Part shown: positions 1 through 64,000 of the stretch, piece after piece
Layout of the letters: the number at the start of each line of letters is the position of its first letter
How positions within the stretch are numbered: the first letter of the stretch is position 1
Source of the DNA: Escherichia coli O157 typing phage 15
Strand: one strand, 5' to 3'
Sequence record: KP869113
Length of the DNA: 64,000 bases
Notes under the pieces: model-generated
What the model was told of the DNA's origin: nothing
Database searches by the model: none
The model's input: the letters and a program-made list of their open reading frames with translations, nothing else
Position numbers and translations under genes: made by a program

Positions 1-34
1 AGACACGCGCTTTAACCATATAAGCTACTTGGAC
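1..34 (-). tRNA. partial tRNA (5' half only; rest lies before window start)
   Basis: D-arm-like ttaaccatataagc followed by ta and acceptor 5' strand, same layout as the Ala/Gln tRNAs in this cluster. Confidence 0.35.
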
Positions 35-41
35 TATAAAT

Positions 42-117
42 TGGGGTGACCTACGGGATTTGAACCCGTATAGACCATGTTCACAGCATGGGTCATTACC
101 ATTTATGATAAGGCCAC
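42..117 (-). tRNA. tRNA-His (anticodon GTG), CCA encoded
   Basis: T-arm acggg/atttgaa/cccgt on plus strand; anticodon stem ccatg/catgg with loop ttcacag (codon CAC); acceptor 7 bp. Confidence 0.65.
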
Positions 118-148
118 ATTTAAGGACTCTCGTAAGAATCCTTAGAAG

Positions 149-224
149 TGGCAGCGGCATAAGGATTTGAACCTTAATAGGACAGCTTCAGAGACTGCTG
201 CATTGCCAGTTATGCTATACCGCT
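149..224 (-). tRNA. tRNA-Gln (anticodon CTG), CCA encoded
   Basis: T-arm taagg/atttgaa/cctta; anticodon loop ttcagag (codon CAG); acceptor agcggta/tgccgct. Confidence 0.6.
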
Positions 225-229
225 AAATT

Positions 230-309
230 TGGTACTCCATATCGGATTCGAACCGATACATAACACAGATTTTAAGTCTGGCCTCTCTGCCAATTGGAGT
301 AATGGAGCA
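230..309 (-). tRNA. tRNA with anticodon TAA (Leu-type anticodon, short variable arm)
   Basis: T-arm atcgg/attcgaa/ccgat; anticodon stem caga/tctg with loop ttttaag (codon TTA); CCA encoded; D-arm short. Confidence 0.5.
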
Positions 310-310
310 T

Positions 311-386
311 TGGCGGGGGATGTTGGAATTGAACCAACTTCTTCGATTTCAAAGACCGAGGTTTTAACCTTGTAAACTAATCCCCT
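311..386 (-). tRNA. tRNA-Gln (anticodon TTG), CCA encoded
   Basis: T-arm gttgg/aattgaa/ccaac; anticodon loop ttcaaag (codon CAA); D-arm gttt/aaac. Confidence 0.55.
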
Positions 387-394
387 TTAAATCT

Positions 395-721
395 TTACTT
401 TCTTAGTGGATGAATAAAGAATGCCAACATAACTCTTTCCCTTGAAAATGCTCTTTCTTCTGGGACAACACTTTTAAGTTTCCACCCAACATAAATTCTC
501 CAGTAAAATTGTTTACCAAAGATTTTGATTGACGGCACAAAAGCGAATAATCCCCAAGCATTACTGTTCCACATTAGGAGATAACCAGTCTGATTATCTT
601 CAGGGTTAGAACTTACGTTGATATTACCTTTCCACTTAGTAACATCTTTTACATCTCTTCCTAATACATGGTAAGAGAAGTTATAAGCTTTGTTTCTCCA
701 GAGCCATCCAACTCTCTGCAT
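395..721 (-). CDS. hypothetical protein (N-terminus uncertain, abuts assembly gap)
   Basis: 108-aa ORF immediately 5' of the tRNA block; Trp/Tyr-rich; the N run starts 9 nt upstream of the listed start. Confidence 0.3.
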   Translation of the reverse strand: MQRVGWLWRNKAYNFSYHVLGRDVKDVTKWKGNINVSSNPEDNQTGYLLMWNSNAWGLFAFVPSIKIFGKQFYWRIYVGWKLKSVVPEERAFSRERVMLAFFIHPLRK

Positions 722-730
722 GTAGACACC

Positions 731-1450
731 NNNNNNNNNNNNNNNNNNNNNNNNNNNNNNNNNNNNNNNNNNNNNNNNNNNNNNNNNNNNNNNNNNNNNN
801 NNNNNNNNNNNNNNNNNNNNNNNNNNNNNNNNNNNNNNNNNNNNNNNNNNNNNNNNNNNNNNNNNNNNNNNNNNNNNNNNNNNNNNNNNNNNNNNNNNNN
901 NNNNNNNNNNNNNNNNNNNNNNNNNNNNNNNNNNNNNNNNNNNNNNNNNNNNNNNNNNNNNNNNNNNNNNNNNNNNNNNNNNNNNNNNNNNNNNNNNNNN
1001 NNNNNNNNNNNNNNNNNNNNNNNNNNNNNNNNNNNNNNNNNNNNNNNNNNNNNNNNNNNNNNNNNNNNNNNNNNNNNNNNNNNNNNNNNNNNNNNNNNNN
1101 NNNNNNNNNNNNNNNNNNNNNNNNNNNNNNNNNNNNNNNNNNNNNNNNNNNNNNNNNNNNNNNNNNNNNNNNNNNNNNNNNNNNNNNNNNNNNNNNNNNN
1201 NNNNNNNNNNNNNNNNNNNNNNNNNNNNNNNNNNNNNNNNNNNNNNNNNNNNNNNNNNNNNNNNNNNNNNNNNNNNNNNNNNNNNNNNNNNNNNNNNNNN
1301 NNNNNNNNNNNNNNNNNNNNNNNNNNNNNNNNNNNNNNNNNNNNNNNNNNNNNNNNNNNNNNNNNNNNNNNNNNNNNNNNNNNNNNNNNNNNNNNNNNNN
1401 NNNNNNNNNNNNNNNNNNNNNNNNNNNNNNNNNNNNNNNNNNNNNNNNNN
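731..1450. other. assembly gap (720 N)
   Basis: run of n; the X-filled ORFs across it are artefacts. Confidence 0.99.
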
Positions 1451-1520
1451 CTCACTAAAGGACTTGAACCTTTTTCTTCATCTTGTAAGGGTGATGTTTT
1501 ACCATATAAACTAAGCGAGT
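1451..1520 (-). tRNA. tRNA-Val (anticodon TAC), 3' end lost in gap
   Basis: T-arm aaagg/acttgaa/ccttt at 1457-1473; anticodon loop ttgtaag (codon GTA); D-arm gttt/aaac; acceptor agcgagt. Confidence 0.5.
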
Positions 1521-1616
1521 ATGAAAGAGGTCTGAAGTTGTGCCGCTAACTCAACTTCGTGGAATTTGTTACGGTCTTCAGTTGACTCAAAGCGGTCTTT
1601 CACTTGACCTCTGAAT

Positions 1617-1692
1617 TGGTGCTCCCACAAGGACTCGAACCCTGATAAGTTGCTTACAAGGCAACCGTAATAACCAATTATACGATAGGAGC
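1617..1692 (-). tRNA. tRNA-Thr (anticodon TGT), CCA encoded
   Basis: T-arm caagg/actcgaa/ccctg; anticodon stem gttgc/gcaac, loop ttacaag (codon ACA). Confidence 0.65.
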
Positions 1693-1699
1693 ATTAATT

Positions 1700-1774
1700 T
1701 GGAGCATCCAGAGGGAATCGAACCCTCAACCTCAGTTTGGAAGACTGTAATTTTCCCGTTTAAACTATGGATGC
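1700..1774 (-). tRNA. tRNA-Gly (anticodon TCC), CCA encoded
   Basis: T-arm gaggg/aatcgaa/ccctc; anticodon loop ttggaag (codon GGA); acceptor gcatcca/tggatgc perfect. Confidence 0.65.
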
Positions 1775-1780
1775 ACTAAT

Positions 1781-1856
1781 TGGTGGAGTCACTGAGAATT
1801 GAACTCAGTTCCCAAGTTTGCAAAACTCGAATTTTAACCATATAAACTATGACCCC
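1781..1856 (-). tRNA. tRNA-Ala (anticodon TGC), CCA encoded
   Basis: T-arm ctgag/aattgaa/ctcag; anticodon loop ttgcaaa (codon GCA). Confidence 0.6.
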
Positions 1857-1862
1857 ATTGTT

Positions 1863-1938
1863 TGGTACAGGTGGAGGGAATTGAACCCATCGTCTTACTG
1901 ATTAAGAGTCAGCCGCATAACCATTTTGCTACACCTGC
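1863..1938 (-). tRNA. tRNA-Lys (anticodon CTT), CCA encoded
   Basis: T-loop aattgaa flanked by ggg/ccc; anticodon stem actga/tcagc, loop ttaagag (codon AAG). Confidence 0.55.
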
Positions 1939-1945
1939 ATTAATT

Positions 1946-2022
1946 TGGTACACCTAGAGAGATTCGAACTCACACTGAGCAGATTCTAAGTCTGCTGCCT
2001 CTACCAGTTGGGCTATAGGTGC
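1946..2022 (-). tRNA. tRNA with anticodon TAG (Leu-type anticodon, short variable arm)
   Basis: T-loop attcgaa; perfect anticodon stem gcaga/tctgc with loop ttctaag (codon CTA); D-arm gcct/gggc; 77 nt including CCA. Confidence 0.55.
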
Positions 2023-2103
2023 ATTAAATCTTTTTAGAGAACTTCTAAGAACCTGAGCAACAAGGTTCCACAACAAGCGACTAATAACCTTAGAAGCCCT
2101 CTA

Positions 2104-2126
2104 AAAAGACCTAAATAGGTCTTTGC
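2104..2126 (-). terminator. rho-independent terminator-like hairpin
   Basis: aaagacc-taaatag-ggtcttt perfect 7-bp stem; on the minus strand the stem is followed by a T run. Confidence 0.4.
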
Positions 2127-2280
2127 ATAGTCTTGTTTAATCCGGTGACTAGAACCTTTGGAGAGCTTGATATTATCTCTTCTCCGTGACACCTACTAGG
2201 TGTTTTATCAGTGTGTACAACAATACACGCGGTATACCAAAGCAACATCCGAATGAAGCTTGGCTTTAAATCTTATTAGG

Positions 2281-2368
2281 CGGTAAGTAAAGGAGTCGAA
2301 CCCTCACCGTATCTCTACAGTGGCAACTGTTTTCAAGACAGTTTGGCTACCATTAGCCGCTACCTACC
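2281..2368 (-). tRNA. tRNA-Ser (anticodon TGA), class II long variable arm, no CCA
   Basis: T-loop agtcgaa; anticodon stem actgt/acagt with loop tttcaag (codon TCA); 88 nt; acceptor ggtaggt/acttacc. Confidence 0.6.
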
Positions 2369-2381
2369 CCTAATAAGACTG

Positions 2382-2786
2382 CTAAATACTTAACAGTCCT
2401 GCATGAACTTTCCTATGACAGTTTGAGCAAAGCACAACACACTTACGAACTTCACGCTTAATAGTTCCCCTAGAGTAAGTCTTAAGATTGCTTGGAGCAA
2501 AATCTTTCTCTTTAGGGTCTAAGTGATGAAAATCTAAAGCTACTGGCTCGGATTCACCACATATTCTGCATTTGCAAAACTTTTTATATCTACTAAGGAA
2601 CTCTCTGTTTCTCTTTTTGTCATATTTTGCTCTAACTTTCCTTTTTGCTTTATAAGTAGGGTCTTCTTTGTATCTCTTTGCTGAGTACTTAGCTTTACAA
2701 TCTTTGCAAGCAGACTGATAGCCATTCCCTCTTTTATGAAAGCAACTTAAAGGCTTCTCTTGAGAACATTTTCTACAAAGTTTCAT
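2382..2786 (-). CDS. HNH homing endonuclease
   Basis: 134-aa ORF; Cys-rich zinc-binding N-terminus and C-terminal DFHHLDP...CVVLCSNCHRKVH HNH motif; sits between tRNA genes. Confidence 0.75.
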   Translation of the reverse strand: MKLCRKCSQEKPLSCFHKRGNGYQSACKDCKAKYSAKRYKEDPTYKAKRKVRAKYDKKRNREFLSRYKKFCKCRICGESEPVALDFHHLDPKEKDFAPSNLKTYSRGTIKREVRKCVVLCSNCHRKVHAGLLSI

Positions 2787-2800
2787 ACAAGCACCTTTTC

Positions 2801-2871
2801 TGGCAGGGGTGTAGAGATTCGAACTCTAATCAAGAATTTTGGAGACTCTATTGCTGCCATAGCTCACCCCT
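2801..2871 (-). tRNA. tRNA-Trp (anticodon CCA), CCA encoded, short D-arm
   Basis: T-arm tagag/attcgaa/ctcta; anticodon loop tttggag (codon TGG); acceptor aggggtg/cacccct perfect. Confidence 0.55.
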
Positions 2872-3019
2872 ATTAAAACTATAATTCGAAGCTTACCGTA
2901 TTATCTCAACACTGTAAAGCCCCTTCTCAGATTATTTACATGTTCTGGAAAACATGAGATACAGACCACCTCCCTACAGGAAGACCCGCTTAGGTCGTCT
3001 AAGTAATCTGCTAACTAAT

Positions 3020-3096
3020 TGGCACACCCTACAGGATTCGAACCTGTAACTAACGATTTAGAAGACCGTTGCTCTATCCAATTGAACTAAGGGTGC
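3020..3096 (-). tRNA. tRNA-Arg (anticodon TCT), CCA encoded
   Basis: T-arm acagg/attcgaa/cctgt; anticodon loop ttagaag (codon AGA). Confidence 0.65.
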
Positions 3097-3361
3097 ATTA
3101 ACATTTTAAAGGGTACTCATTGCATTTAAGCCAAGCCCCATAAGGGATACCCTTTAGAATGTTGCCCACCTTATTAATCATACCGTGGGCTAGTACGCCA
3201 AATTCTTTGATGAGGGATTGGAAGACCTCACTGGTGTTTAGCCTATCAAGCTACTGCCAGAAAAACATTGTCGTTTGCATTTATTTTAAATTTGCAAAAT
3301 AGACGCTACGCAACGAAAACTAAGGTTACTATAAAGTAGTCACATCTCAATGTCAACAACT

Positions 3362-3437
3362 TTATTGAAATTGGTACTGGTAGGTGGAATCGAACCACCG
3401 ATGTTCCCTTATCAGGGGAGTGTTATAACCTTCTTAA
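3362..3437 (-). tRNA. tRNA-Ile (anticodon GAT), CCA encoded
   Basis: T-arm ggtgg/aatcgaa/ccacc; anticodon loop ttatcag (codon ATC). Confidence 0.6.
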
Positions 3438-3438
3438 C

Positions 3439-3515
3439 TATACCAGCTTGGAGGTTCAGATGGGAATCGAACCCACATTCATAGGGCTTATGAGACCCTT
3501 GCATTACCTTATCTG
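3439..3515 (-). tRNA. tRNA-Met (anticodon CAT), CCA encoded
   Basis: T-loop aatcgaa; anticodon stem agggc/accct, loop ttatgag (codon ATG); acceptor ggttcag/ctgaacc perfect. Confidence 0.6.
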
Positions 3516-3603
3516 CGACTGAACCAGAATAAGTACCCTAGTTAGAGAAACTGTTGAGTGGGTGTTTCCAGCCGCGCAGGTGTTTCTTAGTTAAGGGTGA
3601 ATT

Positions 3604-3679
3604 TGGTAGAAGTGGAGGGATTCGAACCCATCGCCTGTCAGATTAAAAGTCTGCCGCATCACCATTCTGCTACACTTCC
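3604..3679 (-). tRNA. tRNA-Lys (anticodon TTT), CCA encoded
   Basis: T-arm almost identical to the Lys-CTT gene; anticodon loop ttaaaag (codon AAA). Confidence 0.55.
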
Positions 3680-3684
3680 ATTAA

Positions 3685-3836
3685 ATTATCTTTGTAGATA
3701 AGCTACCCAGACTTGCTTAAGGTCTGTAGCGATGTGCCTTTTTGGGTTTAAATCTAGAATTTACCCTTTCACCCTTTGTGGTCGCATACTCACAGGTAAG
3801 CTTAATAACTTATCTACAAAGATAATTACCAGACCG
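3685..3836. repeat. perfect 18-bp inverted repeat (attatctttgtagataag / cttatctacaaagataat) enclosing about 116 nt
   Basis: read directly from sequence; arms at 3685-3702 and 3819-3836. Confidence 0.8.
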
Positions 3837-3964
3837 TTGTTTATCATCTTAAGTGCTACCATTACACCAACTCGACATCTGCCGAGTGAAGGAATCGAAC
3901 CTTCGCCTTTTCTTTACCGGAGAAATAGATTGTTTAAGTTTTGCTGTAAACGGTCTTCTGTAAA
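3837..3964 (-). ncRNA. structured RNA, family copy 1 (closing helix agaccgtt/aacggtct) with embedded tRNA-like T-arm
   Basis: conserved 5' box ttaccagacc and 3' box ttgctgtaaacggtcttctg; inside it gaagg/aatcgaa/ccttc T-arm plus gtg-taatggtag-cac D-arm-like hairpin, but no pairable acceptor 5' strand. Confidence 0.45.
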
Positions 3965-3971
3965 TTTGTTG

Positions 3972-4046
3972 AGCCAGACCAAGTTTTAAATTTTTCAAAA
4001 TTAAATTGGCTTGAAATTTTAAATAACTTGCTGTATTTGGTCTTCT
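3972..4046 (-). ncRNA. structured RNA, family copy 2 (closing helix agaccaa/ttggtct)
   Basis: same boxes (gccagaccaag ... ttgctgtatttggtcttctg); compensatory base changes in the helix relative to copy 1. Confidence 0.4.
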
Positions 4047-4106
4047 GCTCCTTTAAAGAATACTCGTAAGAACCCTTTAAGGGAGGGGCTAAATAGCCCT
4101 CTCAAA

Positions 4107-4184
4107 ATTGGCGGTTACGAAGGGATTTGAACCCTCATCATCTCCCGTGACAGGGGAGTATTTTAACCAAATTAAACTACATAA
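4107..4184 (-). tRNA. tRNA-Asp (anticodon GTC), CCA encoded
   Basis: T-loop atttgaa; perfect anticodon stem ctccc/gggag, loop gtgacag (codon GAC). Confidence 0.65.
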
Positions 4185-4189
4185 CCTTT

Positions 4190-4277
4190 ATTGGTGTGCC
4201 GTGTAGGAGTCGAACCTACCGAGTCTCAATGACAAGGGATTTACAGTCCCCACCGCTACCATCTACGGGATAACGAC
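4190..4277 (-). tRNA. tRNA-Tyr (anticodon GTA), class II long variable arm, CCA encoded
   Basis: T-arm gtagg/agtcgaa/cctac; anticodon stem ggga/tccc, loop tttacag (codon TAC); 88 nt. Confidence 0.6.
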
Positions 4278-4346
4278 ACATTTAATTTCTATTCAGGCTA
4301 AGGACTTGTACCTTACAAATCGGTGAGCAATCGCTTCTCTCCTAAA

Positions 4347-4423
4347 TTTGGCGGTTAGTCAGGGATTCGAACCCTGTGCCATTCGCTTAACAGGCGACCG
4401 CACATACCTTATGTGCTTCCTAA
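4347..4423 (-). tRNA. tRNA-Asn (anticodon GTT), CCA encoded
   Basis: T-arm caggg/attcgaa/ccctg; anticodon loop ttaacag (codon AAC). Confidence 0.6.
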
Positions 4424-4433
4424 CCATGTTTAG

Positions 4434-4503
4434 TATTACCAGACCGTATATTTCAATTTTTTCCGCTAAAAATTTAATAAATATTGCTGTAAACGGTCTT
4501 CTG
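4434..4503 (-). ncRNA. structured RNA, family copy 3 (closing helix agaccgt/acggtct, AT-rich loop)
   Basis: ttaccagaccgt ... ttgctgtaaacggtcttctg; no tRNA-like insert. Confidence 0.4.
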
Positions 4504-4509
4504 TAAATT

Positions 4510-4586
4510 TGGAGGCGGGTGCAGGAGTCGAACCTGCCGATACCATGCTAATGAGACATGTGAGACGCCCTTTCTCTATACCCGCA
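4510..4586 (-). tRNA. second CAT-anticodon tRNA (Met, fMet or Ile-lysidine type), CCA encoded
   Basis: T-arm gcagg/agtcgaa/cctgc; anticodon stem catgc/acatg, loop taatgag (codon ATG). Confidence 0.55.
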
Positions 4587-4605
4587 ATTCTTAATGACCA
4601 GACCA

Positions 4606-4672
4606 AATATCTTCTTTGTCCGATTAACTTTCAGATGAGTAGATTAAGTTTGCTGTAATTGGTCTTCTGTCA
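4606..4672 (-). ncRNA. structured RNA, family copy 4 (closing helix agaccaa/ttggtct)
   Basis: gaccagaccaaat ... ttgctgtaattggtcttctg; covaries with copies 1 and 3. Confidence 0.4.
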
Positions 4673-4677
4673 AAACT

Positions 4678-4755
4678 GGCGTTCCAGAAGGGATTTGAAC
4701 CCTCAAATATCCACTTTGAAAGAGTGGTGACTTTACCATTTTGTCTACTGGAACA
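4678..4755 (-). tRNA. tRNA-Glu (anticodon TTC), CCA encoded
   Basis: T-loop atttgaa; perfect anticodon stem ccact/agtgg, loop ttgaaag (codon GAA); acceptor gttccag/ctggaac perfect. Confidence 0.65.
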
Positions 4756-4762
4756 TTAATTT

Positions 4763-4842
4763 GGTCTCCGTTGAAGGATTTGAACCCTCGACCCCTTGCT
4801 CCCAAAGCAAGTGCTGCTAAACCAGACTGAGCTAAACGGAGA
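4763..4842 (-). tRNA. tRNA-Pro (anticodon TGG), CCA encoded
   Basis: T-loop atttgaa; perfect anticodon stem cttgc/gcaag, loop tcccaaa (codon CCA); acceptor ctccgtt/aacggag perfect. Confidence 0.65.
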
Positions 4843-5006
4843 TAAACTTTTCAAACTTTATGTAACCACTTTAACATTATTTTTTAGTGGTTGTCAAGAA
4901 CTTTTTTAAAATATTTTTCAGCATCTTAGAAAAGCTCTCATTTCGTTTCTATGTAGAACATATTAAAGGGTATTAAACACATTGTCAATACCCTTTTTAA
5001 AACTTT

Positions 5007-6422
5007 TTACCAGATATAACGGTCAATCATTACTGCTTTGAGCATTACACTGATTGGGTCAAACTTCTCACCACCAAGCAGAGCTTTTAAAGTGGCTGGA
5101 GAGAACCCTGATACCATTGCTACACCGTTATCCTTAACAGATACTTCGCAAGTACCATTACGGTTTGCTAAGTACCAGAATACCAGTTGTGGCATCTCAT
5201 ATCCAGCTTTTTTGTACTTACTCTGAATTGCTTCAAAGTTTGTACGACCGTTAGCTCCATCAACCTGATTAAACTCCATATCGGAGAAGATGATAAGCTT
5301 ACTTGGCATATCTTTCTGAGTCAAGTTGTTTCTTTTACCTGTTTCAAGAATGCGGTCAAAAGCTGCTTGTAAGTTAGTTGAGCCATATTCAACGTGTCGC
5401 ATCACCTGACGATGACGGTTTCGTAAATCACCACTCAGTTCGATGAAGTGAGGGTTTGTTGAATAAACCATCAACTCATTCTTAAAGCAACCTGTATTGC
5501 GTTCTGCTACATACAAGGCAAGTGATACACCAATATCCAGAGCAGTAATGGAGCCAAAATTCACCCAAGACATTGAACTTGATACATCAGACATACACAA
5601 GATGTTTTCACCTTCTGCCATCCAGTTTGGTAGTGCTTTCCACTGCTCATTAGCAACATCTGCATTACCATACTTGACAGATTTAATCACATCGTATGGG
5701 TAAACAGCACCAGCGTTAATCTTAGTCTCACCTTTTGATAAGGACTCGATGTAAGCTTTGTAACGCTCTCCATCTTTACGGTTAAACAGTTTTTGGTAAC
5801 GTGCAGCAGCAAGTGAAGGAATCTTACTGTAGTCAATCTTACCAAACTCATTAGCAGAGATTTTTTGCTCAACTGTATCAGATAGTGCAGACAACAGTGT
5901 GCGGTACTCTTTCTCACTCAAGTTGGCAAACTTGCAGAAACGTTTTACAAACTGCTTATGACGTGGTTTGACTCGTGGTAACCACTTAGCCGCCAAACCT
6001 GCTGTTGCAGGGTCTAGTAATGCTGCTTCTAAATGTTTGAAGGCATCTGTCTCGAAACGAGTACCTACGAAGATTTTGAAGTCATCAAAACGACCAAGTT
6101 CTGCAATCTTATCCATAATGCGAAGAACCTGCGTAGACTCTAAAACTTTGTCTTCAATCGCTTGAAGTAAAACAGCTCTGAAGGCTTTACGCTCACCCAT
6201 ACCTTCTCGTACATCTCGCATATGCAGTAAAATACGAACTGCAACATCAACATCCTCACGCAAAGCTTTGTAGAACAGGTCTGGTAAGATTTCTACATTG
6301 CTACGGCTTGAACCAGCAGCTTTGTAAAAGTCTACAAGAGCAGACATTGATGAAGTATGGTTTACAGCACCATTTTCAGTTCGACCTGCATGAAGGTGCG
6401 CATGTTTAAATAACTCGCTCAT
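5007..6422 (-). CDS. vWA (MIDAS) domain protein with N-terminal alpha-helical domain; Ro60/TROVE-like or DUF2828-like architecture
   Basis: 471-aa ORF; C-terminal ILCMSDVSSSMSW (DxSxS MIDAS) ... LIIFSDMEF typical of vWA fold; first gene downstream of the tRNA/ncRNA block. Confidence 0.6.
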   Translation of the reverse strand: MSELFKHAHLHAGRTENGAVNHTSSMSALVDFYKAAGSSRSNVEILPDLFYKALREDVDVAVRILLHMRDVREGMGERKAFRAVLLQAIEDKVLESTQVLRIMDKIAELGRFDDFKIFVGTRFETDAFKHLEAALLDPATAGLAAKWLPRVKPRHKQFVKRFCKFANLSEKEYRTLLSALSDTVEQKISANEFGKIDYSKIPSLAAARYQKLFNRKDGERYKAYIESLSKGETKINAGAVYPYDVIKSVKYGNADVANEQWKALPNWMAEGENILCMSDVSSSMSWVNFGSITALDIGVSLALYVAERNTGCFKNELMVYSTNPHFIELSGDLRNRHRQVMRHVEYGSTNLQAAFDRILETGKRNNLTQKDMPSKLIIFSDMEFNQVDGANGRTNFEAIQSKYKKAGYEMPQLVFWYLANRNGTCEVSVKDNGVAMVSGFSPATLKALLGGEKFDPISVMLKAVMIDRYIW

Positions 6423-6503
6423 ATTTTACTCTCTTCTCTCATTTGTTGTTTGATGTGACAGACTTTAGAGCAACTTTATAGAGTCTGTCAACATCTTTTA
6501 AAA

Positions 6504-6875
6504 TTATTTTTTAAGGGTTGCAACAGCAGAGAACGTTGGTTTGTTATCTGTCTGAGACTGACCACCGTTATCAGGAGTCTTCTTAGTGTCTGCTGCAATT
6601 GCTTTCATCTCACCTGCTGAGTGGGTCATGATAGTTTTACCGACTTCAATCATGCTCTTGATGGTTACATCGTCTGTGTTTAACCCGAACTCTGCAAGCT
6701 TAGCAGCGTCCCTTGTAACAATCGCCTCAAACAACTTTGCAGCAAACTCAGCAGAATTATCAATGGTCAGTTGAGCTTTTACAAGTGAGCTTTTGTTACG
6801 AGAGCCTTTTGGTCTTCCAGATGGGTTTCCAGACTGGCCTTTTTTAAACTGGCCTTTGTTTGTTCTGTTTTTCAT
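6504..6875 (-). CDS. hypothetical protein with GNPxGRPKG basic motif
   Basis: 123-aa ORF; N-terminal KGQFKKGQSGNPSGRPKGSRNK motif common in phage proteins. Confidence 0.5.
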   Translation of the reverse strand: MKNRTNKGQFKKGQSGNPSGRPKGSRNKSSLVKAQLTIDNSAEFAAKLFEAIVTRDAAKLAEFGLNTDDVTIKSMIEVGKTIMTHSAGEMKAIAADTKKTPDNGGQSQTDNKPTFSAVATLKK

Positions 6876-7004
6876 TGGTATGCCTCTTATAAGACCTCTT
6901 AAAAGGCTTTTAAGATAAAAGATAGATATCCAGAAAGATATCTGTTTAAATAGCCTTTTTAGAGGAACCTTTTAAGTTATCTTCTAAGTATTTATAAGCC
7001 TACA

Positions 7005-7026
7005 CCTTGTCAAGTACTTTGTCAAC
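7005..7026 (+). promoter_or_regulatory. conserved near-palindromic motif ccTTGTCAAGTACTTTGTCAAc upstream of plus-strand module
   Basis: same motif at 52131-52152 upstream of the DNA polymerase gene and, as cTTGTAAAGTACTTTA, in six intergenic cassettes of the 15-21 kb array. Confidence 0.4.
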
Positions 7027-7124
7027 AACTTTTTTAACTTGCAATAGTTCTTGACTTGTTGTATGGATTACTGTACCATCTTACTTAAAGCTGTAGGTCT
7101 GCCTTGTTCTACAAAGGAGACTTA

Positions 7125-7286
7125 ATGAGAAAATCAAATAAACCGAAGAAAGGTAAGAATACCAATCACTGTAAGGAATCCAAAAGGGTAGAGTTAATCT
7201 ACTATTCATCCTCTGAAATTGGTCTGTACCTGTTCTTTCAAAATTACAGAAGACAAGAGGATTATCTATGTGTAGTTCCCAATTAG
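7125..7286 (+). CDS. hypothetical small protein
   Basis: ORF with AGGAG 7 nt upstream of the internal ATG at 7125; first gene after promoter-like region. Confidence 0.35.
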   Translation: MRKSNKPKKGKNTNHCKESKRVELIYYSSSEIGLYLFFQNYRRQEDYLCVVPN

Positions 7287-7501
7287 AAATCGCAGATATT
7301 ATAGATTTATATCAAACTGCAAAGAGTCATGGCTATATAACCTCAATTGGAAAGAATAGTCACTATGATGCTTTGACTGGAATGTATTTCAGGGCAATGG
7401 CTCAATCTAGTGAACAACACTTAATGGTTTCTTCCAGTGAGTTTACTTCGTTTCTCTATTGCAGCAAAATTATAAATCGCAGGAGAACTGAAAAATGCTA
7501 A
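7268..7501 (+). CDS. hypothetical protein
   Basis: 77-aa ORF in tightly packed same-strand module. Confidence 0.4.
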   Translation: MCSSQLEIADIIDLYQTAKSHGYITSIGKNSHYDALTGMYFRAMAQSSEQHLMVSSSEFTSFLYCSKIINRRRTEKC

Positions 7502-8085
7502 CAGTAAGTTTTAATTACAATAGTGATGGCTCTGTATCAATTAATTCACCATATGCAAATGACCTACTTAAAGAGCTAGTCAATCAGTGTGATAGAGGTC
7601 TTCACTATGTTCAAAATTCTTTTAAACAGAAGACTATTGCTAATAACTTGATGCGTGTAACAGTAACGGCATCGAATCCAAATTATGACTTTGATAGTGA
7701 AAGTCCGTACTCATTAGTTGCGCTTGGAGAGAGCAGCCAATTCAAACTTGTTTGCCACGACTCAGAAACATTCCTTAAGGTCTTTTCCAACCTTATCCAT
7801 AATAATAAGTACAGCTACGTTGATGGTAGTGTAAATTTCTATCCAGCAAACTATACATGTTTGTTGGTTGATAATATGAGAAAAAGTAAGCAAGAGCCTA
7901 CGGAAATTTCATTTGATGTGAACTCTAGTCCAGACGCAGAAACAAGTAAGAACTTTGATATGAGTTACGCATTGTCACTTAGTAAGAAATCCGAGTTCAT
8001 TGATTATGTCAATGGATTTGGTTTTAAGTTTGATGAGAGTATGAATCTTAAAAAACTTAAGAACCTACTTAAGACCAAAGCTTAA
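7495..8085 (+). CDS. hypothetical protein
   Basis: 196-aa ORF, start overlaps previous stop. Confidence 0.55.
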   Translation: MLTVSFNYNSDGSVSINSPYANDLLKELVNQCDRGLHYVQNSFKQKTIANNLMRVTVTASNPNYDFDSESPYSLVALGESSQFKLVCHDSETFLKVFSNLIHNNKYSYVDGSVNFYPANYTCLLVDNMRKSKQEPTEISFDVNSSPDAETSKNFDMSYALSLSKKSEFIDYVNGFGFKFDESMNLKKLKNLLKTKA

Positions 8086-8092
8086 GTGTGAA

Positions 8093-8116
8093 TAGGGGCT
8101 GATGCCCCTTTAACTA
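8093..8116 (+). terminator. terminator-like hairpin
   Basis: aggggc-tgat-gcccct followed by a short T-rich stretch (ttaactattta). Confidence 0.35.
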
Positions 8117-8132
8117 TTTATAAGGATATTTA

Positions 8133-8504
8133 ATGAAAGCTAAGAGTGCAAAAGACTTTTATTGCTTCCTACAATCCTATATCAATTCCGTGCAAAATGG
8201 TGAAAGGTACAACCTTAATGATGTTATCCCAACACCTTTGACATGGAGACTCAGTAAATGGCCTGAAGAAGATATTACACCAACAATCGAACAATGCACC
8301 TACAAACCCGAAATCAATATTCCAGACTCTGAGAATCTATTATATCCAATGTTCCATATTGTTGGTCTTGGAAGATTCCTTATGGATATCCAGTATATAA
8401 TTGGTAAAGGTTATAAGGTTAAAGGTATTGTTGTTGGTGATGTATCTCCGAATCACAAAGGTTATTTTAGGCTAAACGCACATTTAGAGGCTGAAAAGAA
8501 ATGA
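8133..8504 (+). CDS. hypothetical protein, paralog of the N-terminal domain of the next gene
   Basis: shares KRY(D/N), WPE(A/E)DI, YKP(D/E), (F/L)MD(L/I)QY(A/I)I blocks with 8501..9382. Confidence 0.55.
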   Translation: MKAKSAKDFYCFLQSYINSVQNGERYNLNDVIPTPLTWRLSKWPEEDITPTIEQCTYKPEINIPDSENLLYPMFHIVGLGRFLMDIQYIIGKGYKVKGIVVGDVSPNHKGYFRLNAHLEAEKK

Positions 8505-9382
8505 TTAAAGCAAAGACTTACCCAGACTTCAAAGAGTTTGTGAAGGGCTTCATTGCAAACGTAAAGGCTGGTAAGAGGTATGATTTTAGAACATATCAAG
8601 AGGCTATTTTACCACTTACCTATAGCTCGTATTGGCCTGAAGCTGATATTGCAGAAGTTGAGAAGTTTGACTATAAACCAGACTATAAAGTCCCATTTAG
8701 TGATGAGTTGCTTTACAGTGTTGGTGCTCAAATGAGAACTTCTGACTTCTTCATGGACTTACAATATGCAATTATCAATGGTAAAGACGTTGATACAGTT
8801 TATTGTGAATGGCTGGCAAGAGTTAAACCATTCTCAATGTTGAATGCTAAGTTGAAGGACGCTATCAAGCCACCATCAATCACTCAGCAACCAACCAATC
8901 AAACAGTAAATGAAGGTGGTACACTTACCCTAAGCGTTATTGCAACTAATGCCACTGGATATCAATGGAAAAAGGATGGTGAGGATATCACTAGCGCCAC
9001 ATCTGCAACCTACACAAAACAGTCTGTAGAACCTTCTGATGCAGGTTCATACACTTGCGTTGTAACAGGTGCAGGTGGTTCTGTCACTTCTAGCCCTGCA
9101 ACGGTTACTGTTAACGCACTTCCGGTAATCACTCAACAGCCAACCAATCAAGAAATCAATGAAGGTGAGACCTTAACGCTGAATGTTGTGGCAACAGGTG
9201 CGACAGGTTACCAGTGGAAGAAAGGTGAGGAAGACATCCTTGATGCAACTACTGCAACTTACACCAAAGAAGGTGCGACCGCTGCTGATGCAGGAAGCTA
9301 CACCTGTGTAGTTACTGGTGCAGGTGGCTCTGTAACATCCAATGCAGCAACAGTTACAGTTAACCCAGCAGGGGAGGCGTAA
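8501..9382 (+). CDS. protein with two tandem Ig-like domains fused to a paralogous N-terminal domain
   Basis: two ~90-aa repeats ITQQPTNQ(T/E)(V/I)NEG.TLTL.V.ATGYQWKK...YT(K).......DAGSYTCVVTGAGGSVTS...ATVTVN, typical Ig-like beta-sandwich signature. Confidence 0.6.
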   Translation: MIKAKTYPDFKEFVKGFIANVKAGKRYDFRTYQEAILPLTYSSYWPEADIAEVEKFDYKPDYKVPFSDELLYSVGAQMRTSDFFMDLQYAIINGKDVDTVYCEWLARVKPFSMLNAKLKDAIKPPSITQQPTNQTVNEGGTLTLSVIATNATGYQWKKDGEDITSATSATYTKQSVEPSDAGSYTCVVTGAGGSVTSSPATVTVNALPVITQQPTNQEINEGETLTLNVVATGATGYQWKKGEEDILDATTATYTKEGATAADAGSYTCVVTGAGGSVTSNAATVTVNPAGEA

Positions 9383-9846
9383 TGCAACTCTCAAGAAAAG
9401 GTTTAGATGCTATTAAGTTCTTCGAAGGTCTGGAGTTAGAGGCTTACGAAGATTCTGCCGGAATCCCAACAATCGGGTATGGGACAATCCGTATTGACGG
9501 AAAACCTGTTAAGATGGGTATGAAAATTACTGCTGAACAAGCTGAACAGTATCTTCTCGCGGATGTTGAGAAGTTTGTTGCAGCAGTGAACAAAGCTATC
9601 AAGGTTCCAACTACTCAGAATGAGTTCGATGCACTTGTAAGTGAAACATACAACATCGGTATCACAGCTATGCAGGATTCCACATTTATCAAGCGCCACA
9701 ATGCTGGTAATAAGGTAGGTTGTGCAGAAGCTATGCAGTGGTGGAACAAGGTTACAGTCAAAGGTAAGAAGGTCACTTCAAACGGTCTGAAAAACAGACG
9801 TAGAATGGAAGCTGACATTTATCTTGACAGTGTATACCCAAAGTAA
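9382..9846 (+). CDS. endolysin, T4-type lysozyme (glycoside hydrolase family 24)
   Basis: N-terminal FEG.ELEAYEDSAGIPTIGYG catalytic region and overall T4 lysozyme-like sequence. Confidence 0.8.
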   Translation: MQLSRKGLDAIKFFEGLELEAYEDSAGIPTIGYGTIRIDGKPVKMGMKITAEQAEQYLLADVEKFVAAVNKAIKVPTTQNEFDALVSETYNIGITAMQDSTFIKRHNAGNKVGCAEAMQWWNKVTVKGKKVTSNGLKNRRRMEADIYLDSVYPK

Positions 9847-9855
9847 TATCTTCAT

Positions 9856-9882
9856 AGGCTCCTTCGGGAGCCTTTTTTATTT
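9856..9882 (+). terminator. rho-independent terminator
   Basis: aggctcc-ttcg-ggagcct perfect stem followed by tttttta. Confidence 0.7.
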
Positions 9883-9897
9883 TCTAAGGAGAAAGCT

Positions 9898-10296
9898 ATG
9901 AAACTTTGGGCTAGTGACTTTGGAACTTTTAAGTACACTCGTAATGGCTCGCTTGTACGCATTGTCGGGAACAATGTGGTTTCAAGAGGTGACAAGGTAT
10001 ATACACGGTTTACTGTAGAGCTTGTTGAGCTGTCACCTATTGAGTCTGTGAACAATGGCCTGTTCAAGTTTGAGACTTACAATGTCAACGAACATGGACA
10101 ATTCAACCCTCTTGGTGAAAGTGGACTTGATATTATTTCAGAGCACCCATTGACAAAAGAGCAACTCGCAAGTTATTATAAAACTGTTCTGGAAAGGCAG
10201 TTAGCAACACATGAACAAGAAGCTAACTATCATTTACAACATTGCGAAGCTTTAAGAGCAAAAATAGAACAAGCAGAGAGAGGTTTTTATGAATAA
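9898..10296 (+). CDS. hypothetical protein
   Basis: 132-aa ORF. Confidence 0.5.
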   Translation: MKLWASDFGTFKYTRNGSLVRIVGNNVVSRGDKVYTRFTVELVELSPIESVNNGLFKFETYNVNEHGQFNPLGESGLDIISEHPLTKEQLASYYKTVLERQLATHEQEANYHLQHCEALRAKIEQAERGFYE

Positions 10297-10678
10297 AGAG
10301 ATTCAAGTAAAAGTTGACACCTTTGGCCATGATGGTCGAGAAGATGCTGGACTTGCTGACGCAGTGATTTTTGAGTGTAATGGAAATATTAGTCTTCGCT
10401 TTACAGGCTCAGGTAGCACCCTTCGCAGAATGCGAGATGATGCAGATGGTTGCCCTGTATTTGGCTGGTATGACATGGAGTTTCCTCTTTACGCCATCCA
10501 TTATCCAGATGGTGGAGAAGACTGGACAACTCAATCAATCCGCGATGAGCTTAATGGCATTCCAGTTGAGCAAGAAGAGCAAGAGCCTGTTGAACTCACA
10601 TTCACTTTTATCAAAGAAGAGAAAGTTGGTGATTTGTCTGTAACTGAAGCAATTCAAGTCTCACAGGTTATTCGTTAA
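10289..10678 (+). CDS. hypothetical protein
   Basis: 129-aa ORF, ATGA start/stop overlap. Confidence 0.5.
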   Translation: MNKEIQVKVDTFGHDGREDAGLADAVIFECNGNISLRFTGSGSTLRRMRDDADGCPVFGWYDMEFPLYAIHYPDGGEDWTTQSIRDELNGIPVEQEEQEPVELTFTFIKEEKVGDLSVTEAIQVSQVIR

Positions 10679-10971
10679 TGAGTAAAGTACAGGTTGTTTT
10701 CCCTATTTGTGACTTCTCACTAGAGCGTGAACTTGACCTGTACGAAGAAATTACTGACGAAATTATCTGGTCTGTTGTAGAAGAGGCTATCAAGAAGCTG
10801 TATGGTGGCCTCTTAAATCCATCAAGTAAGAAGTTAAGCACTAAGCAAGTAGCTGACCCATATGTTTCATACGATGCCTACAACAAGCCTTTTGAAAATA
10901 CCTGCTTTGACCTTATGGTAGGTAATAACAAAGTCAACTATTTCTTCGTCAGAGAGTTTAACGATGAGTAA
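10678..10971 (+). CDS. hypothetical protein
   Basis: 97-aa ORF. Confidence 0.45.
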   Translation: MSKVQVVFPICDFSLERELDLYEEITDEIIWSVVEEAIKKLYGGLLNPSSKKLSTKQVADPYVSYDAYNKPFENTCFDLMVGNNKVNYFFVREFNDE

Positions 10972-11308
10972 GCTCCATGTCACAGTTTACAAAAACTTCT
11001 CAGATATCAAAGAGTCTTTAACAAATAAGCTTGACTTACAACGTAAAAGACTCTTTTTAATGTATGACATAGACAACTACAACCATCCTAAAGAGTTTAA
11101 CTACAAAGATGGTACAAAGGTTGTTGAGTTTGAAGATTCTGTGACGGTGTATGTCAAGCATGACTTACCAGCAAAGTATATAGGGATGTTAGAGTACTAC
11201 ATATTCAAACATACTGGTATGCGTGGTGAATCTGTTAAGATATCTTCTATAGAAGTTTTTGAGAAACCTAACACACAACTTAAAAAGTATTTAATGAGGA
11301 AACTGTAA
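10964..11308 (+). CDS. hypothetical protein
   Basis: 114-aa ORF. Confidence 0.45.
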   Translation: MSKLHVTVYKNFSDIKESLTNKLDLQRKRLFLMYDIDNYNHPKEFNYKDGTKVVEFEDSVTVYVKHDLPAKYIGMLEYYIFKHTGMRGESVKISSIEVFEKPNTQLKKYLMRKL

Positions 11309-11889
11309 TGTCAGAAGAACATGAGCATATCCAACCAGAAGTTACATTAGTAAAACATTTCGGAAATGTAGAAGGCTGTGTAGCACTTTTTCAGACTAAC
11401 ATCAATTCTCCAGTCAAACTGTGCAAATTGACGATAAACACTAACAACATCAGTGTATGCGTGAATGAAGAAGTACAATACTTCAAATTCAATGATAAAG
11501 AGGTTGATGCTGCACTACTGAAATACAGAGCAAATCTTGAAAAAGATATTGACCATAAAGAGGTTGTGAGTCTCTTTGCAGACCTACATAAGCTTCTTGA
11601 TAAGGTTGAAAAAAGAACATACTACATGAATAATGGCTCTATCATTACCACTATGATTTCACCATGTATCTCTGAGCCAATCTTCACAGATGATGGTGCT
11701 TATTATATTGTAGCTTCGGCAGTGTCTGATTGGTGGTTAAAAAATAACGCCCTGAAAACAGTGATTGATGCTATCAGAGAACACATCCCTACATTTAGTC
11801 CGTGGAAGGGTAAAGGTGATGAATTTATCGCACTGTTGAGTGAAGAGAGTAACAAGCGCAGTGCATTACTGCCTAAAAAATACTCTTGA
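11308..11889 (+). CDS. hypothetical protein
   Basis: 193-aa ORF. Confidence 0.5.
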   Translation: MSEEHEHIQPEVTLVKHFGNVEGCVALFQTNINSPVKLCKLTINTNNISVCVNEEVQYFKFNDKEVDAALLKYRANLEKDIDHKEVVSLFADLHKLLDKVEKRTYYMNNGSIITTMISPCISEPIFTDDGAYYIVASAVSDWWLKNNALKTVIDAIREHIPTFSPWKGKGDEFIALLSEESNKRSALLPKKYS

Positions 11890-11961
11890 CCGAGTATACA
11901 ATATTGATTATGATGGGAGCTATCGAGAGGTAGTTCCCTTTTTAGTTTCTGGAGAATAGAT

Positions 11962-12507
11962 ATGGCTAAAGTGAAAGAACACGATAAAATTATTTTGTAT
12001 GTTAAACAGAATCCTTCAAAGAGTGTTGAGGCTGTTGTAACACACATCTCACACAATGGAACAGTTTATTTTCAACCACTGAAGAACTTAGACTTTGACA
12101 CAACACCAAACCACACATTTAGTACTTCTGCAAGACTGTGTGCTGGAACTGTATACTCGACTGCTGAGATTGAGTCCTTATCTTTCACAGGTGCTTACAA
12201 AAACTTTATAGGGATTGCTTTAAAGGACTCTGAGGAATCTTTTAAATTCTTCATGGAGACCAATAAAGGCTGTTATGCACATGTTATGCCAGTCTATAAG
12301 AAAGTTGACACAGAACTTACAAGCAAGTGCGAAGAGATTAGCAGCGACCTGAAGGAGCGTAAAACAGCTATTCAGAATGCTATTTACATCATTGAGAGGG
12401 ACCACTTAGAAGTTCTTTTCAGAGATATGCTAAAAGCAGGGTTTACCCCAAACGAAATTACAAGAGAAACACAACGCCAGTTCAGAAACGCTATGGTGAA
12501 AGAATGA
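11962..12507 (+). CDS. hypothetical protein
   Basis: 181-aa ORF. Confidence 0.5.
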   Translation: MAKVKEHDKIILYVKQNPSKSVEAVVTHISHNGTVYFQPLKNLDFDTTPNHTFSTSARLCAGTVYSTAEIESLSFTGAYKNFIGIALKDSEESFKFFMETNKGCYAHVMPVYKKVDTELTSKCEEISSDLKERKTAIQNAIYIIERDHLEVLFRDMLKAGFTPNEITRETQRQFRNAMVKE

Positions 12508-12722
12508 AAAAACTAACTACAGTTGAAGATTACTACAAACTGTCCTTGTTAGAACAGTATCGCAGAAGCCAGAATATCAGAAAATGCTATGGTAAACACG
12601 CTGAAGGTGACTTTTACCATTGTTACGATGCAGATTTAAAAGGTGTAACACCTAGAGGAAAAGTTCTGCAAAGATTTGTTGACCTTGAATGGAACAAGAG
12701 ATTGAGAGGGGTTGGAAAATGA
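12504..12722 (+). CDS. hypothetical protein
   Basis: 72-aa ORF. Confidence 0.4.
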   Translation: MKKLTTVEDYYKLSLLEQYRRSQNIRKCYGKHAEGDFYHCYDADLKGVTPRGKVLQRFVDLEWNKRLRGVGK

Positions 12723-13222
12723 TTTACGAAGAAAGATATAAGATAGATTACCAGAAGACTGGTCATCATGTCTCTTTAAGAGTAACCAAACCAAATGGAG
12801 ATACCGGTATCATAGCACATTTTGGTGGTGATTATTGGTATGGTACAGGTTGCTTTGAAGGCTACACTCAAGAATACTTGAAAGCTTTCTACAGAGACTT
12901 TACAAACGACTACAACAGGGTTGTTGACGAAAAGAATAAGTGCATTAAGCATGAATACCATGCCAGAGGTTGTCTGAATATTGTTATGATACTGGCTTTC
13001 TTCTTAGCAATGTTACTGGCAGTATCAGCAATTAGCTGCATAGCTCAAGATTTGACAATTACACAGATTACTGCAAAGCTACATGATATCTGGTACTTGT
13101 ATACTGTTCCTTTAGCTGGTATTATCATCTCACTAATAAGATTCAGAGTTCATAAGAAACGACTTAAGGATTCCGAGGTTAAACTTGAAGAGGTAAGTAA
13201 AGAATGCAACCTACAATTATAG
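12719..13222 (+). CDS. membrane protein (two predicted TM helices)
   Basis: start moved to internal ATG with GAGGGG RBS; hydrophobic stretches LNIVMILAFFLAMLLAVSAISCIA and YLYTVPLAGIIISLI. Confidence 0.45.
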   Translation: MIYEERYKIDYQKTGHHVSLRVTKPNGDTGIIAHFGGDYWYGTGCFEGYTQEYLKAFYRDFTNDYNRVVDEKNKCIKHEYHARGCLNIVMILAFFLAMLLAVSAISCIAQDLTITQITAKLHDIWYLYTVPLAGIIISLIRFRVHKKRLKDSEVKLEEVSKECNLQL

Positions 13223-13298
13223 CTGTATGTGTTCGTTTTGCAATCGCTGAAATGATTAACAAGGCAATCTTAAAAGATGCCTATGGAGAGACTAAGTA

Positions 13299-13523
13299 AT
13301 GATTAAGACGCCTGTACCAATTTTTGGATTTCCTTCTATAGAAGAGTTCAAAGTTTACCTTGACAAAAACTTCTACAACGAGCAACCTGTTACTTTGCTG
13401 AAGAGTGACTTATCAGAGCTTCTTGATATGGTTATCAAGGCAACTTCTGAGAAGGAACCTGAACAGAAAGCTGAGAAGAAGACTAGTAAGAAATCCGATA
13501 AGAAGACTGAAAAGTCTGAGTAG
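13299..13523 (+). CDS. hypothetical protein with Lys/Glu-rich C-terminus
   Basis: 74-aa ORF. Confidence 0.45.
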   Translation: MIKTPVPIFGFPSIEEFKVYLDKNFYNEQPVTLLKSDLSELLDMVIKATSEKEPEQKAEKKTSKKSDKKTEKSE

Positions 13524-13575
13524 TAGCTTGAGGGGTTACTTGATAGCCCCTTTGTAGAACTTAGAAGGTAGCGAA

Positions 13576-13998
13576 ATGAAAGAGCTTATTGGTAAAAGAT
13601 TGACAGTTTACTGCTCTAAAACAAAGAAACCACTTACTTCTGTGAAGGTCTTTGATGTTGACACCACTGGTGTAGAGTACCCAATCCAATGCACAATAAT
13701 TACTCCATTCCATGCAGATGATATGGATTTTAAAGAGTGTGAAGTGATATCTTTTAATGCTGATGGGTATTGGAGAGGTAAGTTAAACAAGCAATCAGAA
13801 GATTTTGATATGCAAATCATTATCAATGAAGGCTATATCGGTGTAAAAGATATCCTCGTAGAAGCCTATGAAGAAGGTATAATTGATATTGTGCATGATG
13901 TTGAAAAAGCTTTAAAGCTTGTTATGCCGCATTTAGAATCTGGAAAGCTGACTTTAGAGATGCTTAATAGGATTATTCGGAGAGCTTATGAAAATTAA
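13576..13998 (+). CDS. hypothetical protein
   Basis: 140-aa ORF. Confidence 0.5.
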   Translation: MKELIGKRLTVYCSKTKKPLTSVKVFDVDTTGVEYPIQCTIITPFHADDMDFKECEVISFNADGYWRGKLNKQSEDFDMQIIINEGYIGVKDILVEAYEEGIIDIVHDVEKALKLVMPHLESGKLTLEMLNRIIRRAYEN

Positions 13999-14452
13999 AG
14001 AAGTAGTGCAAAGAGCAATGCTTGATAATTCTACTAAAGATGAGATGTACACAGAAATTTGTGATAAGTTGAACTGCTCAAGACATGCTGCTAAGGTTCT
14101 TGTACATTGTTTTATTTGGGAATGCTCAGAAGCCTATATGAAACACGTAGCTTTTGAGAGTTCTCATTTACTCGGTGATGTAAAAATAGGTGTAGCACTA
14201 AAAGAGCCTGAGATGAAAACAGTACCTAAGGTCGGTAATGTGTATAAACTAAAAAATTTTATTACAGGCGAGATTGTTGCAGAAGGTGAAGTGCAACAGG
14301 TTTATCATGATGGTAAATATCTGTTTAAGATATTCGAGTATGATAGTCGTTACAGACACTTATGTGGTATTACATTTTTAGTTTCAGAGGATGACCTCAT
14401 CAAGAACAATAGTAATAAATTCGCAGTACCAGAATATCAAGTTTTACGATAA
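13988..14452 (+). CDS. hypothetical protein
   Basis: 154-aa ORF. Confidence 0.5.
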   Translation: MKIKEVVQRAMLDNSTKDEMYTEICDKLNCSRHAAKVLVHCFIWECSEAYMKHVAFESSHLLGDVKIGVALKEPEMKTVPKVGNVYKLKNFITGEIVAEGEVQQVYHDGKYLFKIFEYDSRYRHLCGITFLVSEDDLIKNNSNKFAVPEYQVLR

Positions 14453-14465
14453 TGGTGTGATAGAT

Positions 14466-15014
14466 ATGGAAAAAGATAACTTAAAAGATGTTGAAGGTAA
14501 CTATCTAGTCCTTGACTGGAAGGATGTTCGGGAAGCACTCTCCGAAGAAAATCTTGACTGGTTCGAACAAATTATCTTTGCAGTACGGCATAACCGAGAA
14601 GTTGAAAATGGTAAAGAGCCACTTGAAGGAATCTTTGTAGATAGGTCTTATCCATTCTATGAAGACACTTTGCAGAAAGTTAAGATGTACTTTAGACAGA
14701 AGAACCGTAAAGTGGTCACTATGGTATCTCTTGGTGGACAGAATATGTCTGTGATGGAAGATATTAATCCTAAGAGACCGAGTAAAGGTATCTGTATAAA
14801 AATCACAGGACATGAAGAGTATATCTCAGTGGATGACTTTAGTGCATTCTGTAATGGCTCTTGTGTCTTTAATGGTTTTCACTATGATATCCGAGTGTAC
14901 CCAATCAAGGGAGATGATATCATGATGCAGGTATTCGATAATAACAACGGCTTTACTCATTTTTATCAGACAACCAAGTCATCACTAAAAACAGTTCTGG
15001 AAACACTGATTTAA
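14466..15014 (+). CDS. hypothetical protein
   Basis: ORF 14391..15014 trimmed to internal ATG to avoid 62-nt overlap; start uncertain. Confidence 0.45.
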   Translation: MEKDNLKDVEGNYLVLDWKDVREALSEENLDWFEQIIFAVRHNREVENGKEPLEGIFVDRSYPFYEDTLQKVKMYFRQKNRKVVTMVSLGGQNMSVMEDINPKRPSKGICIKITGHEEYISVDDFSAFCNGSCVFNGFHYDIRVYPIKGDDIMMQVFDNNNGFTHFYQTTKSSLKTVLETLI

Positions 15015-15024
15015 AATATCTTAA

Positions 15025-15052
15025 GAGCCTCCTTAATTGGGGGCTTTTTTTA
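15025..15052 (+). terminator. rho-independent terminator ending the plus-strand module
   Basis: agcctcc-ttaatt-gggggct followed by tttttt. Confidence 0.6.
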
Positions 15053-15307
15053 ATTTTTATAAAAATTTTATCGGTTGTTCCAACCTCTGGGTCACCATCA
15101 TATGTGAATAAAATATCTATCCTTCTTAACAACCTTCTTAATCTTACTCTCTATATATAGTTATATAGTACTATATAGTGTCTTAGTAACTATCTAGTGG
15201 TCTTAATAGCCCCTCTGTATAACCCTTCTAAATAGCCCTCTAAACACTCTTCTAACAAGCCTTCTTAACAACCTATACAATCACCTTAACCATCTCTCTA
15301 TACGCTC

Positions 15308-15532
15308 TTAGAAGCCTCTATACACCTCACCCCAATAATGGTAGTGAGATTCCTCGTTTATGGCTTCTTTTACGGCATCTTTCCAGAAGTCATCAGTAGG
15401 GTTATAATCTGGTATCACCTGCTGAATCAGCATTTTGATAAGGTCAAAGGTATTATCTGTTCCACCGATATCGAATTTTGCATCAAGTTGGTGGCAGCCA
15501 TAAGCATTAACAGTTACGCGGATAGTTGACAT
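15308..15532 (-). CDS. hypothetical small protein
   Basis: 74-aa ORF preceded by family-A cassette with AGGAG RBS. Confidence 0.5.
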   Translation of the reverse strand: MSTIRVTVNAYGCHQLDAKFDIGGTDNTFDLIKMLIQQVIPDYNPTDDFWKDAVKEAINEESHYHYWGEVYRGF

Positions 15533-15600
15533 AATTTAGAATCTCCAGTTTAGGACTTTATTTAGTGGGGAAGGTCATTCCCTCCCCGTTGTTTAGTAAT
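15533..15600 (-). promoter_or_regulatory. upstream cassette family A (hairpin GGGGAAGG-tcatt-CCCTCCCC plus RBS)
   Basis: gaatctccagtttaggactttatttagtggggaaggtcattccctccccgttg; near-identical copies upstream of five other genes in this array. Confidence 0.6.
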
Positions 15601-15857
15601 TTACTGCATATTGGCGTAGGTTGCAAGCCTTTTTTCGTTGTATTTTGTCAGAATTTCACAAGATAGAACATCGTACATTGTAACCGCTTTGCTTTTGTCG
15701 AGGTCAAAAAAGCCAAATGCTTTACCATCTTTGAATCCGACAACTTCGTAAGATTCTTTAATGATTTCACCATTGAACAAATCACTTTCGATACGGTGAA
15801 ACAACGCTACGTCTTCTTTGTCAGTTGCAATCTGCAATAGTGTGGTTAATTCTACGT
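15601..15857 (-). CDS. hypothetical small protein (start corrected to internal Met)
   Basis: the longer ORF 15601..15969 runs through a family-A cassette; ATG at 15857 is preceded by the conserved ctaggagattcaaaa RBS. Confidence 0.5.
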
Positions 15858-15931
15858 GTTCCATTTTTGAATCTCCTAGTTTAAGGACTTTACTTAGTGG
15901 GAAGGTTAATCCCTCCCCGTTGATTGACAAT
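15858..15931 (-). promoter_or_regulatory. upstream cassette family A
   Basis: ttttgaatctcctagtttaaggactttacttagtgggaaggttaatccctccccgttgattg. Confidence 0.6.
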
Positions 15932-16462
15932 TTACAGACTTTTGATTGTCTCGTCAATATCTTTTTCAATATCTTTTAAAGTTTTTTCTAAGTTCTTGAT
16001 ATTGAAGGATAAGCCTTCACCGAGAGTCTTAGAATAACTGCTAGGACGTAAATCATAAAGGCCAATTTGTTCTACATTGGAGAGGTTGACCATTTCACCG
16101 CTTACATCATAAGCTATTGATACGGTGTTTTCAGGGGCTTTATAGAACTTGTTAAGATTCTTGATAGAACGTTCATAAGCCATTTTATAACCATTTAAAA
16201 GGTCTTTAACGTGGTTGCGAACGTTTTTACACTCATCTAAGTAAATACCTAAGAATAGCGGTAACAGTTCTGCTACAGCTTGCATAAAGTGAGATACTAC
16301 AACAGTAGAAACATTACGACGATGTATATAATAAGCCCCGTTTTCTGATTTAGTGATAGTTGCAAAGTGTACACCGTTGCAACGAAATTCGAAGGTATCT
16401 TTAACGGGTTTAGTCATAACGTTAGATGAGCGAATGTAGTTGATAGCTTGAAACTTGTTCAT
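15932..16462 (-). CDS. hypothetical protein
   Basis: 176-aa ORF behind family-A cassette. Confidence 0.55.
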   Translation of the reverse strand: MNKFQAINYIRSSNVMTKPVKDTFEFRCNGVHFATITKSENGAYYIHRRNVSTVVVSHFMQAVAELLPLFLGIYLDECKNVRNHVKDLLNGYKMAYERSIKNLNKFYKAPENTVSIAYDVSGEMVNLSNVEQIGLYDLRPSSYSKTLGEGLSFNIKNLEKTLKDIEKDIDETIKSL

Positions 16463-16530
16463 TTTGAATCTCCTAGTTTAAGGACTTTACTTAGTGGGGA
16501 AGGTCATTCCCTCCCCGTTGATTAGTACTA
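16463..16530 (-). promoter_or_regulatory. upstream cassette family A
   Basis: conserved hairpin plus RBS. Confidence 0.6.
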
Positions 16531-16683
16531 TACTTGTTTTGATTTGCCTTTGCAAGCAATTTTTTAAGTTTATCTATAAAGAATCTATTAAGTGAATCCC
16601 TTTTAGATAACCCCCTCGAACAAAGTTACCAATGTCAATGGGTATTGTCAACACTTTTTTAAAAGTTTTTTGTAAGTTATTGA

Positions 16684-17025
16684 TTAACTTATGAAGATTT
16701 TTTCAGGCTTTACATAGCTGATACGCTGACTTTTTAGCAGGTCATCCCAGATTAAAGCGGCAATATGTGCATAACCGGATTCACGTAAAAGCTTCATTGT
16801 TTTACTTCTCGTTTCAAAACGGCTTGCGTAGTATTCACTGTTCAAGGTCGTTTTATTCCCTTCGTTATCTGTATGGATGATTTGCATCACTTGAAAGGGG
16901 CTTACACCCTCGCCTTTGTTCCACTGTTCAAAGTATTTTAGGCACTGCATAGGTGACATCTTATCACTTACTTGAGTTGACCAAGATGAGCCAGCTTTAT
17001 CGGTAATTACGGTTACATAAGCCAT
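16684..17025 (-). CDS. hypothetical protein
   Basis: 113-aa ORF behind family-B cassette. Confidence 0.5.
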   Translation of the reverse strand: MAYVTVITDKAGSSWSTQVSDKMSPMQCLKYFEQWNKGEGVSPFQVMQIIHTDNEGNKTTLNSEYYASRFETRSKTMKLLRESGYAHIAALIWDDLLKSQRISYVKPEKIFIS

Positions 17026-17110
17026 TTTAGAATCTCCAGTTTAGGATTGAGTGGTAAAGCTCTTTATCTGGGGCTTACTATACAGACTAATAAGCCCCAT
17101 GTAAAGTACT
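17026..17110 (-). promoter_or_regulatory. upstream cassette family B (hairpin GGGGCTTA...TAAGCCCC plus palindromic TTGTAAAGTACTTTA motif)
   Basis: gaatctccagtttaggattgagtggtaaagctctttatctggggcttactatacagactaataagccccatgtaaagtacttta; minus-strand reading gives TTTACA-17nt-TAAAGT (sigma70-like). Confidence 0.55.
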
Positions 17111-17359
17111 TTAAGCGTCTTTATATTCTATCTCTGTGCACTCACCTTTTACTAGCTCAAAGGTCCAAATAATTCGTTTATACTCAATCACTACTACAGT
17201 AACAAGGTCAGTCCTCTTCTCATTGGTTTTAAAGTCTATTGTGTGGGTATACTCATAACTAGTCTTATCCTTAATTTCCCCGTAGCGTCTACACTCTTTA
17301 TAGACTTCATCCATTAAGCCATTGCTAACCATGTTTTTTAGTTGAGTTTTAGTATACAT
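17111..17359 (-). CDS. hypothetical small protein
   Basis: 82-aa ORF. Confidence 0.5.
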   Translation of the reverse strand: MYTKTQLKNMVSNGLMDEVYKECRRYGEIKDKTSYEYTHTIDFKTNEKRTDLVTVVVIEYKRIIWTFELVKGECTEIEYKDA

Positions 17360-17452
17360 TTTTTGGAATCTCCTAGTTTAAGGACTTTACTTAGTGGGGA
17401 AGGTCATTCCCTCCCCGTTGATTGATAATTTACAGACTTTTATCAGGCTTGT
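17360..17452 (-). promoter_or_regulatory. upstream cassette family A
   Basis: conserved hairpin plus RBS. Confidence 0.6.
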
Positions 17453-17686
17453 CTAGTCTTTTTCAATGATAATTTCATATTGACCATCGACACTGTCGAA
17501 ATAGATTCCTTCGTCATCTTCTGTCTTAAAGTAACATTGTATATCATCACTGGCGGGGTAGTCTTGTCTTGCTATCTGGCAAACTTGAATAGCATTTTCT
17601 TTACTTCCTGTAAACTCTTCAAGCCCTTTAAAGTCACATGAATGGCCGTTACAAATGGAAAGGATGAGATAAATGGTTGTAAGCAT
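17453..17686 (-). CDS. hypothetical small secreted or membrane protein
   Basis: 77-aa ORF with hydrophobic N-terminus MLTTIYLILSICNG. Confidence 0.45.
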   Translation of the reverse strand: MLTTIYLILSICNGHSCDFKGLEEFTGSKENAIQVCQIARQDYPASDDIQCYFKTEDDEGIYFDSVDGQYEIIIEKD

Positions 17687-17752
17687 GATTTAAGCCCTCT
17701 AAAAGCCCCTGTAAGGGGTTAATCAGTGTTTATAAGGTGAATGTATAGGTTT

Positions 17753-18295
17753 TTAGAAAAAGACCTTTAAATCACTCTCTACAATGTTTTCTGTCAGTGT
17801 ATCCATGATGTCACAAAAAACCTGAATACTGTCGGATTGTTGGATACTTTTAGCAAGTAGCTCCAATGTTTCATCAAGATAATTTAAATTTGGGTTATCC
17901 AGTGAAGGGAGACAAAAAGGTGAATACATAGCGTTGAACTCTGTTGTATAGACCTTTTTAATCCAATTTACATCAAAGTACTCTGTAAAGCTTGCTATAT
18001 TTGACATGTTATCACAAGAATAATCATCATTTAGCTCATCCTCTGGAATGTCAAGTTCTAAGATAACAATATTTTGAGTTTTCATCTGAAAAGCTGCCGT
18101 GATAGTGGCATTTCCTAGAGCTTGCTGGATACCTTCCGATGCTATCTCTTCCTCATCATCACCATAGAGTTTATTTTCTGGGTACACGTAAAAATTGCCG
18201 TCCATATCCGAACAATTCCATACACCTGATGGTTTATCACCGTTATTAATCAGGTTGATAAAGTTTTCTTGAGTAGTACCGTGAAAGCATTTCAT
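17753..18295 (-). CDS. hypothetical protein
   Basis: 180-aa ORF behind family-B cassette. Confidence 0.5.
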   Translation of the reverse strand: MKCFHGTTQENFINLINNGDKPSGVWNCSDMDGNFYVYPENKLYGDDEEEIASEGIQQALGNATITAAFQMKTQNIVILELDIPEDELNDDYSCDNMSNIASFTEYFDVNWIKKVYTTEFNAMYSPFCLPSLDNPNLNYLDETLELLAKSIQQSDSIQVFCDIMDTLTENIVESDLKVFF

Positions 18296-18388
18296 TTTGA
18301 ATCTCCTAGTTTAAGGATTTAGTGGTAAAGCTCTTTATCTGGGGCTTACTTTATCGAACTATAAGCCCCTTGTAAAGTACTTTATCAG
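18296..18388 (-). promoter_or_regulatory. upstream cassette family B
   Basis: conserved hairpin ggggcttac...ataagcccc plus palindromic motif. Confidence 0.55.
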
Positions 18389-18586
18389 TTAATTTTTGAC
18401 AACTTTTAAAACTGCAAGATAACCTAAGCAATAAGAATCACCGAAGAGAGTTCTACCCATGAAAGAATCATCTTTGATATCCTTTGCAGTGACTGTTTTT
18501 TCTACGCCGTGGGAAAGAACTACATCACCAACTTTAATGTCTTTGATGTGCGTGGTTTCAATGGTTAAACCGTTGATAATAGCCAT
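18389..18586 (-). CDS. hypothetical small protein
   Basis: 65-aa ORF. Confidence 0.45.
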   Translation of the reverse strand: MAIINGLTIETTHIKDIKVGDVVLSHGVEKTVTAKDIKDDSFMGRTLFGDSYCLGYLAVLKVVKN

Positions 18587-18687
18587 TTTGAATCTCCTAG
18601 TTTAAGGACTTTACTTAGTGGGGAAGGTCATTCCCTCCCCGTTGATGTGTAATTTAATCTATCTAAAAATCAGTGTCAATAAAATTT
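18587..18687 (-). promoter_or_regulatory. upstream cassette family A plus conserved gatgtgtaatttaatctatctaaaaatcagtgtcaa box
   Basis: the box recurs at 19500-19540. Confidence 0.55.
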
Positions 18688-19092
18688 TTAGAGTTCTGCA
18701 TAAATTGCGTCGCAGATGTCACGAAAGTCATGATTTGCCAAATTACGTTGTAACCAAGTGGCAAAGAAATCAGCGATTGCAAAATTAGCATCATACTCAA
18801 CAGATAGCCACACTTTCACGGCAAATCTAAACATTTTCAAGTCTAACTCTTTATTCATTACCTTAGATTTGCCTAACATGTCGACCATTTCATATTGTGC
18901 ACCGTCTAGCGTGATACCTGCTGCAACGTCAGCCAATGAGTTTTTTACGTTTTCAACGTCTAAGATAACGCTTTGAATCTTTCCGATAATGTTGTGCAAT
19001 GTTTCATCCGGTGCTGATGATGTAATAACATTGATTCGATTAACGGTTAAACGTGCTTTTAAGATTGACAACTCACGATTATTAATAGCCAT
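18688..19092 (-). CDS. hypothetical protein
   Basis: 134-aa ORF. Confidence 0.5.
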   Translation of the reverse strand: MAINNRELSILKARLTVNRINVITSSAPDETLHNIIGKIQSVILDVENVKNSLADVAAGITLDGAQYEMVDMLGKSKVMNKELDLKMFRFAVKVWLSVEYDANFAIADFFATWLQRNLANHDFRDICDAIYAEL

Positions 19093-19177
19093 TTTAGAAT
19101 CTCCAATTTAGGATTGAGTGGTAAAGCTCTTTATCTGGGGCTTACTGTACAGACTAATAAGCCCCCTGTAAAGTACT
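19093..19177 (-). promoter_or_regulatory. upstream cassette family B
   Basis: conserved hairpin plus palindromic motif. Confidence 0.55.
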
Positions 19178-19450
19178 TTATACTAAATGCAGTTTTTTAC
19201 CTTTTACTATGATGTAACTTGATGTGCTATTGCTACATACATCCTGATAAATTCTGCGCAAACGTCCTTCATAGTATACTTTCCAGCTAGTTGGAATCTT
19301 TTTGCCGTATCCGGTAGCAGTTTTTTGGAGTCCTGCGACTTGCCAATCTAAGATATGTTGCTCAGCCTGTAAATCCTCAAAGTGCATCACACCGTCTACA
19401 TAGTGACGTAGAGTGACATTTAAAGTGCGACCGTTGTTAGTAGTATACAT
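19178..19450 (-). CDS. hypothetical protein
   Basis: 90-aa ORF. Confidence 0.5.
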   Translation of the reverse strand: MYTTNNGRTLNVTLRHYVDGVMHFEDLQAEQHILDWQVAGLQKTATGYGKKIPTSWKVYYEGRLRRIYQDVCSNSTSSYIIVKGKKLHLV

Positions 19451-19539
19451 TTTAGAATCTCCTAGTTTAAGGACTTTATTTAGTGGGGTGTTTATTGCCT
19501 CCCCGTTGATGTGTAATTTAATCTATCTAAAAATCAGTG
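19451..19539 (-). promoter_or_regulatory. upstream cassette family A (variant hairpin ggggtgtttattgcctcccc)
   Basis: variant of the family-A hairpin with the same flanking RBS block. Confidence 0.5.
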
Positions 19540-19872
19540 TCAACAGTTTTGTTTTCGTTTGCTCAACTCTTGAACAATTACAGTATGATAGTCTTTTAAG
19601 TCACTAATATTTAAAGCATTTATCAGAGAATTATAATCATCGACTAATTGAAAATCATCTTTGAAAATGTCGCTGATTTGATAAGTTCTCGCCCTGAATC
19701 TGAAGCTCATTTCTAACCGCTTTAATTGTTCATCGCTCAACCGCTCTAGAAAGCTCATTACAAGGCTATTGCTAACCTGTTGTGTGATTGCCTTATTTGC
19801 TAGATTATAGGCTTTATATGCCTTATAGAGCGCGAAAATGGCAATGATTGCAGTGATACCAGTCATTAACAT
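19540..19872 (-). CDS. hypothetical protein with C-terminal hydrophobic segment
   Basis: 110-aa ORF. Confidence 0.45.
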   Translation of the reverse strand: MLMTGITAIIAIFALYKAYKAYNLANKAITQQVSNSLVMSFLERLSDEQLKRLEMSFRFRARTYQISDIFKDDFQLVDDYNSLINALNISDLKDYHTVIVQELSKRKQNC

Positions 19873-20162
19873 GGTGCTTCCTCTTTACGTGATACTTTGC
19901 CATTTACAGTTATCTCATAAGAATCTAGTAAATCGCTTTTAGATTTGACAGGACTTTTAAGAGTATCATCATAGATATTAACTTGCAATACAGGTTTTTT
20001 ATACTCCCTGCAACTATTCCATAAGCAAATCACTACACGACGACCTTTTATTTTGCCGTGTAACCATTCCATAACATCATGGCTATTTCTTGATGTTTCA
20101 ATGAAATCAATTTTGTTGAGTAATTTGCTTAGATTTTCACGAACTTTATTTGATAATTTCAT
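19866..20162 (-). CDS. hypothetical protein
   Basis: 98-aa ORF. Confidence 0.45.
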   Translation of the reverse strand: MKLSNKVRENLSKLLNKIDFIETSRNSHDVMEWLHGKIKGRRVVICLWNSCREYKKPVLQVNIYDDTLKSPVKSKSDLLDSYEITVNGKVSRKEEAPC

Positions 20163-20250
20163 TTTTGAATCTCCAGTTTAGGATTGAGTGGTAAAGCTCT
20201 TTATCTGGGGCTTAAGATACCAACTTTTAAGCCCCTTGTAAAGTACTTTA
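20163..20250 (-). promoter_or_regulatory. upstream cassette family B
   Basis: conserved hairpin plus palindromic motif. Confidence 0.55.
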
Positions 20251-20541
20251 TCAGTTAATTTTCAGCTTTGCATAACCTCTCATTGTACGAATTGGAGATG
20301 TTAAGGCTACGCGTCTAATATATGCCTTTTTCGTGTATACATTTGTCTTTCCGATAGTGTTTACACATGTAAAAAGATTTATTGGTGAATTTTTTAACTT
20401 CAACTGTTTATCAGCCTTCACACCCCATCTTACAGCAGATTGTTTTCCGTTGTCAACCACTTTCCCGCCTAACTTTTTCGCCATGATGCGAGCGTCATCA
20501 CGAGTTTTTACAGGAATTACAACGTTTTTGATAGTAGCCAT
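20251..20541 (-). CDS. hypothetical protein
   Basis: 96-aa ORF. Confidence 0.5.
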   Translation of the reverse strand: MATIKNVVIPVKTRDDARIMAKKLGGKVVDNGKQSAVRWGVKADKQLKLKNSPINLFTCVNTIGKTNVYTKKAYIRRVALTSPIRTMRGYAKLKIN

Positions 20542-20629
20542 TTTTGAATCTCCAATTTAGGATTTAGTGGTAAAGCTCTTTATCTGGGGCTTACTTTATC
20601 GAACTATAAGCCCCTTGTAAAGTACTTTA
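20542..20629 (-). promoter_or_regulatory. upstream cassette family B
   Basis: conserved hairpin plus palindromic motif. Confidence 0.55.
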
Positions 20630-21010
20630 TCAGTTAATTTTGAAGATTGTTACATAACCATCACTACCGATTATTTGAGACACTCCAGCTTTTTCTACTT
20701 GATAGCCCATATTTTCAAGATGATAAACAGCATCATCGTAACCATATGCGCCACCCTGATAACGTCTCTTATCGCATCTTATCAGGTTTTTACCACGTCC
20801 AGCAAGTGCATGTAAAATGGCTTTTTCACTTGAAAGAGTACCATCTAGCATTGTCGCCGTGTAATGGTTAATTTTATTCCCATTGATATCATACTTAAAA
20901 TTAAACGAGTGAACAACAATAACGTTACCTTTAAAATTCTCATCAAGTGACTTCTCCAGTGCGTTGCGAAAGTTGTCTTTGTTGATGAATTTAGGTGCAC
21001 GATATGCCAT
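20630..21010 (-). CDS. hypothetical protein
   Basis: 126-aa ORF. Confidence 0.5.
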   Translation of the reverse strand: MAYRAPKFINKDNFRNALEKSLDENFKGNVIVVHSFNFKYDINGNKINHYTATMLDGTLSSEKAILHALAGRGKNLIRCDKRRYQGGAYGYDDAVYHLENMGYQVEKAGVSQIIGSDGYVTIFKIN

Positions 21011-21101
21011 TTTTGAATCTCCTAGTTTAAGGGTTGATTTGGTAAAGCTCTTTATCTGGGGCTTAAGATATCAGCTTTTAAGCCCCTTGTAAAGTACTTT
21101 A
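21011..21101 (-). promoter_or_regulatory. upstream cassette family B
   Basis: conserved hairpin plus palindromic motif. Confidence 0.55.
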
Positions 21102-21308
21102 TTAGGCATCGTAGTAATAAACTGCTGTCTGTCTTATGTACTTTCTTGTATTTCTTGTAAGGTAGCAATTAGAGTTTATAGCTGTTTCTACATAGTTGCA
21201 ATAGTCAGCCTCTGATATTCTAGACCATGCGCCACATACTTGCATGTAAAAACGTTTTACCTTTGTGTTAACGTTAGTTGTAACCATCAATTCACGACTA
21301 TAAAGCAT
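21102..21308 (-). CDS. hypothetical small protein
   Basis: 68-aa ORF; first gene of the array. Confidence 0.4.
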   Translation of the reverse strand: MLYSRELMVTTNVNTKVKRFYMQVCGAWSRISEADYCNYVETAINSNCYLTRNTRKYIRQTAVYYYDA

Positions 21309-21814
21309 TTTCGATTCTCCAGTTTAGGAAGTGGGCTTGCTTGCCCGTCTGATGCAAATAGTACGTAAACTTGTTTGGCGTGTCAACGGTTTTTATTAAA
21401 TATTTTTTGTAAGGTTGGGAAATGAACGGGCGCGCACGACTACCACAAAACAGAACACAAATCAAGAATTATTTTTCAACCCGCTACAAATTTTTCTCTT
21501 GACTTTTGGGGAGAGGTGGAGTAAGAGGGGGAGAGGGGTTGGTCTGGCTCTCTATAAAAACCTACCTGCACGATTCTAAAATGATTTTTCTTGCCCGACC
21601 TGAGCGGGGTCTGCACGTTTTGAAAATGAAAAAGCTCTTTGGAGATTACCTGCACAGTTTGAAAATGAATTTTCTCTTTGGAGTTCAAAATTCTCTCTAC
21701 AGATTTCTCTACAGAACTCTACCTGCACAATCCTGAAATGAAAAAGCCCTCCTTACCTGAAAAATTTACCAGATAAAGAAGGCTTAGTCTATTGTGAATA
21801 TTATACAGAGTTTC
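21309..21814. repeat. non-coding region with four iteron-like direct repeats (CTGCACnnTTnTGAAAATGA) and a G-rich tract
   Basis: repeats at about 21566, 21611, 21648 and 21722; gggagaggtggagtaagagggggagagggg at 21511-21540; no credible ORF. Confidence 0.55.
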
Positions 21815-22600
21815 TTAGTTCTTTGCGTCTAAGAAGGTAACTTCTGGTGAAGAGAAGACCGTCTCGATATCCTCATCAGTTCTTGCATAAATATATGTAT
21901 CTGCATCACTGCCAAATGTTACGGCTATCCTGTGATTGCTCTTCGACAGGTGGGTAACTAGAGCGTTACTTAGAGACATCTTCTCAACCGGAGGGTTACT
22001 TTGATGTATCTTACCTTTTCTTCGTCTGAAGAGGGTAACTGTATCATCTTTGAACGTTACTACACCTGCAAAGTATTCTGGTTCACAGTAGTTATTCCAA
22101 CCTGAGCGTAACTTGTGGTACATCTCTCCTTCGTAGACATACAGATAAACATCTACACTCTTCATCACCTGATTAATGATAACTGTGACGGCTTGAGGGT
22201 CAAGTCCACCGATACCTGCACCAATCATAGGTAAACCAACCTTCTTCAACTGATTAACTTCACAGTATCTGTTAAGCTGTTTCAAAGATGACTCTAAAGC
22301 ACTGTATCGGGCATCTTTACCAGTCTTAAGCTGAGTGTAAAGGTTAGCTATACGACCTTGTTTTAAACGTGCTACAGAGAAATTACCCAGTAAATTTTCA
22401 CAGGGTTTGTGTCCTATACCACCTGCATACAGATAAACTTCTGTATCGGTCTCATATGCTTTTGGGTAAAGTTTAGAAATCTTGTCAGCGATACCTGCAC
22501 CCATTAAATTCATACAGTTGCAACCGTGACCGATGATGTCAAACTTACCTTTATCAAATGCGGCAAAGATATCACCATTAATTATTTTTACAATACCCAT
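21815..22600 (-). CDS. macro domain protein (ADP-ribose binding or hydrolase-like)
   Basis: N-terminus IINGDIF...DIIGHGCNCMNLMGAGIA resembles the macro-domain GDIT / N-x-x-N / G-x-G signature. Confidence 0.5.
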   Translation of the reverse strand: MGIVKIINGDIFAAFDKGKFDIIGHGCNCMNLMGAGIADKISKLYPKAYETDTEVYLYAGGIGHKPCENLLGNFSVARLKQGRIANLYTQLKTGKDARYSALESSLKQLNRYCEVNQLKKVGLPMIGAGIGGLDPQAVTVIINQVMKSVDVYLYVYEGEMYHKLRSGWNNYCEPEYFAGVVTFKDDTVTLFRRRKGKIHQSNPPVEKMSLSNALVTHLSKSNHRIAVTFGSDADTYIYARTDEDIETVFSSPEVTFLDAKN

Positions 22601-22801
22601 TTAACATCTCTCCCAAGATTCTTTGTCTTCTGAAGGTTTTACACGTTGTCCTTCGTGGTCTACCCAGATGCACCCACAACCTTCACAGATTACTGGCATT
22701 GCATAACCAGCTTTAAAGTCATCTTCAGTGATAAGACCTTTTAAGTCACCTGTATCACGTCCGAACATTTCGATAGAACAGTCTTTGCAGAAGTCAGCCA
22801 T
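22601..22801 (-). CDS. hypothetical Cys-rich small protein
   Basis: CKDC...CEGCGC motifs; start moved to internal Met with GAGG RBS. Confidence 0.4.
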   Translation of the reverse strand: MADFCKDCSIEMFGRDTGDLKGLITEDDFKAGYAMPVICEGCGCIWVDHEGQRVKPSEDKESWERC

Positions 22802-23021
22802 TGATAATTGCCTCTTGAATGATGATACCTTTACCACAACGGCTTTTAAAATCTTCCAACGGTTGGGAGATGAAGCCACGCAAGCAATCACTAAACACTA
22901 AGTTTTTCCTGTAGGCTATCACATCGTTTGCTGTAAACGGGATGACTTCATTTCTTCCAATGAATACTGCTGACCGGATGAGTTTCCGTGTCTTTTTATC
23001 TCTGGCTAGAATTACTCTCAT
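22794..23021 (-). CDS. hypothetical protein
   Basis: 75-aa ORF. Confidence 0.4.
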   Translation of the reverse strand: MRVILARDKKTRKLIRSAVFIGRNEVIPFTANDVIAYRKNLVFSDCLRGFISQPLEDFKSRCGKGIIIQEAIING

Positions 23022-23361
23022 AGTTTACCTTCTCAGTTAGCTCATATAAATCAACATGCTCAATACTATCAATGTTGATATCAATCTTTTTGAAGCGTTC
23101 TATCACTTCGTTGTCAGTCATCCATATCAGACACCAATGATTCTGAATGGATTCTTCAAGAAGGTCAACACAATCTTTAAAAGTTTTTGTATCACTTCTC
23201 GTTCCAACTACTGCGATTGTTCCATATAGCCACCCACCATTGCCATAAGATACTTGCGCTACGCCAACTTCTTTACCTTTCTCGTAGTAAACGGCTACAA
23301 AGTCTCTTCCATTAATCTGCATTTGTAAGTTCCTCTGTTGGTAATTCACCATTTTCAGCAA
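22996..23361 (-). CDS. hypothetical protein
   Basis: 121-aa ORF. Confidence 0.45.
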   Translation of the reverse strand: MLKMVNYQQRNLQMQINGRDFVAVYYEKGKEVGVAQVSYGNGGWLYGTIAVVGTRSDTKTFKDCVDLLEESIQNHWCLIWMTDNEVIERFKKIDINIDSIEHVDLYELTEKVNYESNSSQR

Positions 23362-23626
23362 AGTATTGAAGGTACGGCAACAACTCTTTTACCTGTTCTT
23401 GATTGAGCTTCATTCTTTGATTACCTATAAAATCTTTACCAACTAATGCTGGGATATCAAGTGTTTTCCAGCCATTATCTAGGTACTGAACAGAGACCTC
23501 TTTAGCACCTAACCAGATACATGGTTCGTATGATGAACTCTCTTGTAAAGTACAAATTTCCCCTTTAGCATCTTTAAATTCTGCATAAGAAAATCCACGA
23601 TTTGTTGGCTGGAATTGCATAATCAT
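23312..23626 (-). CDS. hypothetical protein
   Basis: 104-aa ORF. Confidence 0.45.
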   Translation of the reverse strand: MIMQFQPTNRGFSYAEFKDAKGEICTLQESSSYEPCIWLGAKEVSVQYLDNGWKTLDIPALVGKDFIGNQRMKLNQEQVKELLPYLQYFAENGELPTEELTNAD

Positions 23627-23895
23627 TTCCTCGTTTTAAGAACTGCTAAGATTTCTTTAGAGTCTGGTAGGAACCATGTGTAGTGATTCTCTTTGATTTC
23701 TGGATGAGTGTCAACCTTTATTTTGCACTCTTTACCAACATGCTTAAGCTGTGCTGTGATACCTTGCATAAAGATGTGACACATTACATTATCCATAATC
23801 GTAGGTAAGAAATCAATCCTCATGTAAGTATCTTTCGGTCTCGGTAGAAGTAAGTAACCTTCTGTGTAGAAAGTTTCATCATTACTTTGTGTCAT
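23623..23895 (-). CDS. hypothetical protein
   Basis: 90-aa ORF. Confidence 0.45.
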   Translation of the reverse strand: MTQSNDETFYTEGYLLLPRPKDTYMRIDFLPTIMDNVMCHIFMQGITAQLKHVGKECKIKVDTHPEIKENHYTWFLPDSKEILAVLKTRK

Positions 23896-24161
23896 TACTG
23901 CTTATTCCCTAATAAAATCATATCAATCAAGTTGTTAGCTTTCATAGTACACTGATAGTACCCGTCACGATAAAACTCAAGGGCTTCTGATAAGTCTGCA
24001 CCAGTGTTACCTTTGACAGCATATCTTACATCTTCCTGAGTGTACTTATCACTTTCACTTACTTGGGAGTTTTTGAATGTATTGCTCACTTTGTTCGTTG
24101 AACACCCTGACATAGTTATCAGTAACACAAACATTATAAAACTCTGGCTTAGTCTTTTCAT
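23895..24161 (-). CDS. lipoprotein, candidate o-spanin
   Basis: signal peptide with lipobox-like ITMSGC; overlaps the 3' end of the upstream TM protein gene by about 107 nt. Confidence 0.4.
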   Translation of the reverse strand: MKRLSQSFIMFVLLITMSGCSTNKVSNTFKNSQVSESDKYTQEDVRYAVKGNTGADLSEALEFYRDGYYQCTMKANNLIDMILLGNKQ

Positions 24162-24402
24162 ATGTCAGTACCTCTTTTGTGTGCTTATTCTTAGCAAGCA
24201 CGTCTTTCAAATCATTTTTGTAATTGGTGCTCAGTGTAGCTAATCCTTCCTGATAAGCATCTTTAGCAACACTTATTAGCTTCTGGTTGTTTAGCTCAGT
24301 TTCAGCAACTTGGTAGTCTCTGTAAGAGTATCCTCCCCAGACACCTGCCCCAACTAAGAAAACAATTATGAAAGTAGCTTGACAGAACTCTTTAAATGTC
24401 AT
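24055..24402 (-). CDS. N-terminal TM protein, candidate i-spanin
   Basis: single N-terminal TM helix FIIVFLVGAGVWGGY followed by a charged helical region; overlapped by the lipoprotein gene. Confidence 0.4.
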   Translation of the reverse strand: MTFKEFCQATFIIVFLVGAGVWGGYSYRDYQVAETELNNQKLISVAKDAYQEGLATLSTNYKNDLKDVLAKNKHTKEVLTYEKTKPEFYNVCVTDNYVRVFNEQSEQYIQKLPSK

Positions 24403-24419
24403 TTAACAATCTCCTGAAA

Positions 24420-24447
24420 TGAAAAAGGCTCCCGAAGGAGCCTGTAT
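24420..24447 (-). terminator. rho-independent terminator (minus strand)
   Basis: aggctcc-cgaa-ggagcct stem; A run on the plus strand gives a U tract on the minus transcript. Confidence 0.55.
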
Positions 24448-24454
24448 CTTAACC

Positions 24455-24934
24455 TTAACCGAGGACTTTAGCAAGGATATTTGCAGCCATCGAAGAAGCT
24501 TTTGCAGCAGCAACTACGCCAGCTTTGACAGTGCTATCCTTAATAGCAGATACCGTTGCAGCATCAGTAAAGAGATAAGTGATTGTTTTGGAACCACTTG
24601 TAAAGGAAAGCATAAGGGTAGTTTCCAGATTGAAAGAGCGATACGGAGCACCTTCTTTAACGATACCTTCAGCACCTAACTCTGAAGCCTTACCCATATC
24701 ATAGATAGTCATCAGGTTTTCTTTGTGTGCAGTCGTTGAACCAACACCTTTTACGTGCTTCTTAACGTTCAACAATGCACGATATTCACGAATGCTACCA
24801 TCAGCTTTTACATTAACAGCACGGAAAATTTTACCTTCAAAGTTACCTTGAATCATTTTACGAACTACTTCAGATTTGTTTGCCGTATCGTCCAGTGCTA
24901 CCGTAATGATATTGTTCATAAGTTCTTCTCTCAA
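24455..24934 (-). CDS. hypothetical protein
   Basis: 159-aa ORF. Confidence 0.5.
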   Translation of the reverse strand: MREELMNNIITVALDDTANKSEVVRKMIQGNFEGKIFRAVNVKADGSIREYRALLNVKKHVKGVGSTTAHKENLMTIYDMGKASELGAEGIVKEGAPYRSFNLETTLMLSFTSGSKTITYLFTDAATVSAIKDSTVKAGVVAAAKASSMAANILAKVLG

Positions 24935-25626
24935 TGTTTAACTAACATGGTTTTAATGTGTGGAAGGATTCTGTTTACCTTCTGAACATTCTTCTCTGTA
25001 TCTTCTATAAAGCATACTATATTAAAGTAAGGAAGAATGCAAGACTGAATCATCCTCACTTTCAAACTTTCTGCACTTATAGAGTTAGTTCCAAAACCAC
25101 GCATAAAAAGCAAGTAATCATGCTCTATATTGTGCCTTAAAAACATCTCAGTAGGTATTCTCTGAGATTCACCTCTTGCTGTCAAGAGTCCAACTGCTGC
25201 ATGATTTGCAATTGCATCAATAATGTTGAAAACATATGTTGGTTTTGCTCTTACAGAATCAAGAAGATTAGTGTACTGTGAGAATGACCCATCAGTCAAT
25301 TCCGTTGAGCAATCTTCGTGATTAAAATTTGTAAGAACACCATCAATATCTGCTAAGATGAGGTTACCTTTTTCTACAAGGTCTTTATTGACTATCACTA
25401 AACTATCACGCCTTACACCTATAGTTTGTCCAGTCTCTTTGTCCACAACGTTCACAATGGGTTCTGATGTGTGGAACTCTTCAAGTGAACATACAACCTC
25501 TCTTGCAGTGTCTTCAAAATCTCTGCACTGTTCTGGAGTCCATACACAGGAATCAAGACCTAACTCATGAGGATGCAAGTCATAAGCGTGGCACAGGACT
25601 TCATCAGACTTTCTTAATTTTTTCAT
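24931..25626 (-). CDS. HAD-superfamily phosphatase or nucleotidase-like protein
   Basis: LILADIDGVL (DxDG motif I), GLLTAR (motif II), later FIED acidic motif. Confidence 0.45.
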   Translation of the reverse strand: MKKLRKSDEVLCHAYDLHPHELGLDSCVWTPEQCRDFEDTAREVVCSLEEFHTSEPIVNVVDKETGQTIGVRRDSLVIVNKDLVEKGNLILADIDGVLTNFNHEDCSTELTDGSFSQYTNLLDSVRAKPTYVFNIIDAIANHAAVGLLTARGESQRIPTEMFLRHNIEHDYLLFMRGFGTNSISAESLKVRMIQSCILPYFNIVCFIEDTEKNVQKVNRILPHIKTMLVKH

Positions 25627-26152
25627 GATTTACCTTAGAAATGTTTGTTGCAAATTCACATTGAGCGATAACTTTCATATTGTTATAGACATCTTGAGAG
25701 TATTTCTTAGCTTTAGGGATTCTGTACGAATACCCAGCATTATATGATGCTAAAACTTTTTGTAAAGTCTTCTTTGACTTTGGGTGACCATGCACCTTCG
25801 TCCAAAACTCAAGCTCTTTATGTGTTTCTTTTGCGGCATAGTCAAAATCTTTTAAGAGTTTCTTTTTAGCAACATTAGGACTAATTTTGTTACGCTTTAC
25901 AACAGTCTTCAAGTGATTCTGGAAGATACCATAGTCATGGGTCTTTTTATTTTCTACCTTCAGACCTAACTCTGACTCTTGTAAGGCTATAGCTGCTAGA
26001 GTGATACCCCAACCTTTACCCATGTTATTCTCACCATACTGGTAAGCTTTTAACATGTTCACTTTTTGGCTAATTGATAGCTCTGGGCAGTCAACTGCAT
26101 AAGATAAGTGTGCTGTAAACATTAAGCACAAACCTAGAATCAATTTCTTCAT
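25604..26152 (-). CDS. secreted lytic transglycosylase (SLT domain)
   Basis: N-terminal signal peptide; AIALQESELG (catalytic E-S), YGIFQ, SYNAGYS motifs matching SLT family 1. Confidence 0.6.
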   Translation of the reverse strand: MKKLILGLCLMFTAHLSYAVDCPELSISQKVNMLKAYQYGENNMGKGWGITLAAIALQESELGLKVENKKTHDYGIFQNHLKTVVKRNKISPNVAKKKLLKDFDYAAKETHKELEFWTKVHGHPKSKKTLQKVLASYNAGYSYRIPKAKKYSQDVYNNMKVIAQCEFATNISKVNHEKIKKV

Positions 26153-26215
26153 TGGTTCTCCTGTTTAGTTTATCGTGACAACAATTATACAGCACTCTGC
26201 ACAAAATACAAATAA

Positions 26216-26240
26216 AAAAGGCCGCCGAAGCAGCCTTTTA
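26216..26240 (-). terminator. terminator-like hairpin
   Basis: aaaaaaggccgccgaagcagcctttt; hairpin with A and T runs on either side. Confidence 0.4.
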
Positions 26241-26252
26241 AGAAATTACTTA

Positions 26253-27362
26253 TTAGATTTCACGTTTACGTTGAGAGATGAGTTCACCAGCAGTGCCAAC
26301 GATGACATGCAAAGCTTCAGTCTTACCATCCCATGCTTCCAGCACTTTACGTTGATTATCAACGATTGCTGCAACTTCATAACGAGAGGAACGCATCTTC
26401 ATATCGTTGTAATCAGTTGGAACAGATACAACATCTCGTGGATGTACGCGAACCTTCAGGATTGTATCACCTGAGAAGCAACGAACATAATCCCAAGCAC
26501 CAACATGAAGACCTTGAGAGCAAGTTACGTTACGGTTATTATCAACCATCCAACGTGGCATTTCTACAATGTTACCCAAATCATTAGGCACTTTGTAGGT
26601 GTGAGAGTCAACCAGCTTGCCTTCACGAGTAGAGACTTTCTTCCAACCAATGATGTAGCCTTCTTCATCAATTTCAACATCAAGGTGAGATACAAATCCC
26701 CAAAGTTGTTCTACAGAATCTTTAGATGGGTTTTCCATCAGTTTTTCGAAGAACATTACAAGTCGTTCAAAACCTTTATCGCCAGTTTTCATCATGTGAA
26801 GAATACGGTCAACCAGAGTAGAACGCATCTCAACAGCACCGTAGAATAGCTTGTCACCTTTGATTGTGATAGCACCCTGAGTGAAGTTTTCGATAGACTT
26901 ACGAATGTTCATCAGTTCAAATGCTTTCTTGAACTCACCTTTCACAACATGAACTACAATCTCTTGATAGTTCGGATGAGTAGACTCAACAATTTCAGAT
27001 TCTGAACCATAAGTCATAATTACAGAATCACCAGTAATCATGTACTCAATCTTGTCATCTTTCTGCATAGCTTCGTGCAGTTTATTTACTGGAGCTTTCT
27101 GTACAGTGTCTTTAACGACCTTTTCAACTGGTTTGCCAGCTTTCTTTTTAAAAGTCTTAGCAAATTGTTTCAAAGTCTTCGTAGCTGGTGTAGAAGTTGC
27201 CTTCTTCTTGCCTTTTAAGGTTGCTTCATGACGCTCTACAGCACGACCAACTGAACGGGTTGAAGTATTGAACTTCTGTGCAATAGCTGTTTTAGTCAGC
27301 TTACCTTCTTTAACCAGTTTGTAAATTTCTGCGTCAATCTGTGCTTTAGTTTTAGTAGTCAT
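26253..27362 (-). CDS. hypothetical protein with N-terminal helix-turn-helix
   Basis: 369-aa ORF; KTAIAQKFNTSTRSVGRAVERH HTH-like; conserved C-terminal block GLHVGAWDYV...VRVHPRDVV. Confidence 0.5.
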   Translation of the reverse strand: MTTKTKAQIDAEIYKLVKEGKLTKTAIAQKFNTSTRSVGRAVERHEATLKGKKKATSTPATKTLKQFAKTFKKKAGKPVEKVVKDTVQKAPVNKLHEAMQKDDKIEYMITGDSVIMTYGSESEIVESTHPNYQEIVVHVVKGEFKKAFELMNIRKSIENFTQGAITIKGDKLFYGAVEMRSTLVDRILHMMKTGDKGFERLVMFFEKLMENPSKDSVEQLWGFVSHLDVEIDEEGYIIGWKKVSTREGKLVDSHTYKVPNDLGNIVEMPRWMVDNNRNVTCSQGLHVGAWDYVRCFSGDTILKVRVHPRDVVSVPTDYNDMKMRSSRYEVAAIVDNQRKVLEAWDGKTEALHVIVGTAGELISQRKREI

Positions 27363-27441
27363 CTTATTACTCTCTCTTGTTAGTTAATCAATCAATTTGT
27401 GAGGCTATTCTAAGGGGCTTCAAAGCCCCTTGTCAAACACT

Positions 27442-29808
27442 TTAATCGTAAATTGTTGTACCTTCTGGAACACATTTCACATTAAAGCCTAAAAACTTAC
27501 TCACTTCGATAGGTGATACTTTATTCCAATCTAAGTGTGAAAGCAAGAAGTTTTCTTGTTTTCTTTTTGAAAGATAGTTTGTCAGCTTGATAACCATGCG
27601 GTCACCTGCTTTCTTAATCTTTTTGTACAGTTTTGTGTCATTATCAAGGCATGTCTTCAAATCCTGAAGAACACTGATAGTGTAAGTGTATGCAAACGGT
27701 GCAGCCACATACTGAATCTTACCAAACATTGCCTCAACAGCATCTTCATTCCCTTCTAAGAAGATTGTCTTAATAGTATCCCTTGAATAACAATACCCGC
27801 GAGAAATCTTCCTGTTATTGAACGTAAAGTTTCTGGCAATAATCCAACTGCTTGTAAGGTCGAGGACACCATCCATGTAGATGCGTGTCATATACCTGTT
27901 ATGGTTAATCCAATGAACATCAGTTAAGCTGTCGTTCAAGAGCTTCTCATCTACTTCAATCCAGTCTTCTGGTATCTTTTTCCAATTTGCTTTTCGGAAA
28001 ACATAGACTGTCTTGCCTGTAACATTAGCAACTGACTTAGCTACATCCTCTGGAGATGAGCAAAAACATCTACCATCAACTGTGTCACCTACTGCCTTAA
28101 TATAAAGCTGAGGCTCTTCAATTGTGTCTAAGTCTTCTGACACCTCTTTGTATGAAGCTTTAGTTTCTGCTGGAACAGCTTTCCAGAGTTTTACAACACC
28201 CCTTACAGCTTCTTTACGCTGATAGTGGTGTTCCTTATCAGACATCTTCACAATCTTTAACAAGCTTTTATCAAGTTTGTGTAGATTGATTAAATCATCT
28301 AACTCTTTTTCAGTCGAGAATACAAAGACAATACCATTGTATCTGTGAAACAGATTTGACTCACTGGCGTAGTCTCGACATGCACCACGCAAAATTTGAT
28401 TGCGTCCTACAGTCTTCTCAGTACCGTTTTTATTGCGACGGTCATTAATCACGAACAAAAACTGTTCAATTTGGCTTTTACGCATTGCACCAAAGATATT
28501 GAACATACTTGCCTCTTGAGTGTAGGAAAGTGCTGTTGCACGAATCTTACTCTCTAAAGAGTTGAACTTGACATAAGCAACTGGGTCATAAAGATAATCT
28601 ACTTTAGGGATATTGTTCCCGTTCCTATCAACCTTAATATTGCCTTTACCGTCACGTTCATAAATGACTGAGCCGTCTTCTGCGTAGATAATTCCACGAC
28701 GAATGTTTAACAATTCTTCTTCCAGAGAATCAAGCTTAATGCCTCCCCACTCTAGCTTTGGACACACAGCATTAAACATCTCTCGTGAGTTCAAACGTAG
28801 CTCTGCATAAGCCTGTGCAGCATCCATGAGTGTAGGTTGGCTATTAACTTTCTTGATAACATCCTTTGTAATTGCTTCAGTTATCTTTTTGGTAGCCTCG
28901 ATGATAACATTTTTTGTCGTATCATTCATCTGCAATGCTTCACGAGAAGCTGCTATAGCAACTGAACCAATAGGCATGTAGATGTTTACAAGGTCTACGC
29001 TCCTACGGAAAAACTCTGGCAAGACTTTGAAGAAATCATCACCAAGTAATGCTTCCATGTTCACTGGATAGGCAATATTACCCATCACCACATTAAACTC
29101 TGTCCTGTTACCACTAGAACGCCAGCTTTGCTTATGAATCATGGCATCATAAACACCTTCTTCACGGGCAATGACGTTCATATCTGCTAATACATCGTCG
29201 TACTCAATATTACTTTCTGGTTTTACAGTGAAGTATGAGTACACATTTCCAGCTTCTTCAAAGAACTTTGAGATACGGTGGTCAGCAACTGCCACACGTA
29301 CAGCTAAACCATTAGGTTCTTTTGTTGGGTTAGTGGTCAGCTTAGTTACTTGAGGGATACCATTCTCAAGATAAACAGAGTACTTATTAACAACACCATC
29401 AACATAGCTAGATACTGTGAATGACTGAGCAATTGCAAATGGGGATTTTGAGCCGATACCCATTGCACCAATGTAGTCATTAGAGTCATTCTTCGTAGAA
29501 GCCCCGTAGTTTAGGTACAAACTCATAACTTTATCATGAGTCAATCCAGTTCCAAAATCACGAACTTCAAAGTAAGGCTCAAAACGAGTAGGTAAATGCA
29601 CATGGAACGGGATGTTCTCTTTTCCAGCTTCTTTCTGAGCATCTACTGCGTTACATGACAGTTCACGAATCACTGCCCTTTCTTTAAAGGTATATACACC
29701 AGAACTCAAAAGGCTGAACATCTCAGGTGTCATTGTAATCTGTGCTTGAGACGTCTCTAAAGAAGTTGAACTCTTAATCACTTCTGCGTGGTCATTTACC
29801 ATGCGCAT
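27442..29808 (-). CDS. rIIA-like protein with GHKL-type ATPase domain
   Basis: 788-aa ORF; N-terminal VRDFGTGLTHD ... IGAMGIGSKSPF (GHKL G-boxes). Confidence 0.5.
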   Translation of the reverse strand: MRMVNDHAEVIKSSTSLETSQAQITMTPEMFSLLSSGVYTFKERAVIRELSCNAVDAQKEAGKENIPFHVHLPTRFEPYFEVRDFGTGLTHDKVMSLYLNYGASTKNDSNDYIGAMGIGSKSPFAIAQSFTVSSYVDGVVNKYSVYLENGIPQVTKLTTNPTKEPNGLAVRVAVADHRISKFFEEAGNVYSYFTVKPESNIEYDDVLADMNVIAREEGVYDAMIHKQSWRSSGNRTEFNVVMGNIAYPVNMEALLGDDFFKVLPEFFRRSVDLVNIYMPIGSVAIAASREALQMNDTTKNVIIEATKKITEAITKDVIKKVNSQPTLMDAAQAYAELRLNSREMFNAVCPKLEWGGIKLDSLEEELLNIRRGIIYAEDGSVIYERDGKGNIKVDRNGNNIPKVDYLYDPVAYVKFNSLESKIRATALSYTQEASMFNIFGAMRKSQIEQFLFVINDRRNKNGTEKTVGRNQILRGACRDYASESNLFHRYNGIVFVFSTEKELDDLINLHKLDKSLLKIVKMSDKEHHYQRKEAVRGVVKLWKAVPAETKASYKEVSEDLDTIEEPQLYIKAVGDTVDGRCFCSSPEDVAKSVANVTGKTVYVFRKANWKKIPEDWIEVDEKLLNDSLTDVHWINHNRYMTRIYMDGVLDLTSSWIIARNFTFNNRKISRGYCYSRDTIKTIFLEGNEDAVEAMFGKIQYVAAPFAYTYTISVLQDLKTCLDNDTKLYKKIKKAGDRMVIKLTNYLSKRKQENFLLSHLDWNKVSPIEVSKFLGFNVKCVPEGTTIYD

Positions 29809-29994
29809 AATACTTTCCTCTTAGTTTACTGTTAAATTACTTATTAAACATTTTACCAGAACCACCACACATAGGGCAACAACCTGCTCTTGTATACCCT
29901 TCTCCGTTACAGTAGTCACACTTCTTGTGTTCTGCAAAGTACTTACAAAGAAGATAAACAAGGACTGCTACACTACCAAGTGACAGTAAAATTT

Positions 29995-30342
29995 CTACCC
30001 AATATGCTTGCATGACTCACCCCTCATGTTTTTGTAAAGGATAAAGCTTCTGTCATGGACGATACTTGTAGATACTGCAAAGTTACTTTCAAGCATCTGT
30101 TTGTTTGGATTGTAGAAGCTTTTTTTAAACTCGTCAAGTGCAAATTGGTGATGGTCTGGAAGACCTTTTACACAAACTTTTATTGTGATTGCTGCTGCAA
30201 TCTTGCCAGTCAGTTCTTCTTTAGCTGCTACTAAAATTTTGTTAAGGAACTTTTTACCATCTTCAGGTTTCTTAATGTTCTCCCAACGTTCTTCTAAGAT
30301 AATGTTGATGTTCATCTCTTTGATTTTCATAGTTTTCACCAA
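29995..30342 (-). CDS. hypothetical protein
   Basis: 115-aa ORF. Confidence 0.45.
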   Translation of the reverse strand: MVKTMKIKEMNINIILEERWENIKKPEDGKKFLNKILVAAKEELTGKIAAAITIKVCVKGLPDHHQFALDEFKKSFYNPNKQMLESNFAVSTSIVHDRSFILYKNMRGESCKHIG

Positions 30343-30680
30343 GTCCAGTTAATGAGTATGCCATCGAAACCTTTTGCTAAAGGTACACCCTCATGTTCAT
30401 AAAATTCAGGATTAACTTCGAATCCACGATTTTCAATATACTCTATCATGTATTTCATTACAAAGCTAATCTCTTCGTAGTCATCTGGGTCTCTGCCAAA
30501 GAACTGTTCTATGACAAACATACCTTCTTTTGTAGCAAATTGGCAGTGGTGATTGTAGATACCTTCACAAAACTTTTCAAACTTTTCTTTACCGAGAACT
30601 TTAAGGATGTCTGTATAGGCAACTTGTAAGTATTTCGGTTGTACAGGTTTATTGTTAAACCATATGGAAAGGTTGTCCAT
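30336..30680 (-). CDS. hypothetical protein
   Basis: 114-aa ORF. Confidence 0.45.
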   Translation of the reverse strand: MDNLSIWFNNKPVQPKYLQVAYTDILKVLGKEKFEKFCEGIYNHHCQFATKEGMFVIEQFFGRDPDDYEEISFVMKYMIEYIENRGFEVNPEFYEHEGVPLAKGFDGILINWTW

Positions 30681-30696
30681 AGCATTCTCCAGAAAT

Positions 30697-30724
30697 TAAA
30701 AAGGCTCCCGTAGGAGCCTCTTAT
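30697..30724 (-). terminator. rho-independent terminator (minus strand)
   Basis: aggctcc-cgta-ggagcct stem with A run on plus strand (U tract on minus). Confidence 0.5.
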
Positions 30725-30733
30725 CATATACTT

Positions 30734-32515
30734 TTAAAGCTGCTTGTCAATATTATTTCGAATATCACCAAGAGTTGTGTAACCGTACTGCTCAGAGTCG
30801 CTAAAGACTAAACGTAAAGCACAAGCTGGATGTTCAAGTGCATCTGCAAAGCTCTGGAATCCATAGCCATCTACAGCTTTCAAATTCTCACCATCCCACA
30901 TAGGTGCTACACCACCAAAGGCAGATTTCTTAACACCACTATCTGTTTTAGGGTCTTTTGCAAGCATAATCTCTTTGCCACCAATGCTTGCAAGAGTTGC
31001 TTTGACAGCAAATGCAAAGGTGTCACGAGTCATGTACTGGTAAGTGTAAGAGCCTACACCAAACACCACGTTAGAGCTTGCAAACCCCATTTCATACAGA
31101 CGCTTCAGGATTTCGTTTGCACGTTCCAACGTGATAGAGTCGCCATAGATAAGTCCAATGTGCTCATCCAGTACCTTAAAACCTTTAGAGTTGATAGTTC
31201 CTCCAAAGATGTTATACAAGGTCTTAATAGCTCCATCAATCTCTGCTACAGGGCGTGTTACAACGTTTGCAGAACCAACCATATAAGCGTTCTTCAACAT
31301 CACTGTATCAGCAACTTCAAAGTCTTCTCTGTCAACAACCATTTCGTAGCCTTCTGACAGTAGCCATCCAGCAATACCATAGTTGATGTTTTCAAGCTTC
31401 ATGTTAAGAACAGCATTCAACATTGTGTCACTGACTTCCAGCTTGCTTAGGTGCTCGTAATAAGCCTTCTTAGCACATTCTAAGTGGATTGCTTTATAAC
31501 CTGTGACAATATGTACAGGGTCTCCAGAGTCAGGGCGAATTACCAGTTTGCCATCACGTTCCATAATTTCTTTACGAAGTGCTGGTAAGATTTCTGACAC
31601 AGTTCTCCAGAAGTTATAAGTATCTGAAACAATACTTGCAATACCTGTTGGGTAAGTTTCTGTTAAGAAACGACGGAAGGTTTGTAACTCACCTTTAAAG
31701 CGTCTTTCTTCTTCAATCAACTCATTACCACCTTCCCAAGCAATGTTTGCACACATTACAGAGTGCTCAGTGGCTGGTACAGAGCTACCAATATCAGAGA
31801 TTGGGTAGGACTGTCCATAGATTCGTTTAGCCGTGTATACAGCAGGGAAGCTATCAGTCCCTTTAAAGCTGGTTAAGTGACCTACAGCGTTAAATGCGTC
31901 ATCAGTAAAGCCGGACATACCACGCATAGCAAAATCATGGCACTGATAAGGTAAATGTAAGTCATTGTCACAAGTAAGGTCAGCCCACTTCTTACAGATG
32001 CGTTTGTAATGCAATGCAATAGTTGCAATGGTGCAAGCCTTCCAAATTTCAGCAGAGAAAGCATCTTCCAGATAACCTGCTACCCAATGAAAACCTGAAA
32101 CAGTGTTCTGAAAGACAATCATCGGGACACGCATTGGAACAACTGTGCCTTCTTCTACAGCGTATACTTCAACTGGTAGATAACCTAAGTCGTGAAGTGC
32201 TTCCCAATGCTCTCGACCGATAGCATCTTTACCCAGAACACCATTCATGACTTCTAAGATTTCATCAATGGCTTCTTTTTTATCACGTTCAAAGAAAGTG
32301 GCATTCCAGTGGTCTATCAAGTAATCTTTAACAAAACGTTGAATACCAAAAGCCACTACACCGTCAATTGCTAAAGGGCTGTTAAACCATTTATCACTAC
32401 GTGGTGTCAGGTTGAACATCAAGTATTCTGTTGCACTAGGATACTGGTAAACATGACCAGATTTGTAAGCATCTGCATTTAAACCTGCTGGTACTGCATA
32501 AAGTGATTTAGTCAT
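30734..32515 (-). CDS. nadV: nicotinamide phosphoribosyltransferase (Nampt/NadV)
   Basis: 593-aa ORF; N-terminal DAYKSGHVYQYP matches the Nampt DSYKVTHYKQYP signature; correct length. Confidence 0.8.
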   Translation of the reverse strand: MTKSLYAVPAGLNADAYKSGHVYQYPSATEYLMFNLTPRSDKWFNSPLAIDGVVAFGIQRFVKDYLIDHWNATFFERDKKEAIDEILEVMNGVLGKDAIGREHWEALHDLGYLPVEVYAVEEGTVVPMRVPMIVFQNTVSGFHWVAGYLEDAFSAEIWKACTIATIALHYKRICKKWADLTCDNDLHLPYQCHDFAMRGMSGFTDDAFNAVGHLTSFKGTDSFPAVYTAKRIYGQSYPISDIGSSVPATEHSVMCANIAWEGGNELIEEERRFKGELQTFRRFLTETYPTGIASIVSDTYNFWRTVSEILPALRKEIMERDGKLVIRPDSGDPVHIVTGYKAIHLECAKKAYYEHLSKLEVSDTMLNAVLNMKLENINYGIAGWLLSEGYEMVVDREDFEVADTVMLKNAYMVGSANVVTRPVAEIDGAIKTLYNIFGGTINSKGFKVLDEHIGLIYGDSITLERANEILKRLYEMGFASSNVVFGVGSYTYQYMTRDTFAFAVKATLASIGGKEIMLAKDPKTDSGVKKSAFGGVAPMWDGENLKAVDGYGFQSFADALEHPACALRLVFSDSEQYGYTTLGDIRNNIDKQL

Positions 32516-32560
32516 CTTTTAATCTCTCTCAAAATGGGGCTTTTAAGCCCCTATAAAGTT

Positions 32561-33457
32561 TCAATCAAGGTTTGCTACAGTAACTTGACCATAATGTGTT
32601 AAGCCACGGTCTTTAGCTTCCCCTAAAGAGTTTGTAGTGTAGATATGGTCAATACCATTGTCAAGAAGGTTTTCAACATCTTTAGAGAAGATACCATGTG
32701 TTACATAGAGTTCCACACGTTTTGTACCTGCTTCACGGAGATGCTTAGCTGCTTCTATGAAGGTTCGACCACCATCACAGATATCATCCAGAATCATGAC
32801 GGTTTTATCTGTCAAATCAACATCATCAAGGATTCGCATACCAGTAATTTCACCAGTCTTAAGGTTACGCACCTTAGACATTGTGATATATGGTTTATCC
32901 ACCTCTTTAGCGGTCTCTGCAACCTTCTTAGCAGCACCTGCATCTGGGGCTACTAAGTAATCAACCAGTGGGTCATTTGCATAGTGGACTGCAATCTCCT
33001 TTTGAGGAATACTCTGGAAGCAGTTAAACAGGTTATCTGGTACATAGCTGTGAGGGTCAACTGCACAGACTGCGCCAAATCCCATTGCATTAATCTGTTT
33101 AGCAAAAACCTTTAAAGCTGCTGCGTCACCTTTAAACATGTGACGGTCATATCGTGCATTTGGTAAGTAGTAAAAGATGACAGTCTTTAAAGCATAATCA
33201 TGAGGAATTAAATCATCAATTGCTTCTTTAGCAAGTGCCACAGCAAACAATGTGTCCTTGTCATAACCTTTTACAATCATAATCACATTGTTGATGGATG
33301 ATGCTGCATAAGCAGTAAAATCAACAAACTCTGGCGAAAAGTGTCCACCAATCTCACCAGAAGGGAATTGGACGATGTTAAACTCTTCTTCATGAGTCCC
33401 TTTAGTTGGTGAATGAACTGTAACACGGATAGATGTTTTCATAGTTTTCTCTCTCAA
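32561..33457 (-). CDS. prs: ribose-phosphate pyrophosphokinase (PRPP synthetase)-like
   Basis: 298-aa ORF; PRPP-binding VMILDDICDGGRT motif; adjacent to Nampt, which consumes PRPP. Confidence 0.6.
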   Translation of the reverse strand: MREKTMKTSIRVTVHSPTKGTHEEEFNIVQFPSGEIGGHFSPEFVDFTAYAASSINNVIMIVKGYDKDTLFAVALAKEAIDDLIPHDYALKTVIFYYLPNARYDRHMFKGDAAALKVFAKQINAMGFGAVCAVDPHSYVPDNLFNCFQSIPQKEIAVHYANDPLVDYLVAPDAGAAKKVAETAKEVDKPYITMSKVRNLKTGEITGMRILDDVDLTDKTVMILDDICDGGRTFIEAAKHLREAGTKRVELYVTHGIFSKDVENLLDNGIDHIYTTNSLGEAKDRGLTHYGQVTVANLD

Positions 33458-33732
33458 TCAAAAGTTACGTTTGTTACTGCCATTGCAGATTTGCATTTTG
33501 CAGGGTCTACAACGTGATAAAGTACACTACAGTTACCTGTGCTGTCTGGTACAGGTTTAACCCATTGTTGCTTGACAGTTGGTTCGCCTAAGTCTTTGTA
33601 AGAACCATCTGTAAAGTTGTTTACCATCTCAAGTGCAATTGGCTCTGGAACATGACCACGTATCATGTACATTTCACAACCATTACCTCCTTCACTGACT
33701 AATGGTAAAATCTCCCACTTTTCTTTAGTCAT
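33454..33732 (-). CDS. hypothetical protein
   Basis: 92-aa ORF. Confidence 0.4.
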   Translation of the reverse strand: MTKEKWEILPLVSEGGNGCEMYMIRGHVPEPIALEMVNNFTDGSYKDLGEPTVKQQWVKPVPDSTGNCSVLYHVVDPAKCKSAMAVTNVTFD

Positions 33733-34240
33733 TATAAGTTGCCCTATAAACTGTCTCGAACTTCAACAGGAGAGATATTGCCAAATCTGTATAGTTGTTG
33801 TCAAGCACATCTGGCATATTATTTTTGATATATTTCTCTTGCTCTTCATAGGTCATCTTAGGGATACTTAGGAGGCTATCTCCTTGCTTCTGGTTATCAG
33901 CTTTAGTTTGGATAAACCAGTTTGCACAGTGATGTTCACCACCTTTTGTAACAGGTTTGTGATGACCTAATGTAAATATTTGCTTACCCGTATACCTGCA
34001 AAGATTGTTCAGTGTTGCAATGGTGTTCTTCACAACACACCATTCATACAGGTTATCTATTGTGTAGTGTGGGTAATAACGGACAAGTGCTCTTTCACGT
34101 AAGTTACCACGATTCCAAAGAACCATGTGATTAGAATTTGAAGGGTCATATTTGTGGGAGTCTATAAACTCTTGACGCTCATCAAAGCTGAGTCTTAGAA
34201 CTGACATTGCAACCGAACGTTTCAGGTTTGACAGATACAT
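33725..34240 (-). CDS. HNH endonuclease-like protein
   Basis: LGHHKPVTKGGEHHCANWFIQTKADNQ resembles the HNH core. Confidence 0.45.
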   Translation of the reverse strand: MYLSNLKRSVAMSVLRLSFDERQEFIDSHKYDPSNSNHMVLWNRGNLRERALVRYYPHYTIDNLYEWCVVKNTIATLNNLCRYTGKQIFTLGHHKPVTKGGEHHCANWFIQTKADNQKQGDSLLSIPKMTYEEQEKYIKNNMPDVLDNNYTDLAISLLLKFETVYRATYND

Positions 34241-34291
34241 TTTACCTCCAAAATAAAAAGGGAACCTTTACAGTCCCCTTATAGTATCTGT

Positions 34292-34612
34292 TTACTGAGC
34301 TACTTTCAAGATTCTTGTGAATGGAATTTCACTTTCTTCCATTAACTCTTTAGTTTCTTTGGTAACTTTCACAAAGTTATCTAGGCAGATAATCTTCTTA
34401 TCTTTCTTACTATAGGTTAATTTAACCTTTTCAATATCTTTCTCAGAGCTTTTCTCTTCATTGAAGAGTTTTACAGCCTCTTTGAATGGGAGATATGAGC
34501 CATCATTATCACTAATGAATCCTGTACCACAATAGTAGGAGTTATGTTCTCTAGCCATAAACTGGCACAGTAAGAAAATCTGTAATTTACGAGTGTTATA
34601 AACTTTGCTCAT
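34292..34612 (-). CDS. hypothetical protein
   Basis: 106-aa ORF. Confidence 0.45.
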   Translation of the reverse strand: MSKVYNTRKLQIFLLCQFMAREHNSYYCGTGFISDNDGSYLPFKEAVKLFNEEKSSEKDIEKVKLTYSKKDKKIICLDNFVKVTKETKELMEESEIPFTRILKVAQ

Positions 34613-34614
34613 GA

Positions 34615-34878
34615 TTATTTAGCCTTCTTATTACGTTTACGGTTACGGTTACGAGCTTTCTTAGCTGCGCGTTTAATTGCTGCTGCACCAGTCGGACGAT
34701 GGGCTTGCTTCTTACCACCTTTGCCACGGCCTACATAGATGCTTTTCATAATCTCATTAGCCAGTTTCTCATCCATCTTGAAGTTCTGCATAAGATGAGT
34801 CACATCAACACCAGTGAGCATACCTAATGAAGCTAGTGCTGCTTTCACTTTTGATTTAAAACTATTCCAGAGTCCCAT
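34615..34878 (-). CDS. small highly basic protein
   Basis: C-terminal KRAAKKARNRNRKRNKKAK tail. Confidence 0.45.
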   Translation of the reverse strand: MGLWNSFKSKVKAALASLGMLTGVDVTHLMQNFKMDEKLANEIMKSIYVGRGKGGKKQAHRPTGAAAIKRAAKKARNRNRKRNKKAK

Positions 34879-35002
34879 TTCATATCTCTCTCAATCTTTT
34901 CACAAAATGTTTTAAGTTCTTCTTCAGTGATACCAACGGTTAAGTTTGTTCTGTAGAACATTGTAAAGTGGCTTTTACCGATAACCTACTTTATAACGAG
35001 AT

Positions 35003-35488
35003 TTACTCTGCTCTCCACTGACAATCACCTTGCCATCCGTACTCTTTTCTCCAGAGGTTTTGGTTATCTGAACCACGATACGGTTTAACTGTTGGTTTAG
35101 ATGAATCATACTTACCATCAATCACCACGTCAACATATTTCATCACATCAAGGTGAATTTTTTCATGTAACTGAAAACCTGTCCAGAGCCAGATAGATTT
35201 TTCTGGGTAAACGGTTTTAATACGTTTGCATATGTTGGTAACCTCTTGAATATTTCTATCATCTAGAGGTTCTCCACCAAGTATTGACAGCCCACTGATG
35301 GCATTATCATCCATTAACTTAATGATGCCATAAAGGTTTGCATAAGTGAACTCTTTACCAGCATTAAACTTCCAAGATTCCTTATTAAAGCAACCTTCAC
35401 AGTGATGCTTACAACCAGCTACGAAGAGGCTTACACGAACCCCTTCACCATTAGCTGTGTCAAATGGTCGAATCTCCATGTAATTCAT
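35003..35488 (-). CDS. nrdG: anaerobic ribonucleotide reductase activating protein (radical SAM)
   Basis: 161-aa ORF; CKHHCEGC radical-SAM cysteine cluster; just downstream of nrdD. Confidence 0.7.
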   Translation of the reverse strand: MNYMEIRPFDTANGEGVRVSLFVAGCKHHCEGCFNKESWKFNAGKEFTYANLYGIIKLMDDNAISGLSILGGEPLDDRNIQEVTNICKRIKTVYPEKSIWLWTGFQLHEKIHLDVMKYVDVVIDGKYDSSKPTVKPYRGSDNQNLWRKEYGWQGDCQWRAE

Positions 35489-35497
35489 CTAGTTACC

Positions 35498-35797
35498 TCA
35501 CCAATACATATAAGTGTTCTTAGCGGCTTTCTTTGGAGACTTGCTATCAATATCAAAATCTTCATCTAAGAAGGATGTCTTAGAAAGCTGCCTTATTTGT
35601 GTTCTTGTAAGACGTTTAGTGGCCTTCTTAATCTCTCTACAAGGCTGGCTTGTGAAGTCGTAAGAGCCACCTTTTCTGGACATCATATCAGAATGGAAGT
35701 AGACATCTGAAGCATTTTCTCTGTTACGTACCTCATTTCTCCACTCATAGAGTCCATGAACGTTCTTTAAACCTTTTCTTCGAATTGTTTTACTCAT
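35498..35797 (-). CDS. hypothetical protein
   Basis: 99-aa ORF. Confidence 0.4.
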   Translation of the reverse strand: MSKTIRRKGLKNVHGLYEWRNEVRNRENASDVYFHSDMMSRKGGSYDFTSQPCREIKKATKRLTRTQIRQLSKTSFLDEDFDIDSKSPKKAAKNTYMYW

Positions 35798-36189
35798 TCA
35801 AACACCACCTGACAAGGAACCTGTTTAGTAATAAATTCTTCGCAGTGTTCTTTAATGAAGTTTTGTAATGGCACACAATCTTGTGCACAAGTCATTAGTA
35901 TAATGTACTCTGGATTCATAATGTTTTCAAGAGTGTAGAAGACAACATCGTTAGATAATTCATGACCGTCTTCTTCAGACCAAGTTCCAGAGACTACAGC
36001 TAATTTGTCAAGCAATTCATTAGGTAACGCTACGCCATCTTCTACGGAATCACTTAGAACGTTGTCGCTGATGTACAATGTGAAGGTCGTATGGAATGTT
36101 GAATATCTTACGTGATTCTTTTCGCAAGAGCCACACTCTGAGGCATAATCTTTAATCCACTCTAACTGTTTTTTGTTCAACTTAATCAT
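35794..36189 (-). CDS. hypothetical protein
   Basis: 131-aa ORF. Confidence 0.45.
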   Translation of the reverse strand: MIKLNKKQLEWIKDYASECGSCEKNHVRYSTFHTTFTLYISDNVLSDSVEDGVALPNELLDKLAVVSGTWSEEDGHELSNDVVFYTLENIMNPEYIILMTCAQDCVPLQNFIKEHCEEFITKQVPCQVVFE

Positions 36190-36386
36190 AATTTCACCTT
36201 AGTTGGCAATGCACTGAATGCTATGACTAACCCTAAAAATGGTTTGAAGCATGACCATAAATCCATCTGACCCTGATATGCGAAACTCCATTGTGGGTCT
36301 GAAAAACCCCATACCATAACACTAACCCCAAAGAAGAAGATTAGAATGTGGAGAATGTATATCAACGCTTTTGATATTTTAAACAT
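36186..36386 (-). CDS. small membrane protein
   Basis: 66-aa hydrophobic ORF. Confidence 0.35.
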   Translation of the reverse strand: MFKISKALIYILHILIFFFGVSVMVWGFSDPQWSFAYQGQMDLWSCFKPFLGLVIAFSALPTKVKL

Positions 36387-36540
36387 TTTAACTTGCCTCT
36401 TAATTCACAATAAGAGAGTCCTAAAAAGAACCCTAGTAAGACAGAACCTATGAACAACCCAATAATACTCTCTGCCATATCTAACATCCAATAAAAAAGG
36501 TGATGTAAGCCTATCAAGACTCACACCACCATGTCAAGTT

Positions 36541-38685
36541 TTACATAGAAACTCTGTCACGAATCTCAGCGATTTTTGCATCGTTCATTCGGGATTCACC
36601 TTTAATCTTAGTCCATCCAAGATACCCACACACCCTGTTAATCACAGAGATATCATGTGAGTGACAAACTTCACATTCTTCAACATCAGCCTTTGGCCTG
36701 TTACCACAATGTTCACAGATTGCTAAGTCAAAGTTAAGTCCCTGATAGAAACCTTTCAACATCCCTCTTGTAATACAGCTCTTAAGTGCTGATAAGTTTT
36801 CTGGGTTAGCTACTCTTACATACTGGATTCTACCGCCTCTACAGATATGGAAGAATGGCTCTTCTAAGTCCTGCTTCTCAAATGGTGAGATGTCTGCTGC
36901 AACATTCATATGGAAACTGTTTGTAAAGTATTCCTTATCGGAAACACCTTTGATAACCCCAAACATATCTCTGAACTGTTTTAGCTGAGTCCCACATAGT
37001 GATTCTGCTGGAGTACCATAGACGGCATATAAGAAGCCATCTTCATTTTTAAACTCTTCGGTTTTCATGTTAATGTATGCCAGAACATCATATGCAAAAC
37101 TATAGCTTCCAACTTCATGAAGTCGTTTACCTTCAGCAAGAACAGACAACTCATCAAGCGCAGTAACACCAAAAGAAGCTGTGAAGGACTTCACAATATC
37201 CCAACCAACCTTGTCAGTAGGTTTCTTAGTTCCTTTGTACAGACCACCTTGTGTGAACGCAAGAGGGTTAGAACTTGCTGGCATATTAGCAATCATTTCG
37301 TAGCGTTTCTTGTGGAAGTTGCGAATCATCTCTAGGTACTTATCAAGCTCTTTCCAGAAATCTAAACCATTCTCTTTAGAGTACTGGTAAATCATTGGCA
37401 AGTTCAAAGATACAGCACCAATGTTAGCACGACCAACGTAAAACTCTTCCCCATCCTCATTAAAATATGGAGATAAGAAGGCTCTGCAACCCATCGGTGA
37501 AATTACCTTACCAGAACGCTCAAAAGCCTCTGCTACAGCACCATGACCAGACACACTTAAGAAATCTGGGTACATTGCTTTAGAGCAACACTCAATAGCT
37601 TTACTGTACAGGTGACCTTGACAGATATTCTCATCATGTCTCTTCTGGTCATAAATATAAACCAGTTTAGGGAATACAACAGGTTTTTTACTCTTGCCTT
37701 GTCCATTCATACGAACATCTAGGAGAGTACTTGCAATCATGTATTGTAGTCGATTATCCTCATTAGACATATCTGAGTCAAGTAAACCAAATGTTAAAGT
37801 TGTGAATGCAAAATCACCACGGCTACAAGGTACGGTATTTAGTTTCATCTCAAGTGACTGAAAACCTTGAGTCAGTTCAATTTGTAACTGCTCCATTACA
37901 TAATTGTGGTAATGCTCTTTAGGAATACCATAAGATGATGCTTTCTCAGCATGATAGCGTAGAGACTTCTTAGCATACGGTACAAGTACCTTATCAATCT
38001 CTGCTAAAGTAAAACCACCAAATTGCTGTGCAGTTGCTGAAAGTACTACGTCACCAATAACCTGCAACGCTGACAGTACAGATTTAGGTTCACAGTACTC
38101 AATGCCGGACATTTCAAAGCCACCTTTTAGTACTTTACCAATGTCAAACAGGCAACAGTTAATACCACCAAAAATCAGGTCTCTCAAATCGTGGATATAG
38201 ATAAAGCCTTTCTCAATGGCTTCAAGTTCCTCTGGTGTTAGATGATACTGTTTAAAGATTTCTTTAGTCAGGTAACCACGGATAATTGAACCTTTCGTAG
38301 AAATTAAACTGCTGTCAAAGTTAGCATTTTCACGGTCACCTAAGAAGAGTGTATCTTTAGTCTTCTGGTAGAGTTCGTCCCAATTTTGAGCAACCTCTTT
38401 ACGGTAATTTCTGTATGTTGAGTAAGACTCATAAATCTCGTGATTGACCTCTGCCAAAGCACCTTCAACAATACTGTGAATATCATTTACCGAGATAAGC
38501 AAATTATTCTGCTTAGTGGACTTTACCAAAATCCTCATAAATGCTGACTCAAGAGCTTGGGTAACATCTGGTGGAAGTTCTTTATATCCAACCCTGTTAG
38601 CTGACTTAGCTACTGCTGCTAAAACTTTTTTGATATCGGGTTCTTCAAGTGAGCCGTTCTTTTTAATAATCTGTACTTTGTTCAT
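36541..38685 (-). CDS. nrdD: anaerobic ribonucleoside-triphosphate reductase (class III)
   Basis: 714-aa ORF; C-terminal Cys cluster CEHCG...CEVCH and glycyl-radical motif NRVCGYLGW. Confidence 0.8.
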   Translation of the reverse strand: MNKVQIIKKNGSLEEPDIKKVLAAVAKSANRVGYKELPPDVTQALESAFMRILVKSTKQNNLLISVNDIHSIVEGALAEVNHEIYESYSTYRNYRKEVAQNWDELYQKTKDTLFLGDRENANFDSSLISTKGSIIRGYLTKEIFKQYHLTPEELEAIEKGFIYIHDLRDLIFGGINCCLFDIGKVLKGGFEMSGIEYCEPKSVLSALQVIGDVVLSATAQQFGGFTLAEIDKVLVPYAKKSLRYHAEKASSYGIPKEHYHNYVMEQLQIELTQGFQSLEMKLNTVPCSRGDFAFTTLTFGLLDSDMSNEDNRLQYMIASTLLDVRMNGQGKSKKPVVFPKLVYIYDQKRHDENICQGHLYSKAIECCSKAMYPDFLSVSGHGAVAEAFERSGKVISPMGCRAFLSPYFNEDGEEFYVGRANIGAVSLNLPMIYQYSKENGLDFWKELDKYLEMIRNFHKKRYEMIANMPASSNPLAFTQGGLYKGTKKPTDKVGWDIVKSFTASFGVTALDELSVLAEGKRLHEVGSYSFAYDVLAYINMKTEEFKNEDGFLYAVYGTPAESLCGTQLKQFRDMFGVIKGVSDKEYFTNSFHMNVAADISPFEKQDLEEPFFHICRGGRIQYVRVANPENLSALKSCITRGMLKGFYQGLNFDLAICEHCGNRPKADVEECEVCHSHDISVINRVCGYLGWTKIKGESRMNDAKIAEIRDRVSM

Positions 38686-38703
38686 TATTGCCCCTTTACA
38701 TGC

Positions 38704-38730
38704 TAAAAAGGTCTCCGAAGAGACCCTTTC
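38704..38730 (-). terminator. rho-independent terminator (minus strand)
   Basis: ggtctc-cgaa-gagacc stem; A run on plus strand. Confidence 0.5.
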
Positions 38731-38733
38731 ATT

Positions 38734-38940
38734 TTAAATCTTTTTAGAAAACTTAGAAACGAGTTTTCTAAGTTTTTCAGTGATGCCTAACTGTATCTCT
38801 AATATTTCAAAGATAACCCATAGTAACATGGCCCCAAACAATGAACCTTGTTCAAAATCAGTAAATAGGTTAACAATCAGCATACCAATCACAATAGCTG
38901 GTGCATCAACAACCAAACCTTCCCAAATGCGTTTAAGCAT
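38734..38940 (-). CDS. small membrane protein
   Basis: 68-aa ORF with hydrophobic segments. Confidence 0.35.
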   Translation of the reverse strand: MLKRIWEGLVVDAPAIVIGMLIVNLFTDFEQGSLFGAMLLWVIFEILEIQLGITEKLRKLVSKFSKKI

Positions 38941-39175
38941 TATTCACCTCTGCCATAAAATTCTGTAGCGTCCCAACAGGCTTTAGGTTTTGTCCATCAG
39001 TTTTCATGATGAATGGCATCTGACGAACTGGCATCTGTGCAATATCCATCAGGTCTGACAGTTCATAATCCTGCCCTAACATTCTCACAACATGGTCAAT
39101 ACCACGAGTTTTTGCAAAATTCTTTGCAGTCTCACACTGAGGGCATCCAGTTTTGGAGTAAATCACATAAGTCAT
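38933..39175 (-). CDS. glutaredoxin-like protein (NrdH-type)
   Basis: 80-aa ORF with CPQC redox motif; adjacent to nrdB. Confidence 0.65.
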   Translation of the reverse strand: MTYVIYSKTGCPQCETAKNFAKTRGIDHVVRMLGQDYELSDLMDIAQMPVRQMPFIMKTDGQNLKPVGTLQNFMAEVNNA

Positions 39176-40248
39176 TAAGGAACCTCTAAAAATCCACTAT
39201 TCAAATCATCTACAACAGTATTCAACAGGTACGCACCGTTCTGTTGCTCCTGATTAGCATTCTGCTCTTTATCAATTTCCATCTTCTTAATCATATACTT
39301 CAAAGGTGGTTCTTTAGGAGCTACAAAATCTCTGGGAATACCAAACATATCATACAGTGGGGCAGCATTATAGTAAACCCACTCATGAAGAAGTTTTGTA
39401 TTTAACCCAACTACAGCACGTCCTTCAGAGAAGATATAATACGACCATTTCTCTTCACTTTCAACTACTTCATCTAAGATTACTTTAATCTCTGGAAGAA
39501 TTTGTTGAAAAGCTTTCTGCCACTCATCATCTCTTAAAGTTTCTTTTAAAACTTCAATATCAATTTTAGTGTGAAGGATTTCGTCAAGCATAATTTTCTG
39601 GACAGCTTGAGCAATACCCTGAAATTTATCTTGAGCATCAAGTGCAAAAGTACATGCAAAGGATGCCATAAAAGATATACCTTCAAGTGCAGTCACTGCA
39701 AACAGCCCTTTCAGAATCACTTTATGGAAGTGTAAAGGGTCTTTGTCAAGAAGTGAATCACGGACATAACTCAGGCGATAGTTTATACCTTCATCCAGTA
39801 ATTCTTCAAGAACACGATTCACAGTTTTTAATCGGTCTTGTACAGCAACATTCTGGTTAATCTCATCTAAGATTGTTTCAGGGTTTTTAATACATTGCCT
39901 TACAATCTCTGAGTAAGTAAGAGCATGTAGGTTTTCAATCTCAGACTGCTTCATAATTGCAGTTGCATAGATGTCATCAGAGATGAATGGTGCAAAGGCG
40001 AATGCCAAGCTCTTAGCAACTTGGGTATCTGCTTCCCACTGCCACTTAAGAATCTCAAGCATTACACCTGACATTGATGCTGGCACACTCTCAAAATCAA
40101 GACGTGATTGTTCAAAAGGAAACTCATCTTCTGACCAGTCTTGCGCTTTTTGTTGTTTATATAGCTCAAAGATTTTTGGGTAGTGCTTATTAAGTGAGTC
40201 AAATGTCTTTCTCTCACCACCTAAAAAGATTGGGTGTTGGTTAATCAT
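39175..40248 (-). CDS. nrdB: ribonucleotide reductase class Ia small subunit
   Basis: ferritin-like di-iron protein; start trimmed to MINQHPIF so it abuts the upstream gene. Confidence 0.75.
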   Translation of the reverse strand: MINQHPIFLGGERKTFDSLNKHYPKIFELYKQQKAQDWSEDEFPFEQSRLDFESVPASMSGVMLEILKWQWEADTQVAKSLAFAFAPFISDDIYATAIMKQSEIENLHALTYSEIVRQCIKNPETILDEINQNVAVQDRLKTVNRVLEELLDEGINYRLSYVRDSLLDKDPLHFHKVILKGLFAVTALEGISFMASFACTFALDAQDKFQGIAQAVQKIMLDEILHTKIDIEVLKETLRDDEWQKAFQQILPEIKVILDEVVESEEKWSYYIFSEGRAVVGLNTKLLHEWVYYNAAPLYDMFGIPRDFVAPKEPPLKYMIKKMEIDKEQNANQEQQNGAYLLNTVVDDLNSGFLEVP

Positions 40249-40586
40249 AGTGTGATTTCTCCTTTCTTTATCATTTCTAAGGCTTGTTTTCGGTCTAGAA
40301 CTTCCCAATTTTCTTCATTGAACATTTCATATGGTCTTGCATAGATTTTACCATCTGCTGTAGAGATGTATGACACACCATCAACCCATGAGTCATCATT
40401 TTGTTTTATCATCATATCTGTGCTACTTACATAGTACAACGTTTTCCGAGGTTTGTAGAGCAGATAAATTGGCCACTCATGATTTGCTATTAAGTCCTTC
40501 ATACTCTCTCCAAAGTTATTTTTAGAGGGTCTTTTACGACCCTCATAGTTGTTAAAACTAAACACCGCAGCCCTCGCAATAAGCAT
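40245..40586 (-). CDS. hypothetical protein between nrdA and nrdB
   Basis: 113-aa ORF. Confidence 0.4.
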   Translation of the reverse strand: MLIARAAVFSFNNYEGRKRPSKNNFGESMKDLIANHEWPIYLLYKPRKTLYYVSSTDMMIKQNDDSWVDGVSYISTADGKIYARPYEMFNEENWEVLDRKQALEMIKKGEITL

Positions 40587-42792
40587 CTTGCAGTGCAGAT
40601 TTACCTACACCAATGCGACTGTTAAGGTAGTACATGGTTTTCATACCTACCGAGTTGGCATAAATCATGTACTTCAGAGCTTGAGCCAATGATACCTTCT
40701 TAGACTTTGCATAGTCAACATAGAAGTCTGAAGAGATAGCTTGACCAGTGAACTTTTGAACAATTGCATAACAATCAATCATATCAAAGGTGTCAATATC
40801 CCAAGCAATTTCATAGACATACTTCAACTCTTCATAATCTGGAACAATAAACAGTACGTTACCAGTTGCAGACTTTTTAGTTAAAATAAAGTCACGAATT
40901 GGGTACAAGCCATTTGTCGTATTAGTTGCTAGTGAAGAACTCTCATTAGGCATGTAAGCTTCTAATACAGAGTTTCGGATTCCACCATTCTCTTTGATAC
41001 GTTGTGCTAAGTCATCCCAATCATATCGTAGTTTCGCATCATGCTTTTCATCAATCTTCTTGTTAGCTGTCTTTGGAGGAACCCACCCTTCAGGATACTT
41101 AGTGAACTTCATATACTCAGGTACACCACGTTCTTTAGCAAGTCTCAAAGAAGCTTCGTGTAAGTAGTAAGAGTGCATTTCAGCAAGCTCATGAAGCTTC
41201 GTCTTACCTGCTCTTGAAGAATAGTTCACGTAGTTCTTCGCAAGGTAATGAGCCACATTTGTAAGGCCAATCCCAACAGAACGACGCTTCTGAACATGGT
41301 TACGCATCGACGGATACGGATAATCCATAAGGTCAATAACGGAGTCAACCATTGCAAGAGCATAATAAGCAACGTCAGCGTATTCATCTTCTGAAATTCT
41401 CCCTGCAACCAAACTAGCTAGGAAGCAAAGAGCTACCTCACCATCCTCTTTCACAGCATCGTCTCTGTAAAGGTCTGTCTCTTTCTCAAAACCATACACT
41501 GGCAATACAATTTCCATACAAAGATTTGACATCTTCAATGGTTCTTTAAATGGTGTATGTGTGTTTGCATTGTTAGTGAAGAATGGATACACACGACCTG
41601 TAGCATAACGCTGTTGAATAAACAGCTTAGCAATTTCACGAGCCTTGACTCGTCTGTGTTTAACACCTGAATGTACTGCATGACCAACTGCCATAGCAAA
41701 CTCATCAGCAGATGCTGTGTAGAACATGTCATAGAGTTTTGGTGCATCTTTGTAAGAGAATAGCAACCAATCTGTATCATACTGAACACACTGCCAGAAA
41801 TAATCGTTTGTACCGAATGAGTAGTCCATCTCATTAATACGTTTAGAAGGAACCGTTGTAGGGTGCTTCAAACGCAGTAAATCTTCAATCTGCGGGTCTA
41901 GAGCAGTGTAGAAGTTATTAGCTGAACCACCACGACTCTTCTGTTTGTTTGCCTCTACAGATGAACGTACAAGCTTGTAATAAGGTAGCTTACCCATGTG
42001 CTCAATCGTATTTTGACGGATACCATCACCAATAGTGCGAGTCTCCATCAGCATACCAATACCAGCTTGCTTTGTAGTCATATCATAAGCAACCTTTGCA
42101 GCAATACCAAGTGATTCAGCAGTATCATTTGCCTTAATCAAACAGCATGACGCATAGCCTGATTTAGTTGCTCTTAAACCGTTTAAATAAGGCGTAGGAG
42201 CGTTAATCTTCAGGTCAGATAGGTAAGTGTACAGCTTGATAACATCTTGTAGTCTACGGTGCTTTGGTTGCTTCTCAAAGGCTTTCATAGCCATGCCCAT
42301 AAACATAAATTGTGGTGACTCAAAAAGTCTTCCAGTTTTAATATCACGGATACCATACTTGTCTCTGAACTGTTTCAATACTGCATAGCCGTAAGAGATA
42401 TCTTTTGAGTGTACGATGTAACCTTGCAGATATTCAAGCTCTTCCTGTGAATAATCCATCTTCTCCCAAAGTCCTGCTCTCTCCATATTTTTAACGAAGG
42501 TAATCAGCGTAGGAACCTTAGTAAAGCCTCCAAAGGCTTCTTTGTAGATAATACCCAGAAGTAGCCGTCCAGCCATATCTGAGTACTCTTGAGTTTGTTT
42601 ATCAACACAAACATCAATCATGGCTTGGTGCATCTCTTTTGTGGTGCAACCTTCATAGACACGTTTCATAGCTTCCATAGTGACTTCTGACCAGATAATT
42701 CCACGCTTGTCTGCCCATGATGCCCACTTATTCAGTCTTTCTGGGTCAAAGCTTACTACTGTGCCGTTTGATTTTTTAATTGTCTTAATCAT
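40558..42792 (-). CDS. nrdA: ribonucleotide reductase class Ia large subunit
   Basis: 744-aa ORF; N-terminal ATP-cone-like region, active-site NLCMEI block, C-terminal CEGCGV. Confidence 0.8.
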   Translation of the reverse strand: MIKTIKKSNGTVVSFDPERLNKWASWADKRGIIWSEVTMEAMKRVYEGCTTKEMHQAMIDVCVDKQTQEYSDMAGRLLLGIIYKEAFGGFTKVPTLITFVKNMERAGLWEKMDYSQEELEYLQGYIVHSKDISYGYAVLKQFRDKYGIRDIKTGRLFESPQFMFMGMAMKAFEKQPKHRRLQDVIKLYTYLSDLKINAPTPYLNGLRATKSGYASCCLIKANDTAESLGIAAKVAYDMTTKQAGIGMLMETRTIGDGIRQNTIEHMGKLPYYKLVRSSVEANKQKSRGGSANNFYTALDPQIEDLLRLKHPTTVPSKRINEMDYSFGTNDYFWQCVQYDTDWLLFSYKDAPKLYDMFYTASADEFAMAVGHAVHSGVKHRRVKAREIAKLFIQQRYATGRVYPFFTNNANTHTPFKEPLKMSNLCMEIVLPVYGFEKETDLYRDDAVKEDGEVALCFLASLVAGRISEDEYADVAYYALAMVDSVIDLMDYPYPSMRNHVQKRRSVGIGLTNVAHYLAKNYVNYSSRAGKTKLHELAEMHSYYLHEASLRLAKERGVPEYMKFTKYPEGWVPPKTANKKIDEKHDAKLRYDWDDLAQRIKENGGIRNSVLEAYMPNESSSLATNTTNGLYPIRDFILTKKSATGNVLFIVPDYEELKYVYEIAWDIDTFDMIDCYAIVQKFTGQAISSDFYVDYAKSKKVSLAQALKYMIYANSVGMKTMYYLNSRIGVGKSALQDAYCEGCGV

Positions 42793-42804
42793 TTTTAAAT
42801 CCTA

Positions 42805-42832
42805 CAGATGAAAAGAGCCTCCGAAGAGGCTC
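42805..42832 (-). terminator. rho-independent terminator (minus strand)
   Basis: gagcctc-cgaa-gaggctc stem; A run on plus strand. Confidence 0.5.
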
Positions 42833-42838
42833 CCTAGT

Positions 42839-43174
42839 TTAAATCTTGAAAATTTGCTCATTCTGCCACATATCGTAAAACTTATCACTTACCTTTGTGA
42901 CTGAAGAGGTGTGCATACAATTCAGGAACCATGATGGTGTACTATCATCCATAATTGTTTCAAGTTTTTGTGTGACATTCACATCCATGTCTGCAACAAC
43001 GTAATTGCCTCGCATTTTGCAAACAATTCTTCCAAACAAGATTGCGCTTCTGCCTCTTCGGTCGTCACAGTACATAACTGTGTCACCGTGCTTAACATCT
43101 TGTCCGATACTATCAACACCTAATTTAGCACCTGAGATAATGTCATCATAAGATAGCTTTTTTGCTTTAGACAC
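42839..43174 (-). CDS. hypothetical protein
   Basis: 111-aa ORF. Confidence 0.45.
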   Translation of the reverse strand: MSKAKKLSYDDIISGAKLGVDSIGQDVKHGDTVMYCDDRRGRSAILFGRIVCKMRGNYVVADMDVNVTQKLETIMDDSTPSWFLNCMHTSSVTKVSDKFYDMWQNEQIFKI

Positions 43175-43499
43175 GGTATTTCTCCAAGTTTCTTTTTAGA
43201 TATAACCAACCATAGTCAGTTCTTTCTACACCCATGAATAGTGGAGCCATTACAACTTTACCAAAAGTATTCCTGTGTTGGCAGATTTCAAAAGAATATT
43301 CTTTCTCAATATCAATCCCGTATTTGTACAGGACTGCTTTTAAAACTTGTTCATTGTCCAGAAGTGTATCTGGAGTCTCACCATATTTTTCTAGTAACGG
43401 GTCATTCATAAACACCGTCATAGAAATATTGTAGTTTGAGAAGTGGCTCTTCTGAGCCACACCTTCTTTATTAATGTTCTGTGAATCCATTATAACCAA
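43167..43499 (-). CDS. hypothetical protein
   Basis: 110-aa ORF. Confidence 0.45.
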   Translation of the reverse strand: MVIMDSQNINKEGVAQKSHFSNYNISMTVFMNDPLLEKYGETPDTLLDNEQVLKAVLYKYGIDIEKEYSFEICQHRNTFGKVVMAPLFMGVERTDYGWLYLKRNLEKYRV

Positions 43500-44226
43500 C
43501 CCCTTTTAACCAGCACTTCAGGTTATTAGCATCATAATTCAGTTTCGGGTATGAGGTTACATGGAACTGCTCACCATCATAGTAGACAATATCTGCAATC
43601 CATAGTCCGTTCTCTTTACAGAAATCTTTATCTGCTTTAGAGGTAATTGGATTAACTTCTACAAAACCATCTACACCCAAATCCTTTAAGCTACCTACAA
43701 TACCTTTGCAGATAACGCATGTCTCAGATACTACCACAAAAAGTTCTTGGCTTTCAAGTTCTACAATGTATTCACCAAGCTGTACTTTTGGGAGATTCGA
43801 TTGCTTCATAATCTTCCCATCGGCTACACGAACAATTGCGTACCACTCTTTACCATCAACTACTGACATTCTGACAATACAATCTTGACCAGTACGCTTC
43901 TCAATATCTGCAAGACGTTTTAAAGCTTCTTCATAATCGTCTGTGTATTTCAGGTCATTATTATGGCAAACAGCTTTCATAGCACCGTTATGGTCATGTT
44001 GTGACAGGTAAATCAAACCGTCAAGAACATATTGCAAATCTGCCTGAGCATCCAGTGTCTCAATGGGGTCTTTCTCTTCAATCGCTTTTACAAGCTCTTT
44101 TGCTTCTTCAAGCATACACAGAGATTGAGATTTCAAAGACTCCCAATACTCATTACTGTATGGTTGTTTTTGAGTTTTTCCGCAACGAAGATTCCAGTTT
44201 TTTACTGATTCTCTTGAGTTAAACAT
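43471..44226 (-). CDS. hypothetical protein, possible MazG-like N-terminal domain
   Basis: 251-aa ORF; acidic helical N-terminus EAKELVKAIEEKDPIETLDAQADLQYVL. Confidence 0.4.
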   Translation of the reverse strand: MFNSRESVKNWNLRCGKTQKQPYSNEYWESLKSQSLCMLEEAKELVKAIEEKDPIETLDAQADLQYVLDGLIYLSQHDHNGAMKAVCHNNDLKYTDDYEEALKRLADIEKRTGQDCIVRMSVVDGKEWYAIVRVADGKIMKQSNLPKVQLGEYIVELESQELFVVVSETCVICKGIVGSLKDLGVDGFVEVNPITSKADKDFCKENGLWIADIVYYDGEQFHVTSYPKLNYDANNLKCWLKGVGYNGFTEH

Positions 44227-44465
44227 TTGGACTCCTTAAAATATCTGTTAACCTTTAGCTCTCGTGTTTCAATATATTCCAGATGTTCACGTAGCTCTTG
44301 GCGTTTAAGCATTAGGTGCTGCATTTGAGATTCAACAGCTTCAACTTCTTTAATTATCGACTCTCTAGCATTTGCAAGAATGCGCTCAAGTTCTTCAATC
44401 TTACTGTCAACTTTTGCTACATGACTCACAGCTTTGCTTTTATTAAACATTTTATTCTCTCTCAA
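44202..44465 (-). CDS. hypothetical coiled-coil protein
   Basis: 87-aa ORF. Confidence 0.4.
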   Translation of the reverse strand: MRENKMFNKSKAVSHVAKVDSKIEELERILANARESIIKEVEAVESQMQHLMLKRQELREHLEYIETRELKVNRYFKESKCLTQENQ

Positions 44466-44471
44466 TAGTTA

Positions 44472-44969
44472 TCAAGCACAGTTTGCTTTCATTACCTTAT
44501 GGATTCTTTTTTCAGCATCTTCATAAGTTTCTTTAGTAATAAACTTAATTGCTGCAATATTGGCATTGTAGAAGAGTCTGAGCTTAGAGTCAATCCTTTT
44601 TGTCATTACATCGAATTTATGTTGAAGATTTGCTTCACCATAGACTAGGCCACCTTTTGTGTAGTAGGTCTGAATAATGTAAAAGTCAAAAAATTCTTTT
44701 CCAAAGCTCTCAATATCTTTTTTAATATACTCAGAAGAAGTTTCATAAGTCATCCAATCACTCTCCTTAGTGACTACCTTCTTCCGAGTCTTGCCAGCAA
44801 CTTTTCTTTTAGTCACACTATTAAGCTGTTTCTTTCCGATATAATATTGTCCGGTTTTCTTACAGTGTACTAAATAGACAAAACCAAAATGTTTAGTGGG
44901 GTCAACTTCCCCACATAAAGACACCCAATGACCATAGGTGGGGCAATTGCCAAATCCTTTAATCTTCAT
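44472..44969 (-). CDS. hypothetical protein, possible GIY-YIG-like nuclease
   Basis: FVYLVHCKKTGQYYIGK resembles the GIY...YIG motif. Confidence 0.4.
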   Translation of the reverse strand: MKIKGFGNCPTYGHWVSLCGEVDPTKHFGFVYLVHCKKTGQYYIGKKQLNSVTKRKVAGKTRKKVVTKESDWMTYETSSEYIKKDIESFGKEFFDFYIIQTYYTKGGLVYGEANLQHKFDVMTKRIDSKLRLFYNANIAAIKFITKETYEDAEKRIHKVMKANCA

Positions 44970-45999
44970 TCATACACGGCTCCCAATTATATTTCTTAAA
45001 AGAGAAATTATCTTTTGGATTTCTTTCTTGATAAGCTATCCAGAAATGCTGTTCCATTAGCTCTAACGGTGTCTTTGTAACTGTCTGTCCATCCCATGAT
45101 ACATAGGTGTAAGAGTCTTTTTTAGCATAGAGTTCATAGATAGCATCAAGACACTCTTTGTAGGTCTCTTTACCATCTAAAGCATTCATCACAGCCACTT
45201 TACCAGCACCTTTAAGTCCGAAGTAGTTGTCTGCATTATCTCCAGCAACAGCCTGATAGCACAAGAATTTAAAACCTACACCAACTGTTTTTGCAGCTTT
45301 TGGTTTTGATTTGATAGGACAATCCCAGATATCACCAACATTATTATCAGCAATAAAGATTAGTGGTGATTTTTCATAAGTCATATCAATACAATAAGTT
45401 CCTTCAGCTTGTCGAAGGTCTTTGTCAATACTCATAAGAGCAGCCTTCTTACCCATCTTTTCAGCTTTAGCAATTACGATTGAATCGGCTTCGAAGCCCC
45501 CCTTTAAGAGCTTGAACTCTGGTCTGGATAAAAGGTATTCACGACAAGCGACTAAGTGTGTTGGTGTGACAGCATCTTTACGATTACCTTGATATTGGTG
45601 CTCAAGACCTTTAATGTCTTTATGTTTATGCACACCCTTCTCTGTTAAATAACCTACCCAAGTTCTTTCTTTACCAACAATCTTAAGCCATTCCTGAAGC
45701 ACCTGTTGAGTAGCCATGATAGCTTCTTTTTCACTCTTAGCTTCTTTCCAAGTTTGTCTTTCCCATTCATCTTCCTCAAATGTCAGGCCAAGCTCTTCCA
45801 CAAGGATTCTCTGGTCTGCTAACCATCTTGCAGCATCTTTCGCATTATCAAATGGTTCAGACTCTTCTGCTGTGAGTTTATTAACGTATTTATACTTTGC
45901 TTTCTCAACTACACAAGCACCTTTATAGGCAATACTGTCAGAGTCAATAAAGACATGTGTAACTGAATCGGGAAGCTTTGTTAATGTGTACTTCTCCAT
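44959..45999 (-). CDS. 5'-3' exonuclease / flap endonuclease
   Basis: 346-aa ORF; N-terminal VFIDSDSIAYKG resembles the FEN LxDGxxLAYR motif; acidic clusters. Confidence 0.55.
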   Translation of the reverse strand: MEKYTLTKLPDSVTHVFIDSDSIAYKGACVVEKAKYKYVNKLTAEESEPFDNAKDAARWLADQRILVEELGLTFEEDEWERQTWKEAKSEKEAIMATQQVLQEWLKIVGKERTWVGYLTEKGVHKHKDIKGLEHQYQGNRKDAVTPTHLVACREYLLSRPEFKLLKGGFEADSIVIAKAEKMGKKAALMSIDKDLRQAEGTYCIDMTYEKSPLIFIADNNVGDIWDCPIKSKPKAAKTVGVGFKFLCYQAVAGDNADNYFGLKGAGKVAVMNALDGKETYKECLDAIYELYAKKDSYTYVSWDGQTVTKTPLELMEQHFWIAYQERNPKDNFSFKKYNWEPCMNED

Positions 46000-46017
46000 T
46001 ATGGCTCTCCATATGAA

Positions 46018-46046
46018 AAAGCCCCATACTAAGTACAGGGCTTTAA
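46018..46046 (-). terminator. terminator-like hairpin (minus strand)
   Basis: agcccc...ggggct hairpin with A run on plus strand. Confidence 0.35.
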
Positions 46047-46061
46047 AGTAACTTTTAGAGA

Positions 46062-46919
46062 TTAGTCTTCTGTATCGAAGTCTTCATCTTCTTCGTCATC
46101 TGGGTCTGGCAAATCTTCGTCATCGCCATCATCAGAATCATTCGAAGATTTATGGTCTGTTGCGTCTTCTTCAGTGATTTCACCGTTATCTTCGACACCA
46201 TCAAGACCAAGCATAGCCAGTTCGTCTTCATCCAGTTCAGGTTCACCGTTAGCACCGTTACCACCAGTGTAAGGTACAAGAGTATCAATGATAAACTGTT
46301 CCTGAATAGGTTTTGTCAGAACATTGTTCTCAAAAGTGTAGAAGTGAGTAGAAAGAATCACGCTACCAAAAGAACCGTTACCAACTGCAATATCTGGATG
46401 AATTACATCATAGTTCTTATCATCTTCATGTTTGTCAGATGCTTGAGCTTTGATTTTCTTCATCGGCTGCTTAACAGCTACACGCTTACCATTTACTTCT
46501 TCAATCAGCATTACAGGGAATGACTGTTTAGCTGTCCATACAGCACCATCTTTATAAGCTGCTGCACGACTTACTTTCAAGATGTAGTAAGTGTCTGCTT
46601 CAAATGGTGGTTTGCAACCAAACTTCTCTTCGAAGTCATCTGCATCAACTGCTTCAGTAGTAACTTTATCCCAACCTTCTGGGTTTTTCTTAGACTTAGT
46701 AAACTCTTTAAACAGCTTGTTACCATCTTCTGCCAGAATTGAAACGCTGTAGTTACAGTCTTTGCCTGGGAATTTCTTATCAATAGACTTACCTTTTCCC
46801 GGACGTGGTGAAGTATTCAGGTAATAAAACCATACATCTTTCAGCAGGTAACGCAGAGTTTGACGTTCAGTACCGTTGTACTTCTCTACCGGAGCTTTCA
46901 TTTTAACAACTTTAGACAT
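46062..46919 (-). CDS. putative ssDNA-binding protein with acidic C-terminal tail
   Basis: 285-aa ORF ending DEDLPDPDDEEDEDFDTED, like T7 gp2.5-type SSB tails. Confidence 0.4.
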   Translation of the reverse strand: MSKVVKMKAPVEKYNGTERQTLRYLLKDVWFYYLNTSPRPGKGKSIDKKFPGKDCNYSVSILAEDGNKLFKEFTKSKKNPEGWDKVTTEAVDADDFEEKFGCKPPFEADTYYILKVSRAAAYKDGAVWTAKQSFPVMLIEEVNGKRVAVKQPMKKIKAQASDKHEDDKNYDVIHPDIAVGNGSFGSVILSTHFYTFENNVLTKPIQEQFIIDTLVPYTGGNGANGEPELDEDELAMLGLDGVEDNGEITEEDATDHKSSNDSDDGDDEDLPDPDDEEDEDFDTED

Positions 46920-47137
46920 TATTTAAACCTCTATCTCAATTTATGAAGAGTACCAATTCTAGTTTGTTGATACTCTATTGTCAAACACTAATTACTGGAA
47001 GTTGTGCTTATCTTTAGAAGCTGCTTTACGTGCAGTTTTTCCAGTTCTTACACGTTTTTCTTCATAGTATTTTGCTGGTTTTCCAGCAGTGGCTTTTAAG
47101 GAATCCCCAAAAACTTTTTCAAATGCTTTAGAGTGTT

Positions 47138-47431
47138 TCATGATATTCTCCGATATACTTGATATTCAAACACATTTTCTTTCATTATAAACAGCCAACC
47201 AATATTATGCTGAGGTATAGTAATAGTGACTGTGATAATACTGTGATGGAACTTTTCTTCTACCTCAACACCTCCATCACATTTCATGTAGAGCATTCTA
47301 TAGAACCTATCAACCTTTGTCAAACACTCTTCCTGAAATTTATTTAAACTTTTTTCTTCAAAGAAGGGTGTGAACCCCTCTCTTTTATAACTATCACTCA
47401 GTTTCGAATGGGCAGTCATCTGCATCCTCAC
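47138..47431 (-). CDS. hypothetical protein
   Basis: 97-aa ORF. Confidence 0.35.
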   Translation of the reverse strand: MRMQMTAHSKLSDSYKREGFTPFFEEKSLNKFQEECLTKVDRFYRMLYMKCDGGVEVEEKFHHSIITVTITIPQHNIGWLFIMKENVFEYQVYRRIS

Positions 47432-49385
47432 TTAATACAGGTGGAATCGTTGAGCTTTGACGCTGCTCTTCAGTATAGACTTCACCAGTCTCACGGTCAA
47501 ACACTTCATCCTCATAATGTGGCAAAGAGTCATCGTAATGGTCTTCAGCTTCACCAATACCAAACTGTTGGCGAATATTTTCTGCTGCACCATCAATGTC
47601 AACTCCGCAACCAGATGCTTTGATGAGGCGTCCTGTATCTGGATTGTACCAAGTATGACCAGCAATACCCGTTGACTTACCATGACGACGACATTTAGTT
47701 AGCTTGATTTTTGTCAAGTTTTTCTTAACAGGGTCTGGGTCAACCTTGTTACGCATTAACAGAATGTTGTTCATAGAAATCTGGAAATACGCACCAGAGC
47801 CTTTAATATCCTCTTCAGAGATATCCCCACCTTCAGAGTTAGCCTTCTGACCACCTGCACTCTTACGAACGTGACAGACGTTCACTTGTGCATACTGGTA
47901 GCGTTTGCAACGACGCAATAGCTCAGATAAAACTTCCTCTTCATCCGTATCTGAACGTGACAGAGCCAACGTAATAGGGTCAAGAATAATAATCTTGCAG
48001 TCTAAACTGTTAACCAGATAATCAACAAATTCCAGCAAGTTATCTTGGTCAATTGCCCCTTGATGGTCAACGATGTGGATACGACGACCTTTAGACAGTT
48101 CTGCGTGTGCCTCCTTCAATTCATCCCAATCACGTTCGTCATAAGGAATCTCAGAAATCTGCTTGCTCAGGTGGATTGCACAGAGCATCTCCATCAACTC
48201 TTCATAGGTATCTTCAACCGGAATTACACCAATATTGTAATCAGTATCTTTCCAAGCTGAATAAATCATCTCACGAGTGTAAGCTGACTTACCTACTGAA
48301 GATGGTGCTGCAATAGTTGTAATCTCACCCAAACCATAACCACCGTAAGTCAGTCTGTTCAAATCCCCGAAAGATTCTGGGAAAGGAATCAATGGAATCT
48401 GACCACGATTCTTCATTGCCTCAAAACCATCTGCAAAGTTCTTGATACCAGCAGGACAGTAACGAGGTGCGTTGTAGATACGCTGCTTAAATCCTTCCAG
48501 AACTGTGTCTTTCTCTTTATAGAACTTTGTCCACCATTCGTTAAGGTCTTTTACACCCTCTGGATACTGGAATAAACGAACCTTCTCAATAGGTAAGATA
48601 CCAGCAGCCTCTTTGGTAGCTTTAGCACCTGCTTCATCGTTATCAAAGCACAAGTAAATTTCATCAAATGATGTGATGTACTGATAGTTATCTTTGATAG
48701 ACTTGATGTTTGCACCTGACGGAACAGATACATGACAGTAATTCTTACGACGAGACTTGTCTTTAATCGCAAGAGAGGTCATATAGATTGCTGTCGCACA
48801 TTCCATCTCACCTTCCCAGATGAATAGACGGTTACCACCTTCTGGAGCAATCCATGAACCGAACATTGCCAGTTCACCTTTAATGTCTCCAACACCACCA
48901 GAAAAGTCTTTTAGCTTACCACGTAGGTGCTCTTTTGGATGGTCTTCTGGGTAACGGTGACGAACACGGTAGCCAACATGTTCTAGCTTACCATCTTCAT
49001 TACGTTTGTAAGTTGGATAGAAGTGCGCATCAATTTCACCGTCACTGTCAATGTCAACCTTGATACCTAAGCGTTCAAGGACTTTTGCAGGAATCTTCCT
49101 ATCTTTCAAGTCCATTGCTTCTAGGTTTTCTTTTACATCGTCTAAATCCATTCCACGGAAAGTACGGTTTTTATTGTCTGAACCAGTAGAATAAGTGCTC
49201 ACGATTTGTCCTTTATCAAAATCCCACTCTGGGAAACCTTTGTTACAACTAAAGCAAGTCATTGAATAAGAATCATCGTCATGATGATAGATTGAACCAG
49301 CATCTGATGAACCACAACGTGGACATGCGCAATGACCAACAAACTGACCAGCCTCTTTCAATTTACGACCTTTAGACATTAGCAC
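47394..49385 (-). CDS. DNA primase-helicase (zinc-ribbon primase plus DnaB-like helicase)
   Basis: 663-aa ORF; N-terminal CPRCGSSD...CFSCN zinc ribbon; Walker A APSSVGKSAYT. Confidence 0.75.
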   Translation of the reverse strand: MLMSKGRKLKEAGQFVGHCACPRCGSSDAGSIYHHDDDSYSMTCFSCNKGFPEWDFDKGQIVSTYSTGSDNKNRTFRGMDLDDVKENLEAMDLKDRKIPAKVLERLGIKVDIDSDGEIDAHFYPTYKRNEDGKLEHVGYRVRHRYPEDHPKEHLRGKLKDFSGGVGDIKGELAMFGSWIAPEGGNRLFIWEGEMECATAIYMTSLAIKDKSRRKNYCHVSVPSGANIKSIKDNYQYITSFDEIYLCFDNDEAGAKATKEAAGILPIEKVRLFQYPEGVKDLNEWWTKFYKEKDTVLEGFKQRIYNAPRYCPAGIKNFADGFEAMKNRGQIPLIPFPESFGDLNRLTYGGYGLGEITTIAAPSSVGKSAYTREMIYSAWKDTDYNIGVIPVEDTYEELMEMLCAIHLSKQISEIPYDERDWDELKEAHAELSKGRRIHIVDHQGAIDQDNLLEFVDYLVNSLDCKIIILDPITLALSRSDTDEEEVLSELLRRCKRYQYAQVNVCHVRKSAGGQKANSEGGDISEEDIKGSGAYFQISMNNILLMRNKVDPDPVKKNLTKIKLTKCRRHGKSTGIAGHTWYNPDTGRLIKASGCGVDIDGAAENIRQQFGIGEAEDHYDDSLPHYEDEVFDRETGEVYTEEQRQSSTIPPVLSEDADDCPFETE

Positions 49386-49749
49386 CTCTTCGTTGTAGTT
49401 CTGCCTTCAATCCATTTTCAATCTTGTCCAGTTCATGAATTTCATCTGCAATCTCTTTCCTTCGTGATTCAACTCTCTTAAGACGTTCAATCATTACCTC
49501 ATTGGAAAGAGATGAGAGTTCCACTAAACGGTGGTCAATAACTTTNNNNNNNNNNNNNNNNNNNNNNNNNNNNNNNNNNNNNNNNNNNNNNNNNNNNNNN
49601 NNNNNNNNNNNNNNNNNNNNNNNNNNNNNNNNNNNNNNNNNNNNNTCAACTCTCTTAAGACGTTCAATCATTACCTCATTGGAAAGAGATGAGAGTTCCA
49701 CTAAACGGTGGTCAATAACTTTAAAATTGTCTTTTACTCTCATCTTCAT
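49372..49749 (-). CDS. hypothetical coiled-coil protein (interrupted by artefactual gap)
   Basis: ORF spans N run 49546-49645 whose flanks are identical, so the true protein is shorter than listed. Confidence 0.3.
   Translation of the reverse strand: MKMRVKDNFKVIDHRLVELSSLSNEVMIERLKRVXXXXXXXXXXXXXXXXXXXXXXXXXXXXXXXXXXKVIDHRLVELSSLSNEVMIERLKRVESRRKEIADEIHELDKIENGLKAELQRRGANV
49546..49645. other. assembly gap (100 N) flanked by identical 76-bp sequence
   Basis: 49470-49545 equals 49646-49721. Confidence 0.95.
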
Positions 49750-49757
49750 TATCTCTT

Positions 49758-50501
49758 TTAAACTTTAATGATGGCTCTTAGCTTGTTCTCAAGGTCTGCA
49801 AGAGTACCATTATTATGAATAATGTCACGCTCATATTTTGTAGAAATCCCATTTTCTGAAACATGTGATGAAACCTTGTCCACATTGTCTCTTTTTACTT
49901 CAATAGTTTGGTGTGCAAATCTACTCAGCCATTCAGCTTCAGAGTCAAATCTTAAATCACTGATTAAGACAAAACCATATTGATTTCTAAGTGAGCACAT
50001 TTCATGGAATCTAACCATTCTTTTTTCAAGGTCTTTAGACCAGAACTTGTCGCCCATTACTTTACGGACAACTTCAGTACCCCAAATCTGTTGAATTTGT
50101 CTTGATGAGAATTTATACTTTTTACTAAATCCCAGACGTGTTAATAGGGTAGGTTTAGCAACCTTCTTAAGCTCCATGATTAATCGTCCGGTTAACTCTG
50201 ACATAAGCTTGAAGTCCATATGGTAACGTTCATCTCTGAAGGTGAACTCCATAGCTTCCGTAACTTTAAACATCAGTTCAGGATATGATAAGTCAAATAC
50301 TTGTGGAGTCTCTTTAGTTTCACCATACAGGTCATTCCAAGTCAGGTCAAATATCTTTGATGCAGACAGTTTAAGGTTGTCTGCAAAGGCCATTACAGCA
50401 ACATTGTAGCCGTACTCATCCTCTAAGATGTTCTTCACAATAGAACATGAGGTGTCTTTTCCAGAACGTGCCTTTCCAGTAAATGCGATAATATTACTCA
50501 T
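49758..50501 (-). CDS. deoxynucleoside monophosphate kinase-like protein
   Basis: N-terminal IAFTGKARSGKDT P-loop resembles T4 gp1 dNMP kinase. Confidence 0.55.
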   Translation of the reverse strand: MSNIIAFTGKARSGKDTSCSIVKNILEDEYGYNVAVMAFADNLKLSASKIFDLTWNDLYGETKETPQVFDLSYPELMFKVTEAMEFTFRDERYHMDFKLMSELTGRLIMELKKVAKPTLLTRLGFSKKYKFSSRQIQQIWGTEVVRKVMGDKFWSKDLEKRMVRFHEMCSLRNQYGFVLISDLRFDSEAEWLSRFAHQTIEVKRDNVDKVSSHVSENGISTKYERDIIHNNGTLADLENKLRAIIKV

Positions 50502-50562
50502 TTTATCTCCCTTAATTACTAAAAAGCCCCCAACTAAGGAGGCTTGTAAGATTTATAAAGAC

Positions 50563-51363
50563 TTAGTGCAGTTGCTCAGCAGACTCTTTTTCAGCCATAG
50601 CTGAGATTTGCTTCACAAAATCATCACCGAAGTTAATGCGTAGTTTCTCTTCAATGATTGAAGCACCGATGTTCACCAAAACATCATTGATTGCTTGCAT
50701 ACTAACGCCACCAGTCATCTCTTCAATGAACTCAATACTTACACCCATCATCTGTGAAAGTTGGATTAGTGCAACGATATTCATCATCGTAGAGATAGCT
50801 GGAATCATCAGTGCAACTTTCACCTGAAGAGGTTCTATATCAGCTACAGAGTCATTTTCAACAGCTTCTTCCAAAGACTCTTTAGTTTGCTGGATAATTT
50901 CTTTGATTCGTGGGCTTAACTCTTCTACGCCCCAATCAAGTTTTTCATATCGTGAAAGTTTCTCTTCCATGCGCTTCTCAAGAACTGCCATAACAGCACT
51001 TGTTGATGAGATTAGTGTGTCAATAAGGAAATCAGTATCCTTAGTCAGCAATAGTTCCTTTTCTTCATCTGACATCCTGATATAGTCATTCTTTTGCATT
51101 TCATAAAAAATGAACTCTGCAAGCGCATCAACACCGACTGCAATAGATGCAAGGGCAAGTGTAGTATCTGACAACATCATATTAACCTGCTCTGCAAAAG
51201 CACCGTTATCAGTTTTATCTTCAGGCAAGTTATAGCTTTTTGGCATAAACTGTTCTGTATAGTTATTTCCACGAAGAATCATAGCCATGCTTTCTACAGC
51301 ATTGATTAAAAATGCTTCATCAATACCTTTTTCTTTAAGCATTTGGTCTACAGTAGTATTCAT
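50563..51363 (-). CDS. hypothetical protein
   Basis: 266-aa ORF. Confidence 0.45.
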   Translation of the reverse strand: MNTTVDQMLKEKGIDEAFLINAVESMAMILRGNNYTEQFMPKSYNLPEDKTDNGAFAEQVNMMLSDTTLALASIAVGVDALAEFIFYEMQKNDYIRMSDEEKELLLTKDTDFLIDTLISSTSAVMAVLEKRMEEKLSRYEKLDWGVEELSPRIKEIIQQTKESLEEAVENDSVADIEPLQVKVALMIPAISTMMNIVALIQLSQMMGVSIEFIEEMTGGVSMQAINDVLVNIGASIIEEKLRINFGDDFVKQISAMAEKESAEQLH

Positions 51364-51364
51364 A

Positions 51365-51964
51365 TTATTTCTCTCTCAGTTGGTTAAGTTTCTTTCTAGA
51401 GCATTTTAAGTTTTCAGATGAAGAAAAGTCAAGTGTCTTTTCAGAACGTGGATAGTAATGCCTGTCCCAAGAAGTTTCAACATCGTTAATCAGTGATGCT
51501 AGATTACACAGGTCTGTACCACTTTGCAACCTCTTTTTAAGAGAATCTAGTAAAGCAACTGTATCTTTAGCTTTACGTCTAGCTATAGCAACGTCTTTCA
51601 TATGCTCGAACACAGAGCATTTTAAGTCATCTTCATAGTCTTCTGATAACTCTATTTCATGTTGTATATCAACCATTCTCCTGTGATGGTGAGCATATTC
51701 CCGTTGAGCAGCAATGTCAAGTTCNNNNNNNNNNNNNNNNNNNNNNNNNNNNNNNNNNNNNNNNNNNNNNNNNNNNNNNNNNNNNNNNNNNNNNNNNNNN
51801 NNNNNNNNNNNNNNNNNNNNNNNNAACTCTATTTCATGTTGTATATCAACCATTCTCCTGTGATGGTGAGCATATTCCCGTTGAGCAGCAATGTCAAGTT
51901 CTTCCAACTTCTGCAAAGCTCTAACAAAGTCAGCTATGTCTGGGTGAACAAACATTTTCTGCAT
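51365..51964 (-). CDS. hypothetical protein (interrupted by artefactual gap)
   Basis: ORF spans N run 51725-51824 with duplicated flanks. Confidence 0.3.
   Translation of the reverse strand: MQKMFVHPDIADFVRALQKLEELDIAAQREYAHHHRRMVDIQHEIEXXXXXXXXXXXXXXXXXXXXXXXXXXXXXXXXXXELDIAAQREYAHHHRRMVDIQHEIELSEDYEDDLKCSVFEHMKDVAIARRKAKDTVALLDSLKKRLQSGTDLCNLASLINDVETSWDRHYYPRSEKTLDFSSSENLKCSRKKLNQLREK
51725..51824. other. assembly gap (100 N) flanked by identical 76-bp sequence
   Basis: 51649-51724 equals 51825-51900. Confidence 0.95.
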
Positions 51965-52130
51965 GTAAGCCTCTTTTAAGTAACTATTAAGTTTTAATCT
52001 TTTATCTTAACGTATTCTATACGTTATACTTTAAAGCTTTTTAAAAGCTATTAAATAATCTTTTAAGAGTTTTAAAGTATCTGTATAGTTAAACTGTTAA
52101 GTAACCTTTTAAGTAAAAACCCACTTCGCA

Positions 52131-52152
52131 AAGATTAACACCTTGTCAAGTA
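52131..52152 (+). promoter_or_regulatory. conserved motif ccTTGTCAAGTACATTGTCAAc upstream of DNA polymerase gene
   Basis: same motif as 7005-7026; followed by tataat-like box. Confidence 0.4.
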
Positions 52153-52221
52153 CATTGTCAACTTGCTTTTTATAATTTTTTGCAGTAATGTATGAGGTTA
52201 ATGATTTTAGAGGGAGTAAAA

Positions 52222-54845
52222 ATGGAAAACGTAGATTTTAAAAACTTACATTTAGTTGGTGATACAGAAACTGATGGTTTACTCCTTGAGTTCACTAAAG
52301 TTCACGTAATGGCTTTCGCAGACTACAAATCTGACGACGAAGAACCACCAGTATGGGTCTTTACTGATGAGCCTATTCTCGGTCACAAGTACACTAAGTA
52401 CATCAAGGGTGGATTACGTGAAGGTATTGAGTTTGCGTTGAAGGCAAAACGACTTTGTATCCATAATGGTCTCGGTTATGACTGGTGGGTTTTCAATCAC
52501 ATTGCACCGGATTTATGGAACTTTGATAATCCAAAGTGTAAGCCATGGAGTAATTTCTTTCAGGATTCTCTTATCCAGTCTCGTGTTCAGTGGATGGATA
52601 GACCAACTCCAAAGGGTTATAAAGGCGCTCATGGCTTGGCTGCATGGGGTGCTCGTGTTGGTGTTCGTAAACCAGAGATTGAACATTGGGGTGTGTGGAA
52701 TGCAGAAATCTTCACTCGTGTTGTAGAAGATATCCGTATTAACGCCAAAACTAAACGGGCACTTGATAACGAGTATCTCAAGCTTAAGAAGTGTGGTATA
52801 GACACTTATGAAACTTACATGCGAGCTAAAGAGACATCTTTCTGGATGAGCCAACAAGCTATCAATGGTTGGAAAGCTGATAAGGAGCTTATGGAGTTCC
52901 ATGTAAAGGAGCTTGACAAATTGACTAATGAACTTGCTTCAGAGGTTGAACCACATCTACCTCCAACTATTAAGACCAAAGGTAAAGTCACTGGAGAAGA
53001 GTTTGCAAAAGCTTGGAATGAGTATGTTGAAACATTCGGTCATGCAGATGGACTGAAGAGAATTACCAAGTACCCTAAAACAAAGTATCGTCAACAGGTA
53101 CGTAACGGTGAGATGCAGACATACGAAATCAAGCCATTTGGTAAGCCAACTACAAAGATTTTTAACATTGAAAAGAGAAATTGCTATACACCAACCAACT
53201 CTGTAACTGGTGAAGAGTACAAGGAAGGCTTTGTAGCAATGAAGGATGCTCGTGCAATTTGCAATGAGTTGAACGCAAAGATTGGTAAGAAATGCAAAGA
53301 CTGGAAGCCAGTAAAAACAGTCAAAACTGTGAAGTACTATAATAGCCACGTTGTTAACCACTTTGAGCTTGAGTCGAGTCGCTACACAGGTTTGATTGAT
53401 GCACCATATACACCAATTGAGTTTGAAGTTTCTCGTATGACTCAGGTAGCAGTTGTTAAAGACTACTTGAAATCAGTTGGTTGGATTCCAGATGACTGGA
53501 ACTACAAGAAAGACTCAGATGGTCGCCCTGTCAAAGTTTGTCGTTTCAAAGACAATAAAAAGATGATTACAAAGCATCCTAAGTGGCAGGAAATGGTTGA
53601 GCGGTGTGGTTTGAGCTATGTTGAGCATGAAGGTGTACAGTACATTGAGCATAACTGGTCTGTGAAGAAATACACAGATTTGCTTGAGCCTTGCTTAATC
53701 CGTACTTCACCAAAACTTACTGAATCATCTTATGATACGATTGAAGGTGAGCTTGGACAGAAGATTGCTAAGTACTACACTTTGATGCACAGACGCAGAA
53801 CTATTGAGAACTCAAAGGATGACGAGAAAGGTTGGCTGAACCAGATTCGTCCAGATGGTCGCCTTAGTGCTGGTGCAATGGTATTTGGTACTTCAACTGG
53901 ACGTATGACACAATATGGTATTGTAAACGTACCGTCTGGTGCGGCTGTCTATGGGGAACCAATGAGGGCAGTGTGGATTTGTGAAGAAGGTACTAATGTT
54001 GTCTCTGTAGACATGAACTCAGCCCAGCTAGTTCTCCTTTGTAACTTTATGGGTGACAAAGACTTCACCAAAGCGGTAACGCAAGGTAAAGAAGAGATTG
54101 AGTTTATTCGTCAAGAAGATGGACGCTATTACTGCAAACATTTTGATGAGTACCTAAACCCAGAAATTGATAAGTACCTTCGCTATGACTCTGAGAATGA
54201 CCTGTACGTTGTCTATTCAGGGACTGATGCACATACACTGAACAGTATTTACTTTAGCTTGAATGATGAGCAGGATATCTTGACTTGTCGAGCTACTCAG
54301 GATGAGAATCTTCTTCATGAGATTAGCAAAGGTCGTAAGAAAGCTAAGAATGGTATCTATGCACTACTGTTCGGTGCAGGTGATGAAAAGTTTGCTAAAA
54401 CTATTAAGGCAGCCACTACTCAGGAAGGTGCATTAACTAAACAGACTTACTTTGTGCGTTTGCCAAAGATTAAGAAACTATTAGATAACTTGGAAGCTGA
54501 CTACAAAGCAACTAAGAAGGCACTTGAAGAGGTGTTTGGTAAGACCGCTGCAATCTCTAAAGGGGGCTTCGTAAAGGTTGCTGGAGCTTGGTTGTGGTGT
54601 AAATCTCCACACAAACTGTTGAACTACCTTTTGATGGGTTCAGAGGCTCAGATTCAAAATGAGGCAATCAACCTTGCTTGTCGTCGTATGATTGACGAAG
54701 GTTTGATGAAATTGAATGGTCGTCAACCAGCTATTGGTGCTCGTTTGCTCTGCGCATATCACGATGAAACAAGTTGGGAATGTCCAGAAAGTATGACGGC
54801 AGAAGTGAAAGCAGTTACTGACTGGTATTATGGACAAGCTTCTAA
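52222..54845 (+). CDS. DNA polymerase, family A (3' end cut by scaffold gap; C-terminus at 59745-59897)
   Basis: start at ATG with GGGAG RBS; family-A motif C region YHDETSWECPE; last 76 nt before the gap are identical to 59745-59820. Confidence 0.8.
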
Positions 54846-55817
54846 NNNNNNNNNNNNNNNNNNNNNNNNNNNNNNNNNNNNNNNNNNNNNNNNNNNNNNN
54901 NNNNNNNNNNNNNNNNNNNNNNNNNNNNNNNNNNNNNNNNNNNNNNNNNNNNNNNNNNNNNNNNNNNNNNNNNNNNNNNNNNNNNNNNNNNNNNNNNNNN
55001 NNNNNNNNNNNNNNNNNNNNNNNNNNNNNNNNNNNNNNNNNNNNNNNNNNNNNNNNNNNNNNNNNNNNNNNNNNNNNNNNNNNNNNNNNNNNNNNNNNNN
55101 NNNNNNNNNNNNNNNNNNNNNNNNNNNNNNNNNNNNNNNNNNNNNNNNNNNNNNNNNNNNNNNNNNNNNNNNNNNNNNNNNNNNNNNNNNNNNNNNNNNN
55201 NNNNNNNNNNNNNNNNNNNNNNNNNNNNNNNNNNNNNNNNNNNNNNNNNNNNNNNNNNNNNNNNNNNNNNNNNNNNNNNNNNNNNNNNNNNNNNNNNNNN
55301 NNNNNNNNNNNNNNNNNNNNNNNNNNNNNNNNNNNNNNNNNNNNNNNNNNNNNNNNNNNNNNNNNNNNNNNNNNNNNNNNNNNNNNNNNNNNNNNNNNNN
55401 NNNNNNNNNNNNNNNNNNNNNNNNNNNNNNNNNNNNNNNNNNNNNNNNNNNNNNNNNNNNNNNNNNNNNNNNNNNNNNNNNNNNNNNNNNNNNNNNNNNN
55501 NNNNNNNNNNNNNNNNNNNNNNNNNNNNNNNNNNNNNNNNNNNNNNNNNNNNNNNNNNNNNNNNNNNNNNNNNNNNNNNNNNNNNNNNNNNNNNNNNNNN
55601 NNNNNNNNNNNNNNNNNNNNNNNNNNNNNNNNNNNNNNNNNNNNNNNNNNNNNNNNNNNNNNNNNNNNNNNNNNNNNNNNNNNNNNNNNNNNNNNNNNNN
55701 NNNNNNNNNNNNNNNNNNNNNNNNNNNNNNNNNNNNNNNNNNNNNNNNNNNNNNNNNNNNNNNNNNNNNNNNNNNNNNNNNNNNNNNNNNNNNNNNNNNN
55801 NNNNNNNNNNNNNNNNN
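54846..55817. other. assembly gap (972 N)
   Basis: run of n; left flank duplicated at 59745, right flank duplicated at 60718. Confidence 0.99.
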
Positions 55818-55885
55818 ATCATTCATAAGTTTGATGTTGCTGGTGATGTTCAAGTTATCGACGTAGAGATTGGTGGTAAGAGAAA

Positions 55886-56053
55886 ATGAAACCTAAGCAA
55901 ACAATGACAGATGCAACCTTCACAGTGCGCAGTTTCGAAAGGTTGCACATCAAAGATGCAAAAGATACACCGAAATGCGTTGTACATTTCATTAAAAGGT
56001 TTAGCGACAGGTCTTATATGAAATCTGACACAGGTGAGAGTACAAATGGATAA
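55886..56053 (+). CDS. hypothetical small protein
   Basis: 55-aa ORF starting at the ATGA overlap with the previous gene's stop. Confidence 0.3.
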   Translation: MKPKQTMTDATFTVRSFERLHIKDAKDTPKCVVHFIKRFSDRSYMKSDTGESTNG

Positions 56054-56264
56054 AGATAACAAATATAATAACGCCGTCCTTACAGAAGAGGGTGAGCTTG
56101 AAACATTCATTCTTCGTGTTGATGGTAAGTTATTCCGGTGTCGTTGTGGGTCAAACTGTTTCCATAAACCAGATAAAAATGACTTAGAGCTTTACGCATG
56201 TAATGCTTGTGACACTTGGTATCACTCAGAGGTTAAAAATGACAATTCTGTACAAACAAAATAA
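56046..56264 (+). CDS. small Cys-rich zinc-finger-like protein
   Basis: CRCGSNC...CNACDTWYH cysteine pairs. Confidence 0.4.
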   Translation: MDKDNKYNNAVLTEEGELETFILRVDGKLFRCRCGSNCFHKPDKNDLELYACNACDTWYHSEVKNDNSVQTK

Positions 56265-57339
56265 AGATGGTTCCTTCAACGTCTGGTCATGTGTTGCTGT
56301 AGGTGACAAAGTTATCACAACCTATGGTAAAGAAAATGGCAAGATGATGTTTGAAGAGTACACAGCAGAGCCTAAGAACATCGGTAAAAAGAATGAGCGT
56401 AACGCTGAACAGCAAGCTCTCTTTGAAGTTTCTGCTAAGTATAAGAAACAAGTAGACCGTAAAGGTTACGCTTACACAAAAGAGTCTGCACAGAATACTG
56501 AGAAGGTAGGTGTACAGCTTGCTCATGATGCTGCAAAGGTTAGCCATGCAAAGTATCTGAAGTTCCCTGCTGATGCTCAACCAAAACTTGATGGTGTCCG
56601 TTGTAGAATTTCAAGAGGTGATGATTCAGTTAGTTTCACGGCTTATTCTCGTGAGAATACTGTTTATAAAATACCTACTGAGCTAACACCTGACATTATG
56701 ACTATGTTAAGACTCCATGCAGACGTTGATGAGTTTGACGGGGAGGTTTATGCTCATGGGTGGGACTTAGAAGATATTGTCTCCATGATTAAAAATGAAG
56801 ACAACCCAGACAGACATCTTCTTAAGTTTTACTGGTATGACATCTGTGATAGCACTAAGACGTGGCCTGAACGTAGGGATATTATTGAGACTTCACCATT
56901 GAATGACTTGGGAGATGGCTGTAAAGTTGTCCCTGTTAAGTCTCGTCGTGTAAACTCTTGGGAAGAATTTGATGAAGCTCATGATAAGTGGGTTGAAGTT
57001 AAGTTTGAAGGTGCAATGTACCGTTCAATCTCTGAAGACTCCTTCTATGAGTGTTGTCACCGTTCATACTTCTTGATTAAGCACAAGAAGATGCACACTG
57101 AAGAGTTTAAAGTGACTGGTGTAAAGACTGATAAACGTGGTCATGGTAAGTTCGTTGTAGAGACTCTTCCTAACGTCTTTGTAGATGTCTCATGGAAGAC
57201 TACTCATGAGAAGAAACAGTACCTTGCTGAGCATCCTGATGAGTTTATCGGGAAACCTTTAACGGTTCAGTTCCAGAAGATGACTCGTAAGGGTTCTTTA
57301 CAGTTTCCTGTAGGGCTAGTTATTAGGGATTATGAGTAA
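56236..57339 (+). CDS. ATP-dependent DNA ligase
   Basis: KLDGVRC (KxDG adenylation motif I); start set to MTILYKQ with GAGG RBS. Confidence 0.75.
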   Translation, partial: KMTILYKQNKDGSFNVWSCVAVGDKVITTYGKENGKMMFEEYTAEPKNIGKKNERNAEQQALFEVSAKYKKQVDRKGYAYTKESAQNTEKVGVQLAHDAAKVSHAKYLKFPADAQPKLDGVRCRISRGDDSVSFTAYSRENTVYKIPTELTPDIMTMLRLHADVDEFDGEVYAHGWDLEDIVSMIKNEDNPDRHLLKFYWYDICDSTKTWPERRDIIETSPLNDLGDGCKVVPVKSRRVNSWEEFDEAHDKWVEVKFEGAMYRSISEDSFYECCHRSYFLIKHKKMHTEEFKVTGVKTDKRGHGKFVVETLPNVFVDVSWKTTHEKKQYLAEHPDEFIGKPLTVQFQKMTRKGSLQFPVGLVIRDYE

Positions 57340-57342
57340 ACT

Positions 57343-57489
57343 ATGTTCAGTACAGTCATTCTGTTTATACTGGTTGTCTTTGTATTGTCATACATTGCAA
57401 GTAAGCTTTTGGACACATCTTTTGCAATGGGTGTTTTGTTCACAATATTCTGTTTTGTAACACATATAGCTATCAGGACTTTTATATAA
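57343..57489 (+). CDS. small hydrophobic protein
   Basis: 48-aa ORF MFSTVILFILVVFVLSYIAS..., below ORF-track length cutoff. Confidence 0.3.
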   Translation: MFSTVILFILVVFVLSYIASKLLDTSFAMGVLFTIFCFVTHIAIRTFI

Positions 57490-57518
57490 AAAGTTGTTGA
57501 CATAGAAAATTTGGTGAG

Positions 57519-57595
57519 TATACTGAGCAGCATAAACCAACGGGTACTCACCAGCATCACTTAAGAGTCTTCTAAGAGGGTTTTTAAGTGATGTG
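57519..57595. repeat. composite repeat head (aagagtcttctaagagggtttttaagtgatgtg), duplicated at 60894-60970
   Basis: exact 77-bp duplicate at a contig end. Confidence 0.7.
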
Positions 57596-57801
57596 NNNNN
57601 NNNNNNNNNNNNNNNNNNNNNNNNNNNNNNNNNNNNNNNNNNNNNNNNNNNNNNNNNNNNNNNNNNNNNNNNNNNNNNNNNNNNNNNNNNNNNNNNNNNN
57701 NNNNNNNNNNNNNNNNNNNNNNNNNNNNNNNNNNNNNNNNNNNNNNNNNNNNNNNNNNNNNNNNNNNNNNNNNNNNNNNNNNNNNNNNNNNNNNNNNNNN
57801 N
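57596..57801. other. assembly gap (206 N)
   Basis: run of n; flanks duplicated at 60894 and 62482. Confidence 0.99.
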
Positions 57802-57935
57802 GTCTTTGAAAAGGGTTTTTAAGTGAGGTTTGGCTCAGTATGGTTATGTGTGGTGATGTGTGGTTCTGTAAGGTCATGTTTGGTATGGAAGGATGGCAGT
57901 AGCCTTATAAAAAATCTGCCAAATAAGCTATAAAA
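57802..57935. repeat. composite repeat unit: conserved head plus GGT-periodic tract
   Basis: aagagtctttgaaaagggtttttaagtgaggtttggctcagtatggttatgtgtggtgatgtgtggttctgtaaggtcatgtttggtatggaaggatgg. Confidence 0.6.
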
Positions 57936-57939
57936 TCTG

Positions 57940-57975
57940 TTGACAAGTCAGGTGTTATAGCTTATTTTTATACTC
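57940..57975 (+). promoter_or_regulatory. sigma70-like promoter (TTGACA-17 nt-TATTTT) upstream of secreted protein gene
   Basis: ttgacaagtcaggtgttatagcttatttttatact. Confidence 0.4.
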
Positions 57976-58012
57976 AACGTAATACAAAATTTAATATAAC
58001 TTTGAGGTCATT

Positions 58013-58396
58013 ATGAAAAAGATTTTATTAGCTGCTGCAATGATTATGGCAATGAATTTACCAGTCAATGCAACAGAACTGCCAAATGTGAACTTATCAG
58101 GTGTCCCAGAGGATACTTGTCAGATTGTAAAAGGTGTTGCTCTAGCTAATGGTGAGCTACTAAAACCAATTTCTGAAGAGTCTTTGACAGAGATGACTGA
58201 TAAGGTGACTGACTATCAATATCGCGTTCTTGCAGAGTATTTCCTGCAATCTGCAAATATTAAAGAGAAGCACCATGATGATATTGATGTACAGGCGATG
58301 CTCAACCACCGTATCCAGTTTAAAGAAGATTTGATGCAAAAAGCTATGTATGGTGTTGAGTATTTCTTAGAAAACAGAAGCTGCACAGGTATTTGA
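58013..58396 (+). CDS. secreted hypothetical protein (signal peptide)
   Basis: MKKILLAAAMIMAMNLPVNA signal-peptide-like N-terminus. Confidence 0.5.
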   Translation: MKKILLAAAMIMAMNLPVNATELPNVNLSGVPEDTCQIVKGVALANGELLKPISEESLTEMTDKVTDYQYRVLAEYFLQSANIKEKHHDDIDVQAMLNHRIQFKEDLMQKAMYGVEYFLENRSCTGI

Positions 58397-58397
58397 T

Positions 58398-58610
58398 ATG
58401 GCTCTTAAAAAGTTACATCCCAGAAGCGGTTATGGTAAGATAATTGACGATACAGACGGCTTTACAGTCTTTACAGTCATCTGTCAAGATGATTCACAGA
58501 TTGAAAAGGCTCTTGATGATTATCTTAATGATGAACGTGAAAAGGTCAGAGCTACAAACATAGACTCATTAATTGATACTTCACGTAAACGGAAGAAGAA
58601 AGATGAATGA
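58398..58610 (+). CDS. hypothetical protein
   Basis: 70-aa ORF. Confidence 0.4.
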   Translation: MALKKLHPRSGYGKIIDDTDGFTVFTVICQDDSQIEKALDDYLNDEREKVRATNIDSLIDTSRKRKKKDE

Positions 58611-58902
58611 GGTTTTTGACCCTTATGCTCCACAAGATGATTGGGAGGCTGATAGAGAGGCTGAAATGGAGAGTTATATTTGTCCAATGGATGTAGACGA
58701 AATGAGAGACTTCGTTGCACATCGTTTTAAGAGAGAGATTAAATCCAGAGGTCTTTCTCAAGAACAAGTCGCTAAAATTTGTGGTATCTCTCAAGCTCGT
58801 GTATCCAACATAATCCACCTCACTGGGAATGTCTCTCTTGAGTATATGTTGGAAGTGTGTGAAAAATTTGGTGTTAATTTCAATTTAAGGTTGGCAGATT
58901 AA
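58603..58902 (+). CDS. helix-turn-helix protein
   Basis: GLSQEQVAKICGISQARVSNI HTH-like segment. Confidence 0.45.
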   Translation: MNEVFDPYAPQDDWEADREAEMESYICPMDVDEMRDFVAHRFKREIKSRGLSQEQVAKICGISQARVSNIIHLTGNVSLEYMLEVCEKFGVNFNLRLAD

Positions 58903-58903
58903 T

Positions 58904-59263
58904 ATGAAACGTGAAAACATTATCCACTCTGAAAACTTCGCATTAGGCTTTTATGGTGCACCTACTCACCTTGAAAAGTACTACGGTGTAAAAATTCTTT
59001 CCAATCTCATTATGGCTTACAAAGATGGTAAGATTAAGCACACTGAGAAGAAACGTGTCATGGGCTACATGGCTGTAGGTTCAGCAATCTCGAACATTAA
59101 GCTGGAAACCACTAGCAGTCAGATTGTAAAAGACCACTTCATCAAAGAGCTTTACCATAATCTTGACGGTGTAGATGTTCAGGCTGTTTGGTTGGATGTT
59201 GATGGTCACAACTACACGAGTTTTGTTTTCAAAAACGATGACATTAAGTGCTTGTTCCCATAA
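58904..59263 (+). CDS. hypothetical protein
   Basis: 119-aa ORF. Confidence 0.45.
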   Translation: MKRENIIHSENFALGFYGAPTHLEKYYGVKILSNLIMAYKDGKIKHTEKKRVMGYMAVGSAISNIKLETTSSQIVKDHFIKELYHNLDGVDVQAVWLDVDGHNYTSFVFKNDDIKCLFP

Positions 59264-59276
59264 TAGGTGATTAACT

Positions 59277-59644
59277 ATGATTGATGTCTACTTACAAGAT
59301 GCTCATGCAGATTTCCTTAAAGAAATGCTTAAAAAGTTTATGGCTTCACAGTATGAGAATGAAGCATCTTTTAAAATAGTTACATGTGGCGATGAAGCTG
59401 GTTTTGTTGAGATTGAACATGAAGGTACTGGAAAGATTGTTTGTAAACTACCTGACAGTATGTTCTCTAGTGCATTCTTAACAAAGACTAGCATAAATGT
59501 TAAGCTTGTCCCTCAGATTGAAACATACTCTGGTACAGATTACCCTAAAGGTTTCAAGTCACTGATGAAGTACTTCTTAGATGACTTTGTGAGTAATCTT
59601 CTGAGGGAGGTAAAAGAAAGTCGTACAGTGTTAACTGTAGAGAA
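59277..59644 (+). CDS. hypothetical protein, N-terminal part (continues at 62658-62882)
   Basis: last 76 nt before the gap are identical to 62658-62733. Confidence 0.45.
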
Positions 59645-59744
59645 NNNNNNNNNNNNNNNNNNNNNNNNNNNNNNNNNNNNNNNNNNNNNNNNNNNNNNNN
59701 NNNNNNNNNNNNNNNNNNNNNNNNNNNNNNNNNNNNNNNNNNNN
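59645..59744. other. assembly gap (100 N)
   Basis: run of n. Confidence 0.99.
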
Positions 59745-59897
59745 ACAAGTTGGGAATGTCCAGAAAGTATGACGGCAGAAGTGAAAGCAGTTACTGACTG
59801 GTATTATGGACAAGCTTCTAAGAACTTAGGTCTTAAGAAAGAAACACTTGTAACAGGTACTGGTAAGGTTGGTAAAAGCTGGCTTGAAGTACACTAA
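59745..59897 (+). CDS. DNA polymerase C-terminal fragment (continuation of 52222-54845)
   Basis: first 76 nt identical to 54770-54845; reading frame continues to a stop at 59897. Confidence 0.6.
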   Translation, partial: TSWECPESMTAEVKAVTDWYYGQASKNLGLKKETLVTGTGKVGKSWLEVH

Positions 59898-59958
59898 TTA
59901 GTATTGACAAGGTGCTCATGGAAGAGTACCTTATACTGTATCTTGTATAGGAGGTCTC

Positions 59959-60177
59959 ATGACACTTTCAGACGTTATTCAGCAACTTCACGACAACTGC
60001 TATACTCCAGAGTTGATTCAGGAGATGCTTATTGTGGTGATGCCTAGTAAGTTCGTAAAAGGTTTTAATAGTGAATCTTTAAGGTCTGCACATATCCTTA
60101 TTGTTGACGGTAAGATTGCAAGAGACCGTACAGGTGTTCTTAAGGGTGAACGCATTGATATCTTGGAATTGTTATGA
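59959..60177 (+). CDS. hypothetical protein
   Basis: 72-aa ORF. Confidence 0.4.
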   Translation: MTLSDVIQQLHDNCYTPELIQEMLIVVMPSKFVKGFNSESLRSAHILIVDGKIARDRTGVLKGERIDILELL

Positions 60178-60334
60178 ATAGGTTATATAGTCTCTGGGGA
60201 AGGATGGGTAAAGACTCTGATTGGAACCTACTAAAAACAAACGTAAAAAGTAATGAGATAGCGTACTACAAAATTCATTACTACAAAACTTTCAGAGAGC
60301 TTGAGTATCGTGAACAACAGACAGGAGAAGTATT

Positions 60335-60571
60335 ATGTGGAAATCAGTAATTGTGCTTGGTGTTATTTTTCTAGCTGGCTGCAATCCTTCTTATGAAGAT
60401 AAAAATGCTTCTTATAGCCTCCCACCAGAGATGCAAGATTGCAAAGTCTATAAGTTGCATGGTGATGCCATAAGTAGAGACATTGTTGTTGTCAGATGTC
60501 CAAACTCTCAAACGACAACATCTTATAGTTATGGAAAAAATGGTCAATCACACACTACGGTTATTGAGTGA
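60335..60571 (+). CDS. putative lipoprotein
   Basis: signal peptide with lipobox LAGC. Confidence 0.45.
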   Translation: MWKSVIVLGVIFLAGCNPSYEDKNASYSLPPEMQDCKVYKLHGDAISRDIVVVRCPNSQTTTSYSYGKNGQSHTTVIE

Positions 60572-60581
60572 GGTTTTCACG

Positions 60582-60788
60582 ATGGAAGTCCTAGTAAACT
60601 ATATCTATTGTTATGATGTTGTTCACTCCACTACAACCGTAGCTCAACGTAACCCAATCGTCCCACGAGAAGGTGAATTGGTTCGCATTGAGGGTTGGAC
60701 TTACACTGTGGAAAGTATCATTCATAAGTTTGATGTTGCTGGTGATGTTCAAGTTATCGACGTAGAGATTGGTGGTAAGAGAAAATGA
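60582..60788 (+). CDS. hypothetical protein
   Basis: ORF whose last 76 nt are duplicated at 55818-55893. Confidence 0.35.
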   Translation: MEVLVNYIYCYDVVHSTTTVAQRNPIVPREGELVRIEGWTYTVESIIHKFDVAGDVQVIDVEIGGKRK

Positions 60789-60793
60789 AACCT

Positions 60794-60893
60794 NNNNNNN
60801 NNNNNNNNNNNNNNNNNNNNNNNNNNNNNNNNNNNNNNNNNNNNNNNNNNNNNNNNNNNNNNNNNNNNNNNNNNNNNNNNNNNNNNNNNNNNN
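60794..60893. other. assembly gap (100 N)
   Basis: run of n. Confidence 0.99.
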
Positions 60894-60927
60894 TATACTG
60901 AGCAGCATAAACCAACGGGTACTCACC

Positions 60928-61862
<935 letters not shown>

Positions 61863-61864
61863 TT

Positions 61865-62305
61865 ATGAATACAAAAGCATTAGCAGCAAAGTTCAGTTAC
61901 GGTGACACTGTATCACATTCTGAGATGGACACCTTCTTAGGTATTGTGAAGCCAACTTATCAAGGTGACATTGTTAAGTACGAAGATGAAATGAAGGCTT
62001 ATGCACTTACACGACTAAACCGACTTGAGAAGTTTATTGAGAAGCTTCTTAAAGAAGAGAAGATTTATCTTGTTGCTTCAATGGGTGTTGGTTATCGTGT
62101 GGTTGAGCCTAAGCATCAAGCGACTATTGCAAAACGTAAAATGTCTGGTAAGATTGGTCGTGCTTTAAAGCAAGCCACTCAAGCAATTGAGAATGTGAAC
62201 ACTATGGCACTGAGTCATCAAGAACGTTCACGGCTGATTGAACAGCAAAACCACTTAGCTGCTATGAAAGCTAACATTAACAAGCAACGTAGAAAACCTT
62301 TCTAA
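61865..62305 (+). CDS. hypothetical protein
   Basis: 146-aa ORF. Confidence 0.5.
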   Translation: MNTKALAAKFSYGDTVSHSEMDTFLGIVKPTYQGDIVKYEDEMKAYALTRLNRLEKFIEKLLKEEKIYLVASMGVGYRVVEPKHQATIAKRKMSGKIGRALKQATQAIENVNTMALSHQERSRLIEQQNHLAAMKANINKQRRKPF

Positions 62306-62317
62306 GTTGACTATGTA

Positions 62318-62345
62318 GCCTCTTCGGAGGCTCCTTTTTAAAAGG
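62318..62345 (+). terminator. rho-independent terminator
   Basis: gcctc-ttcg-gaggc stem followed by tcctttttaaaa. Confidence 0.55.
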
Positions 62346-62557
62346 TCTTTAAGAGGGTCTTTTAATAAGGCTCGGCAATGTTCGGCATGGTCTGGTATAG
62401 TCCGGTGCTGTTCGGCGTGGTAAGGTGAGGTATGGGTAGTTAATCGGAGCTACATAAAAATTCGATTACATCACTTAAGAGTCTTTGAAAAGGGTTTTTA
62501 AGTGAGGTTTGGCTCAGTATGGTTATGTGTGGTGATGTGTGGTTCTGTAAGGTCATG
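62338..62557. repeat. composite repeat units (head aaaggtctttaagagggtcttttaa plus GGC/GGT-periodic tract; second head aagagtctttgaaaagggtttttaa)
   Basis: ggctcggcaatgttcggcatggtctggtatagtccggtgctgttcggcgtggtaaggtgaggtatggg; last 76 nt duplicated at 57802-57877. Confidence 0.65.
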
Positions 62558-62657
62558 NNNNNNNNNNNNNNNNNNNNNNNNNNNNNNNNNNNNNNNNNNN
62601 NNNNNNNNNNNNNNNNNNNNNNNNNNNNNNNNNNNNNNNNNNNNNNNNNNNNNNNNN
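62558..62657. other. assembly gap (100 N)
   Basis: run of n. Confidence 0.99.
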
Positions 62658-62882
62658 AAGTACTTCTTAGATGACTTTGTGAGTAATCTTCTGAGGGAGG
62701 TAAAAGAAAGTCGTACAGTGTTAACTGTAGAGAACATGGGAGGAACTATAAAGGTTACTTCTGACTGTTTTGTGATGAGCCTCTTCGACTTCGTTCCTAA
62801 GAACTTTGATGGTATTCTGGATGAAGAAGATGACTGTGTAGACTTTATATTGGTTCTTGAACCAGTTTTTGAGGTTAAATAG
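62658..62882 (+). CDS. C-terminal part of the protein begun at 59277
   Basis: first 76 nt identical to 59569-59644; frame continues to a stop at 62882. Confidence 0.4.
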   Translation, partial: KYFLDDFVSNLLREVKESRTVLTVENMGGTIKVTSDCFVMSLFDFVPKNFDGILDEEDDCVDFILVLEPVFEVK

Positions 62883-63143
62883 ATGAAAATTGAACACTGC
62901 TATGAGTCTGATGGAACACCTATCCGATGTCCACATTGTGGGTGTACAGACTTGCAAGGCGAGGTAAGTGAAATAGTCAACGGTCATATCGCTGAAGAGA
63001 GTACAAGGTGTACAGAGTGTAATGAAATCATTGCTTTCTGGGCTTATGGTTCATACCAACCTACACCACACTTAATATACCATAGCAATAAAGCTGTGAA
63101 GAATGTTATCAACTGGTTCATTAAGAAAGGATTTACAAAATGA
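62883..63143 (+). CDS. small zinc-ribbon protein
   Basis: CPHCGC...CTECN cysteine pairs. Confidence 0.45.
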   Translation: MKIEHCYESDGTPIRCPHCGCTDLQGEVSEIVNGHIAEESTRCTECNEIIAFWAYGSYQPTPHLIYHSNKAVKNVINWFIKKGFTK

Positions 63144-63685
63144 TTAAATTAATCTTTGCAAGTGGTGAACATGGGGAGTTCGGTACTCCAACTGGTATGC
63201 CGTGGCCTCGACATAAACAGGATATGCAAGAGTTTAAGAGACTCACTAAAGGCAACTTGGTAGTCATGGGTAATGAAACTTTTAAGACTCTGGGTAGTAA
63301 ACCATTACCAGAACGTACAAACCTCGTCTTAACGAACTCTGTTCCATATTTGGGTATAGACTTTGACAAAGATGATGTAATGTATGCTAAGGCTAGTAAA
63401 GAATCCTTTGGAGCATTTTTGAAGTATCTTGATAGCTCTATTGATGAAGATGTCTTTGTAATTGGTGGTGCAGGTGTTCTTGTCGATGCTTTGCCGTATG
63501 CTGGTGTAGTTTTCCATACAGTTTTCCATAAAGTTACTGAAGAGGCCACTGTGTATTTACCTTTTGAAAACTTCTTCGATAAACTGTATGATAGCCGTGT
63601 GTTTGCAAAGGTGCAGTCAAGACCCTCAGATGATGGTAAAGCAACCTTTGAGATTTATGTTCCACAAGTAAAAGGACACTTTTGA
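63140..63685 (+). CDS. folA: dihydrofolate reductase
   Basis: N-terminal LIFASGEHGEFGTPTGMPWP...LVVMGNETFKTLG...PLPERTNLVLT matches the DHFR signature. Confidence 0.8.
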   Translation: MIKLIFASGEHGEFGTPTGMPWPRHKQDMQEFKRLTKGNLVVMGNETFKTLGSKPLPERTNLVLTNSVPYLGIDFDKDDVMYAKASKESFGAFLKYLDSSIDEDVFVIGGAGVLVDALPYAGVVFHTVFHKVTEEATVYLPFENFFDKLYDSRVFAKVQSRPSDDGKATFEIYVPQVKGHF

Positions 63686-64000
63686 TATGTCACAAGCAGA
63701 TTCAAGTTATAAAAATATCCTGAACCATGTTTTATCAGTCGGTGAACTGCGTACTACACGAACTGGAGATGTTATCTCTGCATTTGCTCCACCTAAGTTT
63801 CGTTTTGATATGCGAACTGGTTTCCCGCTTTTAACATCTAAACAGGTGTTTACACGGCAAGTTATTGGGGAAGCTCTATGGTTCCTGAACGGTGAGAATA
63901 AACTTGGTGAACTCCGTTATCGCACTTGGGGTGAAAATGATGGGGAACGCTGGACTATCTGGTCAGATGATTTTAAACGCTGGTTAAGTTCTAATTATTC
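63686..64000 (+). CDS. thyA: thymidylate synthase (partial, runs off window end)
   Basis: N-terminal RTTRTGDV...FPLLTSKQVFTRQVIGEALWFLNGE matches the ThyA N-terminus. Confidence 0.8.

What the first reader, a model, noticed from the sequence alone, without database searches (positions are those of the whole stretch)
49546..62733. Scaffold is mis-ordered: N gaps are flanked by exact 76-77 bp duplicates that give the true contig order
Gaps at 49546 and 51725 have identical sequence on both sides, so they are spurious and adjacent contigs simply overlap. Other overlaps link 54770-54845 to 59745-59820, 60718-60793 to 55818-55893, 57519-57595 to 60894-60970, 62482-62557 to 57802-57877, and 59569-59644 to 62658-62733. 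The implied order is 1451-54845, 59745-60793, 55818-57595, 60894-62557, 57802-59644, 62658-end. This rejoins the DNA polymerase with its C-terminus and the 59277 ORF with its C-terminus. The overlap length fits de Bruijn assembly with k=77.
Basis: seen in the sequence. Interest (0 to 1): 0.6.

Follow-up and report, generated by a model that had tools for sequence, protein, structure and literature searches.

The report
Mis-ordered draft phage scaffold, k=77 overlaps
The repeated 77-base stretches next to the N gaps are leftovers of short-read assembly in a draft genome of a Felix O1-like coliphage; joining the pieces by these overlaps gives the gene order seen in every related phage, so this is an assembly artefact and not biology.

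Summary
The window holds nine contigs (c0-c8) separated by eight N runs. They imply the order c1,c2,c3,c6,c4,c7,c5,c8.

The window is a Felixounavirus closest to E. coli O157 typing phage 1 (TP1). Thirteen relatives checked contig by contig keep that relative order wherever they cover the contigs, six of them from c1 to c8. Merging restores four broken genes at full length, including the family A DNA polymerase (899/899 aa aligned).

New points:
- The 972-N gap equals the length of c6 minus 77, and the 720-N gap equals the TP1 distance plus 77. The sized gaps are therefore exact graph distances.
- c3-N972-c4-N206-c5 is correctly ordered. Only c6 and c7, which belong in those two gaps, were appended after c5.
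- The layout fits two tiers: de novo scaffolds, then pieces sorted by reference position and glued with 100 N.
- The base just inside c2, c6, c7 and c8 at their ends is polymorphic among relatives at 6 of 7 junctions. This suggests at least two co-assembled phage variants.

Interest is low. Separately, c1 has a blunt junction at 15326|15327 that lacks 1372 bp covering the terminal-repeat region of relatives.

The parts
1451..49545 (+). Contig c1 (48,095 bp). Its last 77 bp (49469-49545) are identical to the first 77 bp of c2.
   Evidence: Maps to TP1 12538-61416 at 93-100% identity, and its 3' 18 kb are 100% identical.
49546..49645 (.). Spurious 100-N spacer. c1 and c2 overlap by 77 bp, so no sequence is missing here.
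   Evidence: The merged sequence restores the gp051 homologue at 64/64 aa.
49646..51724 (+). Contig c2 (2079 bp); probable variant arm.
   Evidence: Maps to TP1 61340-63418 at 99.9%. Its last interior base next to the c2>c3 77-mer is polymorphic in a relative.
51725..51824 (.). Spurious 100-N spacer. c2 and c3 overlap by 77 bp.
   Evidence: The merged sequence restores the gp048 homologue at 140/140 aa.
51825..54845 (+). Contig c3 (3021 bp). It holds the family A DNA polymerase gene from 52192, lacking its last ~25 codons. Its last 77 bp equal the start of c6.
   Evidence: 98.2% to TP1. Pfam DNA_pol_A, E=8.7e-15. The 53 nucleotide differences give only 2 amino-acid changes.
54846..55817 (.). 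972-N gap, a placeholder for c6. 972 = length of c6 (1049) minus 77; the true missing interior is 895 bp.
55818..57595 (+). Contig c4 (1778 bp). It holds small ORFs, the ATP-dependent DNA ligase (56239-57339) and a promoter-like TTGACA-N17-TATACT (57497-57525). Its first 77 bp equal the end of c6 and its last 77 bp equal the start of c7.
   Evidence: 88.2% identical to TP1 and 94.6% to wV8.
57596..57801 (.). 206-N gap where c7 belongs. The true interior is 1510 bp. The size does not fit c7, but fits a 283-bp alternative arm that lacks the two-gene cassette.
   Evidence: Relatives without the cassette have 105-119 bp at this point.
57802..59644 (+). Contig c5 (1843 bp). Its first 77 bp equal the end of c7 and its last 77 bp equal the start of c8. 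It holds the 5' part of the ORF that starts at 59277.
   Evidence: 100% to TP1.
59645..59744 (.). 100-N spacer between two pieces that are not neighbours (c5 and c6).
59745..60793 (+). Contig c6 (1049 bp), misplaced; it belongs between c3 and c4. It carries the last ~25 codons of the DNA polymerase and four small ORFs.
60794..60893 (.). 100-N spacer between two pieces that are not neighbours (c6 and c7).
60894..62557 (+). Contig c7 (1664 bp), misplaced; it belongs between c4 and c5. It is a two-gene cassette (61260-61862 and 61865-62305, function unknown) flanked by ~85-bp direct repeats that are 76% alike.
   Evidence: DR_4 repeats annotated in wV8; phrog_4652 and phrog_5926. The cassette is absent from Felix O1 and HP1.
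62558..62657 (.). 100-N spacer between two pieces that are not neighbours (c7 and c8).
62658..64000 (+). Contig c8 (cut by the window end); it follows c5. Its first 77 bp equal the end of c5, and it completes the ORF that starts at 59277 (gp033 homologue).
   Evidence: 171/171 aa.
731..1450 (.). 720-N gap between c0 and c1. This is a real gap with no overlap. 720 = TP1 distance (643) plus 77, which predicts a missing 797-bp contig.

Best explanation
The window is a draft, N-scaffolded short-read assembly of a Felixounavirus (Felix O1-like myovirus) very close to E. coli O157 typing phage 1 (TP1). The 77-bp duplicates are not genomic repeats. They are the k-mer overlaps that neighbouring contigs of a de Bruijn graph assembler share, with k=77.

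Shown:
- Joining by the overlaps gives c1-c2-c3-c6-c4-c7-c5-c8.
- This path is collinear with all relatives and repairs four genes.

Inferred (how the layout arose):
1. A first, de novo tier linked c0-N720-c1 and c3-N972-c4-N206-c5. Its gaps are graph distances (arm length minus k), jumped over branched stretches.
2. Stand-alone contigs under about 1 kb were dropped.
3. A second tier sorted the remaining pieces (S1=c0-N720-c1, c2, S3=c3-N972-c4-N206-c5, c6, c7, c8) by their start on a reference and glued them with fixed 100-N spacers. Because c6 and c7 start inside the span of S3, they landed after it, which produced the interleaving.

Inferred (why the contigs broke): compacted graphs end contigs only at branch vertices, so the sample probably held at least two closely related variants. 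In this reading c2, c6, c7 and c8 are variant arms and c1, c3, c4 and c5 are shared sequence. One variant probably lacks the c7 cassette.
For: Overlaps and order:
- Seven exact 77-bp end overlaps, all on the same strand, each with a single partner.
- Per-contig mapping gives the order c1 c2 c3 c6 c4 (c7) c5 c8 in TP1, wV8, Felix O1, HP1 and H12. Seven IMG/VR loci (one is wV8 again) and two metagenome contigs, which cover only parts of c3-c8, agree.
- Four genes are restored at full length. Pfam confirms the polymerase and the ligase.

Gap sizes and layout:
- 972 = 1049-77 exactly, and 720 = 643+77.
- The six pieces stand in ascending order of reference start (chance 1/720) and are not in length order.
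- The smallest stand-alone piece is 1049 bp, and the predicted 797-bp and 283-bp contigs are absent.
- k=77 is the usual final k of SPAdes for 150-bp reads (PMC6404606).

Variant mixture:
- The first or last interior base of c2/c6/c7/c8 next to the 77-mer is polymorphic among 10 relatives at 6 of 7 junctions. The base on the other side is polymorphic at 1 of 7. The Poisson-binomial P with local background rates is about 1e-4.
- Cassette presence or absence is a natural polymorphism of the genus. Relatives without it have 105-119 bp between the c4-end and c5-start points, against 129 bp implied by the 206-N gap.
Against: - No reads, assembly graph or source record could be obtained, so the joins rest on overlap, synteny and reading frames only.
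- The alternative arms (c2*, c6*, c7*, c8*) are not in the window. A c6* of about 1 kb would have been expected to survive a 1-kb filter.
- The break points do not coincide with divergence from TP1 itself, so the second variant is unidentified.
- The 206-N gap is explained only by an unseen contig.
- Which side is the arm was chosen after seeing the data (a factor of 2 on P), and the Fisher test of arm side against shared side gives only p=0.015.
- The assembler and scaffolder are inferred, not known.
Confidence: 0.93

Rival explanations
1. The scaffold order is biologically real. On this view the phage carries genuine 77-bp direct repeats and a rearranged replication-gene region, and the N runs hide unrelated sequence.
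For: Only that the record was deposited in this order, and that Felix O1-like genomes do contain intergenic direct repeats.
Against: - Every repeat copy ends exactly at an N run, and all seven are exactly 77 bp.
- Each 77-mer is single-copy in TP1 and the other relatives.
- The scaffold order truncates the DNA polymerase, gp033, gp048 and gp051, which the merged order restores to 100% coverage.
- No relative out of 13 shows this order.
- 972 N = length of c6 minus 77.
Confidence: 0.01
2. The order from the overlaps is right, but the contig breaks come from a single clonal phage. On this view they reflect coverage dips, sequencing-error tips or scaffolder quirks, and there is no second variant.
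For: - No alternative arm is visible in the window.
- c5-c8 are 100% identical to TP1 and c2 is 99.9% identical, so a single TP1-like genome explains all visible sequence.
- The break points do not abut differences from TP1.
Against: - Compacted de Bruijn graphs merge unbranched paths, so seven k-overlapping contig pairs need seven branch vertices.
- The arm-side border bases are polymorphic in relatives at 6 of 7 junctions against 1 of 7 on the other side (P about 1e-4).
- The 206-N gap cannot be a distance through c7 (1587) and fits a cassette-less path.
- An 83-bp exact repeat inside c1 was assembled through, so short repeats were not the limiting factor.
Confidence: 0.3
3. The order is right, but the merged path is a chimera. 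On this view the arms c2, c6, c7 and c8 come from different co-assembled variants, so the merged sequence matches no real genome.
For: If the sample is a mixture, phasing between bubbles more than 1 kb apart cannot be known from the window. c3 (98.2%) and c4 (88.2%) diverge from TP1 while their neighbours are 100% identical.
Against: c6, c7 and c8 are all 100% identical to TP1 and c2 is 99.9% identical, which is most simply one TP1-like haplotype. The differences in c3 are almost all synonymous, as in a genuine mosaic.
Confidence: 0.15

Closest known systems
k-mer-length overlaps between neighbouring contigs of de Bruijn graph assemblers (for example SPAdes, where the largest k is usually 77 for 150-bp reads; PMC6404606; contig overlap graph described in PMC10853769)
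   Same: There are exact same-strand overlaps of one fixed length at contig ends. The sized gaps equal contig length minus k. The overlaps give the graph adjacency.
   Different: The assembler is inferred and not documented for this record. A second step hid the overlaps behind 100-N spacers and placed two contigs after the scaffold whose gaps they fill.
Relocation-type scaffolding misassembly (as defined for assembly evaluation, quoted in PMC10853769)
   Same: Flanking pieces map to the same reference molecule, but in the wrong order or overlapping.
   Different: Only c6 and c7 are displaced, orientation is correct throughout, and the error can be repaired from the sequence alone.
Escherichia coli O157 typing phage 1 (Felixounavirus TP1, NC_041979.1/KP869100.1) and the wV8 / Felix O1 group
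   Same: Gene content and order are the same after correction. c0, c5-c8 and the 3' 18 kb of c1 are 100% identical to TP1. The window also has the tRNA array, the replication module and the DR_4-flanked cassette as in wV8.
   Different: c3 is 98.2% and c4 88.2% identical to TP1 (c4 is 94.6% to wV8), the tRNA region is 93-97% identical, and 1372 bp of the ORF-free, terminal-repeat-bearing region are absent at 15326|15327.

Membership tests
de Bruijn contig-end k-overlap artefact | The duplicated stretches lie exactly at contig ends that abut N runs. | tested here: met
   All 14 copies start or end at an N-run border.
de Bruijn contig-end k-overlap artefact | All overlaps have one identical length (k), are exact and are on the same strand. 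| tested here: met
   Seven of seven are exactly 77 bp and 100% identical, and there are no inverted matches.
de Bruijn contig-end k-overlap artefact | The duplicated stretch is single-copy in complete related genomes. | tested here: met
   Each contig maps once, and neighbours overlap by 77 bp in TP1 coordinates.
de Bruijn contig-end k-overlap artefact | Merging by the overlaps restores collinearity and open reading frames. | tested here: met
   The order is conserved in 13 relatives, and four genes are restored to 100% coverage.
de Bruijn contig-end k-overlap artefact | Reads or the assembly graph support the joins. | not testable with these tools
   The source record and reads were not found.
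Genuine genomic direct repeats or rearrangement | Both repeat copies are embedded in contiguous sequence and present in relatives. | tested here: not met
   The copies are always truncated by Ns and are single-copy in the relatives.
Felixounavirus (Ounavirinae) | High nucleotide identity and collinearity with genus members across the window. | tested here: met
   88-100% identity to TP1 over all contigs. About 300 Ounavirinae records match.
Felixounavirus (Ounavirinae) | A large tRNA gene array and a replication module of family A DNA polymerase plus ATP-dependent ligase. | tested here: met
   22 tRNA genes at 42-4841 on the minus strand. Pfam DNA_pol_A and DNA_ligase_A_M.
Mixed-variant (bubble) assembly | The first and last interior bases of each arm are variant sites. 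| tested here: inconclusive
   This is an indirect test only. Those bases are polymorphic among database relatives at 6 of 7 junctions against 1 of 7 on the shared side. The alternative arms themselves were not seen.

The most novel reading that the evidence does not exclude
The fragmentation pattern records real population structure. The sequenced lysate or sample would then hold at least two recombinant Felixounavirus variants. They would share c1, c3, c4 and c5 but differ in modular segments (c2, c6, c8 and a 643-bp tRNA-region segment), and one would lack the direct-repeat-flanked two-gene cassette of c7.
Probability: 0.55. Interest if true: 0.2.

Novelty: not a real feature. Interest (0 to 1): 0.08.

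Why it matters
This matters for data quality only. As deposited, the scaffold truncates or duplicates parts of four genes, including the DNA polymerase. It also fakes a rearrangement of the replication module and hides 0.54 kb of duplicated sequence (7 x 77 bp) behind Ns. Anyone using it for comparative genomics, synteny or gene calling would be misled; for example, mechanical ORF listing gives a 1224-aa frame that runs through Ns.

The correction can be made from the sequence itself. In window coordinates, concatenate:
1. 1451-49545
2. 49723-51724
3. 51902-54845
4. 59822-60793
5. 55895-57595
6. 60971-62557
7. 57879-59644
8. 62735-64000

This gives 60,333 bp.

A general lesson follows. Fixed-length exact duplicates flanking N runs, together with N-run lengths equal to a contig length minus k, are a usable signature for repairing draft scaffolds automatically.

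Tried and rejected
1. Co-resident TP1-identical strain as the cause of the breaks. I checked whether the contig breaks coincide with the onset of divergence from TP1. They do not: c3's first and last mismatches are at 1270 and 2923 of 3021, and c2's are at 1211 and 1654.
2. The 206-N gap as a deletion by recombination between the two ~85-bp repeats flanking c7. This predicts that c5 starts about 27-29 bp before the end of c4, as in Felix O1, not +129 bp. A spacing like that of L007 or L010 (105-119 bp) fits better.
3. Piece order by length, as in raw assembler output. Rejected: the lengths run 49545, 2079, 7820, 1049, 1664, >=1343.
4. Search for the source record, which found nothing:
   - exact-protein look-ups of the ligase, in two start variants;
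   - the c6>c4 77-mer in genome, viral and metagenome collections, which found only wV8 and two non-source contigs;
   - the unique 15326|15327 junction 60-mer;
   - c4 against the E. coli complete genomes and against plasmids.
5. Rfam scan of the ORF-free TP1 segment that is missing here. There was one sub-threshold chance hit.
6. Pfam on the two cassette proteins gave nothing. PHROGs placed them only in families of unknown function.
Full report
**Observation.** The window has eight N runs that define nine contigs:

| Contig | Window coordinates |
|---|---|
| c0 | 1-730 |
| c1 | 1451-49545 |
| c2 | 49646-51724 |
| c3 | 51825-54845 |
| c4 | 55818-57595 |
| c5 | 57802-59644 |
| c6 | 59745-60793 |
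| c7 | 60894-62557 |
| c8 | 62658-64000 |

An all-against-all suffix-prefix comparison finds seven exact overlaps. All are on the same strand and all are exactly 77 bp: c1>c2, c2>c3, c3>c6, c6>c4, c4>c7, c7>c5 and c5>c8. These are the only exact repeats of 30 nt or more outside an intergenic repeat family at 15.5-21.1 kb, and no 30-mer is shared with the reverse strand.

**What the sequence is.** The contigs match about 300 Ounavirinae genomes. The best match is E. coli O157 typing phage 1 (TP1, NC_041979.1, 88,531 bp). Identity to TP1 by contig:

| Contig | Identity to TP1 |
|---|---|
| c0 | 100% |
| c1 | 93-100% in a mosaic; the 3' 18 kb are 100% |
| c2 | 99.9% |
| c3 | 98.2% |
| c4 | 88.2% (94.6% to wV8) |
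| c5-c8 | 100% |

The region of the finding is the replication module. It holds the end of the primase/helicase gene, small ORFs, a family A DNA polymerase (Pfam), more small ORFs, an ATP-dependent DNA ligase, a two-gene cassette of unknown function, a regulator and the DHFR gene (annotation of TP1 and wV8).

**Test of the proposed order.**
- Mapped one by one, the contigs lie on TP1 in the order c1, c2, c3, c6, c4, c7, c5, c8, and each neighbouring pair overlaps by 77 bp in reference coordinates.
- The same order holds in wV8, Felix O1, Citrobacter phage HP1 (genus Mooglevirus) and EcoM_H12.
- It also holds in seven IMG/VR loci, one of which is wV8 again, and in two metagenome contigs. These cover only parts of c3-c8.
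- Felix O1 and HP1 simply lack c7.
- The c6>c4 junction holds the overlapping stop and start of two small ORFs. The c4>c7 and c7>c5 junctions are intergenic.

**How the layout arose (inference).** The sized gaps are not rough estimates.
- 972 N equals the length of c6 (1049) minus 77 exactly.
- 720 N equals the TP1 distance between c0 and c1 (643) plus 77.

They are therefore graph distances in a k=77 graph, and c3-N972-c4-N206-c5 and c0-N720-c1 are first-tier scaffolds with correct order. The six pieces (c0-N-c1, c2, c3-N-c4-N-c5, c6, c7, c8) stand in ascending order of their start on the reference. The chance of that is 1/720, and they are not in length order. All junctions between pieces are exactly 100 N. 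This fits a second step that ordered the pieces by reference position with fixed spacers. Because c6 and c7 start inside the span of c3-c5, they were placed after it. Only c6 and c7 are misplaced. The smallest stand-alone piece is 1049 bp, and the predicted 797-bp contig of the first gap is absent, which suggests a 1-kb length filter. k=77 is the usual final k of SPAdes for 150-bp reads (PMC6404606), but the software is not known for this record.

**Why the contigs broke (inference).** Compacted de Bruijn graphs end contigs only at branch vertices, so each junction 77-mer must carry an edge not present in the window.
- The breaks do not coincide with divergence from TP1.
- However, the base immediately inside c2, c6, c7 and c8 next to the shared 77-mer is polymorphic among ten relatives at 6 of 7 junctions. 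The base on the other side is polymorphic at 1 of 7. The background rate is 16.5% of sites. The Poisson-binomial P with local rates is about 1e-4, to be doubled because the alternation was chosen post hoc; the Fisher test gives p=0.015.
- This is what is expected if c2, c6, c7 and c8 are variant arms and c1, c3, c4 and c5 are shared by two co-assembled variants.
- The 206-N gap cannot be a path through c7 (1587). It implies a 283-bp arm with 129 bp of interior. The c7 cassette is flanked by direct repeats (DR_4 in wV8) and is absent from several relatives, in which the corresponding spacing is 105-119 bp.

I put the mixture at roughly 0.55-0.7. It does not affect the conclusion about order.

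**Rivals.**
- A real rearrangement with real 77-bp repeats is excluded by repeat position, uniform length, single copy in relatives and broken genes.
- A clonal sample with breaks from coverage or errors remains possible (about 0.3).
- A chimeric path through arms of different variants is possible, but disfavoured because c6, c7 and c8 are all 100% TP1-like.

**Comparison and verdict.** This is a standard class of artefact: k-overlaps of de Bruijn contigs combined with a relocation-type scaffolding error. The genome is an ordinary member of a well-sampled phage genus. It is not a biological feature, and interest is low.

**Side observation.** Inside c1, at 15326|15327, there is a blunt junction with no microhomology. 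It lacks 1372 bp that TP1 has at 25826-27197.
- That segment has no ORF of 60 aa or more. It matches 273 Ounavirinae records and is covered to at least 80% in 206 of them.
- By alignment to Pr103Blw it contains the 581-bp direct terminal repeat, that is, the physical genome ends (PMC8303462).
- None of 257 matching records has the two flanks within 900 bp of each other.
- The junction also removes the last 14 codons of the gp108 homologue.

Whether this is a real deletion or a mis-join cannot be decided without reads.

Noticed in passing
window 15326|15327 (inside c1): A blunt junction with zero microhomology lacks 1372 bp present in TP1 (25826-27197). The missing segment is ORF-free and well conserved across the subfamily (273 matching Ounavirinae records, at least 80% covered in 206). 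It spans the 581-bp direct terminal repeat mapped in phage Pr103Blw, and the junction cuts 14 codons off the gp108 homologue. None of 257 matching records has the two flanks adjacent. It is either a real deletion of the termini region or a hidden mis-join.
   Followed up: partly
window 60894-62557 (c7), repeats at about 60930-61014 and 62469-62553: A two-gene cassette of unknown function (phrog_4652, phrog_5926) is flanked by ~85-bp direct repeats that are 76% alike (DR_4 in the wV8 annotation). It is present in TP1, wV8 and H12 and absent in Felix O1, HP1 and two IMG/VR relatives, so it is an indel module of the genus.
   Followed up: partly
window 55818-57595 (c4) and 51825-54845 (c3): These are mosaic patches. 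c4 (small ORFs plus DNA ligase) is 88.2% identical to TP1 but 94.6% to wV8, TP8, TP11 and TP12, and matches no database phage more closely. c3 differs from TP1 at 53 sites, nearly all at third codon positions, giving 2 amino-acid changes in the polymerase. The neighbouring contigs are 100% TP1.
   Followed up: partly
window 42-4841, minus strand: An array of 22 tRNA genes is interrupted by the 720-N gap. It includes a tRNA-Trp(cca) at 2801-2871 that has no counterpart in the TP1 feature table. This part of c1 is only 93-97% identical to TP1 and contains indels.
   Followed up: no
window 15562-21070: A family of intergenic direct repeats lies in the early-gene region, with exact stretches up to 83 nt (18314-18396 = 20559-20641). 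The longest exceeds k=77, yet it was assembled through inside c1. Felix O1 is reported to have comparable intergenic repeats (PMC3185647).
   Followed up: no
window 57497-57525: A sigma-70-like promoter, TTGACA-N17-TATACT, lies at the end of c4. Its -10 box starts the c4>c7 overlap, just upstream of the left cassette repeat.
   Followed up: no
window 52192-55866 and other ORFs that cross N runs: Mechanical ORF listing reports frames that run through N runs, for example a 1224-aa ORF across the 972-N gap. These are artefacts of the gaps.
   Followed up: yes
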